Source of the DNA: Alphaproteobacteria bacterium
Lineage (GTDB): Bacteria; Pseudomonadota; Alphaproteobacteria; JAGOMX01
Length of the DNA stretch: 64,000 nt
NCBI GenBank assembly: GCA_017993335.1
Contig: JAGOMX010000004.1
Coordinates: forward strand, 1,185 to 65,184
Reading direction: 5' to 3'
Notes under the pieces: generated by a model
The model's input: the letters and a program-made list of their open reading frames with translations, nothing else
Told to the model about the DNA's origin: nothing
Databases searched by the model: none
Shown: positions 1 to 64,000 of the stretch, piece after piece
Layout of the letters: every line of letters starts with the position of its first letter
Numbering within the stretch: position 1 is the first letter of the stretch
Position numbers and translations under genes: made by a program

Positions 1-116
1 GTGGCCCGCATCCGGAAAGGCACAGGCTGGTCACGAATAGAGCAAAAATCGCAAGTTTCATGTTTTTCCCATAACTGAAATCTTTTGCTGTTTAATATGC
101 AAGTCGCGTGCCATGT

Positions 117-321
117 AAAACCAATTCCATAAAATAACGGATAAATCTTATCCTCGACTCCTGTCATTCCCGCGCAGGCGGGAATCCAGCGCAACAAAGT
201 GCTGCGCAGCAGCTCTCCATTTATTTCAATGCCACAGCAGCAAGGAAATATTGAACCTCTTCGAGGCACATATTGCGCTGGATACCTGCCTGCGCAGGTA
301 TGACAGGCGATGGTTGAGGCG
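117..321 (+). repeat. Family-A compound palindromic intergenic element (about 205 bp), copy A1, abutting the acnA stop codon
   Basis: Begins with ccaattccataaaataacgg and contains two long hairpin modules, gtcattcccgcgcaggcgggaatccagcgcaac and ttgcgctggatacctgcctgcgcaggtatgacagg. The reverse complement recurs at 20120-20376. Related copies are at 18968-19080 and 54309-54528. Confidence 0.7.
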
Positions 322-322
322 C

Positions 323-3004
323 TTACGCAATAAGCTTGCGTAAAACATAATGCAAAATACCGCCGTGCATGTAGTAATCTACCTCGTCGGCCGTATCCAG
401 TCTGGATTGCAACTGGATGGTTTTTTTGTTCCCATCTGCATAAGTAATTTGGCAATCCACAAGCATACCCGGGGATAAGGTTTTGTCTAATCCCGTGATG
501 TCATAAGTTTCGTCGCCAGTTAAATTGAGGCTCAGGCGATTATTTCCCGACGTAAAGACAAAGGGCAGCACGCCCATGCCAATCAGATTCGAGCGATGAA
601 TCCTTTCAAAGCTTTCCGCAATAACCGCTTGAACGCCCAATAACCTGGTGCCTTTGGCGGCCCAATCTCGGGAAGATCCTGTGCCGTACTCTTTTCCCGC
701 AATAATAATTAACGGGGTGTCTTGTTGTTGATAGAGTATCGAGGCGTCATATATGGACATGGCCGTATCCGTGGGCACGTGTTTGGTTACCCCACCAGAT
801 GTGCCAGGAACCATTTCGTTCTTTAGGCGTATATTGGCAAAGGTACCACGCATCATGACTTCATGGTTGCCACGGCGAGATCCGTAAGAGTTGAACTCGC
901 TAACCGGAACACCTTTTTCCTTTAAGTAGATGCCGGCTGGACTGCTTTCCTTAATGGATCCTGCTGGCGAGATGTGATCGGTTGTTACGCTGTCACCTAG
1001 GATGGCCAGGGTCCTGGCACCTTGAATATTTGAAATCTTTTCTGGATTCAGATTCATGTTCGCAAAATATGGCGGATGCTTAACATATGTGCTGTCTGGC
1101 GTCCAGTCATAGGTTACGCTCTGAGAGTCCGATAGATTTTGCCATAGCTCATCTCCTTTAAAGACGTCACCATAACGCTTCATAAACATTTCAGGCGTCA
1201 GGTTTTTCGCAACGCAAGCCAATATATCCGCATTGCTCGGCCATATATCCTTTAAAAATACATCGTTGCCGTTTTGATCTTGTCCCAGAGGATCCTTGTA
1301 GAGGTCAACTTTTAACGAACCGGCCAGAGCATAGGCGACCACTAACAGGGGGGAGGCTAAGTAATTTAGCTTGACCTGTGGATGGATGCGTCCTTCAAAG
1401 TTACGGTTGCCAGATAGAACACCAGAAACCGTTAAATCATTATGCTCAATGGCTTTGGCAATCGGATCCGGCAAGGGGCCTGAATTTCCGATACAAGTTG
1501 TGCAACCATAGCCAACCAAATTAAAGCCCATGGCGTCTAAGTCATCGGTTAATTCAGCTTTATTCAGATAATCCGTCACCACTTGGGATCCCGGTGCCAG
1601 AGATGTCTTCACCCATGGCTTTGTTTTAAGACCCTTGTTCCGGGCGTTTCTAGCCAAAAGGCCTGCGCCGAGCATGACAGAGGGGTTCGAGGTGTTGGTG
1701 CAGCTGGTGATGGCTGCAATGACCACATCCCCATCCTGAAGGGTAAAGTTTTGACCGTTATAATGAACGGAGGCTGATGTGCTCTTTGTGCTGTCTTCTT
1801 TAGATAAAGAATCGTGCACCGATTGAACGGCTTCCGACAATTTAATTTTATCCTGCGGGCGTTTAGGTCCGGCAAGGCTGGGTTCTACTTCAGACAAATC
1901 TAGCGAGAGTGTATCCGTAAAGATAGGATCCGGCGTCTGCGCTGTGCGCCACATGTTTTGTTCCTTGGCATACGCCTCAACCAATTGCACAACGTTTTCA
2001 TCGCGACCCGTGAATCTTAAATAACGTAAAGTTTCGTTATCGGCGGGGAAGAATCCACACGTTGCGCCGTATTCAGGAGCCATGTTAGATATCGTTGCTC
2101 TGTCCGCAATGGTTAAATGATCCAAGCCTGGGCCATAGAATTCAACGAATTTGCCGACGACGCCTTTTTTGCGAAGCATCTCGGTGACGGTTAAGACCAT
2201 ATCTGTGGCGGTTGTACCTTCTTTCAAGGCGCCTGTGATTTTAAAACCGATAACTTCTGGGATGAGCATAGAAATGGGTTGGCCAAGCATAACGGCTTCT
2301 GCCTCGATGCCGCCCACGCCCCAGCCGAGAATGGCTAGCCCGTTAATCATTGTGGTATGCGAATCTGTTCCCACCAACGAGTCAGGGTAGGCATAATTTT
2401 GTCCGTCTTGTTCTCTTTGCCAGACCACTTGACCTAGATATTCCAGGTTAACCTGATGGCAAATGCCGGTGCCGGGCGGAACAACGCGGAAGTTCTCAAA
2501 GGATTGTTGCCCCCAACGCAGGAAAGCGTAACGTTCTTTATTCCGTTCGTACTCTAGCTCTACGTTATCCTGAAAAGACTGATCGCTGGCAAAATGATCG
2601 ACCATGACCGAGTGATCAATTACCAAATCAACAGGAGATAAGGGATTGATTTGATCTGGATGACCGCCCAGTTTTTTAATAGCATCACGCATCGCGGCGA
2701 GGTCAACCACCGCGGGCACACCGGTAAAGTCTTGCATCAAAACGCGGGACGGACTGAAAGCGATTTCGCGGTTGCTAGTTTTTGTTTTTTGCCAATCAAT
2801 TACGGCTTGAATATCCTCAATTGTAACGGTTTTACCGTCTTCATAACGAAGTAAATTTTCCAAAAGAACACGTAAGGAAAAAGGGAGTTTTTCTATAGAA
2901 CCTAGTTGCTTTTCAACCTCATTCAAGCTGAAATATTGAAACTCTTTACCATTGACCTTCATGGATTTGCGTGTTTTAAGGTGATCTTTTCCGAATCTCG
3001 ACAT
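323..3004 (-). CDS. acnA: aconitate hydratase A
   Basis: 893-aa ORF with aconitase family hallmarks (MSRFGKDHLKT...FSLRVLLENLLR..., Cys-containing cluster-ligand regions). Typical length for AcnA. Confidence 0.9.
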   Translation of the reverse strand: MSRFGKDHLKTRKSMKVNGKEFQYFSLNEVEKQLGSIEKLPFSLRVLLENLLRYEDGKTVTIEDIQAVIDWQKTKTSNREIAFSPSRVLMQDFTGVPAVVDLAAMRDAIKKLGGHPDQINPLSPVDLVIDHSVMVDHFASDQSFQDNVELEYERNKERYAFLRWGQQSFENFRVVPPGTGICHQVNLEYLGQVVWQREQDGQNYAYPDSLVGTDSHTTMINGLAILGWGVGGIEAEAVMLGQPISMLIPEVIGFKITGALKEGTTATDMVLTVTEMLRKKGVVGKFVEFYGPGLDHLTIADRATISNMAPEYGATCGFFPADNETLRYLRFTGRDENVVQLVEAYAKEQNMWRTAQTPDPIFTDTLSLDLSEVEPSLAGPKRPQDKIKLSEAVQSVHDSLSKEDSTKSTSASVHYNGQNFTLQDGDVVIAAITSCTNTSNPSVMLGAGLLARNARNKGLKTKPWVKTSLAPGSQVVTDYLNKAELTDDLDAMGFNLVGYGCTTCIGNSGPLPDPIAKAIEHNDLTVSGVLSGNRNFEGRIHPQVKLNYLASPLLVVAYALAGSLKVDLYKDPLGQDQNGNDVFLKDIWPSNADILACVAKNLTPEMFMKRYGDVFKGDELWQNLSDSQSVTYDWTPDSTYVKHPPYFANMNLNPEKISNIQGARTLAILGDSVTTDHISPAGSIKESSPAGIYLKEKGVPVSEFNSYGSRRGNHEVMMRGTFANIRLKNEMVPGTSGGVTKHVPTDTAMSIYDASILYQQQDTPLIIIAGKEYGTGSSRDWAAKGTRLLGVQAVIAESFERIHRSNLIGMGVLPFVFTSGNNRLSLNLTGDETYDITGLDKTLSPGMLVDCQITYADGNKKTIQLQSRLDTADEVDYYMHGGILHYVLRKLIA

Positions 3005-3217
3005 CTACATTTTCCCTGTTATAAAATCTGTTGCTAAAATTTTAACACAGCCAAAATCCCTCGTATAGCCATAGACTGCATATTTTATAAAAAAAAGGGA
3101 TCAGACCGATAAAATTTAAAATAAATGAATTTTTTGTATTTTTTAGTTGGATTTGCCCTCATAGTTTGCTAGTAAGGAGTGTATTGAAGCTTAACTTATG
3201 CTTCTGTTTTTTGCATT

Positions 3218-3302
3218 GCGGGCGTGGTGAAATTGGTAGACACGCAAGATTTAGGTTCTTGTGGCTTAGGCTGTGGGGGTTCAAGTCCCTTCGCCCGCAC
3301 CA
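3218..3302 (+). tRNA. tRNA-Leu (anticodon UAG), type II with long variable arm, CCA encoded
   Basis: Acceptor stem GCGGGCG/CGCCCGC. Anticodon stem CAAGA/TCTTG with loop TTTAGGT, giving anticodon TAG. Long variable arm. T-arm GGGGGTTCAAGTCCC. Discriminator A followed by CCA. Confidence 0.85.
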
Positions 3303-3336
3303 AATTTTTAAAAAAATATTAGGAAGGGCATCCCTT

Positions 3337-4680
3337 ATGAAAGTCCTCACGGAATCATCCAAAGATTTACGATATGAATTTAAGATTGAAATAGCTTCTC
3401 AAGATATTGAGGCTGAGGTTGAACAATCCCTTATTAAATACGGAAAGACGGCGAAGTTGCCAGGCTTTAGACCTGGGAAGATTCCTCTTTCTGTGCTGCG
3501 TCAAAAATTTGATGAAGGGGCACGTCAGGATGCGATTAATGCGGCTGTTAAACAGTCTGTGGGTGAAGTGCTGAAAGAAAAATCATTACAGCCCGCTTCT
3601 AGTCCTAAGATTGAGTTATCTACCTATAATAAAGGGGATGACCTGGTCTATACGATGGAAATTGAAGTGTTGCCATCCTTTGAGATTCAGGATTACACCG
3701 GTATTAAGGTCACAAAATTGGCTGTTAAATTGACAGACAAGGATGTGGACGATCATTTGATTAAATTGCTAGAGCATCAAAAGCGGACTGTTAAAGTTGA
3801 GGCGGATCGCAAATCGCAAAAAGGTGATACGGTTGTTATTGATGCGACGGCTTCTAATCCTGATTTTGATGCCAGTGAACAGGGCTTTGAGTCTTTTCAT
3901 TTGTTGTTAGGCAATAATCATCTGGAAACCTTTGATGAGAAGTTGGTCGGAAAAAAAGTTGGCGATGTGGTGGATATTGAATTTACCCTGCCGGAAAATT
4001 TCCCTAACAAGCCGTTTGCGGGCAAGACTTTAAATTATCACACAACCATTAAAGAAATTCGTGAGCCAATTAAGCCAGAAATTACGGAAGAGATTGCGAA
4101 GGAATTTGGGTTTGAGAATTTAGAAGCCTTGCGTAAAGAGGCTCGCGATCAATTGCAGCAATCCACAACGCGGCCTTCCTTCTTATATGCGAAGCGTCAA
4201 ATCTTGGATAGCTTATCCAAGCAATATAGCTTCCAATTGCCGCAGACCTTGTTAGACCATGAGTTTAAGGCGATTTGGGAAGATGTCGAAGCGGAAATGA
4301 AGCATGAGACGGAAACAGAAGGCAAACCTCAGCCTTCGGACAAAGAAATCGAAGCCATGAAAAAGAAATACTTAAATCTGGCTGAGCGTCGTGTTCGTTT
4401 AGGTCTTGTTTTGTCTGAAATTTCTAAAAAGCATGAAATTTCCGTGCCAAAAGAAAAAATTGCACAGGCTGTAATGCAGGCTGCAAAGCAGCACAAGGGA
4501 TACGAGAAAGAGGCTTTTGAGTACTACTTTAAAAACCCAGAAGCCAATGCGCAAATACGTGCGCCTTTGTTGGAAGACGAAGTTATGCATTTCTTGTTGG
4601 ATAAACTAAAAACAACAGAAAAAGAGCTAGACCTAGACGCCTTTAAAAAGGAACTAGAAACGCTTTCAGACGAAGGTTAA
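3337..4680 (+). CDS. tig: trigger factor (ribosome-associated chaperone / PPIase)
   Basis: ATG at 3337 is preceded by AGGAAGG. The ORF track begins upstream at 3166, overlapping the tRNA, which is unlikely. 447 aa with the trigger factor N-terminus MKVLTESSKDLRYEFKIEI...GFRPGKIP. Confidence 0.9.
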   Translation: MKVLTESSKDLRYEFKIEIASQDIEAEVEQSLIKYGKTAKLPGFRPGKIPLSVLRQKFDEGARQDAINAAVKQSVGEVLKEKSLQPASSPKIELSTYNKGDDLVYTMEIEVLPSFEIQDYTGIKVTKLAVKLTDKDVDDHLIKLLEHQKRTVKVEADRKSQKGDTVVIDATASNPDFDASEQGFESFHLLLGNNHLETFDEKLVGKKVGDVVDIEFTLPENFPNKPFAGKTLNYHTTIKEIREPIKPEITEEIAKEFGFENLEALRKEARDQLQQSTTRPSFLYAKRQILDSLSKQYSFQLPQTLLDHEFKAIWEDVEAEMKHETETEGKPQPSDKEIEAMKKKYLNLAERRVRLGLVLSEISKKHEISVPKEKIAQAVMQAAKQHKGYEKEAFEYYFKNPEANAQIRAPLLEDEVMHFLLDKLKTTEKELDLDAFKKELETLSDEG

Positions 4681-5057
4681 GAGATTCTCAAAACTCGATG
4701 AAGCTCTTGGATTCGCCTCTCCCCTTTGTGGGAGAGGCCGTCCGCAGGGCGGGTTCGGCCGTAAGGCCAGGTGGGTTTTCAGTCTCTCACCCTTTCGCTT
4801 TCCTACGGGGCTCTCCCACAAGGGGGGGGATGAAGTCAGGGTCGCCCATGAAAAAACATATCACCAGAACCTGTCCAACTAATTCCAGAAAACAACTGAT
4901 ACCATTTACCCTAACAGGGCCTACGCATGAAAAATTAAAGAGAGGAAGATCCATCCACACCTGTCACACCTGCCTTCGCAGGTATGACAGGTACTTGTAA
5001 CTGTTTTGTGCAATTTTCATGCGCAGGTCCTGTTTACCCTAAATAAACATCATACCA

Positions 5058-5377
5058 CCCCGTCATGCTGAGCGCGGCTCCGCGCAAGCGGAGTTAGCGA
5101 AGCATCCAGGACTATAAGTGCCGCGATGGCGGCTCTTTATAATCTATATAGAGCCAGAGGCCATTTCAAAACTGGCTTTTTTGGAGGGATTTATAGGAAA
5201 GGTGAGAACCGGAGCGCAGCGTACCTCTTCGTACGTGAGCACCGGGAGCGGAACCTTGACGACGAAATCACCCAAAAAAGACGTTTTGAAATGGCCTCAG
5301 CCACTAAAGTGGCACTTGTGTGCCTGGATCCTTCTCTCACTCAGCTAACGCTGAGCTTCGATCAGGATGACGGGGGT
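5058..5377 (+). repeat. P1-family palindromic element (about 173 bp native), copy P1a, interrupted by a 142-bp MITE insertion
   Basis: cccgtcatgctgagcgcggctccgcgcaagcggagttagcgaagcatccaggactataagtgccgcga...gacggggg. Collinear with the copy at 7758-7928 except for the inserted 142 bp plus 5 bp. Confidence 0.65.
5157..5298 (+). mobile_element. MITE-like non-autonomous element: 142 bp, 16-bp terminal inverted repeats GAGGCCATTTCAAAAC, 5-bp target-site duplication AGCCA
   Basis: The ends gaggccatttcaaaac ... gttttgaaatggcctc are perfect reverse complements. They are flanked by AGCCA (5152-5156) and AGCCA (5299-5303). The uninterrupted site gagccactaaag exists in the paralogous repeat at about 7848. 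A second copy is at 54547-54688 in reverse orientation. Confidence 0.7.
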
Positions 5378-5613
5378 TATGATACTTATTTATGATAAAC
5401 GGTATCAGTTATTTCATGGGATTGGTATGACAGGTGTGGGTGGTCGCTCCTCTCTTAAATTTTTCATGCGTATGTCCTGTATTTTTCGTAAAAAAGCTTG
5501 AATAATTGTATGCGACATCCTATGTGTGATAGAGATGAGCTTTTCCATGTCTAACAGTTAGCAAGGTTAAGGCCGATAATTTTTGTCAATTGTTAAGATA
5601 GAAAGTAATTGTT

Positions 5614-7644
5614 ATGGTGGTTTCTTATAAAAATTTGAGCACAGCGATGCTTTCCGTATTGTTGTTAACGTCTCCATCCTTTGGATCGGCGGAGGGTAGT
5701 GAACCTGACTTGAAAAAGGCGAGGGTTTCTCCTGGTTCGGATGATTTTGATTGGATGTCTTTGGTTGAGGTAAAAAAAGAACCAACCGATGAAAGGCGTG
5801 ATGCGGGTGTTGACCTGTTTTTGCTGACTCATGAGGGGATTAAAAATAATTTAAGACGAATTAATCCGGTTGATCCGGTTTTAAAGAGAAAACCAACGGC
5901 GAATTGCTTGCTTTGTTGTGTTTCGTTTTTGAATTGGGTTAAGACGGGTGTATTGACGCCGGCTCCGGCGGTGACTCCGGATAAACCCAATATTTTGATT
6001 CGCCCGAAAAATGCCGTGCTTTTAGATCAAGATGCGGCAAAAGCCATTCCTGGCCATGCGGTGGAAATTATTATTGAAGATGTGCAAGAAAAAACAGTGG
6101 CAGATCTAGATGTTATCGCTGTGGTAGAGCGAGATGGCCGCAAAATAATTTCGTTTGATCCTTGCGCGATGTCTGATTTAGAAAAGACTCTAGCGGATTT
6201 GCATTTGCATCCGGTTCGCGGCGGGGATTGTGCTTCAGGTCTTATGAGCCTGGGGTATAAGCCTGAATACATGGACAAGGTCGTTACGGAGGCTGGCATT
6301 ACCGGGCACTTTCTGAATTTTTATATGTATAGCGATGCTTCGGGATTCAGAAAAACATACATTGTGGATCCGCAGACTTCGGAAATCACGACCTTGGCAA
6401 ATTTCATAAAAAAAGAATCGAAGTATGATTTAGATACCGTGTACCTATGGTGGGATAGTACGAAAAAAGCCTGGGCTGAGCCTATTTCTTACGTCAAAAA
6501 AGAACCGGTCGCAGCAGAGGTTCCAGAAGATATTCTAACGGATGCCGATCCCAATCCCAGAAAAAGATCCGCAGAAATACCCCTGGAAGAATTGCAAAGC
6601 AATGACGCTCAAAAAAAACCTGCCATAGATGATTTTGAAGAGAACGATCGTATACTTGCGACATTTGCATGGAAAGATAAAGATAATCTTCTAGGGGATC
6701 TAGATCGTTTCTTAACCCAGGCGTTTAATCTGAATCAGCAGCAACAGTCTTTTTGGGTCATGGATATGTCCTTAAAAGGCAGTATCTACGCACAATCGAT
6801 ACTAAGCTGGATGTATTTTTATGGAAAAATATCTGGTGCTAGTGATTATACTTCCGCAGTATTTTATGCAAGAAAATCCGCCGATCAGGGGTATGCTCCA
6901 GCGCAATGTGGTTTGGGGTTTTTATATTCAAACGGCCATGTAGACGGCCAAGTGAATGGGGTCGAGGCTTTCAATTGGTATAAAAAAGCCGCCGATCAGG
7001 GGTATGCTCCAGCGCAATGTGGTTTGGGGTTTTTATATTCAAACGGCCATGTAGACGGCCAAGTGAATGGGGTCGAGGCTTTCAATTGGTATAAAAAATC
7101 CGCCGATCAGGGATATGCTACAGCGCAATGTAATTTGGGGAGGTTATATGCAAACGGCCATGTAGACGGCCACGTGAATGGGGTCGAGGCTTTCAAATGG
7201 TACAAAAAAGCCGCCGATCAGGGGCATGTTGCAGCGCAATATGGTTTGGGGTTTTTATATTCAAACGGCCATGTAGATGGCCAAGTGAATTGGGTTGAAG
7301 CTTTCAATTGGTACAAAAAAGCCGCCGATCAGGGGCATGCTACAGCGCAATATAGTTTGGGGGTTTTATATGCAAAAGGCCATGTGGACGGCCAAGTGAA
7401 TAGGGTCGAGGCTTTCAAATGGTGCAAAAAAGCTGCAGATCAAAATTATGCTGTCGCACAAGATGCTCTGGGGGATATATATGCCAATGGTTATCTTGGT
7501 AAAAAAAATTTAGAAGAGGCTTTAAAATGGTACAACAAAGCTTATTTACAGCAGAGAGATTTAGTTGAGCAAAAAATAATTGAGGTTAGGAAACAGATGG
7601 GGAAAATAAGGGCTTATAACTTGCTATTTCGCAATTCTCTCTGA
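5614..7644 (+). CDS. Sel1-like repeat (SLR) protein with N-terminal signal peptide and a unique N-terminal domain of about 400 aa; effector-like
   Basis: Signal peptide MVVSYKNLSTAMLSVLLLTSPSFGSA. Six tandem 37-aa repeats AADQGYAPAQCGLGFLYSNGHVDGQVNGVEAFNWYKK fit the Sel1 consensus (A..G...A...LG..Y..G.GV..d...A..WY.KAA). Confidence 0.85.
   Translation: MVVSYKNLSTAMLSVLLLTSPSFGSAEGSEPDLKKARVSPGSDDFDWMSLVEVKKEPTDERRDAGVDLFLLTHEGIKNNLRRINPVDPVLKRKPTANCLLCCVSFLNWVKTGVLTPAPAVTPDKPNILIRPKNAVLLDQDAAKAIPGHAVEIIIEDVQEKTVADLDVIAVVERDGRKIISFDPCAMSDLEKTLADLHLHPVRGGDCASGLMSLGYKPEYMDKVVTEAGITGHFLNFYMYSDASGFRKTYIVDPQTSEITTLANFIKKESKYDLDTVYLWWDSTKKAWAEPISYVKKEPVAAEVPEDILTDADPNPRKRSAEIPLEELQSNDAQKKPAIDDFEENDRILATFAWKDKDNLLGDLDRFLTQAFNLNQQQQSFWVMDMSLKGSIYAQSILSWMYFYGKISGASDYTSAVFYARKSADQGYAPAQCGLGFLYSNGHVDGQVNGVEAFNWYKKAADQGYAPAQCGLGFLYSNGHVDGQVNGVEAFNWYKKSADQGYATAQCNLGRLYANGHVDGHVNGVEAFKWYKKAADQGHVAAQYGLGFLYSNGHVDGQVNWVEAFNWYKKAADQGHATAQYSLGVLYAKGHVDGQVNRVEAFKWCKKAADQNYAVAQDALGDIYANGYLGKKNLEEALKWYNKAYLQQRDLVEQKIIEVRKQMGKIRAYNLLFRNSL
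6880..7545 (+). repeat. Six tandem 111-bp coding repeats (Sel1 units); the first two are near-identical at the nucleotide level
   Basis: Units start at about 6880, 6991, 7102, 7213, 7324 and 7435. Units 1 and 2 differ by about 1 nt. Confidence 0.8.
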
Positions 7645-7757
7645 GGACGAAGTTTGTTCCCTGGCGGAGGGGTTACAAATGAGGGTTGAGGAGGTTTAAG
7701 GCAGTCTCTATTGGTATGTTTATGCCGTTTACCCTAAACTAAGTATTATTACCCACT

Positions 7758-7928
7758 CCCGTCATGCTGAGCGCGGCTCCGCGCAAGCGGAGTTAGCGAA
7801 GCATCCAGGACTATAAGTGCCGCGAAAGCGGCTCTTTATAATCTATATAGAGCCACTAAAGTGGCACTTGTGTGCCTGGATCTTTCGCTTACTCCGCTGA
7901 CGCGGAGCTGCGTTCAAAATGACGGGGG
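7758..7928 (+). repeat. P1-family palindromic element, copy P1b (intact, 171 bp)
   Basis: The left half cccgtcatgctgagcgcggctccgcgcaagcggagttagcgaag is the approximate reverse complement of the right half ctttcgcttactccgctgacgcggagctgcgttcaaaatgacggg. It contains the intact MITE target sequence gagccactaaagtggcac. Confidence 0.65.
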
Positions 7929-7949
7929 TATGATGCTTAATTTATTGTA

Positions 7950-8348
7950 TTATTTTAAATCTTCAGTGCTGCAAGATCTTTTGAACTTGTGTAGCTTTCC
8001 AGCATCATGTAGGGCTTTGAGGTCGTCAAATCCGCCGATGTGTAGGTCGTTGATATAAATCTGCGGAACGGTTTTGCGTTGGGTTTTTTCAATCATTTCA
8101 GCGCGTTTTGTTTGGCTTTCATTGACGTCAACGGCCTCGTAAGGCATTCCCATTTTGTCTAAAAGTTCTTTTGCCATAATACAGTACTTGCAATAGGGCG
8201 ACATGTAAATTAACACGCTAATTTCACAGCTATTGTAGGTGTCCTCTTCCATTATTTCGTACTTTTCTTCCACGCGAGGGCTGAACAGGATGTAAAGCAT
8301 GCCTGCGATAGCGAATAAAGTTAAGAGGGCGATAAGAATTTTTTTCAT
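7950..8348 (-). CDS. glutaredoxin-family protein with an N-terminal transmembrane or signal segment
   Basis: N-terminal hydrophobic helix MKKILIALLTLFAIAGMLYILF. Thioredoxin-fold motifs SPYCKYC (CxxC) and TVPQIYINDLHIGGFDDL are characteristic of glutaredoxins. Confidence 0.7.
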   Translation of the reverse strand: MKKILIALLTLFAIAGMLYILFSPRVEEKYEIMEEDTYNSCEISVLIYMSPYCKYCIMAKELLDKMGMPYEAVDVNESQTKRAEMIEKTQRKTVPQIYINDLHIGGFDDLKALHDAGKLHKFKRSCSTEDLK

Positions 8349-8480
8349 ACCTTTATCATACAGTATTCATACACCTTCCGCAAGAGCCTCATTATTTTTG
8401 CAAAAGACTTTTCATGATTTTCATGAATAATTAAGAGATTTCGTTCATATTTAATTATATGAAAATAAGGAGATTTTTTC

Positions 8481-9167
8481 ATGATTACCTTATATACGGC
8501 GCCGACTCCCAATGGTGTTAAAGTTTCTATTTTGCTGGAGGAACTTGGGGTTCCTTATCGTGTTCATGCGGTGAATCTGACGGCTTTGGAGCAAAAAGAA
8601 GAGTGGTTTTTGAAACTCAATCCCAATGGCCGAATTCCTGTGATTGTGGATCATGACAACCAAAATTTTGCCGTATTCGAATCGGGAGCGATCCTCGTGT
8701 ATTTGGCAGAAAAATTTAAGCAGTTCATCCCCGACGATCCGAAGCAGAGGTCCGTGGTGATGCAGTGGCTGTTTTTTCAAATGGCGGGAATCGGTCCGAT
8801 GATGGGGCAGGCGCATGTGTTTGTGCATTATGCTCCAGAGGTAATCCCGTATGCCATTAATCGTTATCGCAATGAATCCAGGCGTTTGTTCGAAGTATTG
8901 GAAAAACGACTGGAGGGACGCGAATATTTAGCCGATGAATATTCTATCGCCGATATAGCTAATTATACGTGGGTGCGTGTCCATAAGCATGGTGGAATCA
9001 ACGTGGAGGGGTTGCCAAATGTGCATGCCTGGCTAGAGCGTATTAGCGCAAGACCAGGGGTGCAAAAAGGTTTGGATGTCCCGATACCACAAGTAGAACT
9101 TGCGAAGAGAACACAGGAAGAACAAAAAAAGCATAACGACCAAATCAAAAATATGGTGCCTCAGTGA
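8481..9167 (+). CDS. glutathione S-transferase, Nu-class / YfcG-YghU-like
   Basis: [26 protein letters not shown]...[10 protein letters not shown]...[14 protein letters not shown] closely parallels E. coli YfcG. Confidence 0.8.
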
Positions 9168-9177
9168 AAGGGATGTT

Positions 9178-9372
9178 TTATGGATGATCGCTAGCCAGAA
9201 CATCCGCAAGACTCAAGGCCCGTACTTGTTTTATTGTTTTTCCAGATTTGTCTTTTATGTCAAACACTTGAAACGGGGTTTCAGGTGGTAGGCGACAGAT
9301 GTTTGTGTCAATGGTAATAATGTTTTCGCAGGTGTCCGCGTCATGGTCTATGAGTTCATGAGGATTCGTCAT
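9178..9372 (-). CDS. small hypothetical protein (64 aa), uncertain
   Basis: ORF only. It lies in the 370-bp gap between the GST gene and recF. No recognisable motif. Confidence 0.25.
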   Translation of the reverse strand: MTNPHELIDHDADTCENIITIDTNICRLPPETPFQVFDIKDKSGKTIKQVRALSLADVLASDHP

Positions 9373-9540
9373 TTTATCTCTTTCCTTAAAATTTTAGTAT
9401 ATGAACCGTTTCATATCGGTTTTGAAATGTTCCCGAAAATAATCGTTTTGTCTATCCGTAAAAAATACGGAGACGAAGCGTCTGGGGTACCGTGAAGGAA
9501 CTTTTGGTGTTGGGGGTGATCTTGTGGTAAAAGATATCTT

Positions 9541-10704
9541 ATGACCATGCTTCATCATCCACACGTCAGCGGCATCACGCGTATACGCCTTACAGCTTTT
9601 CGTTCCTATGAGCAGCTGAATTTGTCTTGTCATACAGGACCGGTTATTTTAACGGGCGAAAATGGTCAGGGGAAAACCAATTTATTGGAGGCTATCTCTC
9701 TTTTGTCTCCTGGAAAAGGATTTCGTGGTGCCCATGGGGAGCATTTGATTTGTCGGCAAGCGCCGCAGACCGCTTGGGCTGTTGCGGTTCATGTGGATGC
9801 GGCCAAGGACACGACGCAATTAGGCTTAGGTTTAGATCCAGATGCATTTGCCCGGGGGCGGGAGAAAAAAATAGCCCGCATTGACCAAACAAATGTGCGC
9901 AGCGTTTCGCAGTTTTGTGACTATATCCAGGTTCTGTGGTTGACGCCGGCTATGGATCGTCTATTGATGGATGCGCCTGCGGATCGGCGGCGGTTTTTAG
10001 ACCGTATGGTCTATGGTTTAGACGGGGAACAGGCGACCCGCATTAAACGCTATGAGCATGCCTTGCGCGAACGTATGGCTTTATTAAAAGAGGGCGAAAT
10101 CCACTCTAAATGGCTAGCAGCCATCGAAAATACAATGGTGGAAAACGGTGTGGCTATTACCTTGGCGCGCCATGCGACGGTTGAGAAATTAACAGAACAA
10201 TTGCAAAACACGACCACTAACTTTCCACGAGCGAAGCTACAGATGACCGGATGGATGGATGAGTTGCTGGCTCAGGGGCGTGGGGGGGGAGACATTCATG
10301 AGTTATATCGAATGCAATTGCAGCAAGATCGCTCAAAAGATAGCTGCACAGGCATGACGAGGTCAGGGCCCCATCGCAGTGACTTTACTTGCTTTTTTGG
10401 CGCCGATCAACAGCCGGCGGCTCAATGTTCTACCGGTGAACAAAAGGCTGTGTTGTTGTCTATTGTATTGGCTGCGGCCAGGATGCAGCAGGTCTACAAA
10501 AGAGGTGTTCCGATTTTATTATTAGATGAAGTTGTGGCGCATTTAGATCACCAACGTCGCAAAGATTTGTATCAAGAGATCGAATCTCTGGGCTTGCAAA
10601 CGTGGATGACGGGGACCGATTTTAAACTGTTTCAAGATTTTACAGAAAAAGCTCAGCATTTTTGTGTAGAAAATGGCATTGTTTCAGTAAAAAATGTGCT
10701 ATAA
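9541..10704 (+). CDS. recF: DNA replication and repair protein RecF
   Basis: Walker A GENGQGKTNLLEAI, RecF signature regions, 387 aa, immediately upstream of gyrB. Confidence 0.9.
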   Translation: MTMLHHPHVSGITRIRLTAFRSYEQLNLSCHTGPVILTGENGQGKTNLLEAISLLSPGKGFRGAHGEHLICRQAPQTAWAVAVHVDAAKDTTQLGLGLDPDAFARGREKKIARIDQTNVRSVSQFCDYIQVLWLTPAMDRLLMDAPADRRRFLDRMVYGLDGEQATRIKRYEHALRERMALLKEGEIHSKWLAAIENTMVENGVAITLARHATVEKLTEQLQNTTTNFPRAKLQMTGWMDELLAQGRGGGDIHELYRMQLQQDRSKDSCTGMTRSGPHRSDFTCFFGADQQPAAQCSTGEQKAVLLSIVLAAARMQQVYKRGVPILLLDEVVAHLDHQRRKDLYQEIESLGLQTWMTGTDFKLFQDFTEKAQHFCVENGIVSVKNVL

Positions 10705-10739
10705 AAAACGGAATGAATAACACAAGACAAAATGGGTAG

Positions 10740-13187
<2,448 letters not shown>

Positions 13188-13302
13188 AGGTTGGATGGCA
13201 TTGCTTTATTCTACTGCATGCAGCTGAAGCGGAGTTCGTAAGGATTCATCCGCGAAAGCTGCATCTCTTTATAAAGAGACGAAAGCAGCTTACGCCATTG
13301 GA

Positions 13303-13320
13303 TTTTTTTTTTTTTTTTTT
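13303..13320. repeat. T18 homopolymeric tract between the convergent gyrB and hipA 3' ends
   Basis: Eighteen consecutive T read directly from the sequence. Preceded by an imperfect hairpin resembling a P1-family fragment (gcggagttcgtaaggattcatccgc). Confidence 0.9.
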
Positions 13321-13392
13321 GAATAATGAACTGCGCCCCATTTGATAGAACACTCAGCAGTCATTTCTGAGGAGAGATTCTTCCGCAGGGCT

Positions 13393-14652
13393 CTATAAAG
13401 TTAAGGCTAGTCTCAAATCATTGTGTTCAAAGGCAGATGACATGCGATCTGCCTCGCGGTCTTTCATGCCTAGTAACTTTGCCTGCTCTCTCCATCCTGC
13501 CACCGCAATTCCAGCCTCATTTGCTATTCTTTTGGCAGATTCTTTTGAGAGGCCAAATCTATCTGATACGCTCAAGGCAAGTTCTAATGAAGCGCAGTCG
13601 TCTTCTTCATCTATTGCTAAAGAGAGGCGCCTGGGTTTTATATCCAAGGGGGTGGGGTTAATGTCATATGCGGGTGATAGTCTCCATCCATCTGAATTGG
13701 GTAACAAAAGCCCATGATTTCTCAAATGATCATCAGTGTTAGACACTAGAATGGAAAAAACGATTCTTTTCCAGAGCTCGATCAAGTCTTGCTGAGGGTT
13801 TCCACTATAACGACGCAATGCATCTGCTACCTCAAGATAGCTATGGGGATCGTTGTCGCCAGCTTCTAGAAGGCTCATAGCCGAGATAAATGGTATTCGT
13901 TTAACGCCAATGCGATCAAACCTGTTAAGTAATATGACCGAACGACCAGCAATTTTTAACAATTTATGACGTGTGACTCGCAGGCCTGCCTTAGATGCAA
14001 GGGTCAATGCAAGACTTTCCCAAGCTGGCAGGTCTATGTTATCTTCCGGATGAGGAAACTTTGCTATCAATAACTCCCCTTCTTTTGAACGCACGGAGGC
14101 CTTTGGTCTGGCCCCACCCAAAGAAGAGCCTGGCGCTAATAGCAGTCTCATCTCTTCATCATTTTCTTCCTCTTTTATAGCATGGGTGGTGGCCACAAGC
14201 AGGCGAGGTAAATCAATTAATAGAGGCACACGTTTTCCATTGACGGGTTGCGCTAAAAAAGCTCCCTCTAGTTTTTCCGAAAATCTTAGCGCTCCTTGCC
14301 GACATTCATCATCAACATTCAACAAAAAGTCTATCTCTTGAAGGGTGTGCGGGTTTTCACCTTTAGTCTTGGCTAGTCTCTGATGGGTTCGCCTCATGAG
14401 TGTTCTGCCCCAACGGTCTGGAGCTGAATCACCAATTGAGCCGAACAAAGCTCTGCCTTGTCCAGTATGAAATGGAGCTGGGTGCAAAGTTAATGCCGGC
14501 TCTAAGGCGAAGCGTGAAGGATTAGTTAGCCAGCTAGAGTCGTATTCAAAACTCGAACTTTCACGACCTTTCCGGTTTCTCGCAAAAAGACGCCCTACAA
14601 AGAAAGTGTTTCCTTCCCAATCCACATAGACAAATGCAATTTTGTCTGTCAC
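13393..14652 (-). CDS. hipA: type II toxin HipA-family serine/threonine kinase
   Basis: HipA N-terminal coupling domain (VYVDWEGNTFFVGRL), SLGGARPKASV motif and catalytic TDDHLRNHGLLL motif. The GTG start overlaps the hipB stop (GTGA). Confidence 0.85.
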   Translation of the reverse strand: MTDKIAFVYVDWEGNTFFVGRLFARNRKGRESSSFEYDSSWLTNPSRFALEPALTLHPAPFHTGQGRALFGSIGDSAPDRWGRTLMRRTHQRLAKTKGENPHTLQEIDFLLNVDDECRQGALRFSEKLEGAFLAQPVNGKRVPLLIDLPRLLVATTHAIKEEENDEEMRLLLAPGSSLGGARPKASVRSKEGELLIAKFPHPEDNIDLPAWESLALTLASKAGLRVTRHKLLKIAGRSVILLNRFDRIGVKRIPFISAMSLLEAGDNDPHSYLEVADALRRYSGNPQQDLIELWKRIVFSILVSNTDDHLRNHGLLLPNSDGWRLSPAYDINPTPLDIKPRRLSLAIDEEDDCASLELALSVSDRFGLSKESAKRIANEAGIAVAGWREQAKLLGMKDREADRMSSAFEHNDLRLALTL

Positions 14653-14987
14653 AAATCACCTTCCTTTTTTTTCTTAGCCAACTGTATCCTCTTCGGAAGT
14701 CTTTCTTCCTCTAAATCAAGCCCAACCTCATCCCCACGTATATCTGCAAGATCAGCTAACTTTTGGTCTAGGCCTAATATAAAAAGAATTGTGATATATA
14801 TCCCCATGGATACTTCAGGGGAACCCTTTTCAGCTCTTGCAAGTGTGCTCGTGCTAATCATCGCTCTTTGCGCCATGATCGAGGTAGGAATGCGACGCCT
14901 ACGCCTGGCATCCTTAATGTCCTGCCCAAATTTTTTTAATGCACGTTCCGCACGTAAAGGTATAGTTTGAATGGCATGTGACTTCAT
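14649..14987 (-). CDS. hipB: HipB-like XRE-family HTH antitoxin / transcriptional regulator
   Basis: 112 aa. HTH (IPTSIMAQRAMISTSTLARAEKG). Lies directly upstream of hipA with a 4-nt overlap. Confidence 0.75.
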   Translation of the reverse strand: MKSHAIQTIPLRAERALKKFGQDIKDARRRRRIPTSIMAQRAMISTSTLARAEKGSPEVSMGIYITILFILGLDQKLADLADIRGDEVGLDLEEERLPKRIQLAKKKKEGDL

Positions 14988-15270
14988 GTCTTAGGTCCTA
15001 TATATGAACTTATATTATTTATAAACTATCATATATCAATGTTAACGTCTATAGTTCTTAGCAACTTCTTTGGCTTCTTCATAGGCTATTGATTCAATAT
15101 ATCGCACGCAAGACTTTCGCTCTATTGCTCATAGAGGTATGTAGTTTGTGTAAGGGTGTCAGAACCTTGTCTTATTAACACAAAGACCACGCTCCAACAG
15201 AATGCTTCGTATGATAAACTGCGTAAATGGGTTTTTTTGAGGTCTTCCGAGATGCAGACGTCTCTAAAAA

Positions 15271-16584
15271 TCAACGATTCTTCCGGCCGCGAGCTTGGGA
15301 GCTGGCTGGGTGGGTTTCTCGGATGAAGCCTACGACGAATAAGGATAGGGCTAGGCAAATCGGGATTACGCTCATGGCGAAACGATAGTCTAGTTCGCTG
15401 TATATATTTCTGCCATCGATAACTAAGCCGTTCCAGCTGAAATCTAGCATGCTGCCGACTAAAGGGTGAAAGACAGCTCCAAAGGCCATGACGATCATGT
15501 TGCTGAAACCAACGCTAACGCCGCTGGAGGAGGGGGGGATAATTTCCGTCATGCTGGCAAAACATAAGCATTTCGCGGTGTAGCAAAATCCCGCTAAAAA
15601 GAATAAGGCATACATGAAGAATAGGGGGATGTTGTTGCCAAAAATAATCAGCATGTATACACATAGGCAGGCGAGGGCGCCTAGCGTCATCGGGATGCGG
15701 CGACTGGAAACTCGGTCGGATAAAAAGGTGAAAAAGGGACTGCCCAGGGCGGCGCCAATAAAAAGGCTCGTGTGGATGGTGGCGGCGTATTTTTCATCTA
15801 TGGTGTAGATGCTCTCGATGAATGGAACGCACCACGCATCGCCCATAATGATGAGGGGGGCGTACATCAACATACTGAATATAGAGATAAGCCAGGCTTG
15901 TGGCGATAGCAAGACAATGGCAAGCCCGCTAAATATTTTTTCATTCTGATTCTTTTGAGTGACCGGCATCTCTCCTGAAGGGGTGTTGCGGACAAAAAGA
16001 AAAACAATAACGCCAATGATAATCCCCACTAACCCAAGAGTTTGTAAGGAAGATTGCCAACCCAGAAAATCCGTTAAATAACTTAAAGGTGGCCCCCCTA
16101 GGGCAGCGCCACTGGTGCCAAAAATCATCGTTAGGGCAATAACTTTACCAATCTTATGGGGTGGAAACCATAACGTGCCCAATTTGATTGTTCCTAAAAA
16201 TCCGCAAGCCGCGCCCATTCCCATCATAAATCTTGAAAAACCAGCGACATATATATTGGTGGTGAGTGAAAAAATAAAACAGGCCGCACCGCAGGTAAAT
16301 CCAGCCAAAGATAGTAAGAGGCGAGGGCCAAATTTATCCATGGTAATACCAAGGGGAATCTGCAGGCCTGAATAGGCCCAGTAATAAAATCCCACAATCA
16401 TACCAAATGCCCCGGCATCAATTGCAAATGTCGTCATGATTTCATCATTAAGGACATTGGGTAGCACGCGCAAAATAAATTGATAGCAATAAAATAAGGC
16501 CCCCATACTGACCATAAACCAAGCACGTAAACCCCCTAAAGGAGAGGCGATCTTATCGTTTTTATTCGTTTTAATCTTTGACAT
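15271..16584 (-). CDS. MFS transporter
   Basis: 437 aa with about 12 predicted TM helices. MFS motif-A-like GxxxDKFGPRLLL. Confidence 0.8.
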   Translation of the reverse strand: MSKIKTNKNDKIASPLGGLRAWFMVSMGALFYCYQFILRVLPNVLNDEIMTTFAIDAGAFGMIVGFYYWAYSGLQIPLGITMDKFGPRLLLSLAGFTCGAACFIFSLTTNIYVAGFSRFMMGMGAACGFLGTIKLGTLWFPPHKIGKVIALTMIFGTSGAALGGPPLSYLTDFLGWQSSLQTLGLVGIIIGVIVFLFVRNTPSGEMPVTQKNQNEKIFSGLAIVLLSPQAWLISIFSMLMYAPLIIMGDAWCVPFIESIYTIDEKYAATIHTSLFIGAALGSPFFTFLSDRVSSRRIPMTLGALACLCVYMLIIFGNNIPLFFMYALFFLAGFCYTAKCLCFASMTEIIPPSSSGVSVGFSNMIVMAFGAVFHPLVGSMLDFSWNGLVIDGRNIYSELDYRFAMSVIPICLALSLFVVGFIRETHPASSQARGRKNR

Positions 16585-16753
16585 GCATGTCCTTTTTAAA
16601 AAATACGTTTTGATTATAGTCGATTTTGAAAAGCAAACCCAAGCAATTTTGAAATTGGATGATTAATTGATAGAATCAGGGTTGTCAATGGCGTACAATG
16701 TAGATGTGGGCTGATTTATTTATAAGTCCTGTTCTTGAAAAAAGGTTAGGCTT

Positions 16754-17362
16754 ATGTTGGGCGCAGAAAAACTTGATGTGATGTTAAGCAAAAGCGAGAT
16801 GCGCACGCTTATGCTCAAAAGACGAAAAGCGTATGTGGAAACTTTAGGCGAAGAAACAAGAGAAAATATCTCGTTGCATTTAGTGCAACGGCTTATGGAC
16901 TATTTTATCTTTCCGATGGATTGTGTCGTGGGGAGCTATTTTCCTTTAACTGAAGAGCAAAATGTTCGCTTGTTGAACTTTTCGCTTAAGGGTGATGGTC
17001 TGGACGTGGGGTATCCCCGTGTAGGGCCTGAGGGATTGCTCACTTATCACCTGGTTTCATCTCCTCAGGAGTTGATCGTGGGCAAATATGGTATATATGA
17101 GCCCAGTGAGCAGGCGCCTCAGATATCTCCGGATTTGTTTATTGTCCCGCTGGTTGCTTTTGATGACAGATGCCATCGACTGGGTTATGGGCAGGGTAAT
17201 TTTGATCGAACCTTGAAAAAGGCAAGGGAAGCAAAGAAAGTTTTGGCGATTGGCGTAGCTTATGATATGCAGAAGGTGGATTATATCGCTAATGAATCCT
17301 TTGATCAGCCAATGGATTATGTCGTGACAGAGTCACAGATTTATAAAGCAGAGAAGAAATGA
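16754..17362 (+). CDS. 5-formyltetrahydrofolate cyclo-ligase
   Basis: 202 aa. C-terminal MTHFS signature region YGIYEP...FIVPLVAFDDRCHRLGYGQGNFDRTL. Confidence 0.8.
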   Translation: MLGAEKLDVMLSKSEMRTLMLKRRKAYVETLGEETRENISLHLVQRLMDYFIFPMDCVVGSYFPLTEEQNVRLLNFSLKGDGLDVGYPRVGPEGLLTYHLVSSPQELIVGKYGIYEPSEQAPQISPDLFIVPLVAFDDRCHRLGYGQGNFDRTLKKAREAKKVLAIGVAYDMQKVDYIANESFDQPMDYVVTESQIYKAEKK

Positions 17363-18177
17363 AACTATTATTTTGCGGTGACGTCGTTGGCCGTTCAGGC
17401 CGTGATGCGGTGCTGAAGTATATACCCTTATTAAAAGAGCATCATAAATTAGACGTGATCGTTGTGAATGGCGAAAATGCAGCCGGGGGATTTGGGATTA
17501 CAGGTACGATCGGAAAAAGTTTTTTTGAAGCCGGTATAGATATCCTGACCACAGGAAATCATGTTTGGCGTCAAAAGGACGTGGTGTCCTATATATCCAC
17601 GGAGAAAAGATTGCTACGCCCTATCAATTTTTCCAATAAAAGCCTCCCTGGATCCGGAATTGGTATCCATCCCTTAAAAGATGGGCGGCATTTTATCGTG
17701 TTGCATGCAATTGCGCGTTTGTATATGCCCGATTTAGTGGATTGCCCTTTTCAGGCTATCGATCAGGTTTTGGCGACAGTCAGCTTATCGCAAAAAAATA
17801 TTGCTGGAATTATGTTGGATTTTCATGGGGAGGCAACCAGCGAAAAAATGGCTATGGCTCATTTTCTGGATGGGCGTGTTTCCTTTGTTGTTGGCACGCA
17901 TACGCATATCCCAACCGCAGATCACCAGATTCTTCCCAAAAAAACCGCCTATCAAACGGATGCGGGCATGTGTGGCGTATACAATTCGGTGATTGGTATG
18001 GATAAAAAAGTCCCGGTTGCGCGGTTTTTAGGTAAATTTATTGATCTAAAAATGGAACCTGCAGAGGGTGAAGCCACGCTGTGCGGCGCCATTGTGGATA
18101 TAGACGATGAAACAGGACTGGCTCGTGATATTATGCCGGTGCGTTTGGGCGGATTCTTAAGTCAAACAGGATTATGA
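17359..18177 (+). CDS. YmdB-family metallophosphoesterase (2',3'-cyclic-nucleotide phosphodiesterase, TIGR00282-like)
   Basis: MKLLFCGDVVGRSGR...VIVVNGENAAGGFGIT...GNHVW. Typical length of 272 aa. Confidence 0.85.
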   Translation: MKLLFCGDVVGRSGRDAVLKYIPLLKEHHKLDVIVVNGENAAGGFGITGTIGKSFFEAGIDILTTGNHVWRQKDVVSYISTEKRLLRPINFSNKSLPGSGIGIHPLKDGRHFIVLHAIARLYMPDLVDCPFQAIDQVLATVSLSQKNIAGIMLDFHGEATSEKMAMAHFLDGRVSFVVGTHTHIPTADHQILPKKTAYQTDAGMCGVYNSVIGMDKKVPVARFLGKFIDLKMEPAEGEATLCGAIVDIDDETGLARDIMPVRLGGFLSQTGL

Positions 18178-18181
18178 GCTT

Positions 18182-18955
18182 ATGTGGATAGATAGTCATT
18201 GTCACTTAAACTATGATGATTTTGGGAGCGATTTGCCAGAAGTTTTTCAGCGGGCTAAAGATGTTGGTATAGAAAAAATGCTGACGATTTGTACGGATAT
18301 GGCCGAGGCCGATACTATACTAAAGCTCGCCAACCAGCATCCAGAATTATGGTGCACAGTTGGTGTGCATCCCCATGAGGCAAAACAAACCGTTGATCTG
18401 ACGGGTCTGTATGAGAACTTAAAGTCGTATATGGTTCATGAAAAAGTCATCGGTTTAGGGGAGACAGGCCTGGATTATTATTATGAACACAGCCCAAGAG
18501 CTGAGCAGCAACAAGCTTTTCAGGTGCATATGGATGTGGCAAAAGAGCACGATTTGCCCTTGATCGTTCATACAAGAGACGCAGAAGAAGATACAATCGC
18601 TTGTCTAAAAAAACAGCAAGGCGCTGTAAGAGGCGTGATTCATTGCTTTAGTGGCTCTCATTGGCTCGCGCAACAAGCATTAGATTTGGGTTTTTATATT
18701 TCTATCTCCGGCATCATTACGTTTAATAAGGCGGAAGACATTCGTCAAACCCTCAAAAGTGTACCGTTAGATAGAATCTTAGTGGAAACCGACGCCCCAT
18801 ATTTGGCTCCTGTCCCAAAAAGAGGCCAACGAAACGAACCCGCATTTATGATCCACACCGCAGAAAAAGTCGCGGAAATAAAAGGGATCTCTACACAAGA
18901 GCTAGCGAAAATAACCACAGAAAATTTTTATCGCTTATTCTCAAAAGCTTTGTGA
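18182..18955 (+). CDS. tatD: TatD-family metal-dependent hydrolase/DNase
   Basis: MWIDSHCHLNYDDF...GLGETGLDYYY...VETDAPYLAP motifs. Confidence 0.9.
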   Translation: MWIDSHCHLNYDDFGSDLPEVFQRAKDVGIEKMLTICTDMAEADTILKLANQHPELWCTVGVHPHEAKQTVDLTGLYENLKSYMVHEKVIGLGETGLDYYYEHSPRAEQQQAFQVHMDVAKEHDLPLIVHTRDAEEDTIACLKKQQGAVRGVIHCFSGSHWLAQQALDLGFYISISGIITFNKAEDIRQTLKSVPLDRILVETDAPYLAPVPKRGQRNEPAFMIHTAEKVAEIKGISTQELAKITTENFYRLFSKAL

Positions 18956-18967
18956 TGCCATATTTAA

Positions 18968-19080
18968 TACCAATTCCATAAAATAACTGATAAATCTTAC
19001 CCTCGCTGCCTGCGCAGGTATGACAGGCAATGGTTGAGGAGATTCAAGACAGCCTCTATCTGTATGCTTATACTAATTCC
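18968..19080 (+). repeat. Family-A element, internally deleted copy A2
   Basis: ccaattccataaaataactgataaatcttaccctcg fused to ctgcctgcgcaggtatgacaggcaatggttgaggagattcaagacagcctctat. Lies immediately 3' of tatD. Confidence 0.6.
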
Positions 19081-19121
19081 AGAAAATAAGTATCATTACC
19101 CACGGTCGAGTCGCCCGGGGG

Positions 19122-20078
19122 TTATGATTTTGGTTCAAAACAAAAACGACATTTCATCATAAGAAGAATCCCCCCCGCCTGCCTCATCGGCAACTGCCTC
19201 CAACCGGTACCTGCATCCGGATGCCGCCGCACTTTTTTATGCTCATATATATTGAAAATAGGGGTTTCGTTCATCTCGCCAAATCTCAAGATCGTATAAT
19301 TGAACCCCCAGGTGGTAATATCATCCCCACCATACCTACTAAGCATACAAACCGCCTTCTGCGATAAATCTGCTTCGGAGACGTTCCGTAGAAATGCAGG
19401 ATGGGTGGATATCTGCTCAGCAATACGTTTCAATTCACTCAACGTCAGAAGAAGAAGAATAGTTTTTTCAGTATTGGGATAAACCGGATTTAGAAATTTT
19501 TCTGTCATCCTCGTGACACACAGATCTGAAGGGATAGTCTTTGGCAGAATGAGCTCACCATTGGTCGTGTCCATATACATATCTGATAATTGGACATCAA
19601 TTACAGTTAAGCCTCCAGGTTCATAGCGGAAAATGCCGTTTTTTAGGGTTCTCTCATCCTGCTCCATCATTCGCAGCCTCAGATATGGCTCCGGGCTTTC
19701 CGGGGGTATAGGCCTACCAAATTTTATAGCTGGGAGAATAATTTCCCTTACATAATTAAGATTATCGGAGCCTAAGAAAAAGCGACACCAAGATTTACAA
19801 ACCAAGGCATAATCTGAGGTCAGTTTTTGCGCCAAAAATCGATTGGCAATAGTTTTTTTTATGTCCAACGGTATTCCAGGAAAAAATTCTTCATGCAAAA
19901 TGCGTGCAGATGAAGATTCTTCCGGTACCTCCATGTTAGCCAAAGCGAGGCGATGAACGGATGGAGACTCAAGTTCCAGAGGGGGCAGTCCATCTTCACT
20001 TGCAAGTACATTAAAATACCCTGCACTTAAGATCATGAGACTTGTGATTATCGCTAATTTCTTTGTAAACTTAATCAT
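19122..20078 (-). CDS. secreted hypothetical protein with an F-box-like motif
   Basis: Signal peptide MIKFTKKLAIITSLMILSAGYFNVLA. Residues about 68-100, IPLDIKKTIANRFLAQKLTSDYALVCKSWCRFF, match the F-box consensus LPxEIlxxIlxxLxxxxLxxxxxVCKxWxxl in spacing and key residues. Confidence 0.6.
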   Translation of the reverse strand: MIKFTKKLAIITSLMILSAGYFNVLASEDGLPPLELESPSVHRLALANMEVPEESSSARILHEEFFPGIPLDIKKTIANRFLAQKLTSDYALVCKSWCRFFLGSDNLNYVREIILPAIKFGRPIPPESPEPYLRLRMMEQDERTLKNGIFRYEPGGLTVIDVQLSDMYMDTTNGELILPKTIPSDLCVTRMTEKFLNPVYPNTEKTILLLLTLSELKRIAEQISTHPAFLRNVSEADLSQKAVCMLSRYGGDDITTWGFNYTILRFGEMNETPIFNIYEHKKVRRHPDAGTGWRQLPMRQAGGILLMMKCRFCFEPKS

Positions 20079-20119
20079 TTATACGAATCTCTATATATAT
20101 CAAAAACATCGTTATACAC

Positions 20120-20376
20120 GGAATTATACCAGATCCTATAATTAAGTATACAGATAGATGCTGTCTTAAATCTCCTCAACCATCGTCTGTCATACCTGCG
20201 CAGGCAGGTATCCAGCGCAACATGTGCCTCGAAGAGGCTCCATATTTCCTTGCTTCTGTGGCATTGAAATAAATGGAGAGCTGCTGTGCAGCACTTTGTT
20301 GTGCTGGATTCCCGCCTTCGCGGGAATGACAGGCGGCGAGGGTAAGATTTATCCGTTATTTTATGGAATTGGTATT
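20120..20376 (-). repeat. Family-A element, copy A3, in inverse orientation to A1
   Basis: Its reverse complement aligns with 117-321 across the full length, including both hairpin modules. Confidence 0.7.
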
Positions 20377-20418
20377 AGTTGAATAGAGGAATAGTGTGAA
20401 CTATTCCTCTATTCAACT
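20377..20418. repeat. perfect 18-bp-stem hairpin (agttgaatagaggaatag / ctattcctctattcaact) with a 6-nt loop
   Basis: Exact reverse complementarity read from the sequence. Lies directly next to the A3 element. Confidence 0.8.
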
Positions 20419-20453
20419 AATGTTCCTTTATGGTGTGCAGGGGTAACTAGATC

Positions 20454-20489
20454 ATAAAAAAACCCCAGCAAATTTGCCGGGGTTTTTTT
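20454..20489 (-). terminator. rho-independent terminator downstream of rpsD (potentially bidirectional)
   Basis: aaaaaaaccccagcaaatttgccggggttttttt: a GC-rich stem of about 10 bp, flanked by an A-run and a T-run. Confidence 0.75.
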
Positions 20490-20504
20490 GTATAACGAAA
20501 CGTT

Positions 20505-21119
20505 TTAACGAGAGTAATGTTCAATTACCAAGTTAGGTTCCATCTGCGCGGCATAAGGAACTTCGCTTAGTGTTGGGACGCGGATAAACGTTCCAACCAT
20601 TTTTTTCTCGTCGACCTGGATGTATTCCGGAAAATCGCGTTCTGCGGATTTAAAGGCATCCATAACGTTTGGATTTTCGTGCATGCGGGCGCGGAGCTCG
20701 ATGATATCACCTTCTTTTAATTGGCAAGAAGGGATGTTTACGCGCTTACCGTTTACCAAGATATGACCATGGTTGATCATTTGGCGTGCGGCGAAAACCG
20801 TAGCCGCAAGTTTCATGCGGTATACGATCGCGTCCAAACGACGCTCGAGCAATCCGATAAGGTTCTCACCTGTATCTCCCTTACGACGTTCCGCCTCTTT
20901 ATAGATCTTGCGGAATTGACGTTCAGTAATGTTACCATAGTAACCACGAAGTTTTTGTTTGGCTGCAAGCTGGATACCGAAGTTTGAAAGCTTCTTAGGC
21001 TTGGCGCCATGTAAGCCTGGTCCATATGAACGTTTGTTAACTGGGCTTTTTGGACGACCCCAGAGATTCACGCCATAGCGACGGTCTATCTTGTATTTTG
21101 CCTGAATACGTTTTGTCAT
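20505..21119 (-). CDS. rpsD: 30S ribosomal protein S4
   Basis: [26 protein letters not shown]... is the canonical S4 sequence. 204 aa. Confidence 0.95.
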
Positions 21120-21267
21120 TAATTCTCATTCCATTTAGGATAATCATTGTATTGCACAAACTATAATGATCTTCCCATCTTTGTCAAACAGTTTATGCGC
21201 TAAAAATGCAATAAATGTGATTCTTTTCAGTGCTGTTCCGTGCAGCATTGATTTTAGGGCCCTTGCC

Positions 21268-21999
21268 TTAAGCAGATTTGCGTTGTGCTTGGATAACTTG
21301 TCCATGGGATTGGCATGTTTCTAATGCCAAGTCTACAAAGACATCTGCAACGCTTGCCGCGGTTGGTAGGGTCATTGGATCTTCTCCTGGCATGGCTTGT
21401 GCTCGCATTCTGGTGCGAATCTTTCCAGGATCGACCAGATTCACTTTTAGGTGTGGATAGGTGTTTTGCGTTTCGGACGCGTATATCTTTACCATCATCT
21501 CCAGGGCCGTTTTACTCACTGCATAGGCCGACCAAAGAGACGAGACGTTATGAGTTACGCCCGAAGTCACAAAAATAGCTCGACCAGATGGGGATTGTTT
21601 CAACAGGGGATCCATTGCTTTTAACAAATGCCAGTTGGCGTTCAAGTTAATGTTCATAACGTTTTGCCATTCCGTTGCGGGTGTATCGACAATAGGCCCT
21701 AAATGCCCCAAAACACCGGCATTTCCGACGAGGATATCGAGTTTTCTGTACCGAGAGGCAATAGCGACGGCGAGTTCGTCAATCGCGTGGAGGTGATGAA
21801 GATCCAAAGGCACCAACATCGCCGAAGCCCCATAGGACTTCACACGGTCATCAATATCTTCAAGCGATTTGGCTTCGCGTCCCACAAGGATAAGATCTGC
21901 ACCTTCACGGGCATAAGCCTCGGCGATGGCCGCTCCTAGGCCTTGTGTGGCTCCCGTGATGAGGGCGAGTTTTCCGGCTAAACGTTTAGTCTTTGTCAT
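21268..21999 (-). CDS. SDR-family short-chain dehydrogenase/reductase
   Basis: TGATQGLGAAIA Rossmann motif. NAG and YxxxK catalytic motifs (YAVSKTALEMM). Confidence 0.85.
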   Translation of the reverse strand: MTKTKRLAGKLALITGATQGLGAAIAEAYAREGADLILVGREAKSLEDIDDRVKSYGASAMLVPLDLHHLHAIDELAVAIASRYRKLDILVGNAGVLGHLGPIVDTPATEWQNVMNINLNANWHLLKAMDPLLKQSPSGRAIFVTSGVTHNVSSLWSAYAVSKTALEMMVKIYASETQNTYPHLKVNLVDPGKIRTRMRAQAMPGEDPMTLPTAASVADVFVDLALETCQSHGQVIQAQRKSA

Positions 22000-22684
22000 T
22001 GTTTTTCACCAATCGTTCCATGTCTTCCCGTTGTTTTTCTTGATATCCCGTTTCTTGCCCGTCATCGGCAGTTGGCTCTGTCGTTTTGCTATTGGCTGCT
22101 TTCGGTTGAGAGAGCGCAGAGACCACGTTGTCGACCGCTTTTTTCTTGGCTTCTTCTTTGATCTCTTCTTGAATCGGTGCGCGAATATCCAAGTTTTTTA
22201 AGGCCTCTGCTGGAACTAAACCGCGCAACCAATTGGCGCTATCTACCACATGAGGATAAGATTTAGCGGCTTTAATTTCAGAAGGCCATTTTTCCGGATC
22301 AGAGGTTACCGTGCCGATAAAATAAGCAATGACCACAATGACGCTACCGCGTGCAATGCCAAAAAGAAACCCTAAGGAACGGTCTAGACCACCTAACGCA
22401 CTGCCTTTCACGCTTTTAGAGATATGCCGGCTTAAGGATCCTAGAACAAATAAAGCAATAACAAAGATTAAAAGCCCCGATACCATATCCGCCACAAAGG
22501 TATTGTGAATGTATATAGAAACAAAAGGTCTGGCCAATACCAACCCATACAAGGCCGCAAACAAGGCTCCAACCCATGAACCAATACCCAGAACTTCACG
22601 GGTAAAGCCACGGGCTAAACCAATAAAGGCTGAAACTAATAATAATCCTATAATTACAAAGTCAACCATGTTTACATTTGCCAT
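21986..22684 (-). CDS. cvpA: CvpA-family membrane protein (colicin V production protein homolog)
   Basis: N-terminal 4-TM CvpA domain (DFVIIGLLLVSAFIGLARGF...). C-terminal charged extension. Confidence 0.8.
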   Translation of the reverse strand: MANVNMVDFVIIGLLLVSAFIGLARGFTREVLGIGSWVGALFAALYGLVLARPFVSIYIHNTFVADMVSGLLIFVIALFVLGSLSRHISKSVKGSALGGLDRSLGFLFGIARGSVIVVIAYFIGTVTSDPEKWPSEIKAAKSYPHVVDSANWLRGLVPAEALKNLDIRAPIQEEIKEEAKKKAVDNVVSALSQPKAANSKTTEPTADDGQETGYQEKQREDMERLVKNNDKD

Positions 22685-24066
22685 TATGCCACATCCTTTT
22701 TTTGTTGCGGATTAAATAGGTGAACTAAATCAGAAAGATAGTGAATTTGGGATAAAGCCATAGCCTCATCCGGTCGATAGTCATTTTTCCGTTTTTTCGG
22801 AATAATTGCTTTTTCAAATCCCAGTTTGCAGGCTTCCTTTAACCGCACACCCGTTTGGCCGACCGCGCGCACTTCTCCCGCAAGGCCAATTTCTCCAAAA
22901 ATTACGGCTTCTTTCGGCACGGGAATTGAGGTATACGCCGACAGCAAGGCGGCCGCAACGGCTAAATCGGCAGCTGGCTCGTTAACTCTAAGACCGCCGG
23001 CGATGTTGAGATAGATGTCTTTACCCATAAAGGCAATGCCGCATCGGGCTTCTAAAACGGCCAAAATCATCGACAGTCTTGCCGTATCCCAGCCCACCAC
23101 CGCGCGCCTAGGGGTTCCTAAAGGGGAGGGGGCTACGAGAGCTTGTATCTCCACAAGGACCGGCCTTGTGCCTTCCATGCCCGCAAAAACAGCTGAACCG
23201 CTGACATCTCCGCTTCGATCGGCGAGGAACAGAGCCGATGGATTATGCACTTCCACCAGACCCAGTTGCGTCATCTCAAACACACCGATTTCATCCGTTG
23301 CTCCAAAGCGATTCTTAACCGAACGCAAAATTCGGAAATGATGGCCGCGGTCCCCTTCGAAATAGAGGACTGTATCTACCATATGCTCTAAAACGCGAGG
23401 ACCGGCGATGGTGCCTTCTTTGGTAACATGTCCCACCAAAAATACGGCGATGCCTGTCTTTTTTGCCACACGAATAAGCTCTAATGCACTGGCGCGGACC
23501 TGGCTGACTGTTCCGGGCGACGAATCAATGCTATCCACATACATCGTCTGGATAGAGTCAATGATCAGCACATCAATTTTATTTTCTTTTTCTAAACTTG
23601 CGAGAATATCCCGCACATTGGTTGCGGCAGCCAGGCGCACAGGGGTCTTTTCTACATTTAGTCTTTGTGCCCTCAATCTAACTTGATCGATGGCTTCTTC
23701 GCCCGAGATATAAGCACATTTCAGATTTTTTTGACTTAAAGCCGCCACAATTTGTAGCAATAACGTAGATTTACCGATACCCGGATCACCGCCAACGAGA
23801 ATGGCGGAACCCGGCACAAGGCCACCCCCTAAAACGCGGTCAAGTTCGGGCATGCCGGAAAGATGGCGACACACCTGTTGAGATTGTCCAGATAGACCAA
23901 CAAAATCAATAGCCGTTCCCTTGCCCAGAGTCATACCCTTGGGGATCGCCTCAATTTTCTCTTCAACCAGGGTATTCCATTCTTCACAACCCGAGCACTG
24001 TCCTGTCCATTTAGGTTGGATTGTGCCGCAAGCTTGACAGATATATTGAGTGCTTGTTTTTGCCAT
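22684..24066 (-). CDS. radA: DNA repair protein RadA/Sms
   Basis: N-terminal C4 zinc ribbon (CQACGTIQPKWTGQCSGCEEWN), RecA-like Walker A GDPGIGKSTLLLQ, KNRFG motif and Lon-like C-terminal domain. Confidence 0.9.
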   Translation of the reverse strand: MAKTSTQYICQACGTIQPKWTGQCSGCEEWNTLVEEKIEAIPKGMTLGKGTAIDFVGLSGQSQQVCRHLSGMPELDRVLGGGLVPGSAILVGGDPGIGKSTLLLQIVAALSQKNLKCAYISGEEAIDQVRLRAQRLNVEKTPVRLAAATNVRDILASLEKENKIDVLIIDSIQTMYVDSIDSSPGTVSQVRASALELIRVAKKTGIAVFLVGHVTKEGTIAGPRVLEHMVDTVLYFEGDRGHHFRILRSVKNRFGATDEIGVFEMTQLGLVEVHNPSALFLADRSGDVSGSAVFAGMEGTRPVLVEIQALVAPSPLGTPRRAVVGWDTARLSMILAVLEARCGIAFMGKDIYLNIAGGLRVNEPAADLAVAAALLSAYTSIPVPKEAVIFGEIGLAGEVRAVGQTGVRLKEACKLGFEKAIIPKKRKNDYRPDEAMALSQIHYLSDLVHLFNPQQKKDVA

Positions 24067-24067
24067 A

Positions 24068-24838
24068 TTATGTTTTTACCACATCAATGGGCCCTTCGGA
24101 AAGACCATGGACAAACTGGTCCACATAAGGGTTTTGAGTTTTTTCTATTTGATCTGACGGACCATCCCAAATGATTTGGCCGTCATAAATCATGGCAATA
24201 CGGTTAGAGATTTGGCGGGCACTCTGCATATCATGGGTAATCGTGATGCCTGTGGCCCCAATCGTGGATATGGATTTTATAATTAAGTTATTAATCACGG
24301 TCGACATGATGGGGTCTAAACCGGTCGTGGGTTCATCGAAGAAAATTATCTCAGGTGTCTGAATGATGGCCCTGGCGAGGGCAACTCGCCGCTTCATGCC
24401 CCCCGAAATTTCTGCAGGGGATAAATCCGCAACTTCAGGTTTTAATCCCACAGATGCCATTTTCTCCAGGGCTAAATCTTTTGCCTCGCTACGTTTCATC
24501 GAGGTGTTATGTAATAAACCGAAGGCAATGTTTTCCCAGATGTTTAAACTATCAAAAAGACCGGATCCTTGAAAAAGCATACTCATTCTTTTCATCAAGG
24601 CATCTTTTTCCCGGCGGGAGGCATTTTGCAGATTCATGTCATCAATTTCAATCTCGCCTTTATCGGGTTCGATCAAACCAAGAATGCATTTGATAAGTAC
24701 AGATTTTCCCGTGCCTGACCCCCCAATGATAACAAGGGAATCCCCCTTATATACATCCAAGTTAATGCCTTTGAGCACCTGGTTAGAGCCAAATCGTTTA
24801 TGGAGATTGCGAATGGAAATGAGAGGAGTCTGGGTCAT
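24068..24838 (-). CDS. mlaF: ABC transporter ATP-binding protein, MlaF-like
   Basis: Walker A GGSGTGKS, ABC signature LSGGMKRRVALARA and Walker B IIFFDEPT. Adjacent to an MlaE permease gene. Confidence 0.85.
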   Translation of the reverse strand: MTQTPLISIRNLHKRFGSNQVLKGINLDVYKGDSLVIIGGSGTGKSVLIKCILGLIEPDKGEIEIDDMNLQNASRREKDALMKRMSMLFQGSGLFDSLNIWENIAFGLLHNTSMKRSEAKDLALEKMASVGLKPEVADLSPAEISGGMKRRVALARAIIQTPEIIFFDEPTTGLDPIMSTVINNLIIKSISTIGATGITITHDMQSARQISNRIAMIYDGQIIWDGPSDQIEKTQNPYVDQFVHGLSEGPIDVVKT

Positions 24839-25614
24839 GATGCACTGAAAAAGATAGCGGTTAACAAATAGTTGAAAATCAAGATCATAATCGATGCCGA
24901 GACAACCGCATGGGTTGTGGCGGCTCCTACGCCTTGCGCTCCACCTTTAGACGAATAGCCATGATAACAACCCATTGTCGAGATGATAAAACCAAAAACA
25001 CTCGCTTTCACAAGCCCAGATATAACATCTTTGGCTTCCAGAAATTCAATGGTTTTGCTCATGTAATTGGCAGGATTGAAACCCAATTTATAGGTCGAAA
25101 TTAAATACCCGCCAAAAACACCAATAATATCCGCCACAAAGACTAAAAGAGGCAAAACAATAATGCCGGCTAAAATACGGGGCATGACGAGATACTTTAT
25201 CGGATCGGTGGAAAGAGTCGTCAGAGCGTCTATCTGCTCCGTCACCCGCATGGTACCAATCTCTGCCGCCATTGCTGCTCCCATGCGGCCAGCTACCATT
25301 AAACCGGCTAGCACCGGGCCAAGCTCTCTCGTGACGGAGAGAACCACAACCGTGGGAATGGAGCTTTCTGCAGAAAATCGAGAAAACCCTGTGTAGCTCT
25401 GCAACGCCAAAACCATACCCGTAAAGATTGCGGTTAAACCAACAACCGGAAGGGAATAGTAGCCGATATCAATCAGCTGTCGCCAAAATTGATTATAGTA
25501 ATAGGGTGGCCTGGCCCCAATAAAGAAAACGCGGCCAATAAACAGGCTTAAGCGACCGCTGGTTGCGAGAAAAGAAAGGAAATATTGGCCAATTTTTGCA
25601 ATAAAATTCATCAT
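24835..25614 (-). CDS. mlaE: ABC transporter permease, MlaE-like
   Basis: 259-aa multi-TM protein of the MlaE/YrbE family, translationally coupled to mlaF. Confidence 0.85.
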   Translation of the reverse strand: MMNFIAKIGQYFLSFLATSGRLSLFIGRVFFIGARPPYYYNQFWRQLIDIGYYSLPVVGLTAIFTGMVLALQSYTGFSRFSAESSIPTVVVLSVTRELGPVLAGLMVAGRMGAAMAAEIGTMRVTEQIDALTTLSTDPIKYLVMPRILAGIIVLPLLVFVADIIGVFGGYLISTYKLGFNPANYMSKTIEFLEAKDVISGLVKASVFGFIISTMGCYHGYSSKGGAQGVGAATTHAVVSASIMILIFNYLLTAIFFSAS

Positions 25615-26789
25615 GTATATATTCTATGAAAGCGTGAACCCATTTTTGAACTTATCTCACGAGATGTCGTTCCAGCCGCCAGAGCGACCTCATCTGCGGA
25701 AATATTTTCACCGATTATTTCTGCCCAGGCGCCGGGGATGGCTAAGTGTTCTGGAACTTCACCCACGTCAACCGTAATGACATCCATCGATACCCGACCG
25801 ACGATAGGGGCCTCGTAGCCCTGAATAAAGACGCGTCCATGATTGCTCAACGTCCGCACATATCCATCCGCATAACCGATAGAGATTGTGGCGATACGTG
25901 TGGGTTTGGAAACACAATACATGGCATCATACCCAATAGTTTCCCCCTTGCCGATAGGACTGACTTGTAAAACTTTCGCATAGATTTGCAAAGCCTGGCA
26001 CAGACCATCCGTATGTAAAAATCTTGCCCCTAAGCCGTACAGACTGCGGCCGGGTCTGACCATGTCGTAATGATAGGCATCGCCTAAAAAAATGCCATGG
26101 GAGTTCGCCATACTCGCCGGGACCTGAGGCAATCGTTTGCGGGCCTCGTTAAAGGCATCTAGTTGTTGCAGGTTTTTATCATGATGGGGCGAATCACTGC
26201 AGGCTAAATGACTCATTATTAATTTTAAATCAAAGGGAGAAAGTACACTTAAGTCGGCAACCAGTGCATTGACTTCCCTGGGCGGTAAGCCCAGGCGCCA
26301 CATACCTGTATCCACATGAATGACAGCGGGAAGCGTTTTCTCACGATTCCTCGCGTATTGATTCCACAGATGAATCTGTCCTAAATCATTCAGAACGGGA
26401 ATAATCTGATGGTGGTCGAGTTCGTCCTCGCATCCTTTTAAAAGGCCACTTAACACATAAATATGGCCCTCAGCGATAACCCGACGGAGTTGCAACGCCT
26501 CATCGATCGTCGCTACAAAAAAGTCGCGGCATCCCGCCTCGATTAAGGTCGGGGCGATTTGTGTCATGCCTAAGCCATAGGCATCCGCCTTCACCACAGC
26601 CGAACAACGAGAATTGGGTAGCCGCGATTGTAAAAAATTAAAATTATGCGCAATCGAATCCAAATTCACACGGAACGCCGATAAGCAGTGTGAGGGAAGA
26701 TTGTCTAAGACTTCTTCTGGCCGATTGGCAACAAGGTGGACATTACTCTTCTTCATTATATTGAGAAGCCTCTTTTGATAAGTTTCCAA
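25611..26789 (-). CDS. alr: alanine racemase
   Basis: PLP-binding VVKADAYGLG motif and alanine racemase C-terminal domain. 392 aa. Confidence 0.85.
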   Translation of the reverse strand: METYQKRLLNIMKKSNVHLVANRPEEVLDNLPSHCLSAFRVNLDSIAHNFNFLQSRLPNSRCSAVVKADAYGLGMTQIAPTLIEAGCRDFFVATIDEALQLRRVIAEGHIYVLSGLLKGCEDELDHHQIIPVLNDLGQIHLWNQYARNREKTLPAVIHVDTGMWRLGLPPREVNALVADLSVLSPFDLKLIMSHLACSDSPHHDKNLQQLDAFNEARKRLPQVPASMANSHGIFLGDAYHYDMVRPGRSLYGLGARFLHTDGLCQALQIYAKVLQVSPIGKGETIGYDAMYCVSKPTRIATISIGYADGYVRTLSNHGRVFIQGYEAPIVGRVSMDVITVDVGEVPEHLAIPGAWAEIIGENISADEVALAAGTTSREISSKMGSRFHRIYT

Positions 26790-28239
26790 ATTTCGTCAGG
26801 TTACCATCAAAGAATAACTTAATTTTACCGATAGGGCCATGACGTTGTTTAGCAATAATCACTTCTGCCAGGTTATGAATTTTATTCATTGTGTCGAGCC
26901 ATGCGGGGTATTTTTCGCTATCTTCTGGAGGCATTTTGCGGGCTTCGTAGTATTCTTCACGGTATACGAACATGACCACGTCGGCGTCTTGCTCAATCGA
27001 TCCGGATTCACGTAAGTCCGATAGCTGTGGTCGTTTATCTTCTCGTTGTTCGACAGCACGAGAAAGCTGAGACAGAGCCAATACAGGTACTTCTAATTCC
27101 TTGGCAATGGCTTTTAGGGATCGGGAAATTTCGGAAATTTCCTGTACGCGACCATCGCTGCTGCTCATACGACCTAATGGAGGTTGCAGCAGTTGTAAAT
27201 AGTCAATCACAATCATCCCCAATCCATGTTGACGCTTGAGGCGACGAGCCTTAGAACGAACAGCCGATATACTCAAAGCGGGTGTATCGTCGATAAACAA
27301 CGGGATCGTGCTTACCCGGCGGGAGACTTCGACGAATTTAGGAAAATCATCTTCACGAATCGCGCCACGGCGAATTTTATCTGAACTAATACCAGACTCC
27401 TGCGCCAGCAAACGAGTTGCGAGCTGTTCAGCCGACATTTCGAGAGAGAAGAAGGCAACCGGCGCCCCATCACTGGAGTTTTCTTGAATAAAAGCATAGG
27501 CCGCATTAAAGGCAATGTTGGTGGCCAGAGCCGTTTTACCCATCGAAGGACGACCGGCCAAAATGATTAAATCCGAAGGATGAAGACCACCCAACCACTG
27601 ATCCAAATCTAACAAACCTGTCGTAACCCCCACAATGTGACTGTCACGCTTTTGAGCAACCTGCGCCGTAACGATGGCCTCTGTCAGGGCCTTGCTGAAA
27701 GGAATAAAACCGCCACCAATTTCACCACGGGTGGCCAAATCAAACAGTTTTTGTTCCGCCGTTTCAATTTGGATATTGGCATCAGAATCCAACGTAAACT
27801 CAAAGGCCGTGTTGACGACATCTTCACCAATATTAATCAGCTGCCGACGCAGATACATATCGTGAATGGATTTAGCATATTCGCGCACGTTGACAATGCT
27901 GACAACGGATGCGGCTAGATTGGCTAAATACTCACCACCGCCGACGAGCTCTAAGGACGCATCTTTAGCAAAATAATCTTTAAGGGTAATGGGGTCGGCG
28001 ATCTGTCCGCGTTCAATTAAACGGGCAATCGTCTCATAGATGCGTCCATGGGTAGCATCGGCAAAACAGGCTGGATACAAAATATCCGAAATTTTTTCAT
28101 AAGTGGAGTTGTTGTAGAGCAGCGCACCAAGCAAAGCTTGTTCGGCTTCATAGTTATGAGGGGGAAACCGCTTGTCAGGAATAGCCGGAGAGTTAGACTC
28201 CCCGGCTAGCTGATTTGCGGGCTCGATGTTGGGTTGCAT
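26743..28239 (-). CDS. dnaB: replicative DNA helicase DnaB
   Basis: N-terminal DnaB domain (PHNYEAEQALLGALL), Walker A AGRPSMGKTALA and helicase motifs. 498 aa. Confidence 0.9.
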   Translation of the reverse strand: MQPNIEPANQLAGESNSPAIPDKRFPPHNYEAEQALLGALLYNNSTYEKISDILYPACFADATHGRIYETIARLIERGQIADPITLKDYFAKDASLELVGGGEYLANLAASVVSIVNVREYAKSIHDMYLRRQLINIGEDVVNTAFEFTLDSDANIQIETAEQKLFDLATRGEIGGGFIPFSKALTEAIVTAQVAQKRDSHIVGVTTGLLDLDQWLGGLHPSDLIILAGRPSMGKTALATNIAFNAAYAFIQENSSDGAPVAFFSLEMSAEQLATRLLAQESGISSDKIRRGAIREDDFPKFVEVSRRVSTIPLFIDDTPALSISAVRSKARRLKRQHGLGMIVIDYLQLLQPPLGRMSSSDGRVQEISEISRSLKAIAKELEVPVLALSQLSRAVEQREDKRPQLSDLRESGSIEQDADVVMFVYREEYYEARKMPPEDSEKYPAWLDTMNKIHNLAEVIIAKQRHGPIGKIKLFFDGNLTKFGNLSKEASQYNEEE

Positions 28240-28260
28240 GCATCGTGCCCTTACTTTTTG

Positions 28261-28848
28261 TTATTGTTGTTCGTCTTCTTGTGCGTCTTCAGTTGTTGTC
28301 TCGTCATCTGCCTTTTTTGCAGATTTCTTCGGCGCTACAAATACATCTTTTTCCGCATTTGCTTTTTCTGCACGGCTAGCTTCAAGCTGTGCTGCGGCTT
28401 CTTCTACTGTTTTTGCAACGTTTACGGTGACAGTAATGCTAACCTCTGGGTGCAAATTCACGCGAATATCATGCATACCGAGCATTTTAATCGGGTGCGA
28501 AATTCTAACCTGTTGACGGGAAATATCCGTTTTGTCAGCCTTAAAGGCATCGGAGATGTCCTTGGCAGATACAGATCCGTAAAGCTGACCACTTTGACCG
28601 GCTTGACGGATTAATGTTAATACGGTGCCATCCATTTTAGCGGCAACTTTTTGTGCTTCATCACGATGCTTAATGTTGTCGGCTTCGATGTGAGCTTTTT
28701 GTTGCTCAAAATGGGCAATGTTTTCTTTTGTCGCACGTAGTGCCTTGTTTTGTGGCAATAAAAAGTTACGAGCAAAACCAGGCTTTACACGTACTATGTC
28801 ACCAATAATTCCTAAACGTTCAATTCGTTCTAACAGAATAATTTCCAT
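28261..28848 (-). CDS. rplI: 50S ribosomal protein L9, with acidic C-terminal extension
   Basis: MEIILLERIERLGIIGDIVRVKPGFARNFLLPQNKA is canonical L9. 195 aa with a DE-rich tail. Confidence 0.9.
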   Translation of the reverse strand: MEIILLERIERLGIIGDIVRVKPGFARNFLLPQNKALRATKENIAHFEQQKAHIEADNIKHRDEAQKVAAKMDGTVLTLIRQAGQSGQLYGSVSAKDISDAFKADKTDISRQQVRISHPIKMLGMHDIRVNLHPEVSITVTVNVAKTVEEAAAQLEASRAEKANAEKDVFVAPKKSAKKADDETTTEDAQEDEQQ

Positions 28849-28863
28849 CGAACACTCCTATTT

Positions 28864-29850
28864 TTAAGGTTTCCTAACACTTTTCCAATACGTCCTCAGC
28901 CATGGTTCCAACAAACCCATCAGGGCGACCACGACGGTTAACCATACGAAAAGTACCATAACTACATAAAATACGACAAGAGATATCGTATTTAAATTAT
29001 ACAGTTTATTTATTTCGTGGACTAACGATAGTCCGACAATAAAATAAGCTGCGCTGATTACGATTAATAAGTTGGTGCTGTACGCACCCCCTGTATTAAA
29101 AGTTAGAGTTACCGCCACCAATCCAGCAAATCCTGCGGCCACCCATATAAAGTAATCGGGTAGATGCAAGGGAATTACCGTGCCTTGTGGCCTGATGTTT
29201 TCTTTCTGCCGAACCAAAATCCTTTGTGCAAAGATTGTGTTCAAAAGCACCAAGAAAAAATCATTTAACGTTATGATCCCGGGCAGAAAATTTACTAACT
29301 TTAAGACCAGTTGATAGATTTGATCAATTTGGTCATTCGAGTTTCCCACCTGCGCCGCGAATTGCCTTATATTCTCTTCAGATACGGTTGGTATTAAGCC
29401 AAGAGCTAAATACATCAAAACAGATACTGCGCTAATCCCAGTCAAATAGACCAGGATGTTACCAGCCGGATACCATTCCGTGCCTGATTCCGTCTGGCGA
29501 GATAAAAGTGCATATCTTACCAGAGCGAGAGTCAAAGCGATCTTACACAAGAAGGAAAACACATCAACAGGTGATCCGAATGCTTTTCCTAAAATGACAA
29601 GGATAAAAGCAAAAATGGAAGCTATTGCTGCACTTGTAAATCCATTCCCAAGACCCAGCCACAAAAGAGGCAAGGGACTTATAAACGTAAAGAGAGAAAG
29701 TATTTGCCATATAGGCATCGTCGTTGGATATGTCTTACTGGTGAATGCCGTTAGAAAACCCACCAATAACACATAAGGCAGACGAATACTCATAACGATA
29801 ATACTTTCTCCTTGAAAAACAAGGCCTTTGCGATCTAAAGCAGACCGCAA
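28864..29850 (-). CDS. DUF2232-like polytopic membrane protein encoded between rpsR and rplI
   Basis: 328 aa with about 8 TM helices. The position between rpsR and rplI matches the conserved alphaproteobacterial rpsF-rpsR-DUF2232-rplI arrangement. Confidence 0.65.
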   Translation of the reverse strand: MRSALDRKGLVFQGESIIVMSIRLPYVLLVGFLTAFTSKTYPTTMPIWQILSLFTFISPLPLLWLGLGNGFTSAAIASIFAFILVILGKAFGSPVDVFSFLCKIALTLALVRYALLSRQTESGTEWYPAGNILVYLTGISAVSVLMYLALGLIPTVSEENIRQFAAQVGNSNDQIDQIYQLVLKLVNFLPGIITLNDFFLVLLNTIFAQRILVRQKENIRPQGTVIPLHLPDYFIWVAAGFAGLVAVTLTFNTGGAYSTNLLIVISAAYFIVGLSLVHEINKLYNLNTISLVVFYVVMVLFVWLTVVVALMGLLEPWLRTYWKSVRKP

Positions 29851-29865
29851 AAACCTTATTTCATC

Positions 29866-30159
29866 TTACTTTACGACATAAGGTAGTAACGCCAAATGAC
29901 GAGCGCGCTTAATCGCAATCGCTAGTTGTCTTTGATGTTCCGACGAAACAAAAGATACGCGACGAGGTATAATACGACCTCTTTCCGTCAGGTATTTTTG
30001 CAATGTACGGATATCTTTATAGTCAATAGCCGCCGCGCCTTTTTCGGAAAAAGGGCAGGACTTGCGACGCTTGAAAAGCTGGCGATGTAGGCTTGGGCGA
30101 ATGCCGTCAGCGGATTTTTCGCTGGATCTTTCCGTGTTTCTTTCTATGGATCTATTCAT
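29866..30159 (-). CDS. rpsR: 30S ribosomal protein S18
   Basis: [39 protein letters not shown] is canonical S18. The N-terminus may begin at an internal start. Confidence 0.85.
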
Positions 30160-30590
30160 TATGCATCCTCCTCAACAGTTTTATCTTCAGATACCTCTTC
30201 GTCGTTGTCCGTATCGTCTTTACGATAGCGGCTTGGACGATTAGGGTTGTAGGGCTCGCGACCCAGGCGAACCTGGTGTGTTAGGGCGGATGGGTTTGGA
30301 TCTAAACTATCAACGCTAATCGTCAAAAAGCGCAAAATGTCTTCATTCAGACGCATTTTGCGTTCTAATTCGAGGATTGTAGATGGATTAGCCGTAACGT
30401 TCATGAGCACGTAGTGTCCCATGGCGTTCTTTTTAATAGGGTATGCCAGTTGGCGTAGGCCACTGTATTCAGACTTAGATACTTCGCCCTTTTCGTCGGC
30501 GATTAATTTTGCGTATGTATCCGCTAAAGCCTGTACCTGAGTCGGTGACAAGTCTTGGCGAACAATAAACACATTTTCATAAAAACGCAT
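30159..30590 (-). CDS. rpsF: 30S ribosomal protein S6, with acidic C-terminal tail
   Basis: [22 protein letters not shown]...YVLMNV is canonical S6. The stop overlaps the rpsR start. Confidence 0.9.
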
Positions 30591-30789
30591 GATGCTCTCC
30601 TTATGGTTGTTAAGAAATAACCTTAAGACGTTTTAAGGTCATCTCACAGCCGAACTTTTCGGCAAGGAAGCCATCGGACTTATTTCCAATAGCAACAATA
30701 GCGCCAACTTACTCGTTTTCGGTATAAAAAATCAAGTGTTTTTCTTGTAGGAGATGAGACCTAACGATTAAGGGATCCAGTTCTTTTAG

Positions 30790-39363: not shown

Positions 39364-41577
39364 ATGACTCTATTCAAAATAACACGTAATTTATTTGCAG
39401 CTTTAATGTTTTTATGTGCATCTGTGCATGCCTCTAATCCCAGTGAACGTGCCGAGATTTTGTTTAGAATTTGTTGCGGGGATTTGACGATAGAGTCTGC
39501 CTATTCAGAGGAAAAATATAAGGATTTTAATATGTGTGTTAAAAATCTGGAAAGAAATATAAAGATTTTATCGTCTCCTGATGCAGATATGGGTATGAAA
39601 ATGGGGATGGCTAATCTTCTTTGTAAGGATCCAAGATTCTGCCATAAAAAAGAATACAAACAAATTGGGTTAAGATTTTTTGAAGAGTTGTCACTGTTGG
39701 GGAAGTATTCAGATGCCCAGTATATGTTCAGTTTCTTTCTATTAAAAGAAGATGATCCAGAATGTGTGAAAAAAGGATTGAAGTGGCTTGAAATATCTGC
39801 AAATGCTGGTGAGACTATGGCCATGAATGGTATGGCTTTGAATCTTCTTAATTCTACGTGGTGTGAGGATACGTTAGAAAATAAAAAGAAGGGAATGGCG
39901 TGGCTTGAAAAAGCTGCAAAATTAGGTTGTCCAGCTTCTCAATCTACTTTAGGGCGCTATATGGTGAGGGGGATGTATGTTGATAATACAAAAGAAAACA
40001 AAAAAAAGGGTATCGAATGGCTTGAAAAGGCTGCCGAGGCCGGTATAGTTTACGCCATGAATGATCTAGGTGTGTTCCTTATTCAATCAGGAGAAGAACA
40101 GAAAAAAGGTATAGAGTGGATAATGAAGGCTGCAGATTTAGGTCATGCGGTTTCTATGTCGAATCTTGGTCTTTTAATGATAAAAAATAAGTATTTTAAA
40201 GATACGAAAGAAAACAAGAAAAAGGCTGTGGAATGGCTTGAAAAGGCTGCAAATGCAGGCGTAATTTCCTCTATGAATGAACTAGGCAAGGCTCTTGTGG
40301 GGGCTATAGGCTGTGAAAATACACCGGAAAATAAGAGAAAGGGAATTGAGGTATTTATAAAAGCTTCCGATGGGGGAGATGCTGTATCCTCTTTTCAAAT
40401 TGCGTATTTTTACTTCACGGGAATGTCTGTGCTAGAGAAGGATTTCCAGAAAGCTATATATTATTTTGAGAGGGCAAATGATAAATATCTTGCGGACGAT
40501 TATATGGGGTTTTGTTATTTAAAGTTGTCTGAATACAGAAAATCCTTGAAACACTATGAGCTTGCGAGAAGAAGAGGAGCATTTGTATCGGATGCAATGA
40601 TTAAATACTTAGAATCTAAAGCGAATCCTCAATTTCAGGACCGTAAAAAATCTAAAAACAACAGTAAATCTAGAACAATTCAGGGAATTCAGAGCGATCT
40701 AGATCAACAAAAAATTCAGTTGCTGCAGCAGTATGATTCGGTTTCTACCCAATTAAAAAAACTGGAAGAGCTGAAGGTAAAAAATAACTATAAGTCGGAT
40801 GCGGGCGATGAGGTCTCTGCAGAGGAGTTAAAAAAGTATAGGGATGATTTTGTAAAAAATCATAAATCTACTTTAGCCAATAAACAGGAAAATATATCCT
40901 TGTTTCAAGATTATCTGATGAATATAAAAGATAAAATTTTTCACCAAAACCAAGCTTTGAGCATAAGCATAAGAATGGAAAATCAGAGAAAAACCATCCA
41001 GGATCATTATGATGCTTTTGGTGTGCTGTCTGTAGATGAAGAATCTAGAGAAGCAAAAGCATCGGCTAAGAAAAATGCACAACTGGTTTTGGATCAAGAA
41101 AAAGAAAAGGCGCACGCCAAACATAATAAATCTAATGCAAAGAAAAAAAAGAAGAAGTCAAAAAAAACGGTGCCGATAGCAACGCAAGCGGAAACAAAAG
41201 CAATCGGACCATTCTCCGATACTCGTTTGATCGTCAAAACAGAAGCTGATATACCAGAGGCGGCTATGCAGAAAGCTTATACAATTCTGAACGGAATTCG
41301 GGATTCCCGCACGATAGATGAGGTTGTCAATAAGTTGAAATCTCTGGATATCAAGGTAGACATAAAAAAAATATCATCAGACTACGCCGGTTGCCCAGAG
41401 GCTGATGTGGTTTATGAGGCGAGAATCAACAACCAATATCGTGTGATTATTCCCTTTATCCATGTGAAAAATGAGGCTATTGCTAATGACAATAATAATC
41501 GCACACCAGAATCCGATGTCACAACTTTAATATATCAAAGCGAAATATACATCTGCGATCCCCATGTGAAGCAATGA
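39364..41577 (+). CDS. Sel1-like repeat protein with signal peptide, Lys-rich coiled-coil segment and a unique C-terminal domain; effector-like
   Basis: Signal peptide MTLFKITRNLFAALMFLCASVHA. Repeats KKKGIEWLEKAAEAGIVYAMNDLGVFL, KKKAVEWLEKAANAGVISSMNELGKAL and others. A K-rich tract KKKKKKSKK. Confidence 0.8.
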   Translation: MTLFKITRNLFAALMFLCASVHASNPSERAEILFRICCGDLTIESAYSEEKYKDFNMCVKNLERNIKILSSPDADMGMKMGMANLLCKDPRFCHKKEYKQIGLRFFEELSLLGKYSDAQYMFSFFLLKEDDPECVKKGLKWLEISANAGETMAMNGMALNLLNSTWCEDTLENKKKGMAWLEKAAKLGCPASQSTLGRYMVRGMYVDNTKENKKKGIEWLEKAAEAGIVYAMNDLGVFLIQSGEEQKKGIEWIMKAADLGHAVSMSNLGLLMIKNKYFKDTKENKKKAVEWLEKAANAGVISSMNELGKALVGAIGCENTPENKRKGIEVFIKASDGGDAVSSFQIAYFYFTGMSVLEKDFQKAIYYFERANDKYLADDYMGFCYLKLSEYRKSLKHYELARRRGAFVSDAMIKYLESKANPQFQDRKKSKNNSKSRTIQGIQSDLDQQKIQLLQQYDSVSTQLKKLEELKVKNNYKSDAGDEVSAEELKKYRDDFVKNHKSTLANKQENISLFQDYLMNIKDKIFHQNQALSISIRMENQRKTIQDHYDAFGVLSVDEESREAKASAKKNAQLVLDQEKEKAHAKHNKSNAKKKKKKSKKTVPIATQAETKAIGPFSDTRLIVKTEADIPEAAMQKAYTILNGIRDSRTIDEVVNKLKSLDIKVDIKKISSDYAGCPEADVVYEARINNQYRVIIPFIHVKNEAIANDNNNRTPESDVTTLIYQSEIYICDPHVKQ

Positions 41578-41583
41578 GTTTGT

Positions 41584-42177
41584 TTAGACAAGAGTTTTCC
41601 TCCGATTCCAGAGCCACGTGATTGCGCACAATAGGCTGAGGCCTAGGATGGTGTGTTTGGGGATGCGGTCTTGATATATCAGATAGAGTAAGGGGGCTGC
41701 GGAGAGGAGGATGAGGAAATAGCCTAAGGCTTGCGGGGTTTGTTTGTATTTTTCCCGAGCCAGCATGACATGCGCCAGGATGACGACCAAACTTCCGGAG
41801 ATAAAGGCGCCGGCGATATCTCGGGGGTAATGATAGCCTTTTTGGACCAAGGCAAAGCCAGTGGCGGCTAAAATACCTGTGAGCGCTATTCGCACCCATG
41901 TTTTCGGGATGCGGGTAAATAGCCAGCCATAAAAACACATGGAGCCTTGAAAATGCCCGCTGGGAAAACCAAATCCAGGTAAATCCATAGGGCGAGGCAG
42001 GCCAAAAAAGGCTTTGAGGGCTGGGTTCAGAACCATCGAAAAACACGCCAGCAAAATCGCCACGCCCCAGGTTGTTTTATCGTAATAAAAGAATCCCAAC
42101 AAAAATAAGCTGAAAACCGTTACAGGGTTTGAGAAAACCAATAAAACGCTGGCTAAATGATCGAGAAAATTTTCCAT
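41584..42177 (-). CDS. PAP2-family (type 2 phosphatidic acid phosphatase) membrane protein
   Basis: All three PAP2 motifs are present: KAFFGLPRP (Kx6RP), FPSGH (PSGH) and GYHYPRDIAG (SRx5Hx3D variant). Confidence 0.8.
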   Translation of the reverse strand: MENFLDHLASVLLVFSNPVTVFSLFLLGFFYYDKTTWGVAILLACFSMVLNPALKAFFGLPRPMDLPGFGFPSGHFQGSMCFYGWLFTRIPKTWVRIALTGILAATGFALVQKGYHYPRDIAGAFISGSLVVILAHVMLAREKYKQTPQALGYFLILLSAAPLLYLIYQDRIPKHTILGLSLLCAITWLWNRRKTLV

Positions 42178-42192
42178 AGGGTTAGGCTCACT

Positions 42193-43290
42193 TTAGTTTT
42201 GAGGGTTGTTAAAAAAGATTAACTTTTTTATTTCTTTTAGAAGCATGGGAAATTGTAAAAGGCCTGAAAGGCTATCCCCTGGAAGGCTTATATCAAAACC
42301 TCTTCTTTGTGGAGATGAGACTTCATTCTGTGAGGTTTTTTTTGTGGCGACTAGAGCTACGGAGTCTTTTTCTGCATACCGAGTCATATCAAAACAATCC
42401 TCGCACTCAAAACCGCTCTCTTTTATATACGTCAGGATTGATTCTTTGCTTATAAAAAAGGCGCTACCGGGAAAGGATTGCGGCTGGTAGGGGGATAGAA
42501 CATGAAAAAAACGAAAATAGCCGGGATCTTTTAAAAAGTACGACCCCAGAAAATACAGCACCGATGTGAGGTATCCTTCGGATACATAATGGCTTTGAGG
42601 GGTGCGAATCTTTAAGAAAAGTTTGCCGTTATCCCGCAGGGCATCATGAATATTTTCTAACGCGAGGGCTAATGTTTGGGGATTTAAATAGGCTGCCACA
42701 TCGGACATTAAGGCAATGTCGGCTGAATCATTGTTGAGGAATCCAGGGATTTCTATGCCCCCACAAATGGTTGTAACCGTGCATTGAGGGTCATAACGGT
42801 GGCCTGAATAGGTGGCGATTTGCTGATGCGTGAGATTGCCTTTGCTTTCAGATCGCAAACTCTGTGGGCTTTCCGGGATCAAATTTTTCCAGGCGATGCT
42901 GAGGTGATTTTTGCTTGGATCTACAAGTGTGGCGTTTAAGTTGGGGTTGAGGTCTAAAGCTCGTTTTGTCCAATAGCCAAAGGCGCAACCTACATCTAAA
43001 ATATCCTTGGCATTTAAGGCGGCGCTTAAAAACAGTTCTGTTAATTTGTCCGCATGTATTTCCATAAATCCATTTTGGTTGAATGTGGGGATGCGGTGTG
43101 AATTTTCCACAGGATAGATGTCTTTTCCCTTGTAGGGAATCAGGAAGAATGGGTCGGGGCCTTTATAGACAGTTAGGGTGGATTTTTGGGTGTTATTTTC
43201 AATCCTCCAGCCTGTGTCATCACTGCCATAAGCGACCGCTTGTAGGAAGAAGAAAACGATCAATAGGTTTTTAAATAAAGCTGCTTTCAA
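42193..43290 (-). CDS. secreted class I SAM-dependent methyltransferase domain protein
   Basis: Signal peptide MKAALFKNLLIVFFFLQAVAYG. Methyltransferase motif I ILDVGCAFGYWT and motif II-like LVDPS. Confidence 0.7.
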   Translation of the reverse strand: MKAALFKNLLIVFFFLQAVAYGSDDTGWRIENNTQKSTLTVYKGPDPFFLIPYKGKDIYPVENSHRIPTFNQNGFMEIHADKLTELFLSAALNAKDILDVGCAFGYWTKRALDLNPNLNATLVDPSKNHLSIAWKNLIPESPQSLRSESKGNLTHQQIATYSGHRYDPQCTVTTICGGIEIPGFLNNDSADIALMSDVAAYLNPQTLALALENIHDALRDNGKLFLKIRTPQSHYVSEGYLTSVLYFLGSYFLKDPGYFRFFHVLSPYQPQSFPGSAFFISKESILTYIKESGFECEDCFDMTRYAEKDSVALVATKKTSQNEVSSPQRRGFDISLPGDSLSGLLQFPMLLKEIKKLIFFNNPQN

Positions 43291-45086
43291 CCTTTAATAT
43301 CCTTAATTGGTGACATGATGGTTTCATCATGGGGGTGAAAAATTCCGCGGACTTGTGTATAGATGAGGTTCAGCAGCGATCCGATGGCCCCGAGTGAAGA
43401 GGATAGATCATTTTGCGAAACCTCTATTTCATTTTCATCTGTATGACCAAGTATGAATTTTTCCAGCTGCTCTGTAACGCTGAGTGGACGTGGGAATATT
43501 TGTAAGGGGACAGTTTGGTCTGACAGAGATGTCATATCTTTTGCAACCGCGATGGCTTCATGAAGGTCGCCGAGTTTGTCAACTAATCCAAATTTCAAAG
43601 CGTCTTCACCGGACCATACACGTCCTTTTGCTATTTCCTGCACATGTTCCTGCGGCAATTTTCGACCTTCAGCAACGCGTTCAATAAAGTTTTGGTAGAT
43701 ATTGTCGAGAGAAGATTGTAACCGTTCCCAGCCCTGGGGGGTGTAATCAACAATATTTGACCACATGCTGGCATTGTCGCCAATTTGCACTTGATCCCAG
43801 TGAATACCAAGCTTTTCCCAGGCTTCTTTTGTTACCCACTTACCGCCGAGCACGCCGATGGATCCTGTAATTGTGCTCGGGTGAGCCACGATACTATCCG
43901 CATAAGCAGAAATCCAATATCCACCAGAAGCCGCCACATCGCTCATGGAGATGATGACCGGTTTGCCTGATTGTTTAGCCTTGCGTAAGGCCCTTAAAAT
44001 GGTTTCCGAAGCCACTGGCGATCCGCCTGGACTGTTGACGCGAAAGACAATGGCGGCGACATCTTCATCGGCGACGGCATCTTCAAAAGCTTTTTTAATA
44101 TGGGCCGGGTTCATGGAGTCGTTGTTAAAAGGAACGTTCATCGGTTGAGATCGCATAATCGCGCCATTGCCAAAGATGATCGCAATTTTTTGCGTCCCCG
44201 CCTTTACGGCTGGTAATGGATTGGCCGCTAAATAGTCTTGATAATTTACGAAGGAAAACTCATTCTTAATCTTATCGCGGATGTATGGGGTTACTTCATC
44301 AAAATAATCCACGCGATCCACCATGCCGAGCTTCAGCGGATCGGATCCAAAGAGTGGGCCTTTATGGATGCTGTCCCACACATCCGGTTCGTTTAACTCA
44401 CGCGATAAGGCCACATCCCGGACAATTTGGTTCATTAAGGAATTTAAGAGGGCTTGTGTAGATTCTTTACTGGCTTTTGTCATAGCGCTTTCGGTGTACA
44501 TATCTAGCGCAGATTTATATTCTTCCCGTTTACCGATTCTCGATTGCACACCGATAGAATCCAGCGCTTGCTTAGCAAAAGGCATTTCAGCATATAGACC
44601 CGTCATGCATATGGCGCCCATGGGTTGAATCCATATTTCTTCAAACGCCGATGCCAGGTAGTACGGAATTGTGCCTGGAGACATTTCACCAAAGGTATCC
44701 GCATGAGCAATCGTAAATTTTTCTTGGTCTCGCCCGGATACACGAAACCGCATAATTGCATTACGGATTTCTTGAGTTTGTGCGAGCCCTAAGCTGGCTT
44801 GGTCCAGGCGGGCTACGATACCAATAACTCGAGGGTCTTTGCTCGCCATATCTATAGCGTGGACAATATTATAAAGTGAATGCGCTGGTAGAGAAAATAA
44901 GCTGTTCAGACCACTGGCGTCCGTATTTTCCGCTATGCGACCGCTAAATTGCAAATACAATACAGATCGAGCTTGAATTTCCTTGTGCTGACCTTGATTC
45001 ATTTTGGCGATCACAAATATACCGATTACGGAAAATAGCACCATCCCACCTATAGATGCGAGTATGCCAACGATCAAGCGCTTCAT
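43287..45086 (-). CDS. sppA: signal peptide peptidase SppA (protease IV, 67K type, S49 family)
   Basis: N-terminal TM. Duplicated S49 domains with the catalytic region VNSPGGSPVASE...SDVAASGGYWIS. 599 aa. Confidence 0.85.
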   Translation of the reverse strand: MKRLIVGILASIGGMVLFSVIGIFVIAKMNQGQHKEIQARSVLYLQFSGRIAENTDASGLNSLFSLPAHSLYNIVHAIDMASKDPRVIGIVARLDQASLGLAQTQEIRNAIMRFRVSGRDQEKFTIAHADTFGEMSPGTIPYYLASAFEEIWIQPMGAICMTGLYAEMPFAKQALDSIGVQSRIGKREEYKSALDMYTESAMTKASKESTQALLNSLMNQIVRDVALSRELNEPDVWDSIHKGPLFGSDPLKLGMVDRVDYFDEVTPYIRDKIKNEFSFVNYQDYLAANPLPAVKAGTQKIAIIFGNGAIMRSQPMNVPFNNDSMNPAHIKKAFEDAVADEDVAAIVFRVNSPGGSPVASETILRALRKAKQSGKPVIISMSDVAASGGYWISAYADSIVAHPSTITGSIGVLGGKWVTKEAWEKLGIHWDQVQIGDNASMWSNIVDYTPQGWERLQSSLDNIYQNFIERVAEGRKLPQEHVQEIAKGRVWSGEDALKFGLVDKLGDLHEAIAVAKDMTSLSDQTVPLQIFPRPLSVTEQLEKFILGHTDENEIEVSQNDLSSSLGAIGSLLNLIYTQVRGIFHPHDETIMSPIKDIKG

Positions 45087-45253
45087 TTGTATTCCTTCTC
45101 ATTTATAACAATTCATACTAACAGAGAAAATCGCCTCTGTTAATCCGACATTTTTTTTGTTTTTTTTAACATAAAATTGTTTTTTTTGATCTATCATGTA
45201 AATGAGGGGAATATACAATTTGTTACCCGAGATAAGAAAAAAATGGAGAGTGC

Positions 45254-46543
45254 ATGTCGAATCCTTTTTTTGCCGTCTTTGTCGTCATGGTTTTTGTGGC
45301 GAATATTTCTCGTTCTTATGCCTCTGATTTGCCTGAATCGTTACCCTCGCAACATTCTTATTCATCTATGTTATTTCGTCCGTTCAATGCGGTGTTGGAT
45401 GTGGTTTGTGCGCCTTTGCATTTTATGTCCACGAAGAGTTACGCGGAGCAACTGGAGGATAAATTCAAAACCATATCGAAAGTTCTCCATAAAAAAGTTA
45501 TTTCACCGGAACTTAAAGTAGATGTTTTGCATGATCTTGAATCCTGTGCTTCTGCAGGGCATCCGCAGGCTATGTATGTGTTTGGCTCTTTATTGTTAGG
45601 TTGCCCTGCAGAGCCCTATAATGCCCTAGAAGCCCTTATTGAACGGGATCGAGATTTGGGTTTTCAATATGTAGATGCGGCTGCGAATAAAGGGAGCGCG
45701 GAGGCAATAAGTTTACGGCAGCAATGTTGGGGCGCTACGAAGTTAGAATCTTTAGTAAACGATAGTTTGGAAGTGGCCAGCGATGAGGAAAAACAGAAGT
45801 TTGCAGCTCGTGTGACCGAAGAAATGCCGGAGCTCGTGCGCGTTAATCCTCATGCGGCCTTTTATTGCTGTGATGCCATTTTAAATAAAGAAAAATCGGC
45901 TTATCCGTGGATGTCCAGTTCATCATTATCCTTGCTGGATCAACGAACGATTATGAGTCCTTTATTGAAATTCGCTGTTAAAAATAATGTTTTAGAAGCC
46001 AGGCGGTTAATGTATTTTCTGGAGCAAGAAGACGCGGTTTATGTCCGTGTCTGTGAATCCATCATGAAAAATCCAGAGAAAATCATCAAAGGTTTGAGTA
46101 TGTGGGATCCAGGATATTTGCAAGAGCATATTAGTTTTCTTGTGGAACAAACCATTGAGGAAAGAGGGTATGTCTTAACGAAAGAATATGCCCTGTTTAT
46201 AAAGTCCGTTATGGGGCTTCGTATGAATCAAGTTTTTTACTTTCTCGGGTCGTATTTTAGTTACATCCGAATTTCCCGGGCCACTGAATTTAATGATGGG
46301 GAGATCGGTACTTTGCTGCATGTAATGAGCGTGCGTAAAATGGGGGATCTTCTTGTGGGTAAAACAAATTATTTCTTAGAACCTATCTGGCATAAAGATT
46401 ATGAAAAAGGTCTTTCTGTCGATTTCACCGAACATAAACTGTATTGTGCCGTAACGAAGCTAGATGTGCATTTAGCGTTAGGGATGTTATTGGATTTTGA
46501 AGATCATCCTTTTCCGGAGGTAGCTAACCTGGTGATGGAATAA
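45254..46543 (+). CDS. secreted hypothetical protein (429 aa) with a single possible Sel1-like unit
   Basis: Signal peptide MSNPFFAVFVVMVFVANISRSYA. CASAGHPQAMYVFGSLLLG resembles a Sel1 repeat. Confidence 0.6.
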   Translation: MSNPFFAVFVVMVFVANISRSYASDLPESLPSQHSYSSMLFRPFNAVLDVVCAPLHFMSTKSYAEQLEDKFKTISKVLHKKVISPELKVDVLHDLESCASAGHPQAMYVFGSLLLGCPAEPYNALEALIERDRDLGFQYVDAAANKGSAEAISLRQQCWGATKLESLVNDSLEVASDEEKQKFAARVTEEMPELVRVNPHAAFYCCDAILNKEKSAYPWMSSSSLSLLDQRTIMSPLLKFAVKNNVLEARRLMYFLEQEDAVYVRVCESIMKNPEKIIKGLSMWDPGYLQEHISFLVEQTIEERGYVLTKEYALFIKSVMGLRMNQVFYFLGSYFSYIRISRATEFNDGEIGTLLHVMSVRKMGDLLVGKTNYFLEPIWHKDYEKGLSVDFTEHKLYCAVTKLDVHLALGMLLDFEDHPFPEVANLVME

Positions 46544-46548
46544 GTTGT

Positions 46549-47850
46549 TTACTCTTCCGGGATGATGTCGGCTGGATCAAATGTGTGCATTAGGCTGATT
46601 TCATTATAGTTCAATGAGTAGGGATCGAATTTATTCTCTGGTTTTTGGTAGAACATTTTTATGGCCATCACGTATGCGGTTACCATTTGATCTAAAAACG
46701 CTTGGATTTCGGATTCAGTGGTTAGTTTTAAGGCTGAACATGCTTCGCGGAATTCATGGTCAAAATGACGGCGGATGACTTCATTTTCATGACGTGCTTT
46801 GCCGATCAGGGCGTTGAGTAGTAACGTCATTTTCTCATCCGAAGTTATGATGCCATCCGATGATTCTTTAGCGTCTAAGGCTTTTTTGAGGTGAGGGTGA
46901 TCTTTAAATATCTCAAGACAGGCTTCTTTTTGCTGCTGGGGTGAGGTGAGTTCTTGAAACAGTTTTTGCAGGACATATTGTGTGCACGATGCGGCTATTT
47001 TTTTTATTTCTGCTGGATCCAAATCCGGAGAGGCTTTCGTAATAAAAGCTTGTAGATCTGATTCTATGCGTTCTGGCTGGATAAATATCTTGCCACGTTG
47101 ATAAGTCGACAACACATTGGCTACGGCGTTAAGACGATGTGTAAAAGGCGAATCTTGCTGTAGGTCACGCATGGTGGCTTCAAAAGAAAAGGCAAAACGA
47201 TGCAAATACTTACCGCCTTTCATGAATGTTTTAGAATCCAGGGGCTCTGGCGTTTCTATTTTATGGATAAAGTAACCTAGTTGCTCGCCTAGGCTGATGA
47301 GGTGCGTAAACGTGTTTGCCTTTGTAAATAAGTCTTTGTGGGTTTCTATAAGGTGCTTCCGTAGTTCATTTATGTTTTGAAACTTATCCGGATTGCCTTT
47401 GCGGAGATAGTCATTGACCATGAGACTGAGCACTTGGGAGATGGGTTGATCTCCGGTTACGATCAGTTGAAAGGCTTCTTGTGTAAAATAGCTCTCTGGA
47501 AAATATGTACCGCGTAGGGCAAAGAGTAGGGCGCTGTGAATTAAAAGGTCATCCTTTTCTTTTGTGGCGGCCTGAATAATGATTTGCATGTCTTTGTTGG
47601 CCAACGGGTCAGAAAAATTCAGTTTTTCTTTAGAAATACTCTGTTGTAGGGCTTCAGCGTTTTTATCCTGACTGAGAATTTGTTGAGACAAGGCCGCAAG
47701 AGATTTAAGGTCCACTAAAGCGTTTAAATCTTTGGGGTCTACGCCGTATTTTATTTTTAGCGTTTGTTCGTCTTGCTGTTCAGCTTTGTGGAGCTCATCT
47801 TCAAACTCTTCAATGCTTTTAATAAGACTTTTAGCTTCAGGGAAAATCAC
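46549..47850 (-). CDS. hypothetical alpha-helical protein (433 aa), no signal peptide, orphan
   Basis: ORF with coherent codon usage and no recognisable motif. Confidence 0.55.
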   Translation of the reverse strand: MIFPEAKSLIKSIEEFEDELHKAEQQDEQTLKIKYGVDPKDLNALVDLKSLAALSQQILSQDKNAEALQQSISKEKLNFSDPLANKDMQIIIQAATKEKDDLLIHSALLFALRGTYFPESYFTQEAFQLIVTGDQPISQVLSLMVNDYLRKGNPDKFQNINELRKHLIETHKDLFTKANTFTHLISLGEQLGYFIHKIETPEPLDSKTFMKGGKYLHRFAFSFEATMRDLQQDSPFTHRLNAVANVLSTYQRGKIFIQPERIESDLQAFITKASPDLDPAEIKKIAASCTQYVLQKLFQELTSPQQQKEACLEIFKDHPHLKKALDAKESSDGIITSDEKMTLLLNALIGKARHENEVIRRHFDHEFREACSALKLTTESEIQAFLDQMVTAYVMAIKMFYQKPENKFDPYSLNYNEISLMHTFDPADIIPEE

Positions 47851-47863
47851 AAGAAACTCATTT

Positions 47864-48556
47864 TTATATTTTTCCCAGGGGAGTACACGAGAATTGTGAA
47901 TGTTCCGAAAAATCTGAAGTTGTCCTAAGGAAAACGCTGTTTTTTTTATATTTTTCCATCGCTTCAGGATTTTCTATGTGTCTCATGGTTTGTAAGGTTG
48001 CCCCTGGGTGTTGGGTGTAAACTTCTTCATCAAAAGCAATGTCAGAGGTGTTTTGATACATGTAGACATGCAGCGTATCCATTAAGATTTTTGCCATGGT
48101 TTCTTGAAAAGCGGATTGTCCTTGCGCCACATTGTCAATGTCCGAATTATACCCCACCGTTCCGGTTACACCCCAACGGACTGGATCTAACGTAAAGGCG
48201 GCTAATGCTGAATTCACGAGTTTTTCTTTAAATGCTTTATCTATTTCACGAAACTCTTGCCACGAATAGGCCGTGCCATGTATCGGGGTGGTCATGCCCA
48301 CATCCAGCTTTTCTTTCAAGGAAATCCACGTGGCTCCGGCTTTAAATTGCTGGAAGGGAATGGGGTGTTTGTTTTTAAATTCATCAATTTGCTGCGTATA
48401 GGTTTGACCCAACATGTCTTCCCATATGCCCCTGGATATTTCATTCAGACTTTGCTGCGTTTCAATAACTTTGAATAATTCCTCTTTGTTCGCAGCAAAT
48501 GCGAATGAAGGTAAAATGCATAAGGTTATGATAATCAATGTTCTATATATATTCAT
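47864..48556 (-). CDS. secreted hypothetical protein (230 aa)
   Basis: Signal peptide MNIYRTLIIITLCILPSFAFA. Has a weak GS-x-DxD-like motif, TGTVGYNSDID. Confidence 0.55.
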   Translation of the reverse strand: MNIYRTLIIITLCILPSFAFAANKEELFKVIETQQSLNEISRGIWEDMLGQTYTQQIDEFKNKHPIPFQQFKAGATWISLKEKLDVGMTTPIHGTAYSWQEFREIDKAFKEKLVNSALAAFTLDPVRWGVTGTVGYNSDIDNVAQGQSAFQETMAKILMDTLHVYMYQNTSDIAFDEEVYTQHPGATLQTMRHIENPEAMEKYKKNSVFLRTTSDFSEHSQFSCTPLGKI

Positions 48557-48608
48557 AGCATAGGCTTTATTTATATTTGTTATGAATATGACATAAAATA
48601 ATTAATTT

Positions 48609-64000: not shown

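Follow-up and report, generated by a model that had tools for sequence, protein, structure and literature searches.

The dispersed repeats in the 64-kb stretch of DNA analysed here (the window), which comes from an uncultured alphaproteobacterium, are built around pairs of hairpins that, judged by their sequence, belong to a known pan-bacterial family, that of the Neisseria dRS3/NTS repeats and of the Ssn-related motif (SRM). The element of about 250 bp is a local variant of this known kind of repeat and not a new class. On balance, it is probably best read as a non-autonomous SRM/REPIN-like doublet within a lineage-specific MITE-like shell, tolerated at the 3' ends of genes. This links an anonymous repeat of an uncultured alphaproteobacterium to the dRS3/NTS/SRM hairpin system; no new kind of element is described and no long-standing question is opened. 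The details of use to specialists are the clean covariation on single hairpins, a doublet kept between genera while its arms are not, and the presence of SRM doublets as cargo of TIR-type MITEs, which would extend to at least two phyla.

The four copies claimed in the original prediction were recovered at almost exactly the predicted coordinates and far above chance when a full-length copy was used as the nhmmer query, and blastn was used for extra fragments. Matches to the full copy were obtained at 118-324 (E 1.5e-55) and 54307-54520 (E 7e-34), and at A2 as two segments, 19006-19070 (E 5e-13) and 18967-19012 (E 5e-6). Weak partial matches were found at 7658-7721 and 4966-4993, and 5403-5428 was added by blastn, so that the tally in the 64-kb window was four copies and three fragments. 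In each copy the modules follow the order AT-rich left arm X, hairpin H1, a core of 54-78 nt, inverted hairpin H2 and AT-rich right arm Y. The copies, and the pieces related to them, were located as follows:

118-319, plus strand: copy A1 (X 118-162, H1 163-194, core 195-272, H2 273-304, Y stub 305-319)
4966-4993, plus strand: degenerate H2-type hairpin fragment, within a nest of other repeats
5403-5428, minus strand: X-arm terminus fragment (88% over 26 nt), in the same repeat nest as 4966-4993
7658-7721, plus strand: diverged Y-like arm (about 68% identity, nhmmer E 1e-4), adjoining a type-2 palindromic element
18967-19069, plus strand: copy A2, internally deleted (X 18967-19005, 3' half of H2 19006-19024, Y 19025-19069)
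19070-19089, plus strand: X-like terminus ATACTAATTCCAGAAAATAA after A2, in direct orientation (blastn, 90% over 20 nt)
20126-20375, minus strand: copy A3 (X 20375-20331, H1 20330-20299, core 20298-20221, H2 20220-20189, Y 20188-20126)
54300-54521, plus strand: copy A4 (X 54300-54340, H1 variant 54341-54372, core 54373-54426, H2 54427-54458, Y 54459-54521)

A3 was the sole full-length copy (250 nt), and lies in inverse orientation between rpsD (3' end 20505) and the start of the open reading frame at 19122-20078. It matches A1 over 209 nt at 93% complementarity, with an identity of 91-100% module by module, and the Y arm of A1 is shortened to 15 nt. A2 has lost H1, the core and half of H2; its deletion junction, CTCGCTGCCTG joined to CGCAGG, contains a GCCTG microhomology common to both parental sites. 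The X-like terminus directly after A2 is the leftover of a further element. A4 shares 95 nt with A3 at 97%, yet its 54-nt core is unrelated to that of the other copies and its X arm has diverged (about 70% identity). H2 is 97-100% identical across all copies and Y is 97% identical between A3 and A4; the copies are mosaics of modules. The description as a family of dispersed, non-coding compound palindromes, some of whose copies are inverted or have lost internal parts, was upheld. Every copy is intergenic and none lies in frame within a gene, a protein-space search with the 52-aa open reading frame that runs through the element gave no match, and the element has no coding capacity. A larger IS or prophage of which it might be a fragment was looked for with Pfam in the window, and the element was not part of one. 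When two other repeat regions, 7725-7950 and 4685-4915, were compared with plasmid records by blastn, no match was obtained.

The copies had been predicted to sit exactly at the 3' ends of genes, and this held for three of the four. A1 ends 3 nt short of the acnA stop codon (323-325, minus strand), A2 starts 11 nt past that of tatD (18953-18955) and A4 immediately 3' of that of rpoD (54297-54299). It did not hold for A3, located 129 nt past the rpsD stop, beyond the rpsD terminator and 47 nt upstream of the start of the next gene. The identity of acnA and tatD was confirmed by Pfam, and that of rpoD by Pfam sigma-70 domains and a 100% match to an annotated RpoD, but the gene at 19122-20078, previously called F-box-like, had no Pfam match. 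Among the spacers of at least 100 nt in the window, an element was present in 6 of the 16 that were tandem or convergent and in 0 of the 6 that were divergent (scripted counts, with A2 entered by hand), and the 3'-end bias in the window is a trend only.

The sequence of H1 is GTCATTCCCGCG[C/A]AGGCGGGAATCCAG, and six hairpins fitting GTCATNCCNGCGNAGGCNGGNATCCAG were found in the window against 0 expected:

163-189, plus strand: A1 H1, NTS/SRM-type hairpin GTCATTCCCGCGCAGGCGGGAATCCAG, with an exact dRS3 (ATTCCC-N8-GGGAAT) at 166-185
278-304, minus strand: A1 H2-type hairpin GTCATACCTGCGCAGGCAGGTATCCAG, whose stem is that of NTS with compensatory changes
20189-20215, plus strand: A3 H2-type hairpin, a motif match
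20304-20330, minus strand: A3 NTS/SRM-type hairpin GTCATTCCCGCGAAGGCGGGAATCCAG, with an exact dRS3 at 20308-20327
54341-54367, plus strand: A4 SRM-type hairpin GTCATACCCGCGAAGGCGGGTATCCAG, a motif match
54432-54458, minus strand: A4 H2-type hairpin, a motif match

All of these hairpins have an 8-bp stem and a 4-nt loop, and the invariant asymmetric flanks TGTCAT and ATCCAG give them an orientation. The two 27-nt hairpins of a pair are inverted, their starts being 91-115 nt apart and the interval between them 64-88 nt, and the unit folds end to end. The G+C content peaks at the hairpins (59%) and falls to 47% in the core and 35-40% in the arms. The extended stem-loop that had been predicted for the whole element was recovered by folding, at -52.9 kcal/mol (z -7.6) as DNA, and at -94.5 kcal/mol (z -8.8) and -103.2 kcal/mol (z -6.8) as RNA. 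The pattern of substitutions, by contrast, follows the local stems: these are perfect in 6/6 hairpins, whereas the cross-pairing of H1 with H2 carries 4-6 mismatches at exactly the covarying positions. The stem cells were 97.9% paired, changes on both sides were seen in 3 of the 8 stem pairs, and the covariation score was reached by none of 500 shuffles. Selection acts on the individual local hairpin and not on the long palindrome.

The repeat had been held to be unassignable to a known family from its sequence, and this did not stand, since the hairpin modules correspond to the dRS3/NTS/SRM motif (PMC11893778; PMC1797815; bioRxiv 10.1101/2021.07.10.451892). SRM is NTS generalised. Ssn nucleases, small single-domain GIY-YIG proteins of the cd10448 type whose genes often have the motif on their flanks, bind SRMs in single-stranded DNA and cleave one strand only; the family was characterised only in 2025 (Chenal et al., 2025; PMC11893778). 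H1 agreed with the published NTS consensus CGTCATTCCCGCGMAVGCGGGAATCYRG at 27 of 28 positions. The strict consensus had 0 matches in the window, and two hairpins agree with it at all 27 positions from the second base on; the first base is T in every copy (TGTCAT), where the consensus has C (CGTCAT). The degenerate published SRM pattern, HGTCWYN(0-2)YYVSBRHN(0-5)WNVSBRGN(0-2)RNCYNB, fitted three hairpins of the element, at 162-189, 20304-20331 and 54340-54367, where 0.3 matches were expected; a fourth match, at 2554-2580 within acnA, looks like chance. The three H2-type hairpins (ATACCT...AGGTAT) did not match this degenerate pattern. Exact dRS3 occurred twice, at 166-185 and 20308-20327, against 0 expected, and the remaining four hairpins were ATACCY-N8-RGGTAT variants.

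The resemblance to NTS/SRM (PMC11893778) covers the hairpin sequence, its orientation and conserved asymmetric flanks, and an intergenic, multi-copy distribution often in inverted pairs. NTS/SRM are widespread across phyla and enriched in symbionts; among genomes that carry over 300 SRMs, symbionts, including Rickettsia and Wolbachia, are reported to be over-represented (PMC11893778). The host studied here encodes LRR, Sel1 and weak ankyrin-like proteins in the window, and is probably host-associated. Unlike NTS/SRM, the 64 kb contain no ssn gene, half of the hairpins fall outside the published pattern, and the hairpin pair is wrapped in AT-rich arms of 45-63 nt that are not described in PMC11893778.

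Correia elements had been suggested as an analogue, but the closest analogue in Neisseria is the dRS3-RS-dRS3 (NIME/REPIN) unit, in which dRS3 copies flank RS units of 50-150 bp, typically in long arrays (Bentley et al., 2007; PMC1797815). Two exact dRS3 hairpins, inverted hairpins around a variable core of 54-78 nt, a G+C peak at the hairpins and mosaics with other repeat families are shared with that system (PMC1797815). By contrast, single hairpin-core-hairpin units and no arrays were found within the window, the host is alphaproteobacterial whereas dRS3/NIME is Neisseria-specific, X and Y arms are added, and four of the six hairpins have changed 6-nt termini. Moreover, ATTCCCGCGCAGGCGGGAATC has been treated as the Neisseria REP, and the same repeat sequence builds REPIN doublets tied to a RAYT transposase there (Bertels and Rainey, bioRxiv 10.1101/2021.07.10.451892). 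As in REPIN-RAYT systems, two inverted REP-like hairpins lie less than 130 nt apart in a conserved, non-autonomous doublet with long hairpin potential; unlike them, no RAYT was seen in the window and H1 and H2 are not identical, differing by compensatory changes. REPs of the RAYT type usually bear a GTAG-like 5' tetranucleotide beside the hairpin. Neither GTAG nor CTAC was adjacent to the hairpins, whose flanks are TGTCAT and ATCCAG.

Membership of the Correia family was rejected, given that its inverted repeat TATAGTGGATTAACAAAAATCAGGACAA had 0 matches at up to 3 mismatches. Like the Correia elements of Neisseria and the Rickettsia palindromic elements, the repeat is short, non-coding, palindromic and dispersed, and those families also occur in reduced or host-associated genomes, but a pair of SRM hairpins is not among their defining features, and Rickettsia palindromic elements are often in frame within genes whereas the copies here are all intergenic. 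Another likeness is to QMITE2 of Coxiella burnetii (150-190 bp), a MITE around a REP-like palindrome that has both a full-size and a small form, is located for the most part in 3' UTRs or intergenic DNA, sometimes a few nucleotides from stop codons, and has a REP part also present in Alphaproteobacteria (Wachter et al., 2018; PMC5896051). A reading as QMITE1 or QMITE2, to which gene content and G+C had pointed, was dropped because RpoD (MBP6985176.1) places the contig in an uncultured alphaproteobacterial MAG and, on a comparison by description only, the GTAG REP, the target duplications of 7-11 nt and the IS1111 target were not seen.

The occurrence of the hairpins elsewhere was also examined. 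In blastn against plasmid and replicon records only the hairpins matched (Neisseria gonorrhoeae, Azospirillum, sphingomonads, Photobacterium and Cupriavidus), and an exact 32-mer was present in 12 representative genomes from several phyla. In two of these 32-mer loci, L039 and L007, both unrelated to the window, the hairpin adjoins a GIY-YIG gene; at L039 this gene has the hairpin on both sides, which is the published NTS-ssnA-NTS layout. In the 64-kb window itself no GIY-YIG/Ssn, RAYT (Y1 HUH) or transposase gene was found (tblastn for Ssn; Pfam), and the element is non-autonomous. The H1-core-H2 doublet was also detected in a related alphaproteobacterial MAG (76% RpoD identity), on the 235-kb contig ERZ25039529 contig_72726, with an E value of 4e-14. 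The alignment covers positions 36-208 of the 251-nt full-copy query, of which about 47-188 are hairpins and core, and does not include the arms. By this comparison of sequences the doublet is the conserved unit, kept between genera, and the outer arms are lineage-specific. The X and Y arms had no match in two metagenome scans with arm-specific patterns or in one viral scan. Six short-read unitigs, from the same strain or one about 99.5% identical, all ended within X, Y or H1, in line with repeat status in the genome.

From these data a mechanism can be proposed. The functional heart of the element would be the pair of inverted dRS3-class NTS/SRM hairpins enclosing a variable core, a doublet similar to REPINs or to dRS3-RS-dRS3 units, which in this lineage sits in an AT-rich shell whose X and Y termini, ATACCA...TGGTAT, pair to give a compound palindrome of about 250 bp. 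The active form of the hairpins is most likely single-stranded DNA, such as arises during replication, repair or DNA uptake, with each hairpin extruding separately. Once extruded, a hairpin may be the target of an ssDNA enzyme specific for hairpins, whose gene would lie in another part of the genome; we infer that an Ssn-family GIY-YIG nuclease is the likeliest candidate for this trans-acting function, with a RAYT-type HUH transposase as the alternative. Interaction with this enzyme, together with recombination between copies, would lead to the spread, reshuffling and deletion of modules. Copies would then persist where they are harmless, in spacers with the 3' end of a gene, and a possible insertion at TAA or TTA triplets would explain those abutting stop codons. 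If the copies affect the 3' ends of mRNA at all, this would be a by-product.

A 177-nt MITE of the Pirellulaceae MAG JANMGV01 carries the identical 32-mer and shows 3-bp target duplications in six of its eight complete copies, so that an SRM doublet can be the cargo of a genuine MITE. The presence of this 32-mer and doublet both in the alphaproteobacterial shell and in the Pirellulaceae MITE suggests a reading of SRM doublets as portable cargo. Tentatively, and with rather less than even confidence, SRM/NTS doublets might have been picked up repeatedly by unrelated MITE shells, or might favour the middle of other palindromic elements as insertion sites. If this were true, transport by MITEs would be a way, so far unrecognised, for Ssn target sites to expand and to cross phyla, and insertion at TAA triplets would explain how copies begin exactly at stop codons and yet preserve them.

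An alternative that is unlikely, though still to be weighed, takes the whole unit of about 250 bp for an ordinary MITE of the TIR type. An IS in another part of the genome would supply a DDE transposase that recognises the X and Y termini and moves the unit as double-stranded DNA, and the SRM doublet would be passive cargo that plays no part in movement. The termini are indeed inverted repeats, ATACCAATTCCATAAAATAA and ATACCAGATCCTATAATTAA, matching at about 15 of 20 positions (ATACCA...TGGTAT) and paired in the fold, and the high identity of A1 and A3 in all modules implies that the composite was copied as a unit. The Pirellulaceae MITE, with its clear target duplications around the same hairpin doublet, points in the same direction, as do other MITE-like families in the window that show nested insertion with a 5-nt duplication. 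TAA is directly 5' of X in 4/4 copies, and TAA (A3) or TTA (A4) follows the Y terminus; only these two copies have an intact Y end, however, and a TAA duplication is indistinguishable there from an extension of the terminal repeat. TAA may in fact be part of that repeat (TAATACCA...TGGTATTA in A4) and not a duplication of the target. In addition, no related IS or transposase was present in the window and the arms matched nothing in the collections searched, while A4, which shares H2 and Y with A3 but differs in core and X, is better explained by modular recombination.

A role of the element in RNA, in which transcription would end at a long 3'-UTR stem-loop or this structure would shield the upstream mRNA from 3' exonucleases, was also considered and is improbable. 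It would agree with the three copies that start 0-11 nt after a stop codon and with the high stability of the extended RNA folds (z -6.8 to -8.8), and REP elements of E. coli, which stabilise upstream mRNA, offer a parallel. No positive support was obtained for the earlier proposal of terminators or mRNA stabilisers, however, and, with respect to the upstream gene, copies are found in either orientation. The hairpins and arms contain no G+C stem followed by a U-tract, and the sole exception is a weak 5-bp hairpin in the core whose orientation differs between copies. A canonical rpsD terminator lies 35-65 nt past the rpsD stop, ahead of A3, and through the compensatory changes both local hairpins stay perfect at the expense of the long H1:H2 stem. 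SsnA is inactive on RNA, and Rfam gave nothing at gathering score on the elements, with only far sub-threshold hairpin matches at permissive thresholds. Termination as a primary function was rejected on the absence of a U-tract, the separate rpsD terminator and the selection on local hairpins. One tRNA was found by Rfam in the searched sequence.

It seems equally doubtful that the copies are mainly sites of recombination or gene exchange, in the style of NIME arrays or NTS-gene-NTS units, that mark variable host-interaction genes to be replaced or protected during DNA uptake. In Neisseria, both NIME arrays and pairs of NTS have been connected with transformation and with variable surface genes, and here A2 and A3, in inverted orientation, flank the orphan open reading frame at 19122-20078. 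In the closely related strain L049, with 99.4% identity across rpsD, the similarity stops just past the rpsD terminator; a different gene lies downstream there, and the element is missing. This is nevertheless a single example, with one boundary of the strain difference recovered, and the other copies follow the housekeeping genes acnA, tatD and rpoD. A search for an empty site through exact RpsD, RpoD, TatD, ORF 19122-20078 and LigB-like proteins gave no clean case, only short unitigs ending inside the element and L049 with its larger rearrangement.

Finally, chimeric joins in a metagenome-assembled contig are a highly improbable source of the repeats: the contig does come from a MAG and short-read unitigs break at every copy, but each gene-element junction was reproduced by independent unitigs, one of which spans most of A2 (18977-20153), the copies differ from each other in specific ways, and the same class of element was found on a 235-kb contig of the relative.

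The four copies of the compound palindromic element (A1-A4, about 250 bp; order X arm, hairpin H1, core, inverted hairpin H2, Y arm) were confirmed as one repeat family by reading of the sites and an all-against-all repeat search of the window. In this search, 116-324 and 20169-20377 were 93% complementary over 209 nt, 20126-20220 and 54427-54521 were 97% complementary over 95 nt, and the two element ends were matched by 18965-19012 and 19006-19070. With a full copy as the nhmmer query, the other copies were recovered at E-values of 1.5e-55, 7e-34, 5e-13 and 5e-6, and weak element fragments were detected at 7658-7721 and 4966-4993 (nhmmer) and at 5403-5428 (blastn). The refined limits are:

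A1, 118-319: Y arm reduced to 15 nt
A2, 18967-19069: followed by a 20-nt X-like fragment
A3, 20126-20375: the sole full-length copy
A4, 54300-54521

The modules were delimited by alignment and compared one by one.

Modules of the element (G+C values of the full copy A3)
X arm: 45 nt, G+C 40%, 5' start ATACCAATTCCATAAAATAAC
H1: 32 nt, G+C 59%, hairpin
Core: 54-78 nt, G+C 47%, variable
H2: 32 nt, G+C 59%, inverted hairpin
Y arm: 63 nt, G+C 35%, 3' end GGATCTGGTAT

The X and Y arms pair with each other and the entire element folds end to end, with energies of -52.9 kcal/mol (z -7.6) as DNA and of -94.5 (z -8.8) and -103.2 kcal/mol (z -6.8) as RNA. A1 and A3 are 91-100% identical in each module, so the composite was copied as a whole. 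A2 lacks H1, the core and half of H2, its deletion junction lying within a GCCTG microhomology. H2 and Y of A4 are 97% identical to those of A3, its X arm has diverged (~70%), its core is unrelated and its H1 is a variant. Given these module-wise losses and divergences, the family is a mosaic of modules and not a set of simple copies.

The original prediction considered the sequence not assignable to a known family, which did not hold, since the hairpins match dRS3/NTS/SRM repeats. H1, GTCATTCCCGCG(C/A)AGGCGGGAATCCAG, includes the exact 20-mer of Neisseria dRS3 (ATTCCC-N8-GGGAAT; two matches in the window versus 0 expected). It is an oriented hairpin equal to the consensus of the Neisseria hairpin repeat NTS, CGTCATTCCCGCGMAVGCGGGAATCYRG (Chenal et al., 2025), at 27 of 28 positions, the first base differing. 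The degenerate pattern of the Ssn-related motif, SRM (Chenal et al., 2025), was matched by three hairpins versus 0.3 expected in the window. NTS/SRM hairpins are bound and cleaved by Ssn, a small GIY-YIG nuclease, solely as single-stranded DNA and on one strand; ssn genes are typically flanked by the motif, and SRMs occur in many phyla, with enrichment in symbionts such as Rickettsia and Wolbachia (PMC11893778). The same sequence, ATTCCCGCGCAGGCGGGAATC, has been described as a Neisseria REP forming REPIN doublets and tied to a Group 2 RAYT transposase (Bertels and Rainey, bioRxiv 10.1101/2021.07.10.451892), and dRS3-RS-dRS3 units are the building blocks of NIMEs (Bentley et al., PMC1797815). 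The element has the inverted-pair architecture of REPINs but lacks the GTAG signature of RAYT REPs. It is not a Correia element.

When the full element was compared with plasmid and replicon records by blastn, only the hairpin was matched, in N. gonorrhoeae, Azospirillum, sphingomonads, Photobacterium and Cupriavidus. A search for the exact 32-mer recovered 44 loci, distributed over 12 representative genomes of several phyla; a GIY-YIG gene adjoins the hairpin at two of them. At one of these two, a Saccharibacteria locus (L039), the hairpin lies on both sides of this gene. At the other, from the Pseudomonadota MAG GFS_5653 (L007), NTS-type hairpins form a tandem array with a constant spacer of ~28 nt (CCAAAAACACTTTTCACATCAACC...) at 160-720, adjoining a partial GIY-YIG (Ssn-like) gene. 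The hairpin part of the element belongs to a described pan-bacterial hairpin family, of which the compound form represents a new local variant or member.

Relative to H1, H2 (GTCATACCTGCGCAGGCAGGTATCCAG) carries two double changes, neither of which disrupts its own stem, and additional compensatory variants were observed in the H1 of A4 and in the hairpins of a relative with 76% RpoD identity. Among 13 hairpins (12 distinct), 97.9% of the stem cells were paired, three of the eight pairs had changed on both sides, and the covariation score was reached by no shuffle. All six local stems of the window are perfect, whereas H1:H2 pairing across the core leaves 4-6 mismatches, exactly at the covarying positions. 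Therefore, what selection keeps is the individual small hairpin together with the fixed flanks TGTCAT and ATCCAG; judging from these substitutions, the long palindrome is not what is preserved.

The RpoD of the contig is 100% identical to MBP6985176.1, the next relatives showing 80% and 76% identity, and places its source as an uncultured alphaproteobacterial MAG. The 76% relative carries doublets of ~135 nt, consisting of TGTCATCCCCGCGAAGGCGGGGATCCAG, a core and an inverted copy, whose cores have GTGCTGCGCAGCAGCTCT in common with the window core. With a 251-nt nhmmer query built on the full copy, positions 36-208, containing H1, core and H2, aligned to these doublets (E 4e-14), while X and Y did not. 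Nor did the arms find any match in two metagenome scans, one viral scan, a plasmid collection or protein space. It is thus the doublet that is conserved as a unit, and the arms form a shell specific to this lineage.

With some reserve, we interpret the element as a non-autonomous doublet of SRM/REPIN-like hairpins, nested within a MITE-like shell specific to this lineage and working in a similar way to NTS/SRM and REPIN doublets. The hairpins would be single-stranded DNA sites of a hairpin-specific enzyme encoded in trans, most likely Ssn, with a RAYT as the alternative candidate; its interaction with the hairpins, together with inter-copy recombination, could account for spread, module shuffling and deletions. 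Placement beside 3' ends would reflect tolerance and possibly also a TAA/TTA target. TAA lies just 5' of X in all four copies (in A4 it is the rpoD stop codon), and TAA or TTA follows both intact Y ends; with four copies, these could be either a 3-bp duplication or the outermost bases of a terminal repeat. The element is non-autonomous: a Pfam analysis of ~50 ORFs of the window revealed no transposase, RAYT or GIY-YIG protein, and tblastn with Ssn found no homologue there.

A Pirellulaceae MAG (JANMGV01) contains at least 30 copies of a 177-nt MITE, GGAACAGTCCCGAAA...TTCGGGACAATTCC; many of them lie at contig ends, and six of eight complete copies have identical 3-nt flanks (target duplications). 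This MITE carries an SRM doublet whose 32-mer is identical to that of H1, so SRM pairs can ride inside genuine MITEs. A spread of SRM doublets as cargo of unrelated MITE shells, with insertion at TAA, is a doubtful reading. It is likewise doubtful that our element is a plain MITE mobilized by a DDE transposase with the SRM as passive cargo.

The genes acnA and tatD were confirmed by Pfam, and rpoD by its sigma-70 domains and a 100% match to an annotated RpoD. None of the copies lies inside a gene, and the C-termini of AcnA, TatD and RpoD look complete, so no protein is altered. The predicted location exactly at 3' gene ends was upheld for A1, A2 and A4 (3, 11 and 0 nt from the stop codon), but not for A3, found 129 nt downstream of the rpsD stop and 47 nt before the next start codon. 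Elements of this and the neighboring families occupied 4 of 12 tandem, 2 of 4 convergent and 0 of 6 divergent spacers of at least 100 nt in the window (A2 added by hand to the scripted count), a trend towards 3' ends that is not significant for one window.

A role as RNA terminator or stabilizer, as originally suggested, is improbable. A consensus scan detected no terminator in either the arms or the hairpins, the element is not an intrinsic terminator, and rpsD has its own canonical terminator (CCCCGGCAAATTTGCTGGGG then T7) before A3. Rfam gave nothing at gathering score, only far sub-threshold matches. Moreover, the pattern of hairpin substitutions fits protein recognition of single hairpins better than a transcript-level stem. 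Between rpsD and A3 there is also a perfect 44-nt palindrome (20376-20419; 20-bp stem, TAGTTGAATAGAGGAATAGT gtga ACTATTCCTCTATTCAACTA), downstream of the terminator, abutting the X end and lacking a U-tract.

Equally improbable is a NIME-like function of the element, as a recombination site by which variable genes are marked. A2 and A3 flank, in inverted orientation, an orphan ORF (19122-20078) missing at that position in a related strain (L049, ENA ERZ28654168), which is 99.4% identical across rpsD, diverges at window position 20449, directly after the rpsD terminator, and continues with another gene (MFTRKFKFRLLAFWAFL...) and no element; this segment may therefore be a variable cassette. The element falls outside the Neisseria-specific definition of NIMEs and forms no arrays in the window. 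No clean empty site was recovered from L049 or from unitigs of the same or a near-identical strain. Six short-read unitigs (same strain or one ~99.5% identical) end inside X, Y or H1, as would be the case for sequences that have further copies in the genome. An assembly artefact is extremely unlikely.

Other repeat families were found nearby. Two inverted copies of a 143-nt MITE-like element (GAGGCCATTTCAAAAC...GTTTTGAAATGGCCTC), with 98% identity, lie at 5157-5299 and 54546-54688, the latter 25 nt past A4. The former splits a REPIN-like element of a second, long-hairpin family, AGCCA being duplicated in comparison with the intact copy 7758-7929, which shows true nesting. This second family (5042-5395, interrupted; 7728-7945, intact; 19085-19130, remnant) has a longer hairpin (GTCATGCTGAGCGCGGCTCCGCGCAAGCGGAGTTAGCGAAGCATCCAGG) with an inverted partner, GTCAT/ATCCAG flanks as in NTS-type hairpins and its own arms (TTTACCCTAAA...ATTACCCAC / GGGGGTTATGAT), and had no blastn match among plasmid records. 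The 76% relative likewise has a nested-element mosaic 3' of rpoD, with a similar long-hairpin pair at 12120-12600 of its locus L051. A third family, with the terminal repeat ACAGGGCCTACGCATGAAAAATT (4914-4939; 5455-5480, inverted; 63960-63986), encloses a nest of other repeats of ~570 nt (4914-5480), and a further copy begins at the window end; in L051 its termini surround an SRM-like doublet (12256-12470). The G+C-rich stretch 4700-4860 contains palindromes (CTCTCCCCTTTGTGGGAGAGG, for example) and may represent a further type of repeat; it had no blastn match among plasmid records and yields a spurious 100-aa ORF (4698-5000) without Pfam match. An 87-nt direct repeat (31667-31753 and 34462-34548, 92% identical), upstream of two unrelated genes (one whose 716-aa product matches ankyrin weakly, and dnaE), may be a duplicated promoter/leader segment or another repeat family.

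Regarding other genes, the mechanical trigger factor ORF (3166-4680) overruns a tRNA-Leu (anticodon TAG, 3218-3302), the true tig start being near 3340. A HipA-like kinase (419 aa) beside an overlapping small HTH protein (13393-14987) is likely a HipBA-type toxin-antitoxin pair. The ORF 5614-7644 (676 aa) contains at least six tandem 111-nt repeats (6762-7601; 62-91% identity to the reference copy) encoding near-identical Sel1 repeats, and a second Sel1 protein is encoded at 39364-41577. In the regions 45254-48556, 48609-49787 and 32133-34283, a cluster of ORFs without Pfam match (429, 433 and 230 aa) lies near an LRR protein and a weak-ankyrin protein. Together with the Sel1 proteins, these suggest a host-associated lifestyle of this uncultured alphaproteobacterium.

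Follow-up and report, generated by a model that had tools for sequence, protein, structure and literature searches.

Background

Intergenic mosaic elements include the NIMEs of Neisseria, the BIMEs of E. coli and the RIMEs of rhizobia. Among insertion sequences (IS), the ISAs1 family is described in ISfinder as having CAGGG ends and 8–10-bp target duplications. GIY-YIG ssDNA nucleases target the NTS/dRS3 repeat, also called the Ssn-related motif or SRM (Chenal et al. 2025, PMC11893778, where BIMEs are also mentioned), and a Neisseria repeat that shares the core ATTCCCGCGCAGGCGGGAATC with the hairpin repeats described below has been interpreted as a REPIN mobilised by a RAYT of Group 2 (bioRxiv 10.1101/2021.07.10.451892).

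The region described here is the gap between tig and a Sel1 gene (positions 4681–5613) in a 64-kb stretch of DNA, hereafter called the window, from an uncultured alphaproteobacterium. As in NIMEs, BIMEs and RIMEs, a single intergenic gap next to a host-interaction-type gene holds several types of short repeat, joined in chains and nested, and the modules are combined differently from copy to copy; in contrast to NIMEs and BIMEs, MITEs of the DDE type with target duplications make up two of the modules. The gap also resembles the REPIN-RAYT system (Bertels & Rainey) in having intergenic doublets, in which two inverted hairpin-forming repeats lie close together without target duplications. It differs from that system in carrying GTCAT in place of the classic REP head GT[AG]G, and no RAYT was found in the sequence searched.

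We read the gap between tig and the Sel1 gene as a pile-up of non-autonomous mobile elements with no gene and no known RNA inside, and place the probability of this reading at about 0.85. The elements are all small, carry no transposase, and are stacked beside and within each other. They are new members of kinds already known, and the gap is ordinary for symbiont-like bacterial genomes.

Results and discussion

Composition of the gap

Repeats made up about 800 of the 933 bases (4681–5479), and each piece was found to belong to a repeat family (Table 1). When copies were counted within the 64-kb window, 4 good copies of the X end were present (0.06 expected by chance), together with 6 of the Family A arm (0.00 expected) and 5 of the linker (0.00 expected). 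A genome scan returned at least 102 loci, with the MAG from which the window derives not among the matches listed. The original prediction of a non-coding mosaic built from several repeat families was borne out, all features lying within a few bases of the positions given there.

Table 1. Features of the region between tig and the Sel1 gene and related features elsewhere in the window
Feature	Position	Strand	Remarks
G-MITE, truncated	4681–4836	+	end-to-end alignment with copies in related genomes
Hairpin CCTCTCCC-CTTTGT-GGGAGAGG	4716–4737	+	left inner palindrome of G-MITE; inverted partner at about 4808–4829
Putative P1-long, left arm, outer part	4837–4914	+	degenerate ISAs1-type end 4837–4855 (15/19 to consensus) and linker AATTCCAGAAAACAACTGATA (4881–4901)
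Target-site duplication TTTACCCTAA of X, left copy	4905–4914		identical 10-mer at 5033–5042
X, 118-bp ISAs1-derived MITE	4915–5032	+	ends 4915–4934 and 5013–5032
34-nt palindrome in X, ACCTGTCAC ACCTGC CTTC GCAGGT ATGACAGGT	4959–4992		−14.2 kcal/mol, z = −6.3
Target-site duplication TTTACCCTAA of X, right copy	5033–5042		perfect 10-bp repeat
Putative P1-long, left arm, inner remainder	5043–5058	+	inverted-repeat alignment
P1 core doublet	5059–5377	+	left arm CGTCAT-[hairpin]-ATCCAG 5061–5109; right arm 5324–5372 (minus strand)
Target-site duplication AGCCA, left copy	5152–5156		repeated at 5299–5303; single in P1 copy 2 (7851–7855)
142-bp MITE	5157–5298	+	28-nt inverted ends GAGGCCATTTCAAAAC...; folds at z = −9.0
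Target-site duplication AGCCA, right copy	5299–5303		matches 5152–5156
Putative P1-long, right arm	5378–5479	−	linker 5403–5423; ISAs1-type end 5460–5479, CAGGACATACGCATGAAAAA
Leader of Sel1 gene, unique and AT-rich	5480–5613	+	no repeat; blast found no match in the rest of the window or in other loci searched
P1 copy 2	7727–7945	+	downstream of Sel1 gene; empty site for both nested insertions
142-bp MITE, second copy	54547–54688	−	98% identical, inverted; own 5-bp duplication ATCAT
Further X-type (ISAs1-type) end	63962–64000	+	cut by window end

Three ORFs in the gap (4698–5000, 5118–5348, and 5126–5395) had been dismissed as genes, and this judgment held: they exist as reading frames, but Pfam gave no hit for any of them, public annotation left two uncalled, and the third forms a singleton cluster. 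The two longest gap ORFs cross element junctions. Searching Rfam gave nothing at gathering score, with only chance-level hits (E > 2) in 4500–5800. A conserved small gene or ncRNA in the gap, named beforehand as the observation that would change the fully non-coding interpretation, was not found with Pfam, Rfam or public annotation. A single promoter-like site was located in the Sel1 leader at 5551–5580.

X is derived from ISAs1

The ends of X are CAGGGCCTACGCATGAAAAA and, on the other strand, CAGGACCTGCGCATGAAAAT, and the element folds at z = −6.9. Compared with the ends of a full-length 1.19-kb ISAs1-family IS (L158:893–2081), the left end was identical at 20/20 positions and the right end at 17/20. 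The ORF of this IS codes for a 365-aa transposase assigned to the ISAs1 family (NF033564, 357 bits), with the Pfam domains DDE_Tnp_1 and DDE_Tnp_1_assoc, and the IS is flanked by the 10-bp duplication GGGGCTTGCA. A metagenome scan with CAGGGCCTAYGCATGAAAA yielded at least 120 loci, and among the matches listed at least 18 pairs of ISAs1 ends were 1186–1216 bp apart. MITE derivatives of 48–385 bp, eight besides X, were also present, all with duplications of about 10 bp.

X itself has IS-like terminal inverted repeats, a duplication of the length made by the IS, a small size and no Pfam hit, and its empty site in P1 copy 2 is uninterrupted, with TTTACCCTAA occurring there once, near 7733–7745. 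These results show that X derives from ISAs1. It shares with the ISAs1 IS and its MITEs the CAGGG... inverted ends and the 10-bp target duplication, and falls within the size series of deletion derivatives; unlike the IS, it has no transposase, and its interior is a collapsed GTCAT hairpin palindrome, not IS sequence. No ISAs1 transposase or autonomous copy was detected in the 64-kb window or in the relatives' loci searched, and the literature search returned no useful paper giving the CAGGG ends of ISAs1.

The palindrome at 4959–4992 is made of Family-A-type GTCAT/ATGAC ends and, judged from its sequence, is a collapsed Family-A/SRM-type doublet. A short inverted-repeat element enclosing a Family-A end fragment had been proposed at about 4911–5035. 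The element is present, with refined boundaries; the enclosed piece, however, is not a nested insertion but normal cargo in collapsed form, since relatives carry a full Family-A doublet between the same ISAs1-type ends.

The 142-bp MITE

The 142-bp element has the properties of a MITE, namely inverted ends, two copies with differing duplications (AGCCA and ATCAT), and an empty site, and it shares its ends with the G-MITE family. When X or the 142-bp MITE was removed in silico together with one copy of its duplication, gapless alignment to P1 copy 2 was obtained at both sites. These results show that X and the 142-bp MITE are nested insertions into P1-long (see below). The idea that the gap records successive insertions, as a "repeat graveyard", is supported by these two nested insertions with perfect target-site duplications and by the uninterrupted paralogous empty site.

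A parent IS, with a transposase between paired GAGRCCATTTCAAAAC ends, was not found in 1.4 Mb of loci, PLSDB or IMG/VR. The PLSDB matches were to the core hairpin only and not to GAGRCCATTTCAAAAC-type ends, and IMG/VR gave 24 single hits to such ends without partners, as would occur by chance. Literature searches on the MITE-core and end sequences gave nothing relevant. The MITE core was also seen in an Ensifer locus, with no Rfam match there.

Organization of P1 and P1-long

A P1 element carrying the MITE had been predicted at 5058–5377, and it was recovered with a shift of one base at the left boundary. The MITE interrupts its spacer, and without it the two arms are 67 bp apart. The second copy (7758–7929; 98% / 87% identical) does not contain the 142-bp insert. 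Folding of the P1 arms is accompanied by compensatory changes (CTCCGC/GCGGAG vs CTCAGC/GCTGAG), and a related arm was found at L063:5249–5300. The Sel1 gene, which is of the host-interaction type, has P1 doublets on both sides.

Sequences flanking the P1 core suggested a larger unit. Using blast, 4862–4914 matched 5442–5390, and the right-arm region formed a 57-nt inverted repeat with 4914–4970 (84%). The segment 5403–5442 matched the linker that accompanies Family A elsewhere, plus GGTATGACAGG, and 5460–5479 was a further copy of the X-type end. P1-long (4837–5479) is delimited as a 368-bp long palindrome, which we infer to be a single element; its ends are of the ISAs1 type but degenerate, and inside them lies a pair of GTCAT-hairpin-CCAG arms. 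The Family-A end fragment at 5405–5445 and the end copy at 5455–5485 of the original prediction are both present as matches, but they are better explained as the right arm of P1-long, with 4837–5058 as the left arm, than as independent fragments. A 375-bp ISAs1 MITE (L123) was considered as a homologue of P1-long and rejected, the match being confined to the ends.

P1-long has no target duplication (GGGATGAAGT vs TATTTTTCGT), and its left end is only 15/19 identical to the ISAs1 consensus; for these reasons it may consist of at least two separate remnants. A flat arrangement, as in the original prediction, would derive 4837–4914 and 5378–5479 independently from separate Family-A and X-type insertions flanking P1. 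It would agree with the missing duplication, with the degeneracy and internal deletion of the left end, with the lack of such outer arms in P1 copy 2, and with the finding that ISAs1-type ends bracket only 3/56 hairpin doublets in other genomes. We nevertheless consider this arrangement somewhat unlikely, since the two sides are mutually inverted over about 170 nt with the same module order (end, linker, GTCAT arm), intact elements of the same architecture with duplications occur in relatives (L200, L176, L006:19311–19528, and L028), and in the related strain L002 this position is occupied by an intact ISAs1-type end, linker and GTCAT arm.

G-MITE and the hairpin at the tig stop

The left inverted repeat of G-MITE, GAGATTCTCAAAAC, is degenerate and begins directly after the tig TAA. 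The core consists of two inverted arms and is GC-rich (62% in the GC profile), and the right inverted repeat has been lost. Copies of 180–190 bp bounded by GAGACCATTTCAAAAC were found in related genomes (L084:2069–2248, L084:3560–3748, and L075:4394–4583), and 5-bp duplications were found across the family.

The GC-rich hairpin noticed earlier at the tig stop is present, but it is an inner palindrome of G-MITE, a fourth repeat, and not a separate feature. G-MITE copies in other genomes contain a homologous inner palindrome, and the hairpin is not a separate terminator. As a Rho-independent terminator of tig it was rejected: CCGTCCGCAGG follows the stem, there is no T-run, and the terminator scan lists no site there.

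It could be asked whether the hairpin-rich DNA has been retained for function, i.e., exapted, like E. coli REP/BIME, to terminate or stabilise the tig transcript, to insulate Sel1 and to provide its promoter. The tig gene has no canonical intrinsic terminator, the first strong hairpins past its stop are those of G-MITE, and G-MITE is kept in two strains whose flanking DNA is 98.6% identical. Consensus sites in 4500–5800 also exceeded those in shuffled sequence (terminator-like 4 vs 1.5, promoter-like 5 vs 1.6). However, no hairpin at the tig end is followed by a T-run, relatives have 47–256 bp after tig with none of these elements, and the two youngest inserts still have intact duplications, with copies elsewhere that are nearly identical, which is what recent neutral insertion would produce. 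We regard such retention as unlikely, and it would in any case be compatible with an origin from mobile elements.

Comparison with relatives and reliability of the assembly

Comparison of the regions downstream of tig in related genomes had been suggested for reconstructing the insertion order. It was carried out and gave no order, because the genes that follow tig are arranged differently in each of the relatives found: in L003–L007, with tig 66–70% identical, a different gene follows tig in each, and none of the gap elements is there. Another assembly, L001, matched 4681–4998 at 100%, including the left junction of X, and this is the only part of the gap confirmed in such a way.

That the arrangement is partly an artefact of repeat-induced chimeric joins in a metagenome-assembled contig is very improbable: such repeats do confuse assemblers, and independent short-read contigs of the same species break in the gap (L001 stops at 4998, and L002, which departs from this sequence after 4826, runs on for about 140 bp), but chimeric joins do not yield perfect target duplications and precise empty sites, L001 agrees fully as far as it extends, and the contig crosses six more gaps that hold repeats, with normal genes flanking them.

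Relation to NTS/SRM hairpins

An NTS was defined as having ≤1 mismatch to the 28-nt motif, and an SRM by the pattern HGTCWYN(0-2)YYVSBRHN(0-5)WNVSBRGN(0-2)RNCYNB (PMC11893778). In the window, two Family A arms were 28-nt NTS with one mismatch and three fitted the SRM pattern, compared with a simulation mean of 0.26 matches. The matches were at 162–189, 20304–20331, and 54340–54367, and Family A thus passes. The Family A arms, TGTCATTCCCGCG(C/A)AGGCGGGAATCCAG, are one mismatch from the Neisseria 28-nt NTS, with the dRS3 (ATTCCC-N8-GGGAAT) included; like NTS/dRS3/SRM, they form oriented hairpins whose 5′ GTCAT is conserved, lie between genes, are common in symbiont-like Alphaproteobacteria, and flank ssn in some genomes.

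Within 4681–5613 no match to the NTS or SRM pattern was found, and the P1 arms there fail the published pattern. The gap differs from NTS/dRS3/SRM in holding derivatives only: the P1 arms keep CGTCAT and ATCCAG but have a 37-nt compound hairpin, and the palindrome of X is a symmetric fusion of two 5′ halves. All four P1 arms (4/4) have the CGTCAT-hairpin-ATCCAG layout, i.e., an oriented hairpin with a 5′ GTCAT-type head, a 3′ RNCYNB tail and compensatory stem changes. In 202 arms from many phyla, the two variable stem positions were paired in 98.5%, with four pair types at each. The flanks of 20 doublets showed extended palindromes and no duplications. From these sequence features, the gap doublets appear to belong to the NTS/SRM (REPIN-like) class, and they lack target duplications.

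A tblastn search with a GIY-YIG consensus detected ssn-like genes that have the motif beside them in L039, L078, L012, and L046, with SRM-ssn-SRM units in the first three; the same search found no ssn (GIY-YIG, cd10448) gene in the 64-kb window. No RAYT (Y1 HUH transposase) was present among the 30 window ORFs scanned with Pfam. An enzyme whose gene lies elsewhere, either an HUH transposase of the RAYT type or a GIY-YIG nuclease of the Ssn type, probably acts on the doublets as single-stranded hairpins to move or process them.

A more speculative reading, to which we give a low probability, is that the hairpin modules (GTCAT/SRM doublets, the G core, and the CCGG core of the 142-bp MITE) are second-tier parasites that colonise DDE-type MITEs and are then spread by them. 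It would explain why the same inverted ends enclose different cores in different genomes, why the same cores occur in different MITE families, and why ISAs1 ends with 10-bp duplications enclose some of the SRM doublets. If it is true, ISAs1 transposition would be one concrete route for NTS/SRM expansion in symbiont genomes, and the Sel1 gene between two P1 doublets would be an SRM-gene-SRM cassette, as near Neisseria host-interaction genes. Hitch-hiking on ISAs1 MITEs as the main route of the SRM doublets was rejected, an ISAs1-type end being within 110 bp in only 3/56 doublets, and in these, with the threshold applied, on one side only.

Proposed order of events

By the scheme that we favor, G-MITE, with GAGRCCATTTCAAAAC-type ends and belonging to a family with 5-bp duplications, would have inserted directly after the tig stop codon. 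P1-long, about 370 bp, with a doublet of GTCAT-hairpin-CCAG arms inside linkers and ISAs1-type ends, would then have come to adjoin G-MITE, whose right end may have been lost in the process. Finally, two elements would have entered P1-long by cut-and-paste: X, mobilised in trans by an ISAs1-family DDE transposase (10-bp duplication), and the 142-bp MITE of the GAGRCC family (5-bp duplication). The relative age of the G-MITE and P1-long steps, like the way in which the hairpin doublets move, is presumed in this scheme.

The gap marks this alphaproteobacterium as heavily colonised by small repeats, as in Rickettsia, Wolbachia, and Neisseria, and the repeats explain why short-read assemblies of the species break just past tig. 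In practice, three spurious ORFs can be removed, the GC-rich hairpin should not be taken for a tig terminator, and the two recent insertions with intact duplications provide dated markers for strain typing. More widely, a hairpin of the Neisseria NTS/dRS3 type occurs in almost the same form in this lineage and also in MAGs from many phyla, with some copies inside ISAs1-type MITEs.

Gene setting and reality of the repeats

The window originates from a metagenome-assembled "Alphaproteobacteria bacterium", and its local gene order around tig is listed in the table below. The nearest tig proteins found were 52–72% identical, and in the fetched relatives tig was followed by a different gene after only 47–256 bp. 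Comparison of orthologous tig-downstream regions, originally proposed for reconstructing the insertion order, therefore gave no order: the gap lies at a synteny breakpoint and is beyond dissection by this approach. In the precomputed Pfam list, the trigger factors of this clade (window 3337-4680, P0001-P0009) have Trigger_N and Trigger_C only; more distant homologues additionally have the FKBP-type PPIase domain PF00254.

All features listed in the original prediction were found within a few bases of their assigned positions. Copy counts against dinucleotide-preserving shuffles showed that the gap repeats are real, with 4 good copies of the X-type end (0.06 expected), 6 of the arm of Family A, a GTCAT-headed hairpin family (0.00 expected), and 5 of the linker, a short sequence accompanying Family A (0.00 expected). 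The gap ORFs had been considered not to be genes, and this was borne out: none of 9 matched Pfam, and of the 3 named ones, 2 were absent from a 15-billion-protein collection and the third, derived from this contig, was a singleton. Element junctions are spanned by the 100-aa ORF as well as by the 89-aa ORF, neither of which can therefore predate those insertions. Rfam at the gathering score returned tRNA only in the window, and nothing but E>2 noise in 4500-5800; hence neither search found a conserved gene or ncRNA in the gap. A non-coding nested mosaic of at least three repeat families, formed by successive insertions, is supported with refinements, among them a fourth repeat, and two of the insertions are proven to be nested. 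As a case of nested MITE and REP-like colonisation the gap is tidy but ordinary, its repeat families being new and their kinds already known.

Features in and around the tig-Sel1 gap (L-numbers, loci from other genomes or metagenomes)
Feature	Position	Strand or orientation	Remark
Aconitase	323-3004	minus	Local gene order
tRNA-Leu	3218-3302		Between aconitase and tig
tig (trigger factor)	3337-4680		Upstream of 933-bp gap; identical to an NCBI MAG protein
G-MITE	4681-4836		Transposase-less repeat
X	4915-5032		Between perfect 10-bp direct repeats TTTACCCTAA at 4905-4914 and 5033-5042
P1 arms	5061-5109; 5324-5372		CGTCAT head and ATCCAG tail around longer compound hairpin
142-bp MITE	5157-5298		Between AGCCA repeats at 5152-5156 and 5299-5303
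142-bp MITE, second copy	54547-54688	inverted	98% identical; flanking 5-mer ATCAT
Sel1-repeat protein	5614-7644		676 aa, seven Sel1 repeats (Pfam E = 1e-47); downstream of gap
G-MITE relatives	L084:2069-2248; L084:3560-3748; L075:4394-4583		Each with GAGACCATTTCAAAAC inverted repeats at its ends

Nested insertions of X and the 142-bp MITE

For an empty-site test, each insert was deleted in silico together with one copy of its duplication. Deletion of both left a continuous 368-bp sequence, which aligned gap-free at both sites with the second copy of P1, a GTCAT-hairpin-CCAG doublet, at 7727-7945. By this alignment, that copy is a paralogous empty site for both insertions, and X and the 142-bp MITE are proven nested insertions. 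The original claim that P1 carries the MITE was thus confirmed by the AGCCA duplication and the empty site.

Target duplications across the 142-bp MITE family were AGCCA, ATCAT, and GGATA (5 bp). Its core hairpin (5204-5250), which had no Rfam match, is 87–89% identical to unannotated intergenic plasmid or chromid DNA of Rhizobiales and Sphingomonadales (29 records, including Ensifer adhaerens plasmid L230:601-646), and is also present in a related MAG (L035, L041), where its flanks differ. Different families have exchanged ends and cores (L084:2069-2248, L192:5676-6060, window 5157-5298): GAGRCCATTTCAAAAC ends enclose the G core in relatives and a different core in the window, and a G-like core also occurs inside an ISAs1-type MITE.

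Scanning of metagenomes with CAGGGCCTAYGCATGAAAA gave at least 120 loci, and among all loci examined at least 18 had convergent X-type ends 1186–1216 bp apart. One of them, L158:893-2081, has the 10-bp duplication GGGGCTTGCA on both sides and encodes a 365-aa ORF scoring 357 bits to NCBIfam NF033564 "ISAs1 family transposase" and matching Pfam DDE_Tnp_1 and DDE_Tnp_1_assoc. Among the matches listed, transposases with such ends were diverse (51–100% identical), and non-coding derivatives were 48, 164–172, 214–218, 375, and 385 bp long, each with an approximately 10-bp duplication. The X ends agree with the IS ends at 20/20 (left) and 17/20 (right) positions, which identifies X as an ISAs1-derived MITE. 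By tblastn, ISAs1 transposase was absent from the window and from the relatives' loci examined.

The short inverted-repeat element had been described as enclosing a Family A fragment; both are present. In relatives, a full Family A doublet lies between ISAs1-type ends (for example L006:19311-19528, L028:6435-6640, L200, L176), and the 34-nt palindrome within X (4959-4992, -14.2 kcal/mol, z = -6.3) reads as a fusion of both GTCAT halves of a doublet of this kind. The fragment is therefore collapsed cargo rather than a nested insertion.

The G-MITE and the outer sides of P1

The hairpin at the tig stop, CCTCTCCC-CTTTGT-GGGAGAGG (4716-4737), was present as predicted, with an inverted partner near 4808-4829. 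Both are inner palindromes of the G-MITE core, of which the GC content is 62% versus about 40% in the surroundings, and elements of 180–190 bp in related genomes align end to end with window 4681-4836. The hairpin is thus part of a fourth repeat, the G-MITE, rather than a stand-alone feature; no T-tract follows it and the terminator scan did not list it. The decayed left end of the G-MITE, GAGATTCTCAAAAC, starts directly after the tig TAA, the same-species strain L002 (98.6% identical) having GAGACCATAAAAAC at this position. The right end is missing.

The Family A and X-end pieces near 5405-5485 were also present. On its two sides, left (4837-4914 plus 5043-5058) and right (5378-5479), P1 has sequences that form an inverted repeat over about 170 nt, with modules in matching order (ISAs1-type end, linker, GTCAT arm); therefore, 4837-5479 is fairly likely a single long-palindrome element, P1-long, with these pieces as its right arm. 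Against a single element are the lack of a target duplication and a left end matching the consensus at just 15/19 positions. P1-long or a predecessor adjoins the G core where the G-MITE right end is expected. At the equivalent position after the G core, strain L002 has an intact ISAs1-type end, linker, and Family A arm, which points to turnover at the site; alternatively, this arrangement may be a repeat-collapsed short-read contig. Independent assembly support for the gap covers only 4681-4998 (L001, 100% identity).

As for the order, the G-MITE is old, being common to strain L002 and having decayed ends. X and the 142-bp MITE are the youngest, as judged by perfect duplications and near-consensus ends. 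X was moved in trans by ISAs1 DDE transposition, the 142-bp MITE by some transposase making 5-bp duplications, and the hairpin doublets possibly by a RAYT or Ssn-type enzyme. No autonomous element or hairpin-processing enzyme was found in 30 window ORFs scanned or by tblastn.

Hairpin class of Family A and P1

The Family A arm, TGTCATTCCCGCG(C/A)AGGCGGGAATCCAGCGCAA, is one mismatch away from the 28-nt Neisseria Transformation Sequence (NTS), CGTCATTCCCGCGMAVGCGGGAATCYRG, which contains dRS3. NTS is bound by the GIY-YIG nuclease SsnA, which cuts ssDNA upstream of it, and generalised Ssn-related motifs (SRM), which are abundant in symbionts, occur beside ssn genes across many phyla (Chenal et al., PMC11893778). 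Bertels and Rainey class this Neisseria core as a REPIN mobilised by a Group 2 RAYT. The published patterns matched the window at 162 and 20304 for NTS and at 162-189, 20304-20331, and 54340-54367 for SRM (0.26 expected), with no match in the gap. The P1 arms, which show compensatory changes between them, are similar to this class without fitting its published pattern.

Scanning genomes with a degenerate 32-nt form of the Family A arm gave more than 102 loci. Among the matches listed, these were mostly convergent doublets of 65–200 bp, in Alphaproteobacteria (including two relatives of this MAG), Rickettsiales, Planctomycetota, Burkholderiales, Chloroflexota, Nitrospirota, Hydrogenedentota, and Patescibacteria. 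Two variable stem positions were paired in 98.5% of 202 arms, with four Watson-Crick types at each. Extended palindromes flank the doublets, which lack target duplications; only 3 of 56 were near an ISAs1-type end, which makes carriage within ISAs1 MITEs a minority route. Motif-flanked Ssn-like genes were found at L039, L078, L012, and L046, and none in the window (tblastn). Small Ssn-like GIY-YIG genes lie directly beside GTCAT hairpins at L039:7233-7840, L078:368-1000, and L012:1334-1745, in one alphaproteobacterial, one Hydrogenedentota, and one Ignavibacteria MAG; the L039 protein had no NCBIfam match. In Pirellulaceae MAG OTE_70_metabat_376 (L030, L049, L077, L083, L102, and others), many contigs start or end in a 65-bp motif doublet, so the repeat is abundant there and breaks the assembly.

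Other repeats in the window

The Sel1 gene lies between two P1 doublets in direct orientation (5059-5377 and 7758-7929; left parts 98% identical), a layout that recalls, by analogy, NTS-gene-NTS around Neisseria host-interaction genes. Linker, Family A, and "M" units (113-350, 18962-19070, 20126-20377) occur exactly where gene order departs from L004, in which TatD, HipA, aconitase, MFS, and tig form one uninterrupted run; in the window, the TatD end (18955) and aconitase end (323) each adjoin such repeats. This location suggests possible repeat-mediated rearrangement. A 318-aa orphan ORF (19122-20078, minus strand) without a Pfam match lies cassette-like between inverted units of this kind, its flanks being complementary over 48 nt (96%) and 65 nt (92%). 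A perfect 22-nt inverted repeat, ATTAGTTGAATAGAGGAATAGT / ACTATTCCTCTATTCAACTAAT, with a 4-nt spacer (20374-20421) has a Family A unit on one side and the rpsD 3' end on the other. An 87-nt direct repeat (31667-31753 and 34462-34548, 92% identical) precedes two large ORFs that neighbour each other (32133-34283 and 34741-38232); its copies probably represent leaders of paralogous genes that have been duplicated.

Follow-up and report, generated by a model that had tools for sequence, protein, structure and literature searches.

A probable 142-bp MITE with 16-bp terminal inverted repeats and 5-bp target-site duplications, one copy of which interrupts a palindromic repeat in an alphaproteobacterial genome

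MITEs are defined as elements of <500 bp with terminal inverted repeats (TIRs) of ~4–30 bp, flanking direct repeats and no transposase gene, present in multiple dispersed copies and related to an autonomous IS (PMC10969869). MITEAba12 of Acinetobacter is an AT-rich element of 113 bp with 16-bp TIRs, GGCTTTGTTGCACAAA ends and 9-bp target-site duplications (TSDs), the parent of which is ISAba12 (PMC6382973). From Coxiella burnetii, QMITE1 (300–400 bp, 2–4-bp direct repeats) and QMITE2 (150–190 bp, 21–31-bp TIRs, 7–13-bp direct repeats) have been described (PMC5896051). The element analyzed here was found in two copies in a 64-kb stretch of alphaproteobacterial DNA (the window, meaning that whole stretch). 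In line with the definition it is 142 bp long, bounded by 16-bp TIRs, flanked by 5/5 TSDs at both sites and too short for a transposase; no autonomous IS that shares its TIRs and TSD length was found in the window, in the sampled loci of relatives, in plasmids or in viral contigs. The element was interpreted, with a probability of roughly 0.7, as a non-autonomous class II DNA transposon (a MITE) moved in trans by a transposase making 5-bp staggered cuts.

Copy 1 was mapped by alignment and hairpin folding to positions 5157–5298 on the + strand, near the center of a palindromic repeat designated P1. Copy 2 was mapped by alignment to copy 1 to positions 54547–54688 on the – strand, in the region between rpoD and a 4,5-DOPA-dioxygenase-like gene. 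The copies are identical at 139 of their 142 positions (97.9%) and differ at positions 74, 90 and 139 of the element. The 16-bp TIR (GAGGCCATTTCAAAAC / GTTTTGAAATGGCCTC) is perfect in copy 1, where the left repeat occupies 5157–5172 (+) and the right repeat, the same GAGGCCATTTCAAAAC read on the – strand, 5283–5298, each with 0 mismatches. In copy 2 the ends match at 15/16 positions, the single mismatch appearing as GAGACC on the + strand. AGCCA is present on either side of copy 1 (5152–5156 and 5299–5303, +) and ATCAT, as read on the + strand, on either side of copy 2 (54542–54546 and 54689–54693); for each site, a 5/5 flank match is expected by chance with p = 1/1024. When the window was scanned for GAGGCCATTTCAAAAC with ≤3 mismatches, 7 sites were recovered against 1.1 expected, and those with 0–1 mismatch (n = 4) were exactly the four element ends. 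The two copies (n = 2) lie 49 kb apart within the 64 kb. In the alignment of copy 1 with copy 2, similarity ended exactly at the TIR tips and the flanks were unrelated, so the copies are not fragments of a larger duplication. The earlier note, made from the letters of the window, had reported two copies at these positions and on these strands, an inverted repeat perfect in the first and with one mismatch in the second, and a different perfect 5-bp duplication at each site, and all of this was seen again when the sequence was read directly; its concern that the copies might belong to larger duplicated segments was settled in the negative by the same alignment.

The P1 repeat that carries copy 1 (5032–5393, +) is made up of 5032–5156 and 5304–5393, with the insertion at 5157–5303. 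A second, empty P1 (7727–7945, +) retains an uninterrupted AGCCA target at 7851–7855; within it, positions 7758–7929 read tatagAGCCActaaag, with a single AGCCA. After removal in silico of 5157–5303 (the element and one AGCCA), the filled P1 aligned to the empty P1 without gaps across the junction, and from this alignment of the reconstructed site the length of P1 was set at ~220 bp. Copy 1 had earlier been placed inside P1 with an empty paralogue at 7758–7928; the insertion and the empty site stood, while the extent of P1 was corrected to the longer figure. The two P1 copies lie 2.6 kb apart in direct orientation, flanking a Sel1-repeat gene (5614–7644), and P1 was predicted to form a –65 kcal/mol hairpin (z –12). 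What was read directly comprises the structure of the ends, two independent insertions whose TSDs agree in length but not in sequence, and the restored empty site. Taken alone, the empty site fits either length of element, 142 bp with 5 bp of target duplicated or 144 bp with 3 bp duplicated. The 144-bp model was rejected: four extra base coincidences (~1/256) are needed and the tips would differ between the copies. The 5-bp TSD was favored on account of that coincidence, an argument from sequence. Alternative boundaries with TG...CA tips were dropped on parsimony. As judged from the pair of P1 sequences, copy 1 would have entered P1 after P1 was duplicated, or the element would have been precisely excised from the second P1, an event that would also attest to mobility. 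P1-like ends with 84–86% identity were also observed in a relative (L154:864–912).

Intergenic regions of the window were found to be patchworks of repeats, comprising REP-like palindromes, P1 and a 65-nt unit. REP-like palindromes of the form GTCATxCCyGCGnAGGCrGGxATCC were located between genes at 153–194, 20179–20220 and 54331–54372, and also at 4950–5000. Two 65-nt inverted repeats (19006–19070 and 20143–20207, 92% complementary) bracket a 1072-bp segment, and more copies of the 65-nt unit lie at 286–350, 7658–7722 and 54440–54504. The sole long ORF between the inverted repeats (19122–20078, –, 318 aa) matched nothing in Pfam; considered as a candidate transposase, it was rejected for its signal-peptide-like N-terminus and its lack of a transposase signature. 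The 1072-bp segment may have arisen by capture of a gene between a pair of the 65-nt repeats. Within the Sel1-repeat gene at 5614–7644, a 111-bp unit (37 codons) was found repeated ~7.5 times in tandem at 6762–7601, the units being 62–91% identical to the reference copy.

The 142-bp element is an imperfect palindrome over its full length (~70% self-complementary), with a GC content of 50% against ~44% for the window. As DNA, copy 1 folded into one hairpin of –40.4 kcal/mol (z –9.0); RNA folds of the two strands gave –65.3 and –61.1 kcal/mol (z –8.3 and –8.7). According to these folding models, a transcript crossing the element would likely carry a very stable hairpin. None of the differences between the copies disturbs the fold: two affect unpaired positions and one turns a G-C pair into G-U, a result that at n = 3 is not significant. 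Each end of the element holds an outward-facing, –35-like TTGAAA hexamer, the effect of which is likely to be modest. In consensus scans, one promoter-like site touched the element, a hybrid on the – strand with the left-end TTGAAA as –35 and its –10 in P1, and no terminator-like site and no complete promoter-like site were found inside the element. Searches of Rfam returned no match to the element at the gathering threshold or at E ≤ 1. The stable hairpin and the three structure-neutral substitutions would be compatible with an immobile sequence, either a structured-RNA gene or terminator that had been duplicated or what is left of a segmental duplication or a gene conversion. This origin was judged highly improbable, as it is contradicted by flanks that are unrelated up to the TIR tips, by 5-bp duplications at both sites together with an exact empty site, and by the outcome of the Rfam and consensus scans just described.

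Both copies are intergenic. Copy 1 is neighbored by the trigger factor gene and the Sel1-repeat protein gene, and the short ORFs crossing it were taken to be spurious; copy 2 lies in AT-rich intergenic DNA downstream of rpoD. A gene for tRNA-Leu (anticodon TAG, 3218–3302) is located just upstream of trigger factor. The program-called ORF at 3166–4680 runs through this tRNA gene, so the real tig start lies further downstream; trigger-factor homology within the ORF begins at residue 69. Housekeeping genes in the window are acnA, tig, recF, gyrB, dnaB, dnaE, dnaG, rpoD and groEL, and genes for Sel1, ankyrin and LRR proteins are also present. By gyrB, the host was placed among uncultured Alphaproteobacteria, with its next relatives at 80–89% GyrB identity and the nearest named species at ~68%. 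It is an uncultured and probably host-associated alphaproteobacterium. Genes for eukaryote-like repeat proteins (a weak ankyrin match, Sel1 and LRR) and for a HipA-like toxin kinase were noted at 32133–34283, 39364–41577, 48609–49787 and 13393–14652, and their presence would suit life in association with a host. No significant Pfam match was obtained for several ORFs of ≥200 aa, at 30790–31575, 45254–46543, 46549–47850, 47864–48556 and 61531–62133.

Further copies of the element were sought in 185,579 representative genomes (the source MAG not being among them), 241 million metagenome records and 5.8 billion predicted proteins. An exact 28-nt end pattern, which does match the window, gave 0 matches in the representative genomes. 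The element interior was without a match in the representative genomes, the metagenome records, plasmids and Rfam, and the three open frames, translated and concatenated, had no homologue among the predicted proteins. BLAST of the element ends (both end types) against plasmids gave chance-level matches only, and scans of viral contigs gave either nothing or chance matches within one phage lineage. In the searchable literature the end sequence was absent save for one unrelated primer. The window ORFs of at least 150 aa were scanned with NCBIfam and Pfam, and none matched a transposase family. From the closest relatives (GyrB 80–89%), ~94 kb around gyrB was sampled; it held no element copy and no autonomous partner, and synteny with the window was lost upstream of recF-gyrB. 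The earlier suggestion that the element was possibly new is borne out by the searches of genomes, metagenomes, plasmids, Rfam and proteins, and its statement that no transposase partner is present in the window agrees with the scan of the ORFs. Among the collections searched, the family was seen only in this window; judged by sequence comparison, the transposable element itself appears to be new and its kind already known.

Two further observations were made in the relatives sampled around gyrB. A solo site matching the TIR at 15/16 positions, GAGACCATTTCAAAAC, is present at L154:8515–8530 (and also in L155 and L156); the relative concerned has a GyrB identity of 87%. The site carries the variant seen at one end of copy 2, and ~1e-3 such sites would be expected by chance in the DNA sampled. 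An unrelated, GC-rich palindrome of ~120 bp lies 24 nt past it, and no convincing second end was found; the site may be a relic. Downstream of gyrB, a polymorphic 1348-bp IS3-family insertion (HTH_Tnp_1 and rve ORFs) was identified by comparing L154:13234–14581 with L155:11569. It is present in one assembly of a related species and absent from two others, sits in a CCAGAAT/CCAGAAA heptamer tract, and has ends unrelated to those of the window MITE.

Relatives of the ends were searched for with the 12-nt core of both ends as a pair 95–125 bp apart, which gave 67 genome and 85 metagenome loci (152 in all) and, from these, 139 non-redundant elements of 120–150 bp with a hairpin-like organization and subfamilies of ~122, 135 and 136 bp. 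They occur mainly in Desulfobacterales and other deltaproteobacterial MAGs, where there are many copies per genome, and also in gammaproteobacterial, Planctomycetales and other MAGs. The end consensus of the 139 is yTA|GAAGCCATTTCAAAACC, and conservation stops beyond TA; the full layout is TA|GAAGCCATTTCAAAACC...GGTTTTGAAATGGCTTC|TA (e.g., L006:3372–3514 and L018:2234–2363). Identical 2-bp flanks, mostly TA, were found in 98 of the 139, and identical flanks of at least 3 bp in 0/139 at any boundary offset. This pattern fits a 2-bp duplication, mostly of TA within a cTAg-like target. Where distant end pairs in these loci were inspected for an autonomous parent, the enclosed genes were murI, a phosphomannomutase-like gene, genes for membrane proteins and mnmE/mnmG, and no transposase was among them. 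No published description of the TA-flanked family was found, its end sequence being absent from the searchable literature. As a widespread family with near-identical ends and no obvious parent, it may merit separate study.

The window element might be a diverged member of this TA-flanked GAAGCCATTTCAAAACC family, moved by a relative of its transposase, possibly one that is IS5/IS427-like or IS630-like. Some IS5-family groups typically combine Ga/g tips with short duplications. The elements are of similar size, and both have the 12-nt core CCATTTCAAAAC 4 nt from each tip, with tips GA(A/G)G (consensus GAAG in the TA-flanked family and GAGG in the window element). GAGGCCATTTCAAAAC itself occurs at a few ends of the TA-flanked family (L003, L047 and L082), and a subterminal T-run is shared with the 122-bp subfamily (L128, 21/22). 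Against this, the TA-flanked elements have 2-bp flanks (TA, or CG in L101 and L141), whereas the window element has 5-bp TSDs and the bases beside its tips are CA/AG and AT/AT rather than TA. The core is followed by C in 256 of 278 ends of the TA-flanked family and by T or G in the window element. The interiors are unrelated: by blastn, the window element had no match to any of the 152 loci at E ≤ 1e-3, and only terminal matches of 16–24 nt were obtained. The tip of the window element is identical to the GAAGCCATTTCAAAACC consensus at 15/16 positions, a figure that is partly circular since the search was keyed on the shared 12-mer; among conserved end positions that the key left unconstrained, 3 of 5 match, for which the chance is ~10%. 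Because the core was the search key, with 3/5 remaining positions matching, unrelated interiors and a different TSD length, the window element was not filed as a member, and membership was regarded as possible but doubtful. A bolder version, in which the window element and the TA-flanked elements of several phyla form one undescribed superfamily with the end motif GA(A/G)GCCATTTCAAAAC, the stagger having shifted from 2 to 5 bp here, was given little credence. Within one transposase lineage, TSD length does not normally vary. Were the superfamily real, it would represent an unusual natural change of strand-transfer geometry.

One element sharing the end motif lies within an identified gene. At L141:6201–6339 (the same as L101:1533–1671), mnmE carries an in-frame insertion of 139 bp, an element with GGAAGCCATTTCAAAAC ends flanked by CG, which lengthens the product by ~47 residues between the NKxD and SAK motifs. 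On the contig of the L141 insertion, mnmG also carries in-frame palindromic repeats, which encode '...IPAFAGMT...' twice, a behavior like that of RPEs. RPEs are frequently found in frame in genes (PMC10969869). The window element was accordingly weighed as an RPE-like selfish palindromic element, one that spread without a classical IS transposase and was tolerated through in-frame read-through. Its palindromy over the entire length would suit this reading, as would the abundance of other palindromic repeats in the genome of a host-associated alphaproteobacterium with Sel1, ankyrin and LRR proteins, the in-frame mnmE element with the shared end motif on metagenome contigs L101 and L141, and the coding potential of the element, in which 3 of 6 frames are open and which with its TSD measures 147 bp, or 49 codons. 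The reading was nonetheless considered improbable, given that both window copies are intergenic and that sharp TIRs with a TSD fixed at 5 bp mark transposition by staggered cuts. Moreover, only 5 of the 139 elements with the end motif lie in an open frame that continues for ≥40 codons to either side, and the mnmE of L101 and L141 is the only gene identified among these.

The preferred reading, a MITE mobilized in trans, is also that of the earlier note, and it is favored by the small size of the element, its TIRs, TSDs of constant length, unrelated contexts and a nested insertion with its empty site. In the mechanism proposed, a transposase encoded at another site of the genome, or since lost, would bind the 16-bp TIRs GAGGCCATTTCAAAAC; the element ends would be joined to target DNA cut with a 5-bp stagger; and repair of the gaps would leave the 5-bp direct duplications. 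We infer a DDE-type transposase, mobilization in trans and the 5-bp staggered cut. Four points weigh against the MITE reading: the known copies number 2; neither a transposase nor an autonomous partner turned up in the window, in the ~94 kb from the closest relatives or beside similar ends in other genomes; the tip and TSD length together fit no familiar IS family; and the neighbors in end sequence carry 2-bp flanks. The 97.9% identity of the copies and their intact TSDs suggest that the element was recently active. Such transposition would have taken place in an uncultured, probably host-associated alphaproteobacterium with intergenic regions crowded by repeats. Between strains, the two insertions could act as presence/absence markers, and the filled and empty pair with its defined TSD allows a precise search, by TIR plus 5-bp stagger, for the transposase responsible.

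Known systems were compared with the window element by organization. In REPIN/REP-RAYT systems there is no TSD and a RAYT (Y1 transposase) gene is associated; this assignment was rejected, as TSDs are present here and the window ORFs had no Y1_Tnp match. Elements of the IS3 family, IS2 group, make 5-bp TSDs and have TG...CA tips. Derivation from this group was also rejected, the tips being GAGG...CCTC and a one-base extension giving A...A at copy 1; the IS3-family element of relative L154 was set aside as a parent for its unrelated ends. Ends of the Tn3 family are ~38 bp long, start with GGGG and end with TAAG, and the TIMEs and IMUs derived from it make 5-bp TSDs. The TSD length is thus shared with the window element, but the repeat of the latter is 16 bp, starts with GAGG and does not have TAAG at positions 35–38. 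To our knowledge, the combination of a GAGG tip with a 5-bp TSD matches no IS family that can be named.

RPEs of Rickettsia share with the window element a palindromic structure, a size of ~100–150 bp, an alphaproteobacterial genome, and a length and open frames that fit in-frame insertion; they differ in that the window copies are intergenic with clear TIRs and TSDs, a comparison made on organization. QMITE1 and QMITE2 are likewise hairpin-forming MITEs, of an intracellular bacterium, and QMITE2 is a target of insertion, comparable to P1 here. Identity with either had been suggested by the GC content and by the character of the palindromes, and was rejected, since their published dimensions disagree with 142 bp, 16 bp and 5 bp and the host is alphaproteobacterial by gyrB. 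Bacterial MITEs are under-catalogued, and nothing here challenges the current view of transposition. MITEAba12 differs from the window element in its 9-bp TSD and AT-rich composition, against a 5-bp TSD, GAGGCCATTTCAAAAC ends and a GC content of 50%. The two have in common a length of ~110–140 bp, 16-bp TIRs with one mismatch allowed, a non-coding interior, a TSD of fixed length and variable sequence and, as in type II MITEs, a likeness to any parent that is limited to the ends.

Follow-up and report, generated by a model that had tools for sequence, protein, structure and literature searches.

Is the protein encoded at positions 19122-20078 of this alphaproteobacterial contig a relative of the eukaryotic F-box proteins, and, if so, could it act on the ubiquitin ligase of a eukaryotic host? 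Through the F-box, SCF substrate receptors such as Skp2, FBXW7, FBXO42, and FBXL17 bind Skp1. Bacterial mimics of the F-box are already well known, and the bacterial F-box effectors include LegU1, LicA, Agrobacterium VirF, and the Ralstonia GALA proteins; those that have been characterised leave the cell by type III, type IV, or type I secretion. The initial annotation of the window, by which we mean the whole 64-kb stretch of DNA that was analysed, described at this position a secreted orphan protein with an F-box-like motif and a classical Sec signal peptide, lying in a slot delimited by two repeat copies. Our analysis partly confirms this observation, and the interpretation drawn from it is partly supported.

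The gene, its neighbours, and its flanking repeats

The open reading frame is real. It lies on the minus strand, starts with ATG, and spans 19122-20078 with the stop codon included; it encodes a protein of 318 amino acids, which the NCBI record of this metagenome-assembled genome (MAG) lists as MBP6985147.1 (locus tag KBB83_00995) with the product name “hypothetical protein.” The peptide in which the F-box likeness had been seen, IPLDIKKTIANRFLAQKLTSDYALVCKSWCRFF, is present as residues 69-101 of this protein (19776-19874). The neighbouring genes had also been named correctly, and both names stand in the NCBI record: the convergent gene at 18182-18955 on the plus strand is a “TatD family hydrolase,” and rpsD, which lies upstream at 20505-21119 on the same strand as our gene, encodes the “30S ribosomal protein S4.” Immediately past rpsD, direct inspection of the sequence revealed a terminator-like hairpin (20456-20489) with an A-run and a T-run at its sides, which suggests that the gene at 19122-20078 is not co-transcribed with rpsD. 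Our promoter and terminator consensus scan around the gene returned nothing informative, and this hairpin went uncalled because of one mismatch in its stem.

Repeat copies do lie on both sides of the gene, as had been claimed. Copy A2 (18962-19070, plus strand), located between the tatD stop codon and the 3′ end of the gene, is internally deleted, so that only both ends of a palindromic element of about 250 nt are left; copy A3 (20126-20377, minus strand) is full length and inverted relative to A2. Two other copies, one full (113-350) and one partial (54331-54521), bring the total to four in the 64 kb. A full copy folds as a long imperfect palindrome or hairpin (-54.6 kcal/mol, z = -7.7 versus shuffles). 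Since the repeat measures only about 250 nt, occurs in several copies, and has this palindromic fold, we regard the copies as MITE-like palindromic elements; the non-coding, self-complementary, and intergenic character of such elements is found here as well. The resemblance to MITEs and to Rickettsia-palindromic-element-like repeats lies in the length, the copy number, the palindromic, non-coding, and intergenic nature, and the occurrence of deletion derivatives. Unlike those elements, however, the A-repeats have no defined terminal inverted repeat or target duplication and are known from one strain only. They were found solely in contigs of that strain, whose short-read contigs break at the copies; homologues and relatives have none at their loci. 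The repeat-delimited slot of the initial annotation is thus real, but it is a strain-specific arrangement that does not recur around homologues elsewhere.

Two side observations concern the sequence next to A3. A perfect 20-bp inverted repeat with a 6-nt loop abuts its outer end (20375-20420). On the inner side, a conserved stretch of about 25 nt with GGAG/AGAG lies right before the ATG, both in the window (20079-20126) and in the upstream regions of three paralogue loci (L001, L020, and L021), and these three loci have in common a TTGACA box farther upstream. Since A3 ends 48 nt before the ATG, at the site where TTGACA is expected, the repeat may replace or supply the promoter.

The site itself is variable. 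Relatives with an RpsD at least 90% identical retain the gene order upstream of rpsD, differ in the gene content downstream of it, and have no family member beside rpsD. Homologues occupy unrelated sites: after rplQ in a Danish soil MAG, beside genes for DnaJ and a reverse transcriptase, after tamB, or among unannotated secreted proteins. As one part of our best, still tentative reading, the gene would be an accessory insertion at a rearrangement-prone site beside rpsD, bracketed by strain-specific MITE-like palindromic repeats. Other repeat pairs in the window bracket other genes: 5059-5377 and 7758-7929 enclose a Sel1-repeat gene (5614-7644), and 31667-31753 and 34462-34548 enclose a 716-aa open reading frame without a Pfam match (32133-34283). 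That three leader-bearing accessory genes, including ours, are each bracketed in this way suggests that the repeats mark or promote their insertion.

Whether the repeats themselves carried the gene in is a separate question. We consider it very improbable that the gene is the cargo of a composite mobile unit built by the two inverted copies and brought here by their transposition. Such a unit would explain why inverted copies stand on both sides of the gene, why synteny in relatives breaks exactly at its site, and why two more accessory secreted-protein genes of the window are also bracketed. The repeats, however, have no transposase, A2 is a deletion derivative, the copies at 113-350 and 54331-54521 are solitary and intergenic, and the homologues in other genomes lack the repeats altogether. 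Sequence inspection found no direct target duplication at the outer ends of A2 and A3, and there is no compositional sign of recent transfer, the GC content of the gene (42.3%) matching that of the window (43.9%).

A family of leader-bearing proteins

The label “orphan” in the initial annotation proved wrong. By a word-indexed search, 7 homologues at 40-58% identity were recovered, and when 1.84 billion representatives were searched with a HMMER profile, 68 cluster representatives were matched at E <= 1e-3, 17 of them at E <= 1e-30. The family therefore comprises at least 68 clusters at 50% identity, and none of the 68 representatives carries a name or a Pfam domain. Common to the family is an architecture of a leader, a variable linker, an F-box-like segment, two helices, and, at the C-terminus, an alpha/beta domain some 190 residues long. 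In the window protein, whose parts all lie on the minus strand, the leader takes up residues 1-26 (20001-20078) and is followed by a linker that is variable in the alignment and predicted with low confidence (residues 27-63; 19890-20000; pLDDT < 50). The F-box-like segment, as matched by the family motif HMM, covers residues 64-106 (19761-19889) and includes residues 69-101. Behind it come two predicted linker helices at 107-120 and 131-146 (residues 107-146; 19641-19760), the C-terminal alpha/beta domain (residues 147-285; 19224-19640), and a variable tail of basic and hydrophobic character (residues 286-318; 19125-19223), in which F314 is a nearly invariant Phe. The linker of many homologues contains a poly-Asn run. 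Runs of 4-5 Asn stand directly past the signal peptide in P0002, P0008, P0009, P0011, P0021, P0039, P0061, and P0066, and the window protein has none.

By a rule-based check, the N-terminus satisfies the description of a Sec (SPase I) signal peptide, and the earlier call of such a leader holds to that extent. Residues 1-7 (MIKFTKK) form an n-region with a net charge of +3, residues 8-23 (LAIITSLMILSAGYFN) an h-region with a mean Kyte-Doolittle hydropathy of 1.61, and V24-L-A26, before Ser27, the c-region. A lipoprotein signal and a Tat signal were rejected on inspection, there being neither a lipobox Cys nor a twin arginine. According to the per-column information, the leader is the best-conserved segment across the family (2.44 bits per column versus 1.6-1.8 in the domains), with the consensus M..fTKKiaiaasl.al.sGqF.AfaS, and the leader HMM matched no other open reading frame of the window.

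The window holds a single member, as the family motif HMM found no further paralogue in its 64 kb, and a metagenome scan with the close alignment recovered three loci. Four members (P0002, P0003, P0006, and P0026) co-occur in the same samples, and one of these samples also has a contig 99.8% identical to the P0002-bearing MAG contig, so a single genome probably carries several paralogues. The modules of these proteins appear to differ in history: the identity of the window protein to P0003 is 78% over the leader and 32% over the F-box-like segment, and to P0002 the corresponding values are 33% and 72%. Such mosaic identities point to recombination among paralogues. On the same tentative footing as the accessory insertion, and again as part of our best reading as a whole, we would describe the family as fast-evolving, multi-copy, exported proteins of uncultured alphaproteobacteria. 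Of additional note, P0006 (L014, 74-9756) is found among several unannotated signal-peptide genes, including one for a 1366-aa protein with faint LRR matches, and this locus resembles an accessory island with many genes for secreted proteins.

F-box likeness in profiles and in the predicted structure

As a check of the motif, the initial annotation had proposed HMMER against the Pfam F-box models PF00646 and PF12937 and had counted a missing match toward a chance resemblance. The window protein fails this check: neither the protein nor its excised segment matches these models at E <= 10, so on those terms the motif would formally be dismissed. Pfam and NCBIfam as a whole likewise gave no match to the protein or its excised segments, and phmmer and hmmsearch against the PDB, with the window protein and with an 8-sequence profile, returned no F-box and nothing meaningful. 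When the window sequence alone was aligned to an F-box profile with hhalign, the probability was only 53%. Judged by these comparisons, the motif of this single sequence is no more than what chance could produce, and it becomes significant only as a family profile.

At the level of the family, the likeness that had been read from one protein is reproducible. PF12937 is matched by 29 of 58 excised segments (best E 2.6e-6, an estimated ~28 bits) and PF00646 by 25 of 58, while each unrelated family among the 24,736 Pfam models is matched by at most 2 of the 58. Among full-length members, PF12937 is the sole Pfam family that recurs, with matches in 15 of 59 (best E 4.1e-5). Most Pfam matches are limited to the LA.VCK.W half of the model, positions 22-41. 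Of the homologues and consensus sequences that were scored individually, none reaches the Pfam gathering score (24.3 / 20.5); they lie at 12-20.6 bits, the best one at 20.6 bits versus the cut-off of 24.3, and by this score the family stays outside F-box membership.

A profile-profile comparison gave a clearer signal. Our comparison profile was built from a seed of 11 eukaryotic F-boxes, and in a validation against the PDB it retrieved 51 distinct sequences, most of them outside the seed and all of them F-box proteins except one chain named ECT2L. With hhalign, the family motif, whose consensus is LP.D[VI]..lIl..as....P..La.VCK.W, aligned to this profile with 40 columns in register at a probability of 97.1% (E 7.7e-11). 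The highest values among 60 column-shuffled F-box profiles were a score of 19.1 and a probability of 42.8%, versus 44.1 and 97.1% for the real one, and the reversed profile gave 0.8%. The signal does not depend on a particular subset, since it appears at 93.9% with only the 15 closest sequences and at 96.9% with only the 43 distant ones. When the 59-sequence full-length profile was searched against all of the PDB, the three best matches were to FBXO42 (E 0.029) and FBXL17 (E 0.06), with alignments of about 46-60 residues placed exactly on their F-box domains. The family thus has profile-level likeness to the F-box, in register, across the motif of about 40 residues.

The predicted structure, which had been proposed as a second check, speaks on both sides. 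An AlphaFold model made with 8 sequences was too poor for use (pLDDT 49.6), and a model made with 59 sequences reached a pLDDT of 78.2 and a pTM of 0.70. In the latter, the F-box-like segment has helices at residues 71-83, 88-92, and 95-102 with moderate confidence (pLDDT 69-82), and their placement matches the H1-H2-H3 pattern of F-boxes. The sequence of motif, linker helices, and a separate, confident C-terminal domain (pLDDT 91-98) is the usual layout of F-box proteins acting as SCF receptors. However, a Foldseek search of this model against the PDB and BFVD (viral models) returned nothing at E < 0.5 and hence no F-box structure, though the PDB holds many F-box proteins; Foldseek is weak on helical modules of 40 residues. 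Three predicted helices stand in F-box positions, and the F-box-like fold is not confirmed by Foldseek. The same result means that the C-terminal domain, which also lacks a Pfam match, is without a detectable structural relative in the PDB and BFVD. Because fusions of F-box and SUKH domains exist (PMC3113570), we considered a SUKH (Smi1/Knr4) identity for this domain and rejected it: no Pfam SUKH match was found in the 59 members and no Foldseek match was obtained, though FBXO3 is in the PDB.

Compared with the eukaryotic F-boxes of Skp2, FBXW7, FBXO42, and FBXL17, the family shares about 40 residues in register (LP, an acidic residue, I/V, I, a hydrophobic position, and VCK.W), and in the window protein the three predicted helices are correctly placed, with linker helices and a distinct C-terminal domain behind them. 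Unlike those F-boxes, the family has no LW past helix 3, has Ala in place of the core Leu in most members, scores below the Pfam gathering cut-off in the members listed, and is bacterial with a Sec leader; the C-terminal domain of the window protein, moreover, is not WD40, LRR, Kelch, or SUKH.

A possible host-directed role and its rivals

Alongside housekeeping genes, the window contains genes for two Sel1-repeat proteins, for one LRR protein, and for a HipA-type kinase, as well as several open reading frames without Pfam matches. Sec-type leaders are found on the two Sel1 genes, the LRR gene, and at least two genes for unannotated proteins (5614-7644, 39364-41577, 48609-49787, 32133-34283, and 45254-46543), and from their sequences these proteins could be a Sec-dependent host-interaction repertoire. 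The 676-aa Sel1-repeat protein (5614-7644) contains six tandem units of 111 nt, or 37 aa each, at 6762-7601; they are 62-91% identical to a reference unit, and the whole looks like a recently expanded array. The HipA-like kinase gene (13393-14652, minus strand; HipA_C E 3e-47) is possibly part of a toxin-antitoxin module. No secretion-system gene was seen among the 20 larger open reading frames of the window that were scanned.

Sel1/TPR, LRR, and F-box proteins occurring together are typical of amoeba symbionts such as Amoebophilus asiaticus (PMC8831229) and Berkiella (PMC9803151) and are presumed to form a host-interaction repertoire. Those organisms belong to other phyla or classes, their proteins are found by standard domain models, and the passages cited here describe no conserved family-specific leader. 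By analogy with their repertoires, the Sel1, LRR, and F-box-like proteins make a host-associated lifestyle of the source bacterium plausible. In favour of it we count the two Sel1 proteins and the LRR protein with leaders, and a GyrB relative at 72% identity, one of the metagenomic relatives at 70-89%, which lies on a 1.7-Mb contig. Counted against it are the nearest named GyrB relatives, which are free-living Rhodospirillales (66-68% identity), and the window itself, in which there is neither a 16S gene nor a host marker.

Based on these findings, we propose, with somewhat less than even confidence, that a bacterium which is probably host-associated exports the protein via Sec as a divergent F-box-like adaptor aimed at the SCF ligase of a eukaryotic host. 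In the proposed mechanism, the leader would direct the protein to the Sec translocon and be cleaved after Ala26. The mature protein would then cross the outer membrane and enter the cytosol of a eukaryotic, probably protist, host. There, residues 64-106 could fold into three helices in the manner of a divergent F-box and dock on host Skp1; the resemblance of this segment to the F-box is what the profiles detect, and docking is what it may be for. The C-terminal alpha/beta domain would select a host protein for SCF-dependent ubiquitination or would sequester it.

Counted against this host-adaptor reading, a Sec leader that is cleaved off would leave the protein in the periplasm. The protein may instead work there, on the cell surface, or in the medium, and its F-box-like helices, as a motif repurposed or arisen by convergence, may serve a structural or protein-binding purpose without ever meeting Skp1. 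We regard this as possible but rather doubtful. It agrees well with the classical-looking cleavable Sec signal being the best-conserved part of the family, with a window that has no visible secretion system or host marker, and with the Pfam F-box scores, which are sub-threshold in the members listed, as well as with the failure of Foldseek to find an F-box structure and the alignment of Ala with the conserved core Leu in most members. It agrees less well with a profile match of about 40 columns that includes LP, the hydrophobic H1 positions, and VCK.W and lies far above the shuffles, or with F-box proteins being the best PDB matches. Two further points also argue for the host-adaptor reading: the protein is built like an SCF receptor, with a motif, then linker helices, then a C-terminal domain of its own, and the nearby leader-bearing Sel1 and LRR proteins are in keeping with a host-directed secretome.

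A more sceptical explanation would deny any relation to the F-box in fold or function and attribute the likeness to chance in a short, amphipathic stretch of helix. F-box models are short and carry little information, the window sequence alone gives nothing significant, and the HMMER E-values against the PDB are marginal (0.03-0.06), all of which a coincidence could account for. It is difficult, however, to see by coincidence half of 58 diverse members matching the same two related Pfam models, in register, among 24,736 models, or a probability of 97% where 60 shuffles give at most 43%, or the distant (43 sequences, 96.9%) and close (15 sequences, 93.9%) sets arriving at the signal separately. 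We therefore consider chance quite unlikely as the source of the resemblance.

How would the proposed adaptor compare with known effectors? Legionella AnkB is a bacterial F-box effector (PMC2916131). Effectors of the AnkB, VirF, and GALA type resemble the window protein in that the latter, to judge from its sequence, would also carry an F-box-like module ahead of a target-binding domain, and its genome has genes for Sel1 and LRR proteins as well. Those effectors differ from the window protein in that the Pfam F-box models detect them and that, lacking a Sec leader, they are injected through type IV or type III machinery; delivery of that kind, including type I, does not describe a family across which the leader is conserved. 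AnkB has a C-terminal CaaX motif, which the window protein lacks; it ends in ...CFEPKS, and a CaaX motif was rejected on inspection. The window protein also has no known partner domains and has a C-terminal fold of its own, and our profile search of 1.84 billion representatives found no homology to bacterial F-box effectors outside the motif. What is new here is the Sec leader, a C-terminal fold not yet assigned, and a family that routine annotation has missed.

A different parallel is offered by the phytoplasma SAP proteins with their conserved “SVM” leader and by the Sec-delivered effectors of Liberibacter, which belong to wall-less or cytoplasmic plant pathogens. They recall the present family in a leader better conserved than the mature part, in the mosaic exchange of modules, and in the delivery by Sec alone that has been proposed for them. 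They have no sequence relation to it, however, and come from different bacterial groups, and the window protein would still have an outer membrane to cross. A broader proposal would see here a Sec-dependent class of SCF-hijacking adaptors in protist-associated alphaproteobacteria, which combine a divergent F-box with a substrate-binding fold not seen before, use the conserved leader as a dedicated sorting signal, exchange modules among paralogues, and do without type III or type IV injection. We consider a class of this kind unlikely.

The meaning of the finding turns on Skp1. If the module does not bind it, this is an ordinary uncharacterised family of exported proteins. If it does, the finding would add an alphaproteobacterial family to the SCF-receptor mimics, one that standard domain annotation misses, would suggest that F-box adaptors can reach a host via the general secretory pathway, and would provide a new candidate substrate-recognition fold. 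In either case, profile-profile comparison can recover, from metagenomic families, eukaryote-like domains that fall below the Pfam cut-off. For the bacterium itself, to judge from the sequences, the family may help it to hijack the protein-degradation machinery of its host.

Follow-up and report, generated by a model that had tools for sequence, protein, structure and literature searches.

A predicted Sec-exported class I methyltransferase encoded directly after sppA in an alphaproteobacterium

In which compartment does a class I methyltransferase act when its sequence begins with an export-type signal, and which of its neighbours does it work with? The question is raised by a 365-residue protein encoded in a 64,000-nucleotide stretch of alphaproteobacterial DNA (contig JAGOMX010000004.1), the whole of which is called the window here. 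An earlier note on this DNA proposed that the methyltransferase forms a functional module with a PAP2 phosphatase and a Sel1-repeat protein. All three genes are present where that note had placed them (Table 1).

Table 1. Features of the methyltransferase locus (positions in the window).
Feature	Position	Strand	Evidence or remark
YkuD-type L,D-transpeptidase	38698..39237	-	PF03734, E 1.7e-18
Sel1-repeat protein, 737 aa, own signal peptide	39364..41577	+	PF08238, E 1.3e-23; convergent to PAP2
PAP2-family membrane phosphatase, 197 aa	41584..42177	-	PF01569, 33 bits vs 27.2; 15 nt downstream of the methyltransferase
Exported class I SAM-dependent methyltransferase (predicted export), 365 aa	42193..43290	-	TTG start; Pfam, AlphaFold2, Foldseek
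C-terminal amphipathic tail, residues 332-365	42196..42297	-	Comparison with P0001 and L005
Linker, residues ~318-331, other reading frame in 95% relative	42298..42339	-	DNA alignment with L001
Lineage-specific insertion of ~26 aa, residues 142-167	42790..42867	-	pLDDT <50
SAM-binding motif I, residues 97-108	42967..43002	-	G101 and G105 family-invariant
Family signature IPTFNQNGFM, residues 67-76	43063..43092	-	Consensus PTxNxxG[YF]M; upstream of Met76
Low-confidence linker between signal peptide and catalytic domain, residues 23-58	43117..43224	-	pLDDT <50 at 25-57
Signal peptide, residues 1-22	43225..43290	-	Read from sequence; predicted SPase I site between A-Y-G and S
sppA, signal peptide peptidase A, 599 aa	43287..45086	-	Peptidase_S49, E 1.5e-70; first gene of unit
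X429, conserved exported protein of unknown function, 429 aa	45254..46543	+	Divergent from sppA; upstream edge of syntenic block

The enzyme class was confirmed. Pfam gathering scores were exceeded for Methyltransf_12 (40.3 vs 30) and Methyltransf_23 (33.5 vs 27), as well as for Methyltransf_25 and Methyltransf_11. The alignments begin at SAM-binding motif I, ILDVGCAFGYWT, which the earlier note had recognized. The core of the AlphaFold2 model has a pLDDT >90, and Foldseek matched the model to class I methyltransferases with a probability of 1.0. In an alignment of 40 family sequences, T69, N71 and G74 are invariant; these residues, together with G101 and G105, are all kept in the window protein, as are the near-invariant D124, H129, G222, P231, P256, G257 and K317. 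Against its 95% relative (P0001), dN/dS over residues 1-317 is 0.28, a value that comes from only 7 synonymous and 7 non-synonymous changes. A segment common in the family, SRVLHF, has diverged to MSDVAAY, so the activity could be altered or lost. The Foldseek search, which the earlier note had suggested for the substrate-binding lobe, returned generic class I methyltransferases only and thus points to neither a lipid nor a host molecule as substrate; the profile searches likewise gave no clue to the substrate. The top PDB match of the family profile, to phosphoethanolamine N-methyltransferases, proved to combine two generic matches to the SAM core and to reflect no specific likeness.

The protein is almost an orphan, with just two relatives, one at 95% identity and the other at 27% (P0002). 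It belongs to an uncurated methyltransferase family of ~240 residues (metagenomic sequences P0003-P0046, annotated only as SAM-dependent methyltransferase) that is uncharacterised. The N-terminal motif PTxNxxG[YF]M, a GxAxG-type motif I, D124, H129, an (L)KxxGK(L)F segment, a (W)PG motif and a C-terminal IAxK are common to both, whereas the overall identity is only about 25%. Typical members lack three parts of the window protein: the 26-residue insertion, which is missing from all remaining members in the alignment (A1), a 35-residue N-terminal linker, for which no significant similarity to the relatives was found (residues 23-58), and a 45-residue C-terminal tail. About one quarter of the family carries a signal peptide (P0008, P0033, P0044) or a lipobox (LIGC in P0007, LIAC in P0012). 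Members with and without a signal are intermingled in a rough NJ tree, where the clade of the window protein, which includes P0018, is signal-bearing throughout. The earlier note called an exported methyltransferase unusual; the window protein does carry an export-type N-terminus, and this trait recurs in the family, including two canonical lipoboxes.

The Sec-type signal peptide proposed by the earlier note was recovered. The N-terminus, MKAALFKNLLIVFFFLQAVAYG followed by SDD, has an n-region with two Lys, a hydrophobic core of ~13 residues, Ala at -3 and Gly at -1; cleavage by SPase I is predicted solely by the n/h/c-region and -3/-1 rules. This segment is the sole strongly hydrophobic stretch of the protein, and residues 2-20 were modelled as a helix. 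The same signal is kept in P0001 and P0002, and an equivalent one opens a short ORF in a related genome (L005, see below). The charges flanking the core are +2 before it and net negative after it. With this distribution the predicted orientation is N-in, which would put the catalytic domain on the extracytoplasmic side with a cleaved and an uncleaved signal alike.

The conserved neighbour of the methyltransferase gene is sppA, not the PAP2 or Sel1 gene. SppA itself is well assigned (TIGR00705, SppA_67K, 340 bits vs a cut-off of 311). Its stop codon overlaps the methyltransferase start by 4 nt (TTGA), and the same overlap is seen in the locus of the 95% relative (L001); the gene of the 27% relative follows its own sppA after 2 nt (L003), and the L005 ORF does so after 3 nt. 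A promoter-like site lies ahead of sppA at 45143-45115, and no terminator separates the genes of the sppA-methyltransferase-PAP2 unit. Judging by this arrangement, the methyltransferase and PAP2 genes are probably co-transcribed in this genome. Within the family, coupling to sppA is limited to the small clade of the window protein: neither sppA nor PAP2 was found beside seven other members.

The closest genomes (L005, L006/L012) share a block in which X429 is followed by sppA, PAP2 and ykuD, with neither the methyltransferase nor the Sel1 gene. Their SppA proteins are 59-61% identical to that of the window, the ykuD orthologue of L005 (8875-9399, directly after PAP2) is 55% identical, and L003, L005 and L006 each have an X429 orthologue upstream of their sppA (tblastn, E 3e-23 to 2e-43). 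The methyltransferase ORF was not found in L006/L012. In L005, a 96-residue in-frame ORF after sppA has kept the signal peptide and a C-terminal tail resembling that of the window protein, but the methyltransferase domain is missing. Where SppA identity is 60%, that of the methyltransferase is 27%. The best reading of this pattern (low identity, absence from L006/L012, internal deletion in L005) is that the methyltransferase is an accessory, fast-evolving component; its loss in two sister lineages shows that it is dispensable.

The tail, FDISLPGDSLSGLLQFPMLLKEIKKLIFFNNPQN, behaves differently from the linker ahead of it. The linker is read in another frame because of two homopolymer indels that compensate each other (A8/A7 and T4/T5, window vs L001), whereas the tail is 100% identical in P0001. 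This restoration of the frame shows that the tail is under selection. It also resembles the tail of the L005 ORF (shuffle p about 0.0004). Helices were modelled at residues 340-345 and 347-360, with a hydrophobic moment of about 0.5.

Taken together, these observations are best explained, with a probability of roughly 0.45, by an accessory methyltransferase that is translated in tandem with SppA, exported by Sec and active at the envelope. The overlap of start and stop codons would couple its translation to that of SppA. The positive N-terminus and short hydrophobic core would direct N-in insertion and place the catalytic domain in the periplasm, where it may be freed by signal peptidase I (predicted site between AYG and S) or left tethered, and the amphipathic helix, on a linker that tolerates sequence change, probably holds it at the membrane surface. 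The substrate would belong to the envelope, whether a protein of the outer membrane or periplasm or the head group of a lipid; the active sites of SppA and PAP2, encoded in the same unit, likewise face the periplasm. Against this reading, SAM is not known to be present for use in the bacterial periplasm. It would have to arrive from outside the cytoplasm, and its most plausible source would be a eukaryotic host, from which it would diffuse in through porins, since the genome encodes many Sel1 and LRR proteins, as host-associated bacteria typically do; an intracellular lifestyle is suggested solely by this content.

If exported, the enzyme would carry out methylation chemistry where it is rare, and no publication was found that expressly describes a bacterial methyltransferase as periplasmic or exported. 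A precedent is the O-methyltransferase APH_0584 of Anaplasma phagocytophilum, also a class I enzyme of a host-associated alphaproteobacterium, which methylates the outer-membrane protein Msp4, was predicted to be non-cytoplasmic and was proposed by its authors to modify an envelope protein in the periplasm (PMC4636158). However, APH_0584 is a Mn2+-dependent family 3 O-methyltransferase, a Pfam family that the window protein does not match; the two share no sequence relationship beyond the fold, and the Anaplasma gene is not co-transcribed with its neighbours. The Rickettsia lysine methyltransferases PKMT1 and PKMT2, which modify surface proteins (OmpB) of an intracellular alphaproteobacterium (PMC8232902), have the same class I core, and one of them (PDB 5doo, E 3.6e-8) is among the PDB matches of the family profile.

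A somewhat unlikely alternative is that the protein leaves the bacterium after Sec export, through a type II system, outer-membrane vesicles or lysis, and methylates a host protein or metabolite. The abundant SAM of the host would then serve as cofactor, and the tail would target host membranes. Fast evolution and patchy distribution are typical of host-interaction genes, the linkers are disordered, Sel1 and LRR proteins abound in the neighbourhood, and the mixture of signal-bearing and signal-less members in the tree is easier to understand if an external target is reached by different routes. Signal peptides also precede SAM-dependent methyltransferase domains in a secreted enzyme of the intracellular parasite Plasmodiophora brassicae and in METTL9 (preprint 10.64898/2025.12.23.696137), which act outside the cytosol of the producing cell; both depend on the eukaryotic secretory pathway, and their subfamilies are unrelated to the window protein. 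However, a Sec signal alone leads no farther than the periplasm, and secretion-system genes were not found in the window. RARP-1 of Rickettsia, an effector-like protein with a Sec signal, is reported to have proved periplasmic (10.1101/2022.02.23.481736). The tight ancestral coupling to a housekeeping sppA/envelope operon better suits a resident envelope role.

It is distinctly unlikely that methylation is incidental or decaying and that selection acts on a small exported protein, consisting of the signal peptide and the tail, that serves SppA as a partner, regulator or preferred substrate. The L005 ORF has exactly this composition, the tail was preserved through compensating frameshifts, and the start lies within -4 to +3 nt of the sppA stop in three lineages. 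SppI, encoded directly 3' of sppA in the same Bacillus subtilis operon, is a precedent for an envelope partner of SppA (PMC7568657). The two cases are alike in gene position only: SppI, an inhibitor that is a polytopic membrane protein, lacks a methyltransferase domain, and no homology to it was found. Moreover, every family-invariant residue is kept under the dN/dS given above, L006/L012 show that SppA functions without the ORF, and the L005 ORF may be a mere remnant of an in-frame deletion. Neither the C-terminus of SppA (p about 0.5) nor the tail of P0002 (p about 0.13) is significantly similar to the tail of the window protein.

A cytoplasmic enzyme, that is, an ordinary small-molecule or RNA methyltransferase whose hydrophobic N-terminus is an N-out anchor or results from a wrongly chosen start, is very unlikely. 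Class I methyltransferases are nearly always cytoplasmic because SAM is, about 30 of the 40 family members have no signal, the start codon is TTG, and a mean hydropathy of 1.8 over 19 residues fits a transmembrane helix, so an uncleaved anchor is possible. However, the 27% relative keeps the signal behind an ATG start with a Shine-Dalgarno sequence, the positive-inside rule gives N-in in three lineages, and the family members with lipoboxes must be exported. The N-in prediction argues against the scenario by which the earlier note would have abandoned export, namely an uncleaved anchor with a cytoplasmic catalytic domain. A shorter product from Met76 was excluded, because the invariant PTxNxxG motif lies upstream and would be cut off.

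The proposed module, in which PAP2, methyltransferase and Sel1 protein would act jointly on envelope lipids or the host interface, the first two for example dephosphorylating and methylating the same lipid, is hardly probable: the methyltransferase and PAP2 genes lie 15 nt apart on one strand, the pair recurs in L001 and all three proteins would be extracytoplasmic, but PAP2 follows sppA without any methyltransferase in L005 and L006/L012, the co-occurrence check found no PAP2 beside the seven other family members, the phosphoethanolamine match was generic, and Sel1 is convergent, low in GC and missing from the related loci. The probable co-transcription of the methyltransferase and PAP2 genes gives the module idea no more than partial support. 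The Sel1 gene, with the lowest GC of the neighbourhood (0.369), a stop codon 6 nt from that of PAP2 and no tblastn match in any related locus, is a lineage-specific insertion outside the sppA unit. Its product (83 bits vs 30.7 in Pfam) agrees with the earlier description of a Lys-rich region and a unique C-terminus: about 7-8 repeats and a Lys-rich middle region precede 124 C-terminal residues for which no Pfam, PDB or fold match was found.

The family identity of PAP2 was confirmed, but of the three motifs that the earlier note described as intact, this is accurate for C1 (KAFFGLPRP) and C2 (PSGH) only. It resembles the small lipid phosphatases PgpB/YodM of B. subtilis (closest solved relative 5jki, E 3.3e-6) in size, C1, C2 and the HxxxD of C3. 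Unlike them, its C3 is reduced to HYPRD, with Ala-Leu in place of Ser-Arg in the alignment to 5jki, and the same replacement is shared by the orthologues after sppA in L005 and L006, which are 47-48% identical.

In the earlier note, the methyltransferase (MT) was grouped with a PAP2 phosphatase and a Sel1-repeat protein into one module dealing with envelope lipids or the host interface. Comparison with related loci speaks against this grouping: the conserved partner of MT is sppA, and PAP2 stays with sppA in two loci (L005 and L006) from which both MT and the Sel1 gene are absent. In the window and in contig L001, which encodes a 95% identical relative (P0001), the MT start and the sppA stop overlap by 4 nt (GGT-TGA / TTG-AAA). 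In contig L003, which encodes the more distant relative P0002, MT begins 2 nt after an sppA of 60% identity. The divergent 429-aa gene (X429) precedes sppA in L003 as well; this contig ends 170 nt past MT, and PAP2 presence cannot be assessed from it. An SppA alignment was used to scan GTDB genomes and JGI metagenomes, and two further lineages were found, L005 and L006 (identical to L012), with SppA 59–61% identical. The metagenome part yielded only the same species as L006 and no new lineage, and the closest genomes found were two MAGs named "Alphaproteobacteria bacterium". In both L005 and L006, X429 is followed by sppA and PAP2 (47–48% identical), with ykuD next in L005. The position of X429 is conserved in all four related lineages (25–28% identity), more stably than MT or Sel1. 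Nor was a co-occurrence of PAP2 and MT seen for seven other members of the wider family: they have neither sppA nor PAP2 beside them and their genes lie among unrelated housekeeping genes.

Features of the window and of the L005 locus
Feature	Position	Strand	Remarks
Another Sel1-repeat protein	5614-7644	+	676 aa; Sel1 E 1e-47
ORF without Pfam family	19122-20078	-	
ORF without Pfam family	30790-31575	-	
ORF without Pfam family	32133-34283	+	
YkuD L,D-transpeptidase	38698-39237	-	
Sel1 protein	39364-41577	+	737 aa; convergent to PAP2
PAP2 protein	41584-42177	-	197 aa; PF01569 33 bits vs 27.2
MT	42193-43290	-	365 aa
sppA	43287-45086	-	599 aa; Peptidase_S49 E 1.5e-70; TIGR00705 340 bits vs 311
X429 exported protein	45254-46543	+	429 aa; divergent from sppA; weak TPR/Sel1-like match only
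ORF without Pfam family	46549-47850	-	
ORF without Pfam family	47864-48556	-	
Leucine-rich-repeat protein	48609-49787	-	
L005 mini-ORF	L005:7798-8087	+	96 aa; signal peptide MNKIAILVICITTVLVVTEANS; no MT domain

In the SppA distances, the two MT-bearing lineages do not come out as sisters. The presence of MT at the exact sppA-downstream position is therefore most simply explained as ancestral, with loss in L006 and internal deletion in L005. MT has diverged rapidly, since its identity between the window and the P0002 lineage is only 27% where SppA keeps 60%. In the window genome, sppA, MT and PAP2 are probably one transcript, because the genes are joined by the 4-nt overlap and a 15-nt gap, no terminator-like site lies between them, and a promoter-like site is located upstream of sppA. 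GC-rich palindromic REP-like elements (e.g. CCCCTGCGAAAGCAGGGG) were seen at L006:7792-8021, the position of the window MT, and at L003:11190-11223, abutting the end of the MT-bearing contig. These may mark an MT deletion or an assembly break.

Judged by its sequence and its model, the window MT is a real and intact class I enzyme, for which SAM binding and methyl transfer are predicted. Four Pfam methyltransferase models exceed their gathering scores on it. The canonical SAM-binding motif I noticed earlier is confirmed as LDVGCAFG at residues 98–105, with G101 and G105 invariant in the family. The acidic residue for the SAM ribose, D124 (ATLVDPS), ends a predicted strand (119–124) and is shared by at least 90% of the family sequences. 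An AlphaFold2 model built from a 40-sequence family alignment reached a mean pLDDT of 76, with 155 residues above 90 and a core above 90. The modelled seven-stranded α/β fold was matched by Foldseek to METTL6, NNMT and many class I methyltransferases (probability 1.00, E ~1e-11). The same type of search, which had been recommended for the substrate-binding lobe, returned generic class I enzymes only (such as METTL6, NNMT and NTMT1) and no informative specific match. A PDB sequence search with MT alone gave no match, and none of the Pfam matches at E ≤ 0.01 belongs to the family 3 O-methyltransferases (the Anaplasma OMT type). When the family profile was searched against the PDB, the top match was the phosphoethanolamine methyltransferase 5wp5, whose E of 6.5e-21 adds up two generic domain matches (profile positions 49–155 and 29–165); the best single-domain match was an uncharacterised archaeal methyltransferase. 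As a summed two-domain artefact, the 5wp5 match is not taken as a sign of lipid or phosphobase specificity.

Relatives of MT are scarce. A word-indexed search of 5.8 billion proteins with MT found P0001 only (95% identity, on a 1.7-kb ENA contig), and across all such searches nothing was recovered beyond P0001, P0002 and some few members of the family. Exhaustive phmmer against 1.84 billion cluster representatives returned P0001, then P0002 (E 9e-18, 27% identity) and then about 42 further proteins with E between 1e-10 and 1e-3, while a GTDB genome search with MT itself gave no relative. The aligned relatives form a family of proteins of about 240 aa that share an N-terminal motif PTxNxxG[YF]M (invariant; T69, N71 and G74 in MT), a GxAxG-type motif I, and conserved D124, H129, G222, P231, P256-G257 and C-terminal K317; every one of these conserved positions is kept by MT. 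No NCBIfam model came near its cut-off for any family member, the source databases label them just "SAM-dependent methyltransferase", and a cluster look-up gave metagenomic sources only. By these comparisons, MT is nearly an orphan within a recognisable, uncurated family. The extra parts of MT and P0002 relative to the family are a signal peptide, a linker (about 35–45 aa), an insertion inside the chain and a tail (about 45 aa) at the C-terminus.

The Sec-type signal claimed for MT was upheld by its features, which are those of an SPase I signal peptide: K2 and K7, the hydrophobic core NLLIVFFFLQAVA, and A20 and G22 before S23. In the N-terminus, MKAALFKNLLIVFFFLQAVAYG|SDD, classical n-, h- and c-regions can be told apart, position -3 being Ala and position -1 Gly; no other segment of the protein is hydrophobic. 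P0001 has an identical signal, and the equivalents in P0002 and in the small L005 ORF after sppA are MFKKTYLFITMVLVAEVACS and MNKIAILVICITTVLVVTEANS, respectively. The TTG start of MT is preceded by AAGGA, and P0002 starts with an ATG that has its own Shine-Dalgarno sequence. A shorter ORF from Met76, giving a cytoplasmic 290-aa enzyme, was rejected, as the invariant PTxNxxG motif lies upstream and would be deleted. Cleavage and export of MT are inferences from these features. In all three lineages, positive charges lie ahead of the hydrophobic core, and the stretch behind it is net negative. According to the well-established positive-inside rule, the remainder of MT would therefore be extracytoplasmic, also with the signal left uncleaved as an anchor. 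No twin-arginine signal (S/T-R-R-x-F-L-K) was found, with no RR in residues 1–22, so export of a folded, cofactor-loaded MT is unlikely. Within the family, a hydrophobic leader stands at the N-terminus of about 9–10 of the 40 members, two of which have canonical lipoboxes (P0007, LLLIGC|S; P0012, TLIAC|L). In a rough neighbour-joining tree, MT, P0001, P0002 and P0018 form one clade in which all are signal-bearing, and the remaining members with a signal are interspersed with signal-less proteins. This distribution suggests that export signals were probably gained or lost several times. In a single case, which is probably coincidence, a signal peptidase I gene (Peptidase_S26) is located two genes upstream of the one for the lipobox protein P0007 (L018:2467-5521).

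Taken together, MT may be inferred to be a Sec-exported, membrane-associated accessory enzyme that would act on the periplasmic side, methylating a protein or a lipid of the envelope. This reading draws on the intact MT, the conserved leader, the ancestral sppA coupling, the probable co-transcription with PAP2, a selected amphipathic tail (see below), the rapid divergence and the dispensability in sister lineages. The broader proposal is that MT, together with the quarter of its family that has a signal or a lipobox, works outside the cytoplasm, on envelope or host molecules, with SAM that is not made there; a probability of roughly 0.3 is given to it. The weak point of a periplasmic enzyme is the cofactor, since the periplasm is not known to contain SAM. 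Methylation there, or further out, would have to draw on SAM made elsewhere. Should the organism live within eukaryotic cells, which its load of Sel1 and LRR proteins suggests, porins could admit host SAM to the periplasm. In Rickettsia and Chlamydia, host SAM is imported across the envelope. The nearest functional precedent for MT is the Anaplasma O-methyltransferase, which methylates Msp4 and is predicted to be non-cytoplasmic (PMC4636158). For the Rickettsia protein lysine methyltransferases, in contrast, the cytoplasm is believed to be the site of action (PMC8232902).

An alternative in which MT is secreted onward to the host is doubtful. The apparent host association would suit it. RARP-1 of Rickettsia is a warning that an effector-like protein may bear a Sec signal and yet be just periplasmic (10.1101/2022.02.23.481736).

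Less likely still is a decaying methyltransferase domain on a small SppA-coupled exported protein, a reading that is prompted by the L005 locus. The 394-nt spacer between sppA and PAP2 in L005 holds a 96-aa ORF that starts 3 nt after the sppA stop and that appears to have lost, or never had, the whole MT domain. Its tail DSLIGLLVFYNMLKDFTK is significantly similar to the tail of the window MT, DSLSGLLQFPMLLKEIKK (shuffle p ~0.0004). Over residues 1–317, MT and P0001 differ by seven synonymous and seven non-synonymous changes; the dN/dS of 0.28, from this small sample, is consistent with purifying selection.

Beyond these residues, two homopolymer indels (A8/A7 and T4/T5; window 42298-42344(-)) between the window and L001, which is otherwise 95% identical, shift and then restore the frame, so that a 14-aa linker (residues ~318–331) is reframed. 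The 34-residue tail after them is 100% identical. Compensating indels followed by an identical tail indicate a linker that tolerates any sequence and a tail that must be translated, provided that the indels, both in homopolymers, are real, as they could also be assembly errors. The tail was modelled as a helix (residues 340–360) and is amphipathic, with a hydrophobic moment of ~0.5. The mature N-terminal linkers of the three lineages showed no significant homology (p 0.1–0.7). Mimicry of the SppA C-terminus by the tail, in the manner of an autoinhibitory peptide, was considered and discarded after a shuffle test against the C-terminal 70 residues of SppA in all three lineages (p ~0.5 to 0.7).

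A non-functional signal, which the cofactor question might recommend, is improbable, given a leader that is conserved in P0002 as well.

The fold and chemistry of the exported accessory enzyme proposed here are ordinary. What is unusual is that export signals recur among its relatives in the family, and that the protein, coupled to sppA, is built up of signal, linker, MT domain, a further linker and tail. SAM-dependent methylation is treated as cytoplasmic chemistry, and the SAM-requiring methylation of lipid A phosphate is assumed to precede export. The same is assumed for OmpB lysine methylation (PMC8232902). A phrase search of the literature for a periplasmic, exported, extracytoplasmic or extracellular methyltransferase returned nothing, and a claim to the "first secreted methyltransferase" in animals dates from a December 2025 preprint (10.64898/2025.12.23.696137). 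If the proposal is true, extracytoplasmic SAM-dependent methylation would be established as a bacterial process. Exported family members that are active at their destination would mean either that periplasmic methyl transfer is possible or that there is a new class of Sec-dependent host-directed enzymes. They would also offer a handle on where surface proteins are methylated in host-associated alphaproteobacteria. Localisation and activity are read in silico here; the coupling to sppA and the survival of signal and tail alone in one lineage provide simple testable constructs. If MT is inactive or cytoplasmic, it would be an ordinary accessory gene.

The PAP2 protein had been described as having all three motifs intact. 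This holds for C1 (KAFFGLPRP) and C2 (FPSGH). The third motif, SRxxxxxHxxxD, keeps HYPRD and has Ala-Leu in place of Ser-Arg, which is missing in the L005 and L006 orthologues too. The protein is a superfamily member by HMM score, for which activity cannot be assumed. Its C3 pattern is reminiscent of phosphotransferase-type PAP2 members, and weak PAP2_C and PAP2_3 matches were seen. The closest solved relative is B. subtilis PgpB/YodM (E 3.3e-6), and a simple reading of hydropathy and charge would place all motifs on the periplasmic side. Its stable partners being sppA and ykuD, a general envelope role is suggested, e.g. in lipid or undecaprenyl phosphate turnover. A 175-aa ORF at 41519-42046(-) was dismissed as an out-of-frame overlap of the PAP2 gene.

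As for the Sel1 protein, its length, its Lys-rich region and a C-terminal domain without detectable relatives agree with the earlier description, and only its membership of a module with MT and PAP2 falls. It carries a signal peptide and about 7–8 repeats between residues 135 and 420 (PF08238, 83 bits vs 30.7). Its gene was not found in any related locus and has the lowest GC of the neighbourhood (0.369; others 0.43–0.48); it is, by sequence comparison, a lineage-specific insertion between PAP2 and ykuD. The C-terminal ~124 aa (residues 614–737, window 41206-41577(+)) have a predicted α-α-β-β-β pattern. A RelE/ParE-like assignment found no support, with no Pfam or PDB sequence match and all Foldseek E values at least 0.98; the single-sequence AlphaFold2 model (pLDDT 52.6) was too poor to classify.

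Elsewhere, the window consists of chromosomal housekeeping DNA (aconitase, trigger factor, gyrB, dnaB, radA, alr, dnaE, dnaG, rpoD, groEL), interspersed with Sel1, LRR and unannotatable proteins. LRR and Sel1 proteins in such surroundings are consistent with a host-associated lifestyle. The window scan gave no significant Pfam family for five ORFs of 230–716 aa, which may be lineage-specific proteins. A HipA-family kinase toxin gene (13393-14652(-), HipA_C E 3e-47) lies within this chromosomal region. The end of dnaE is overlapped by 32 nt (38201-38232) by an ORF for an AmpD-like amidase, and this amidase together with alr, YkuD and PAP2 indicates that the organism keeps peptidoglycan metabolism.
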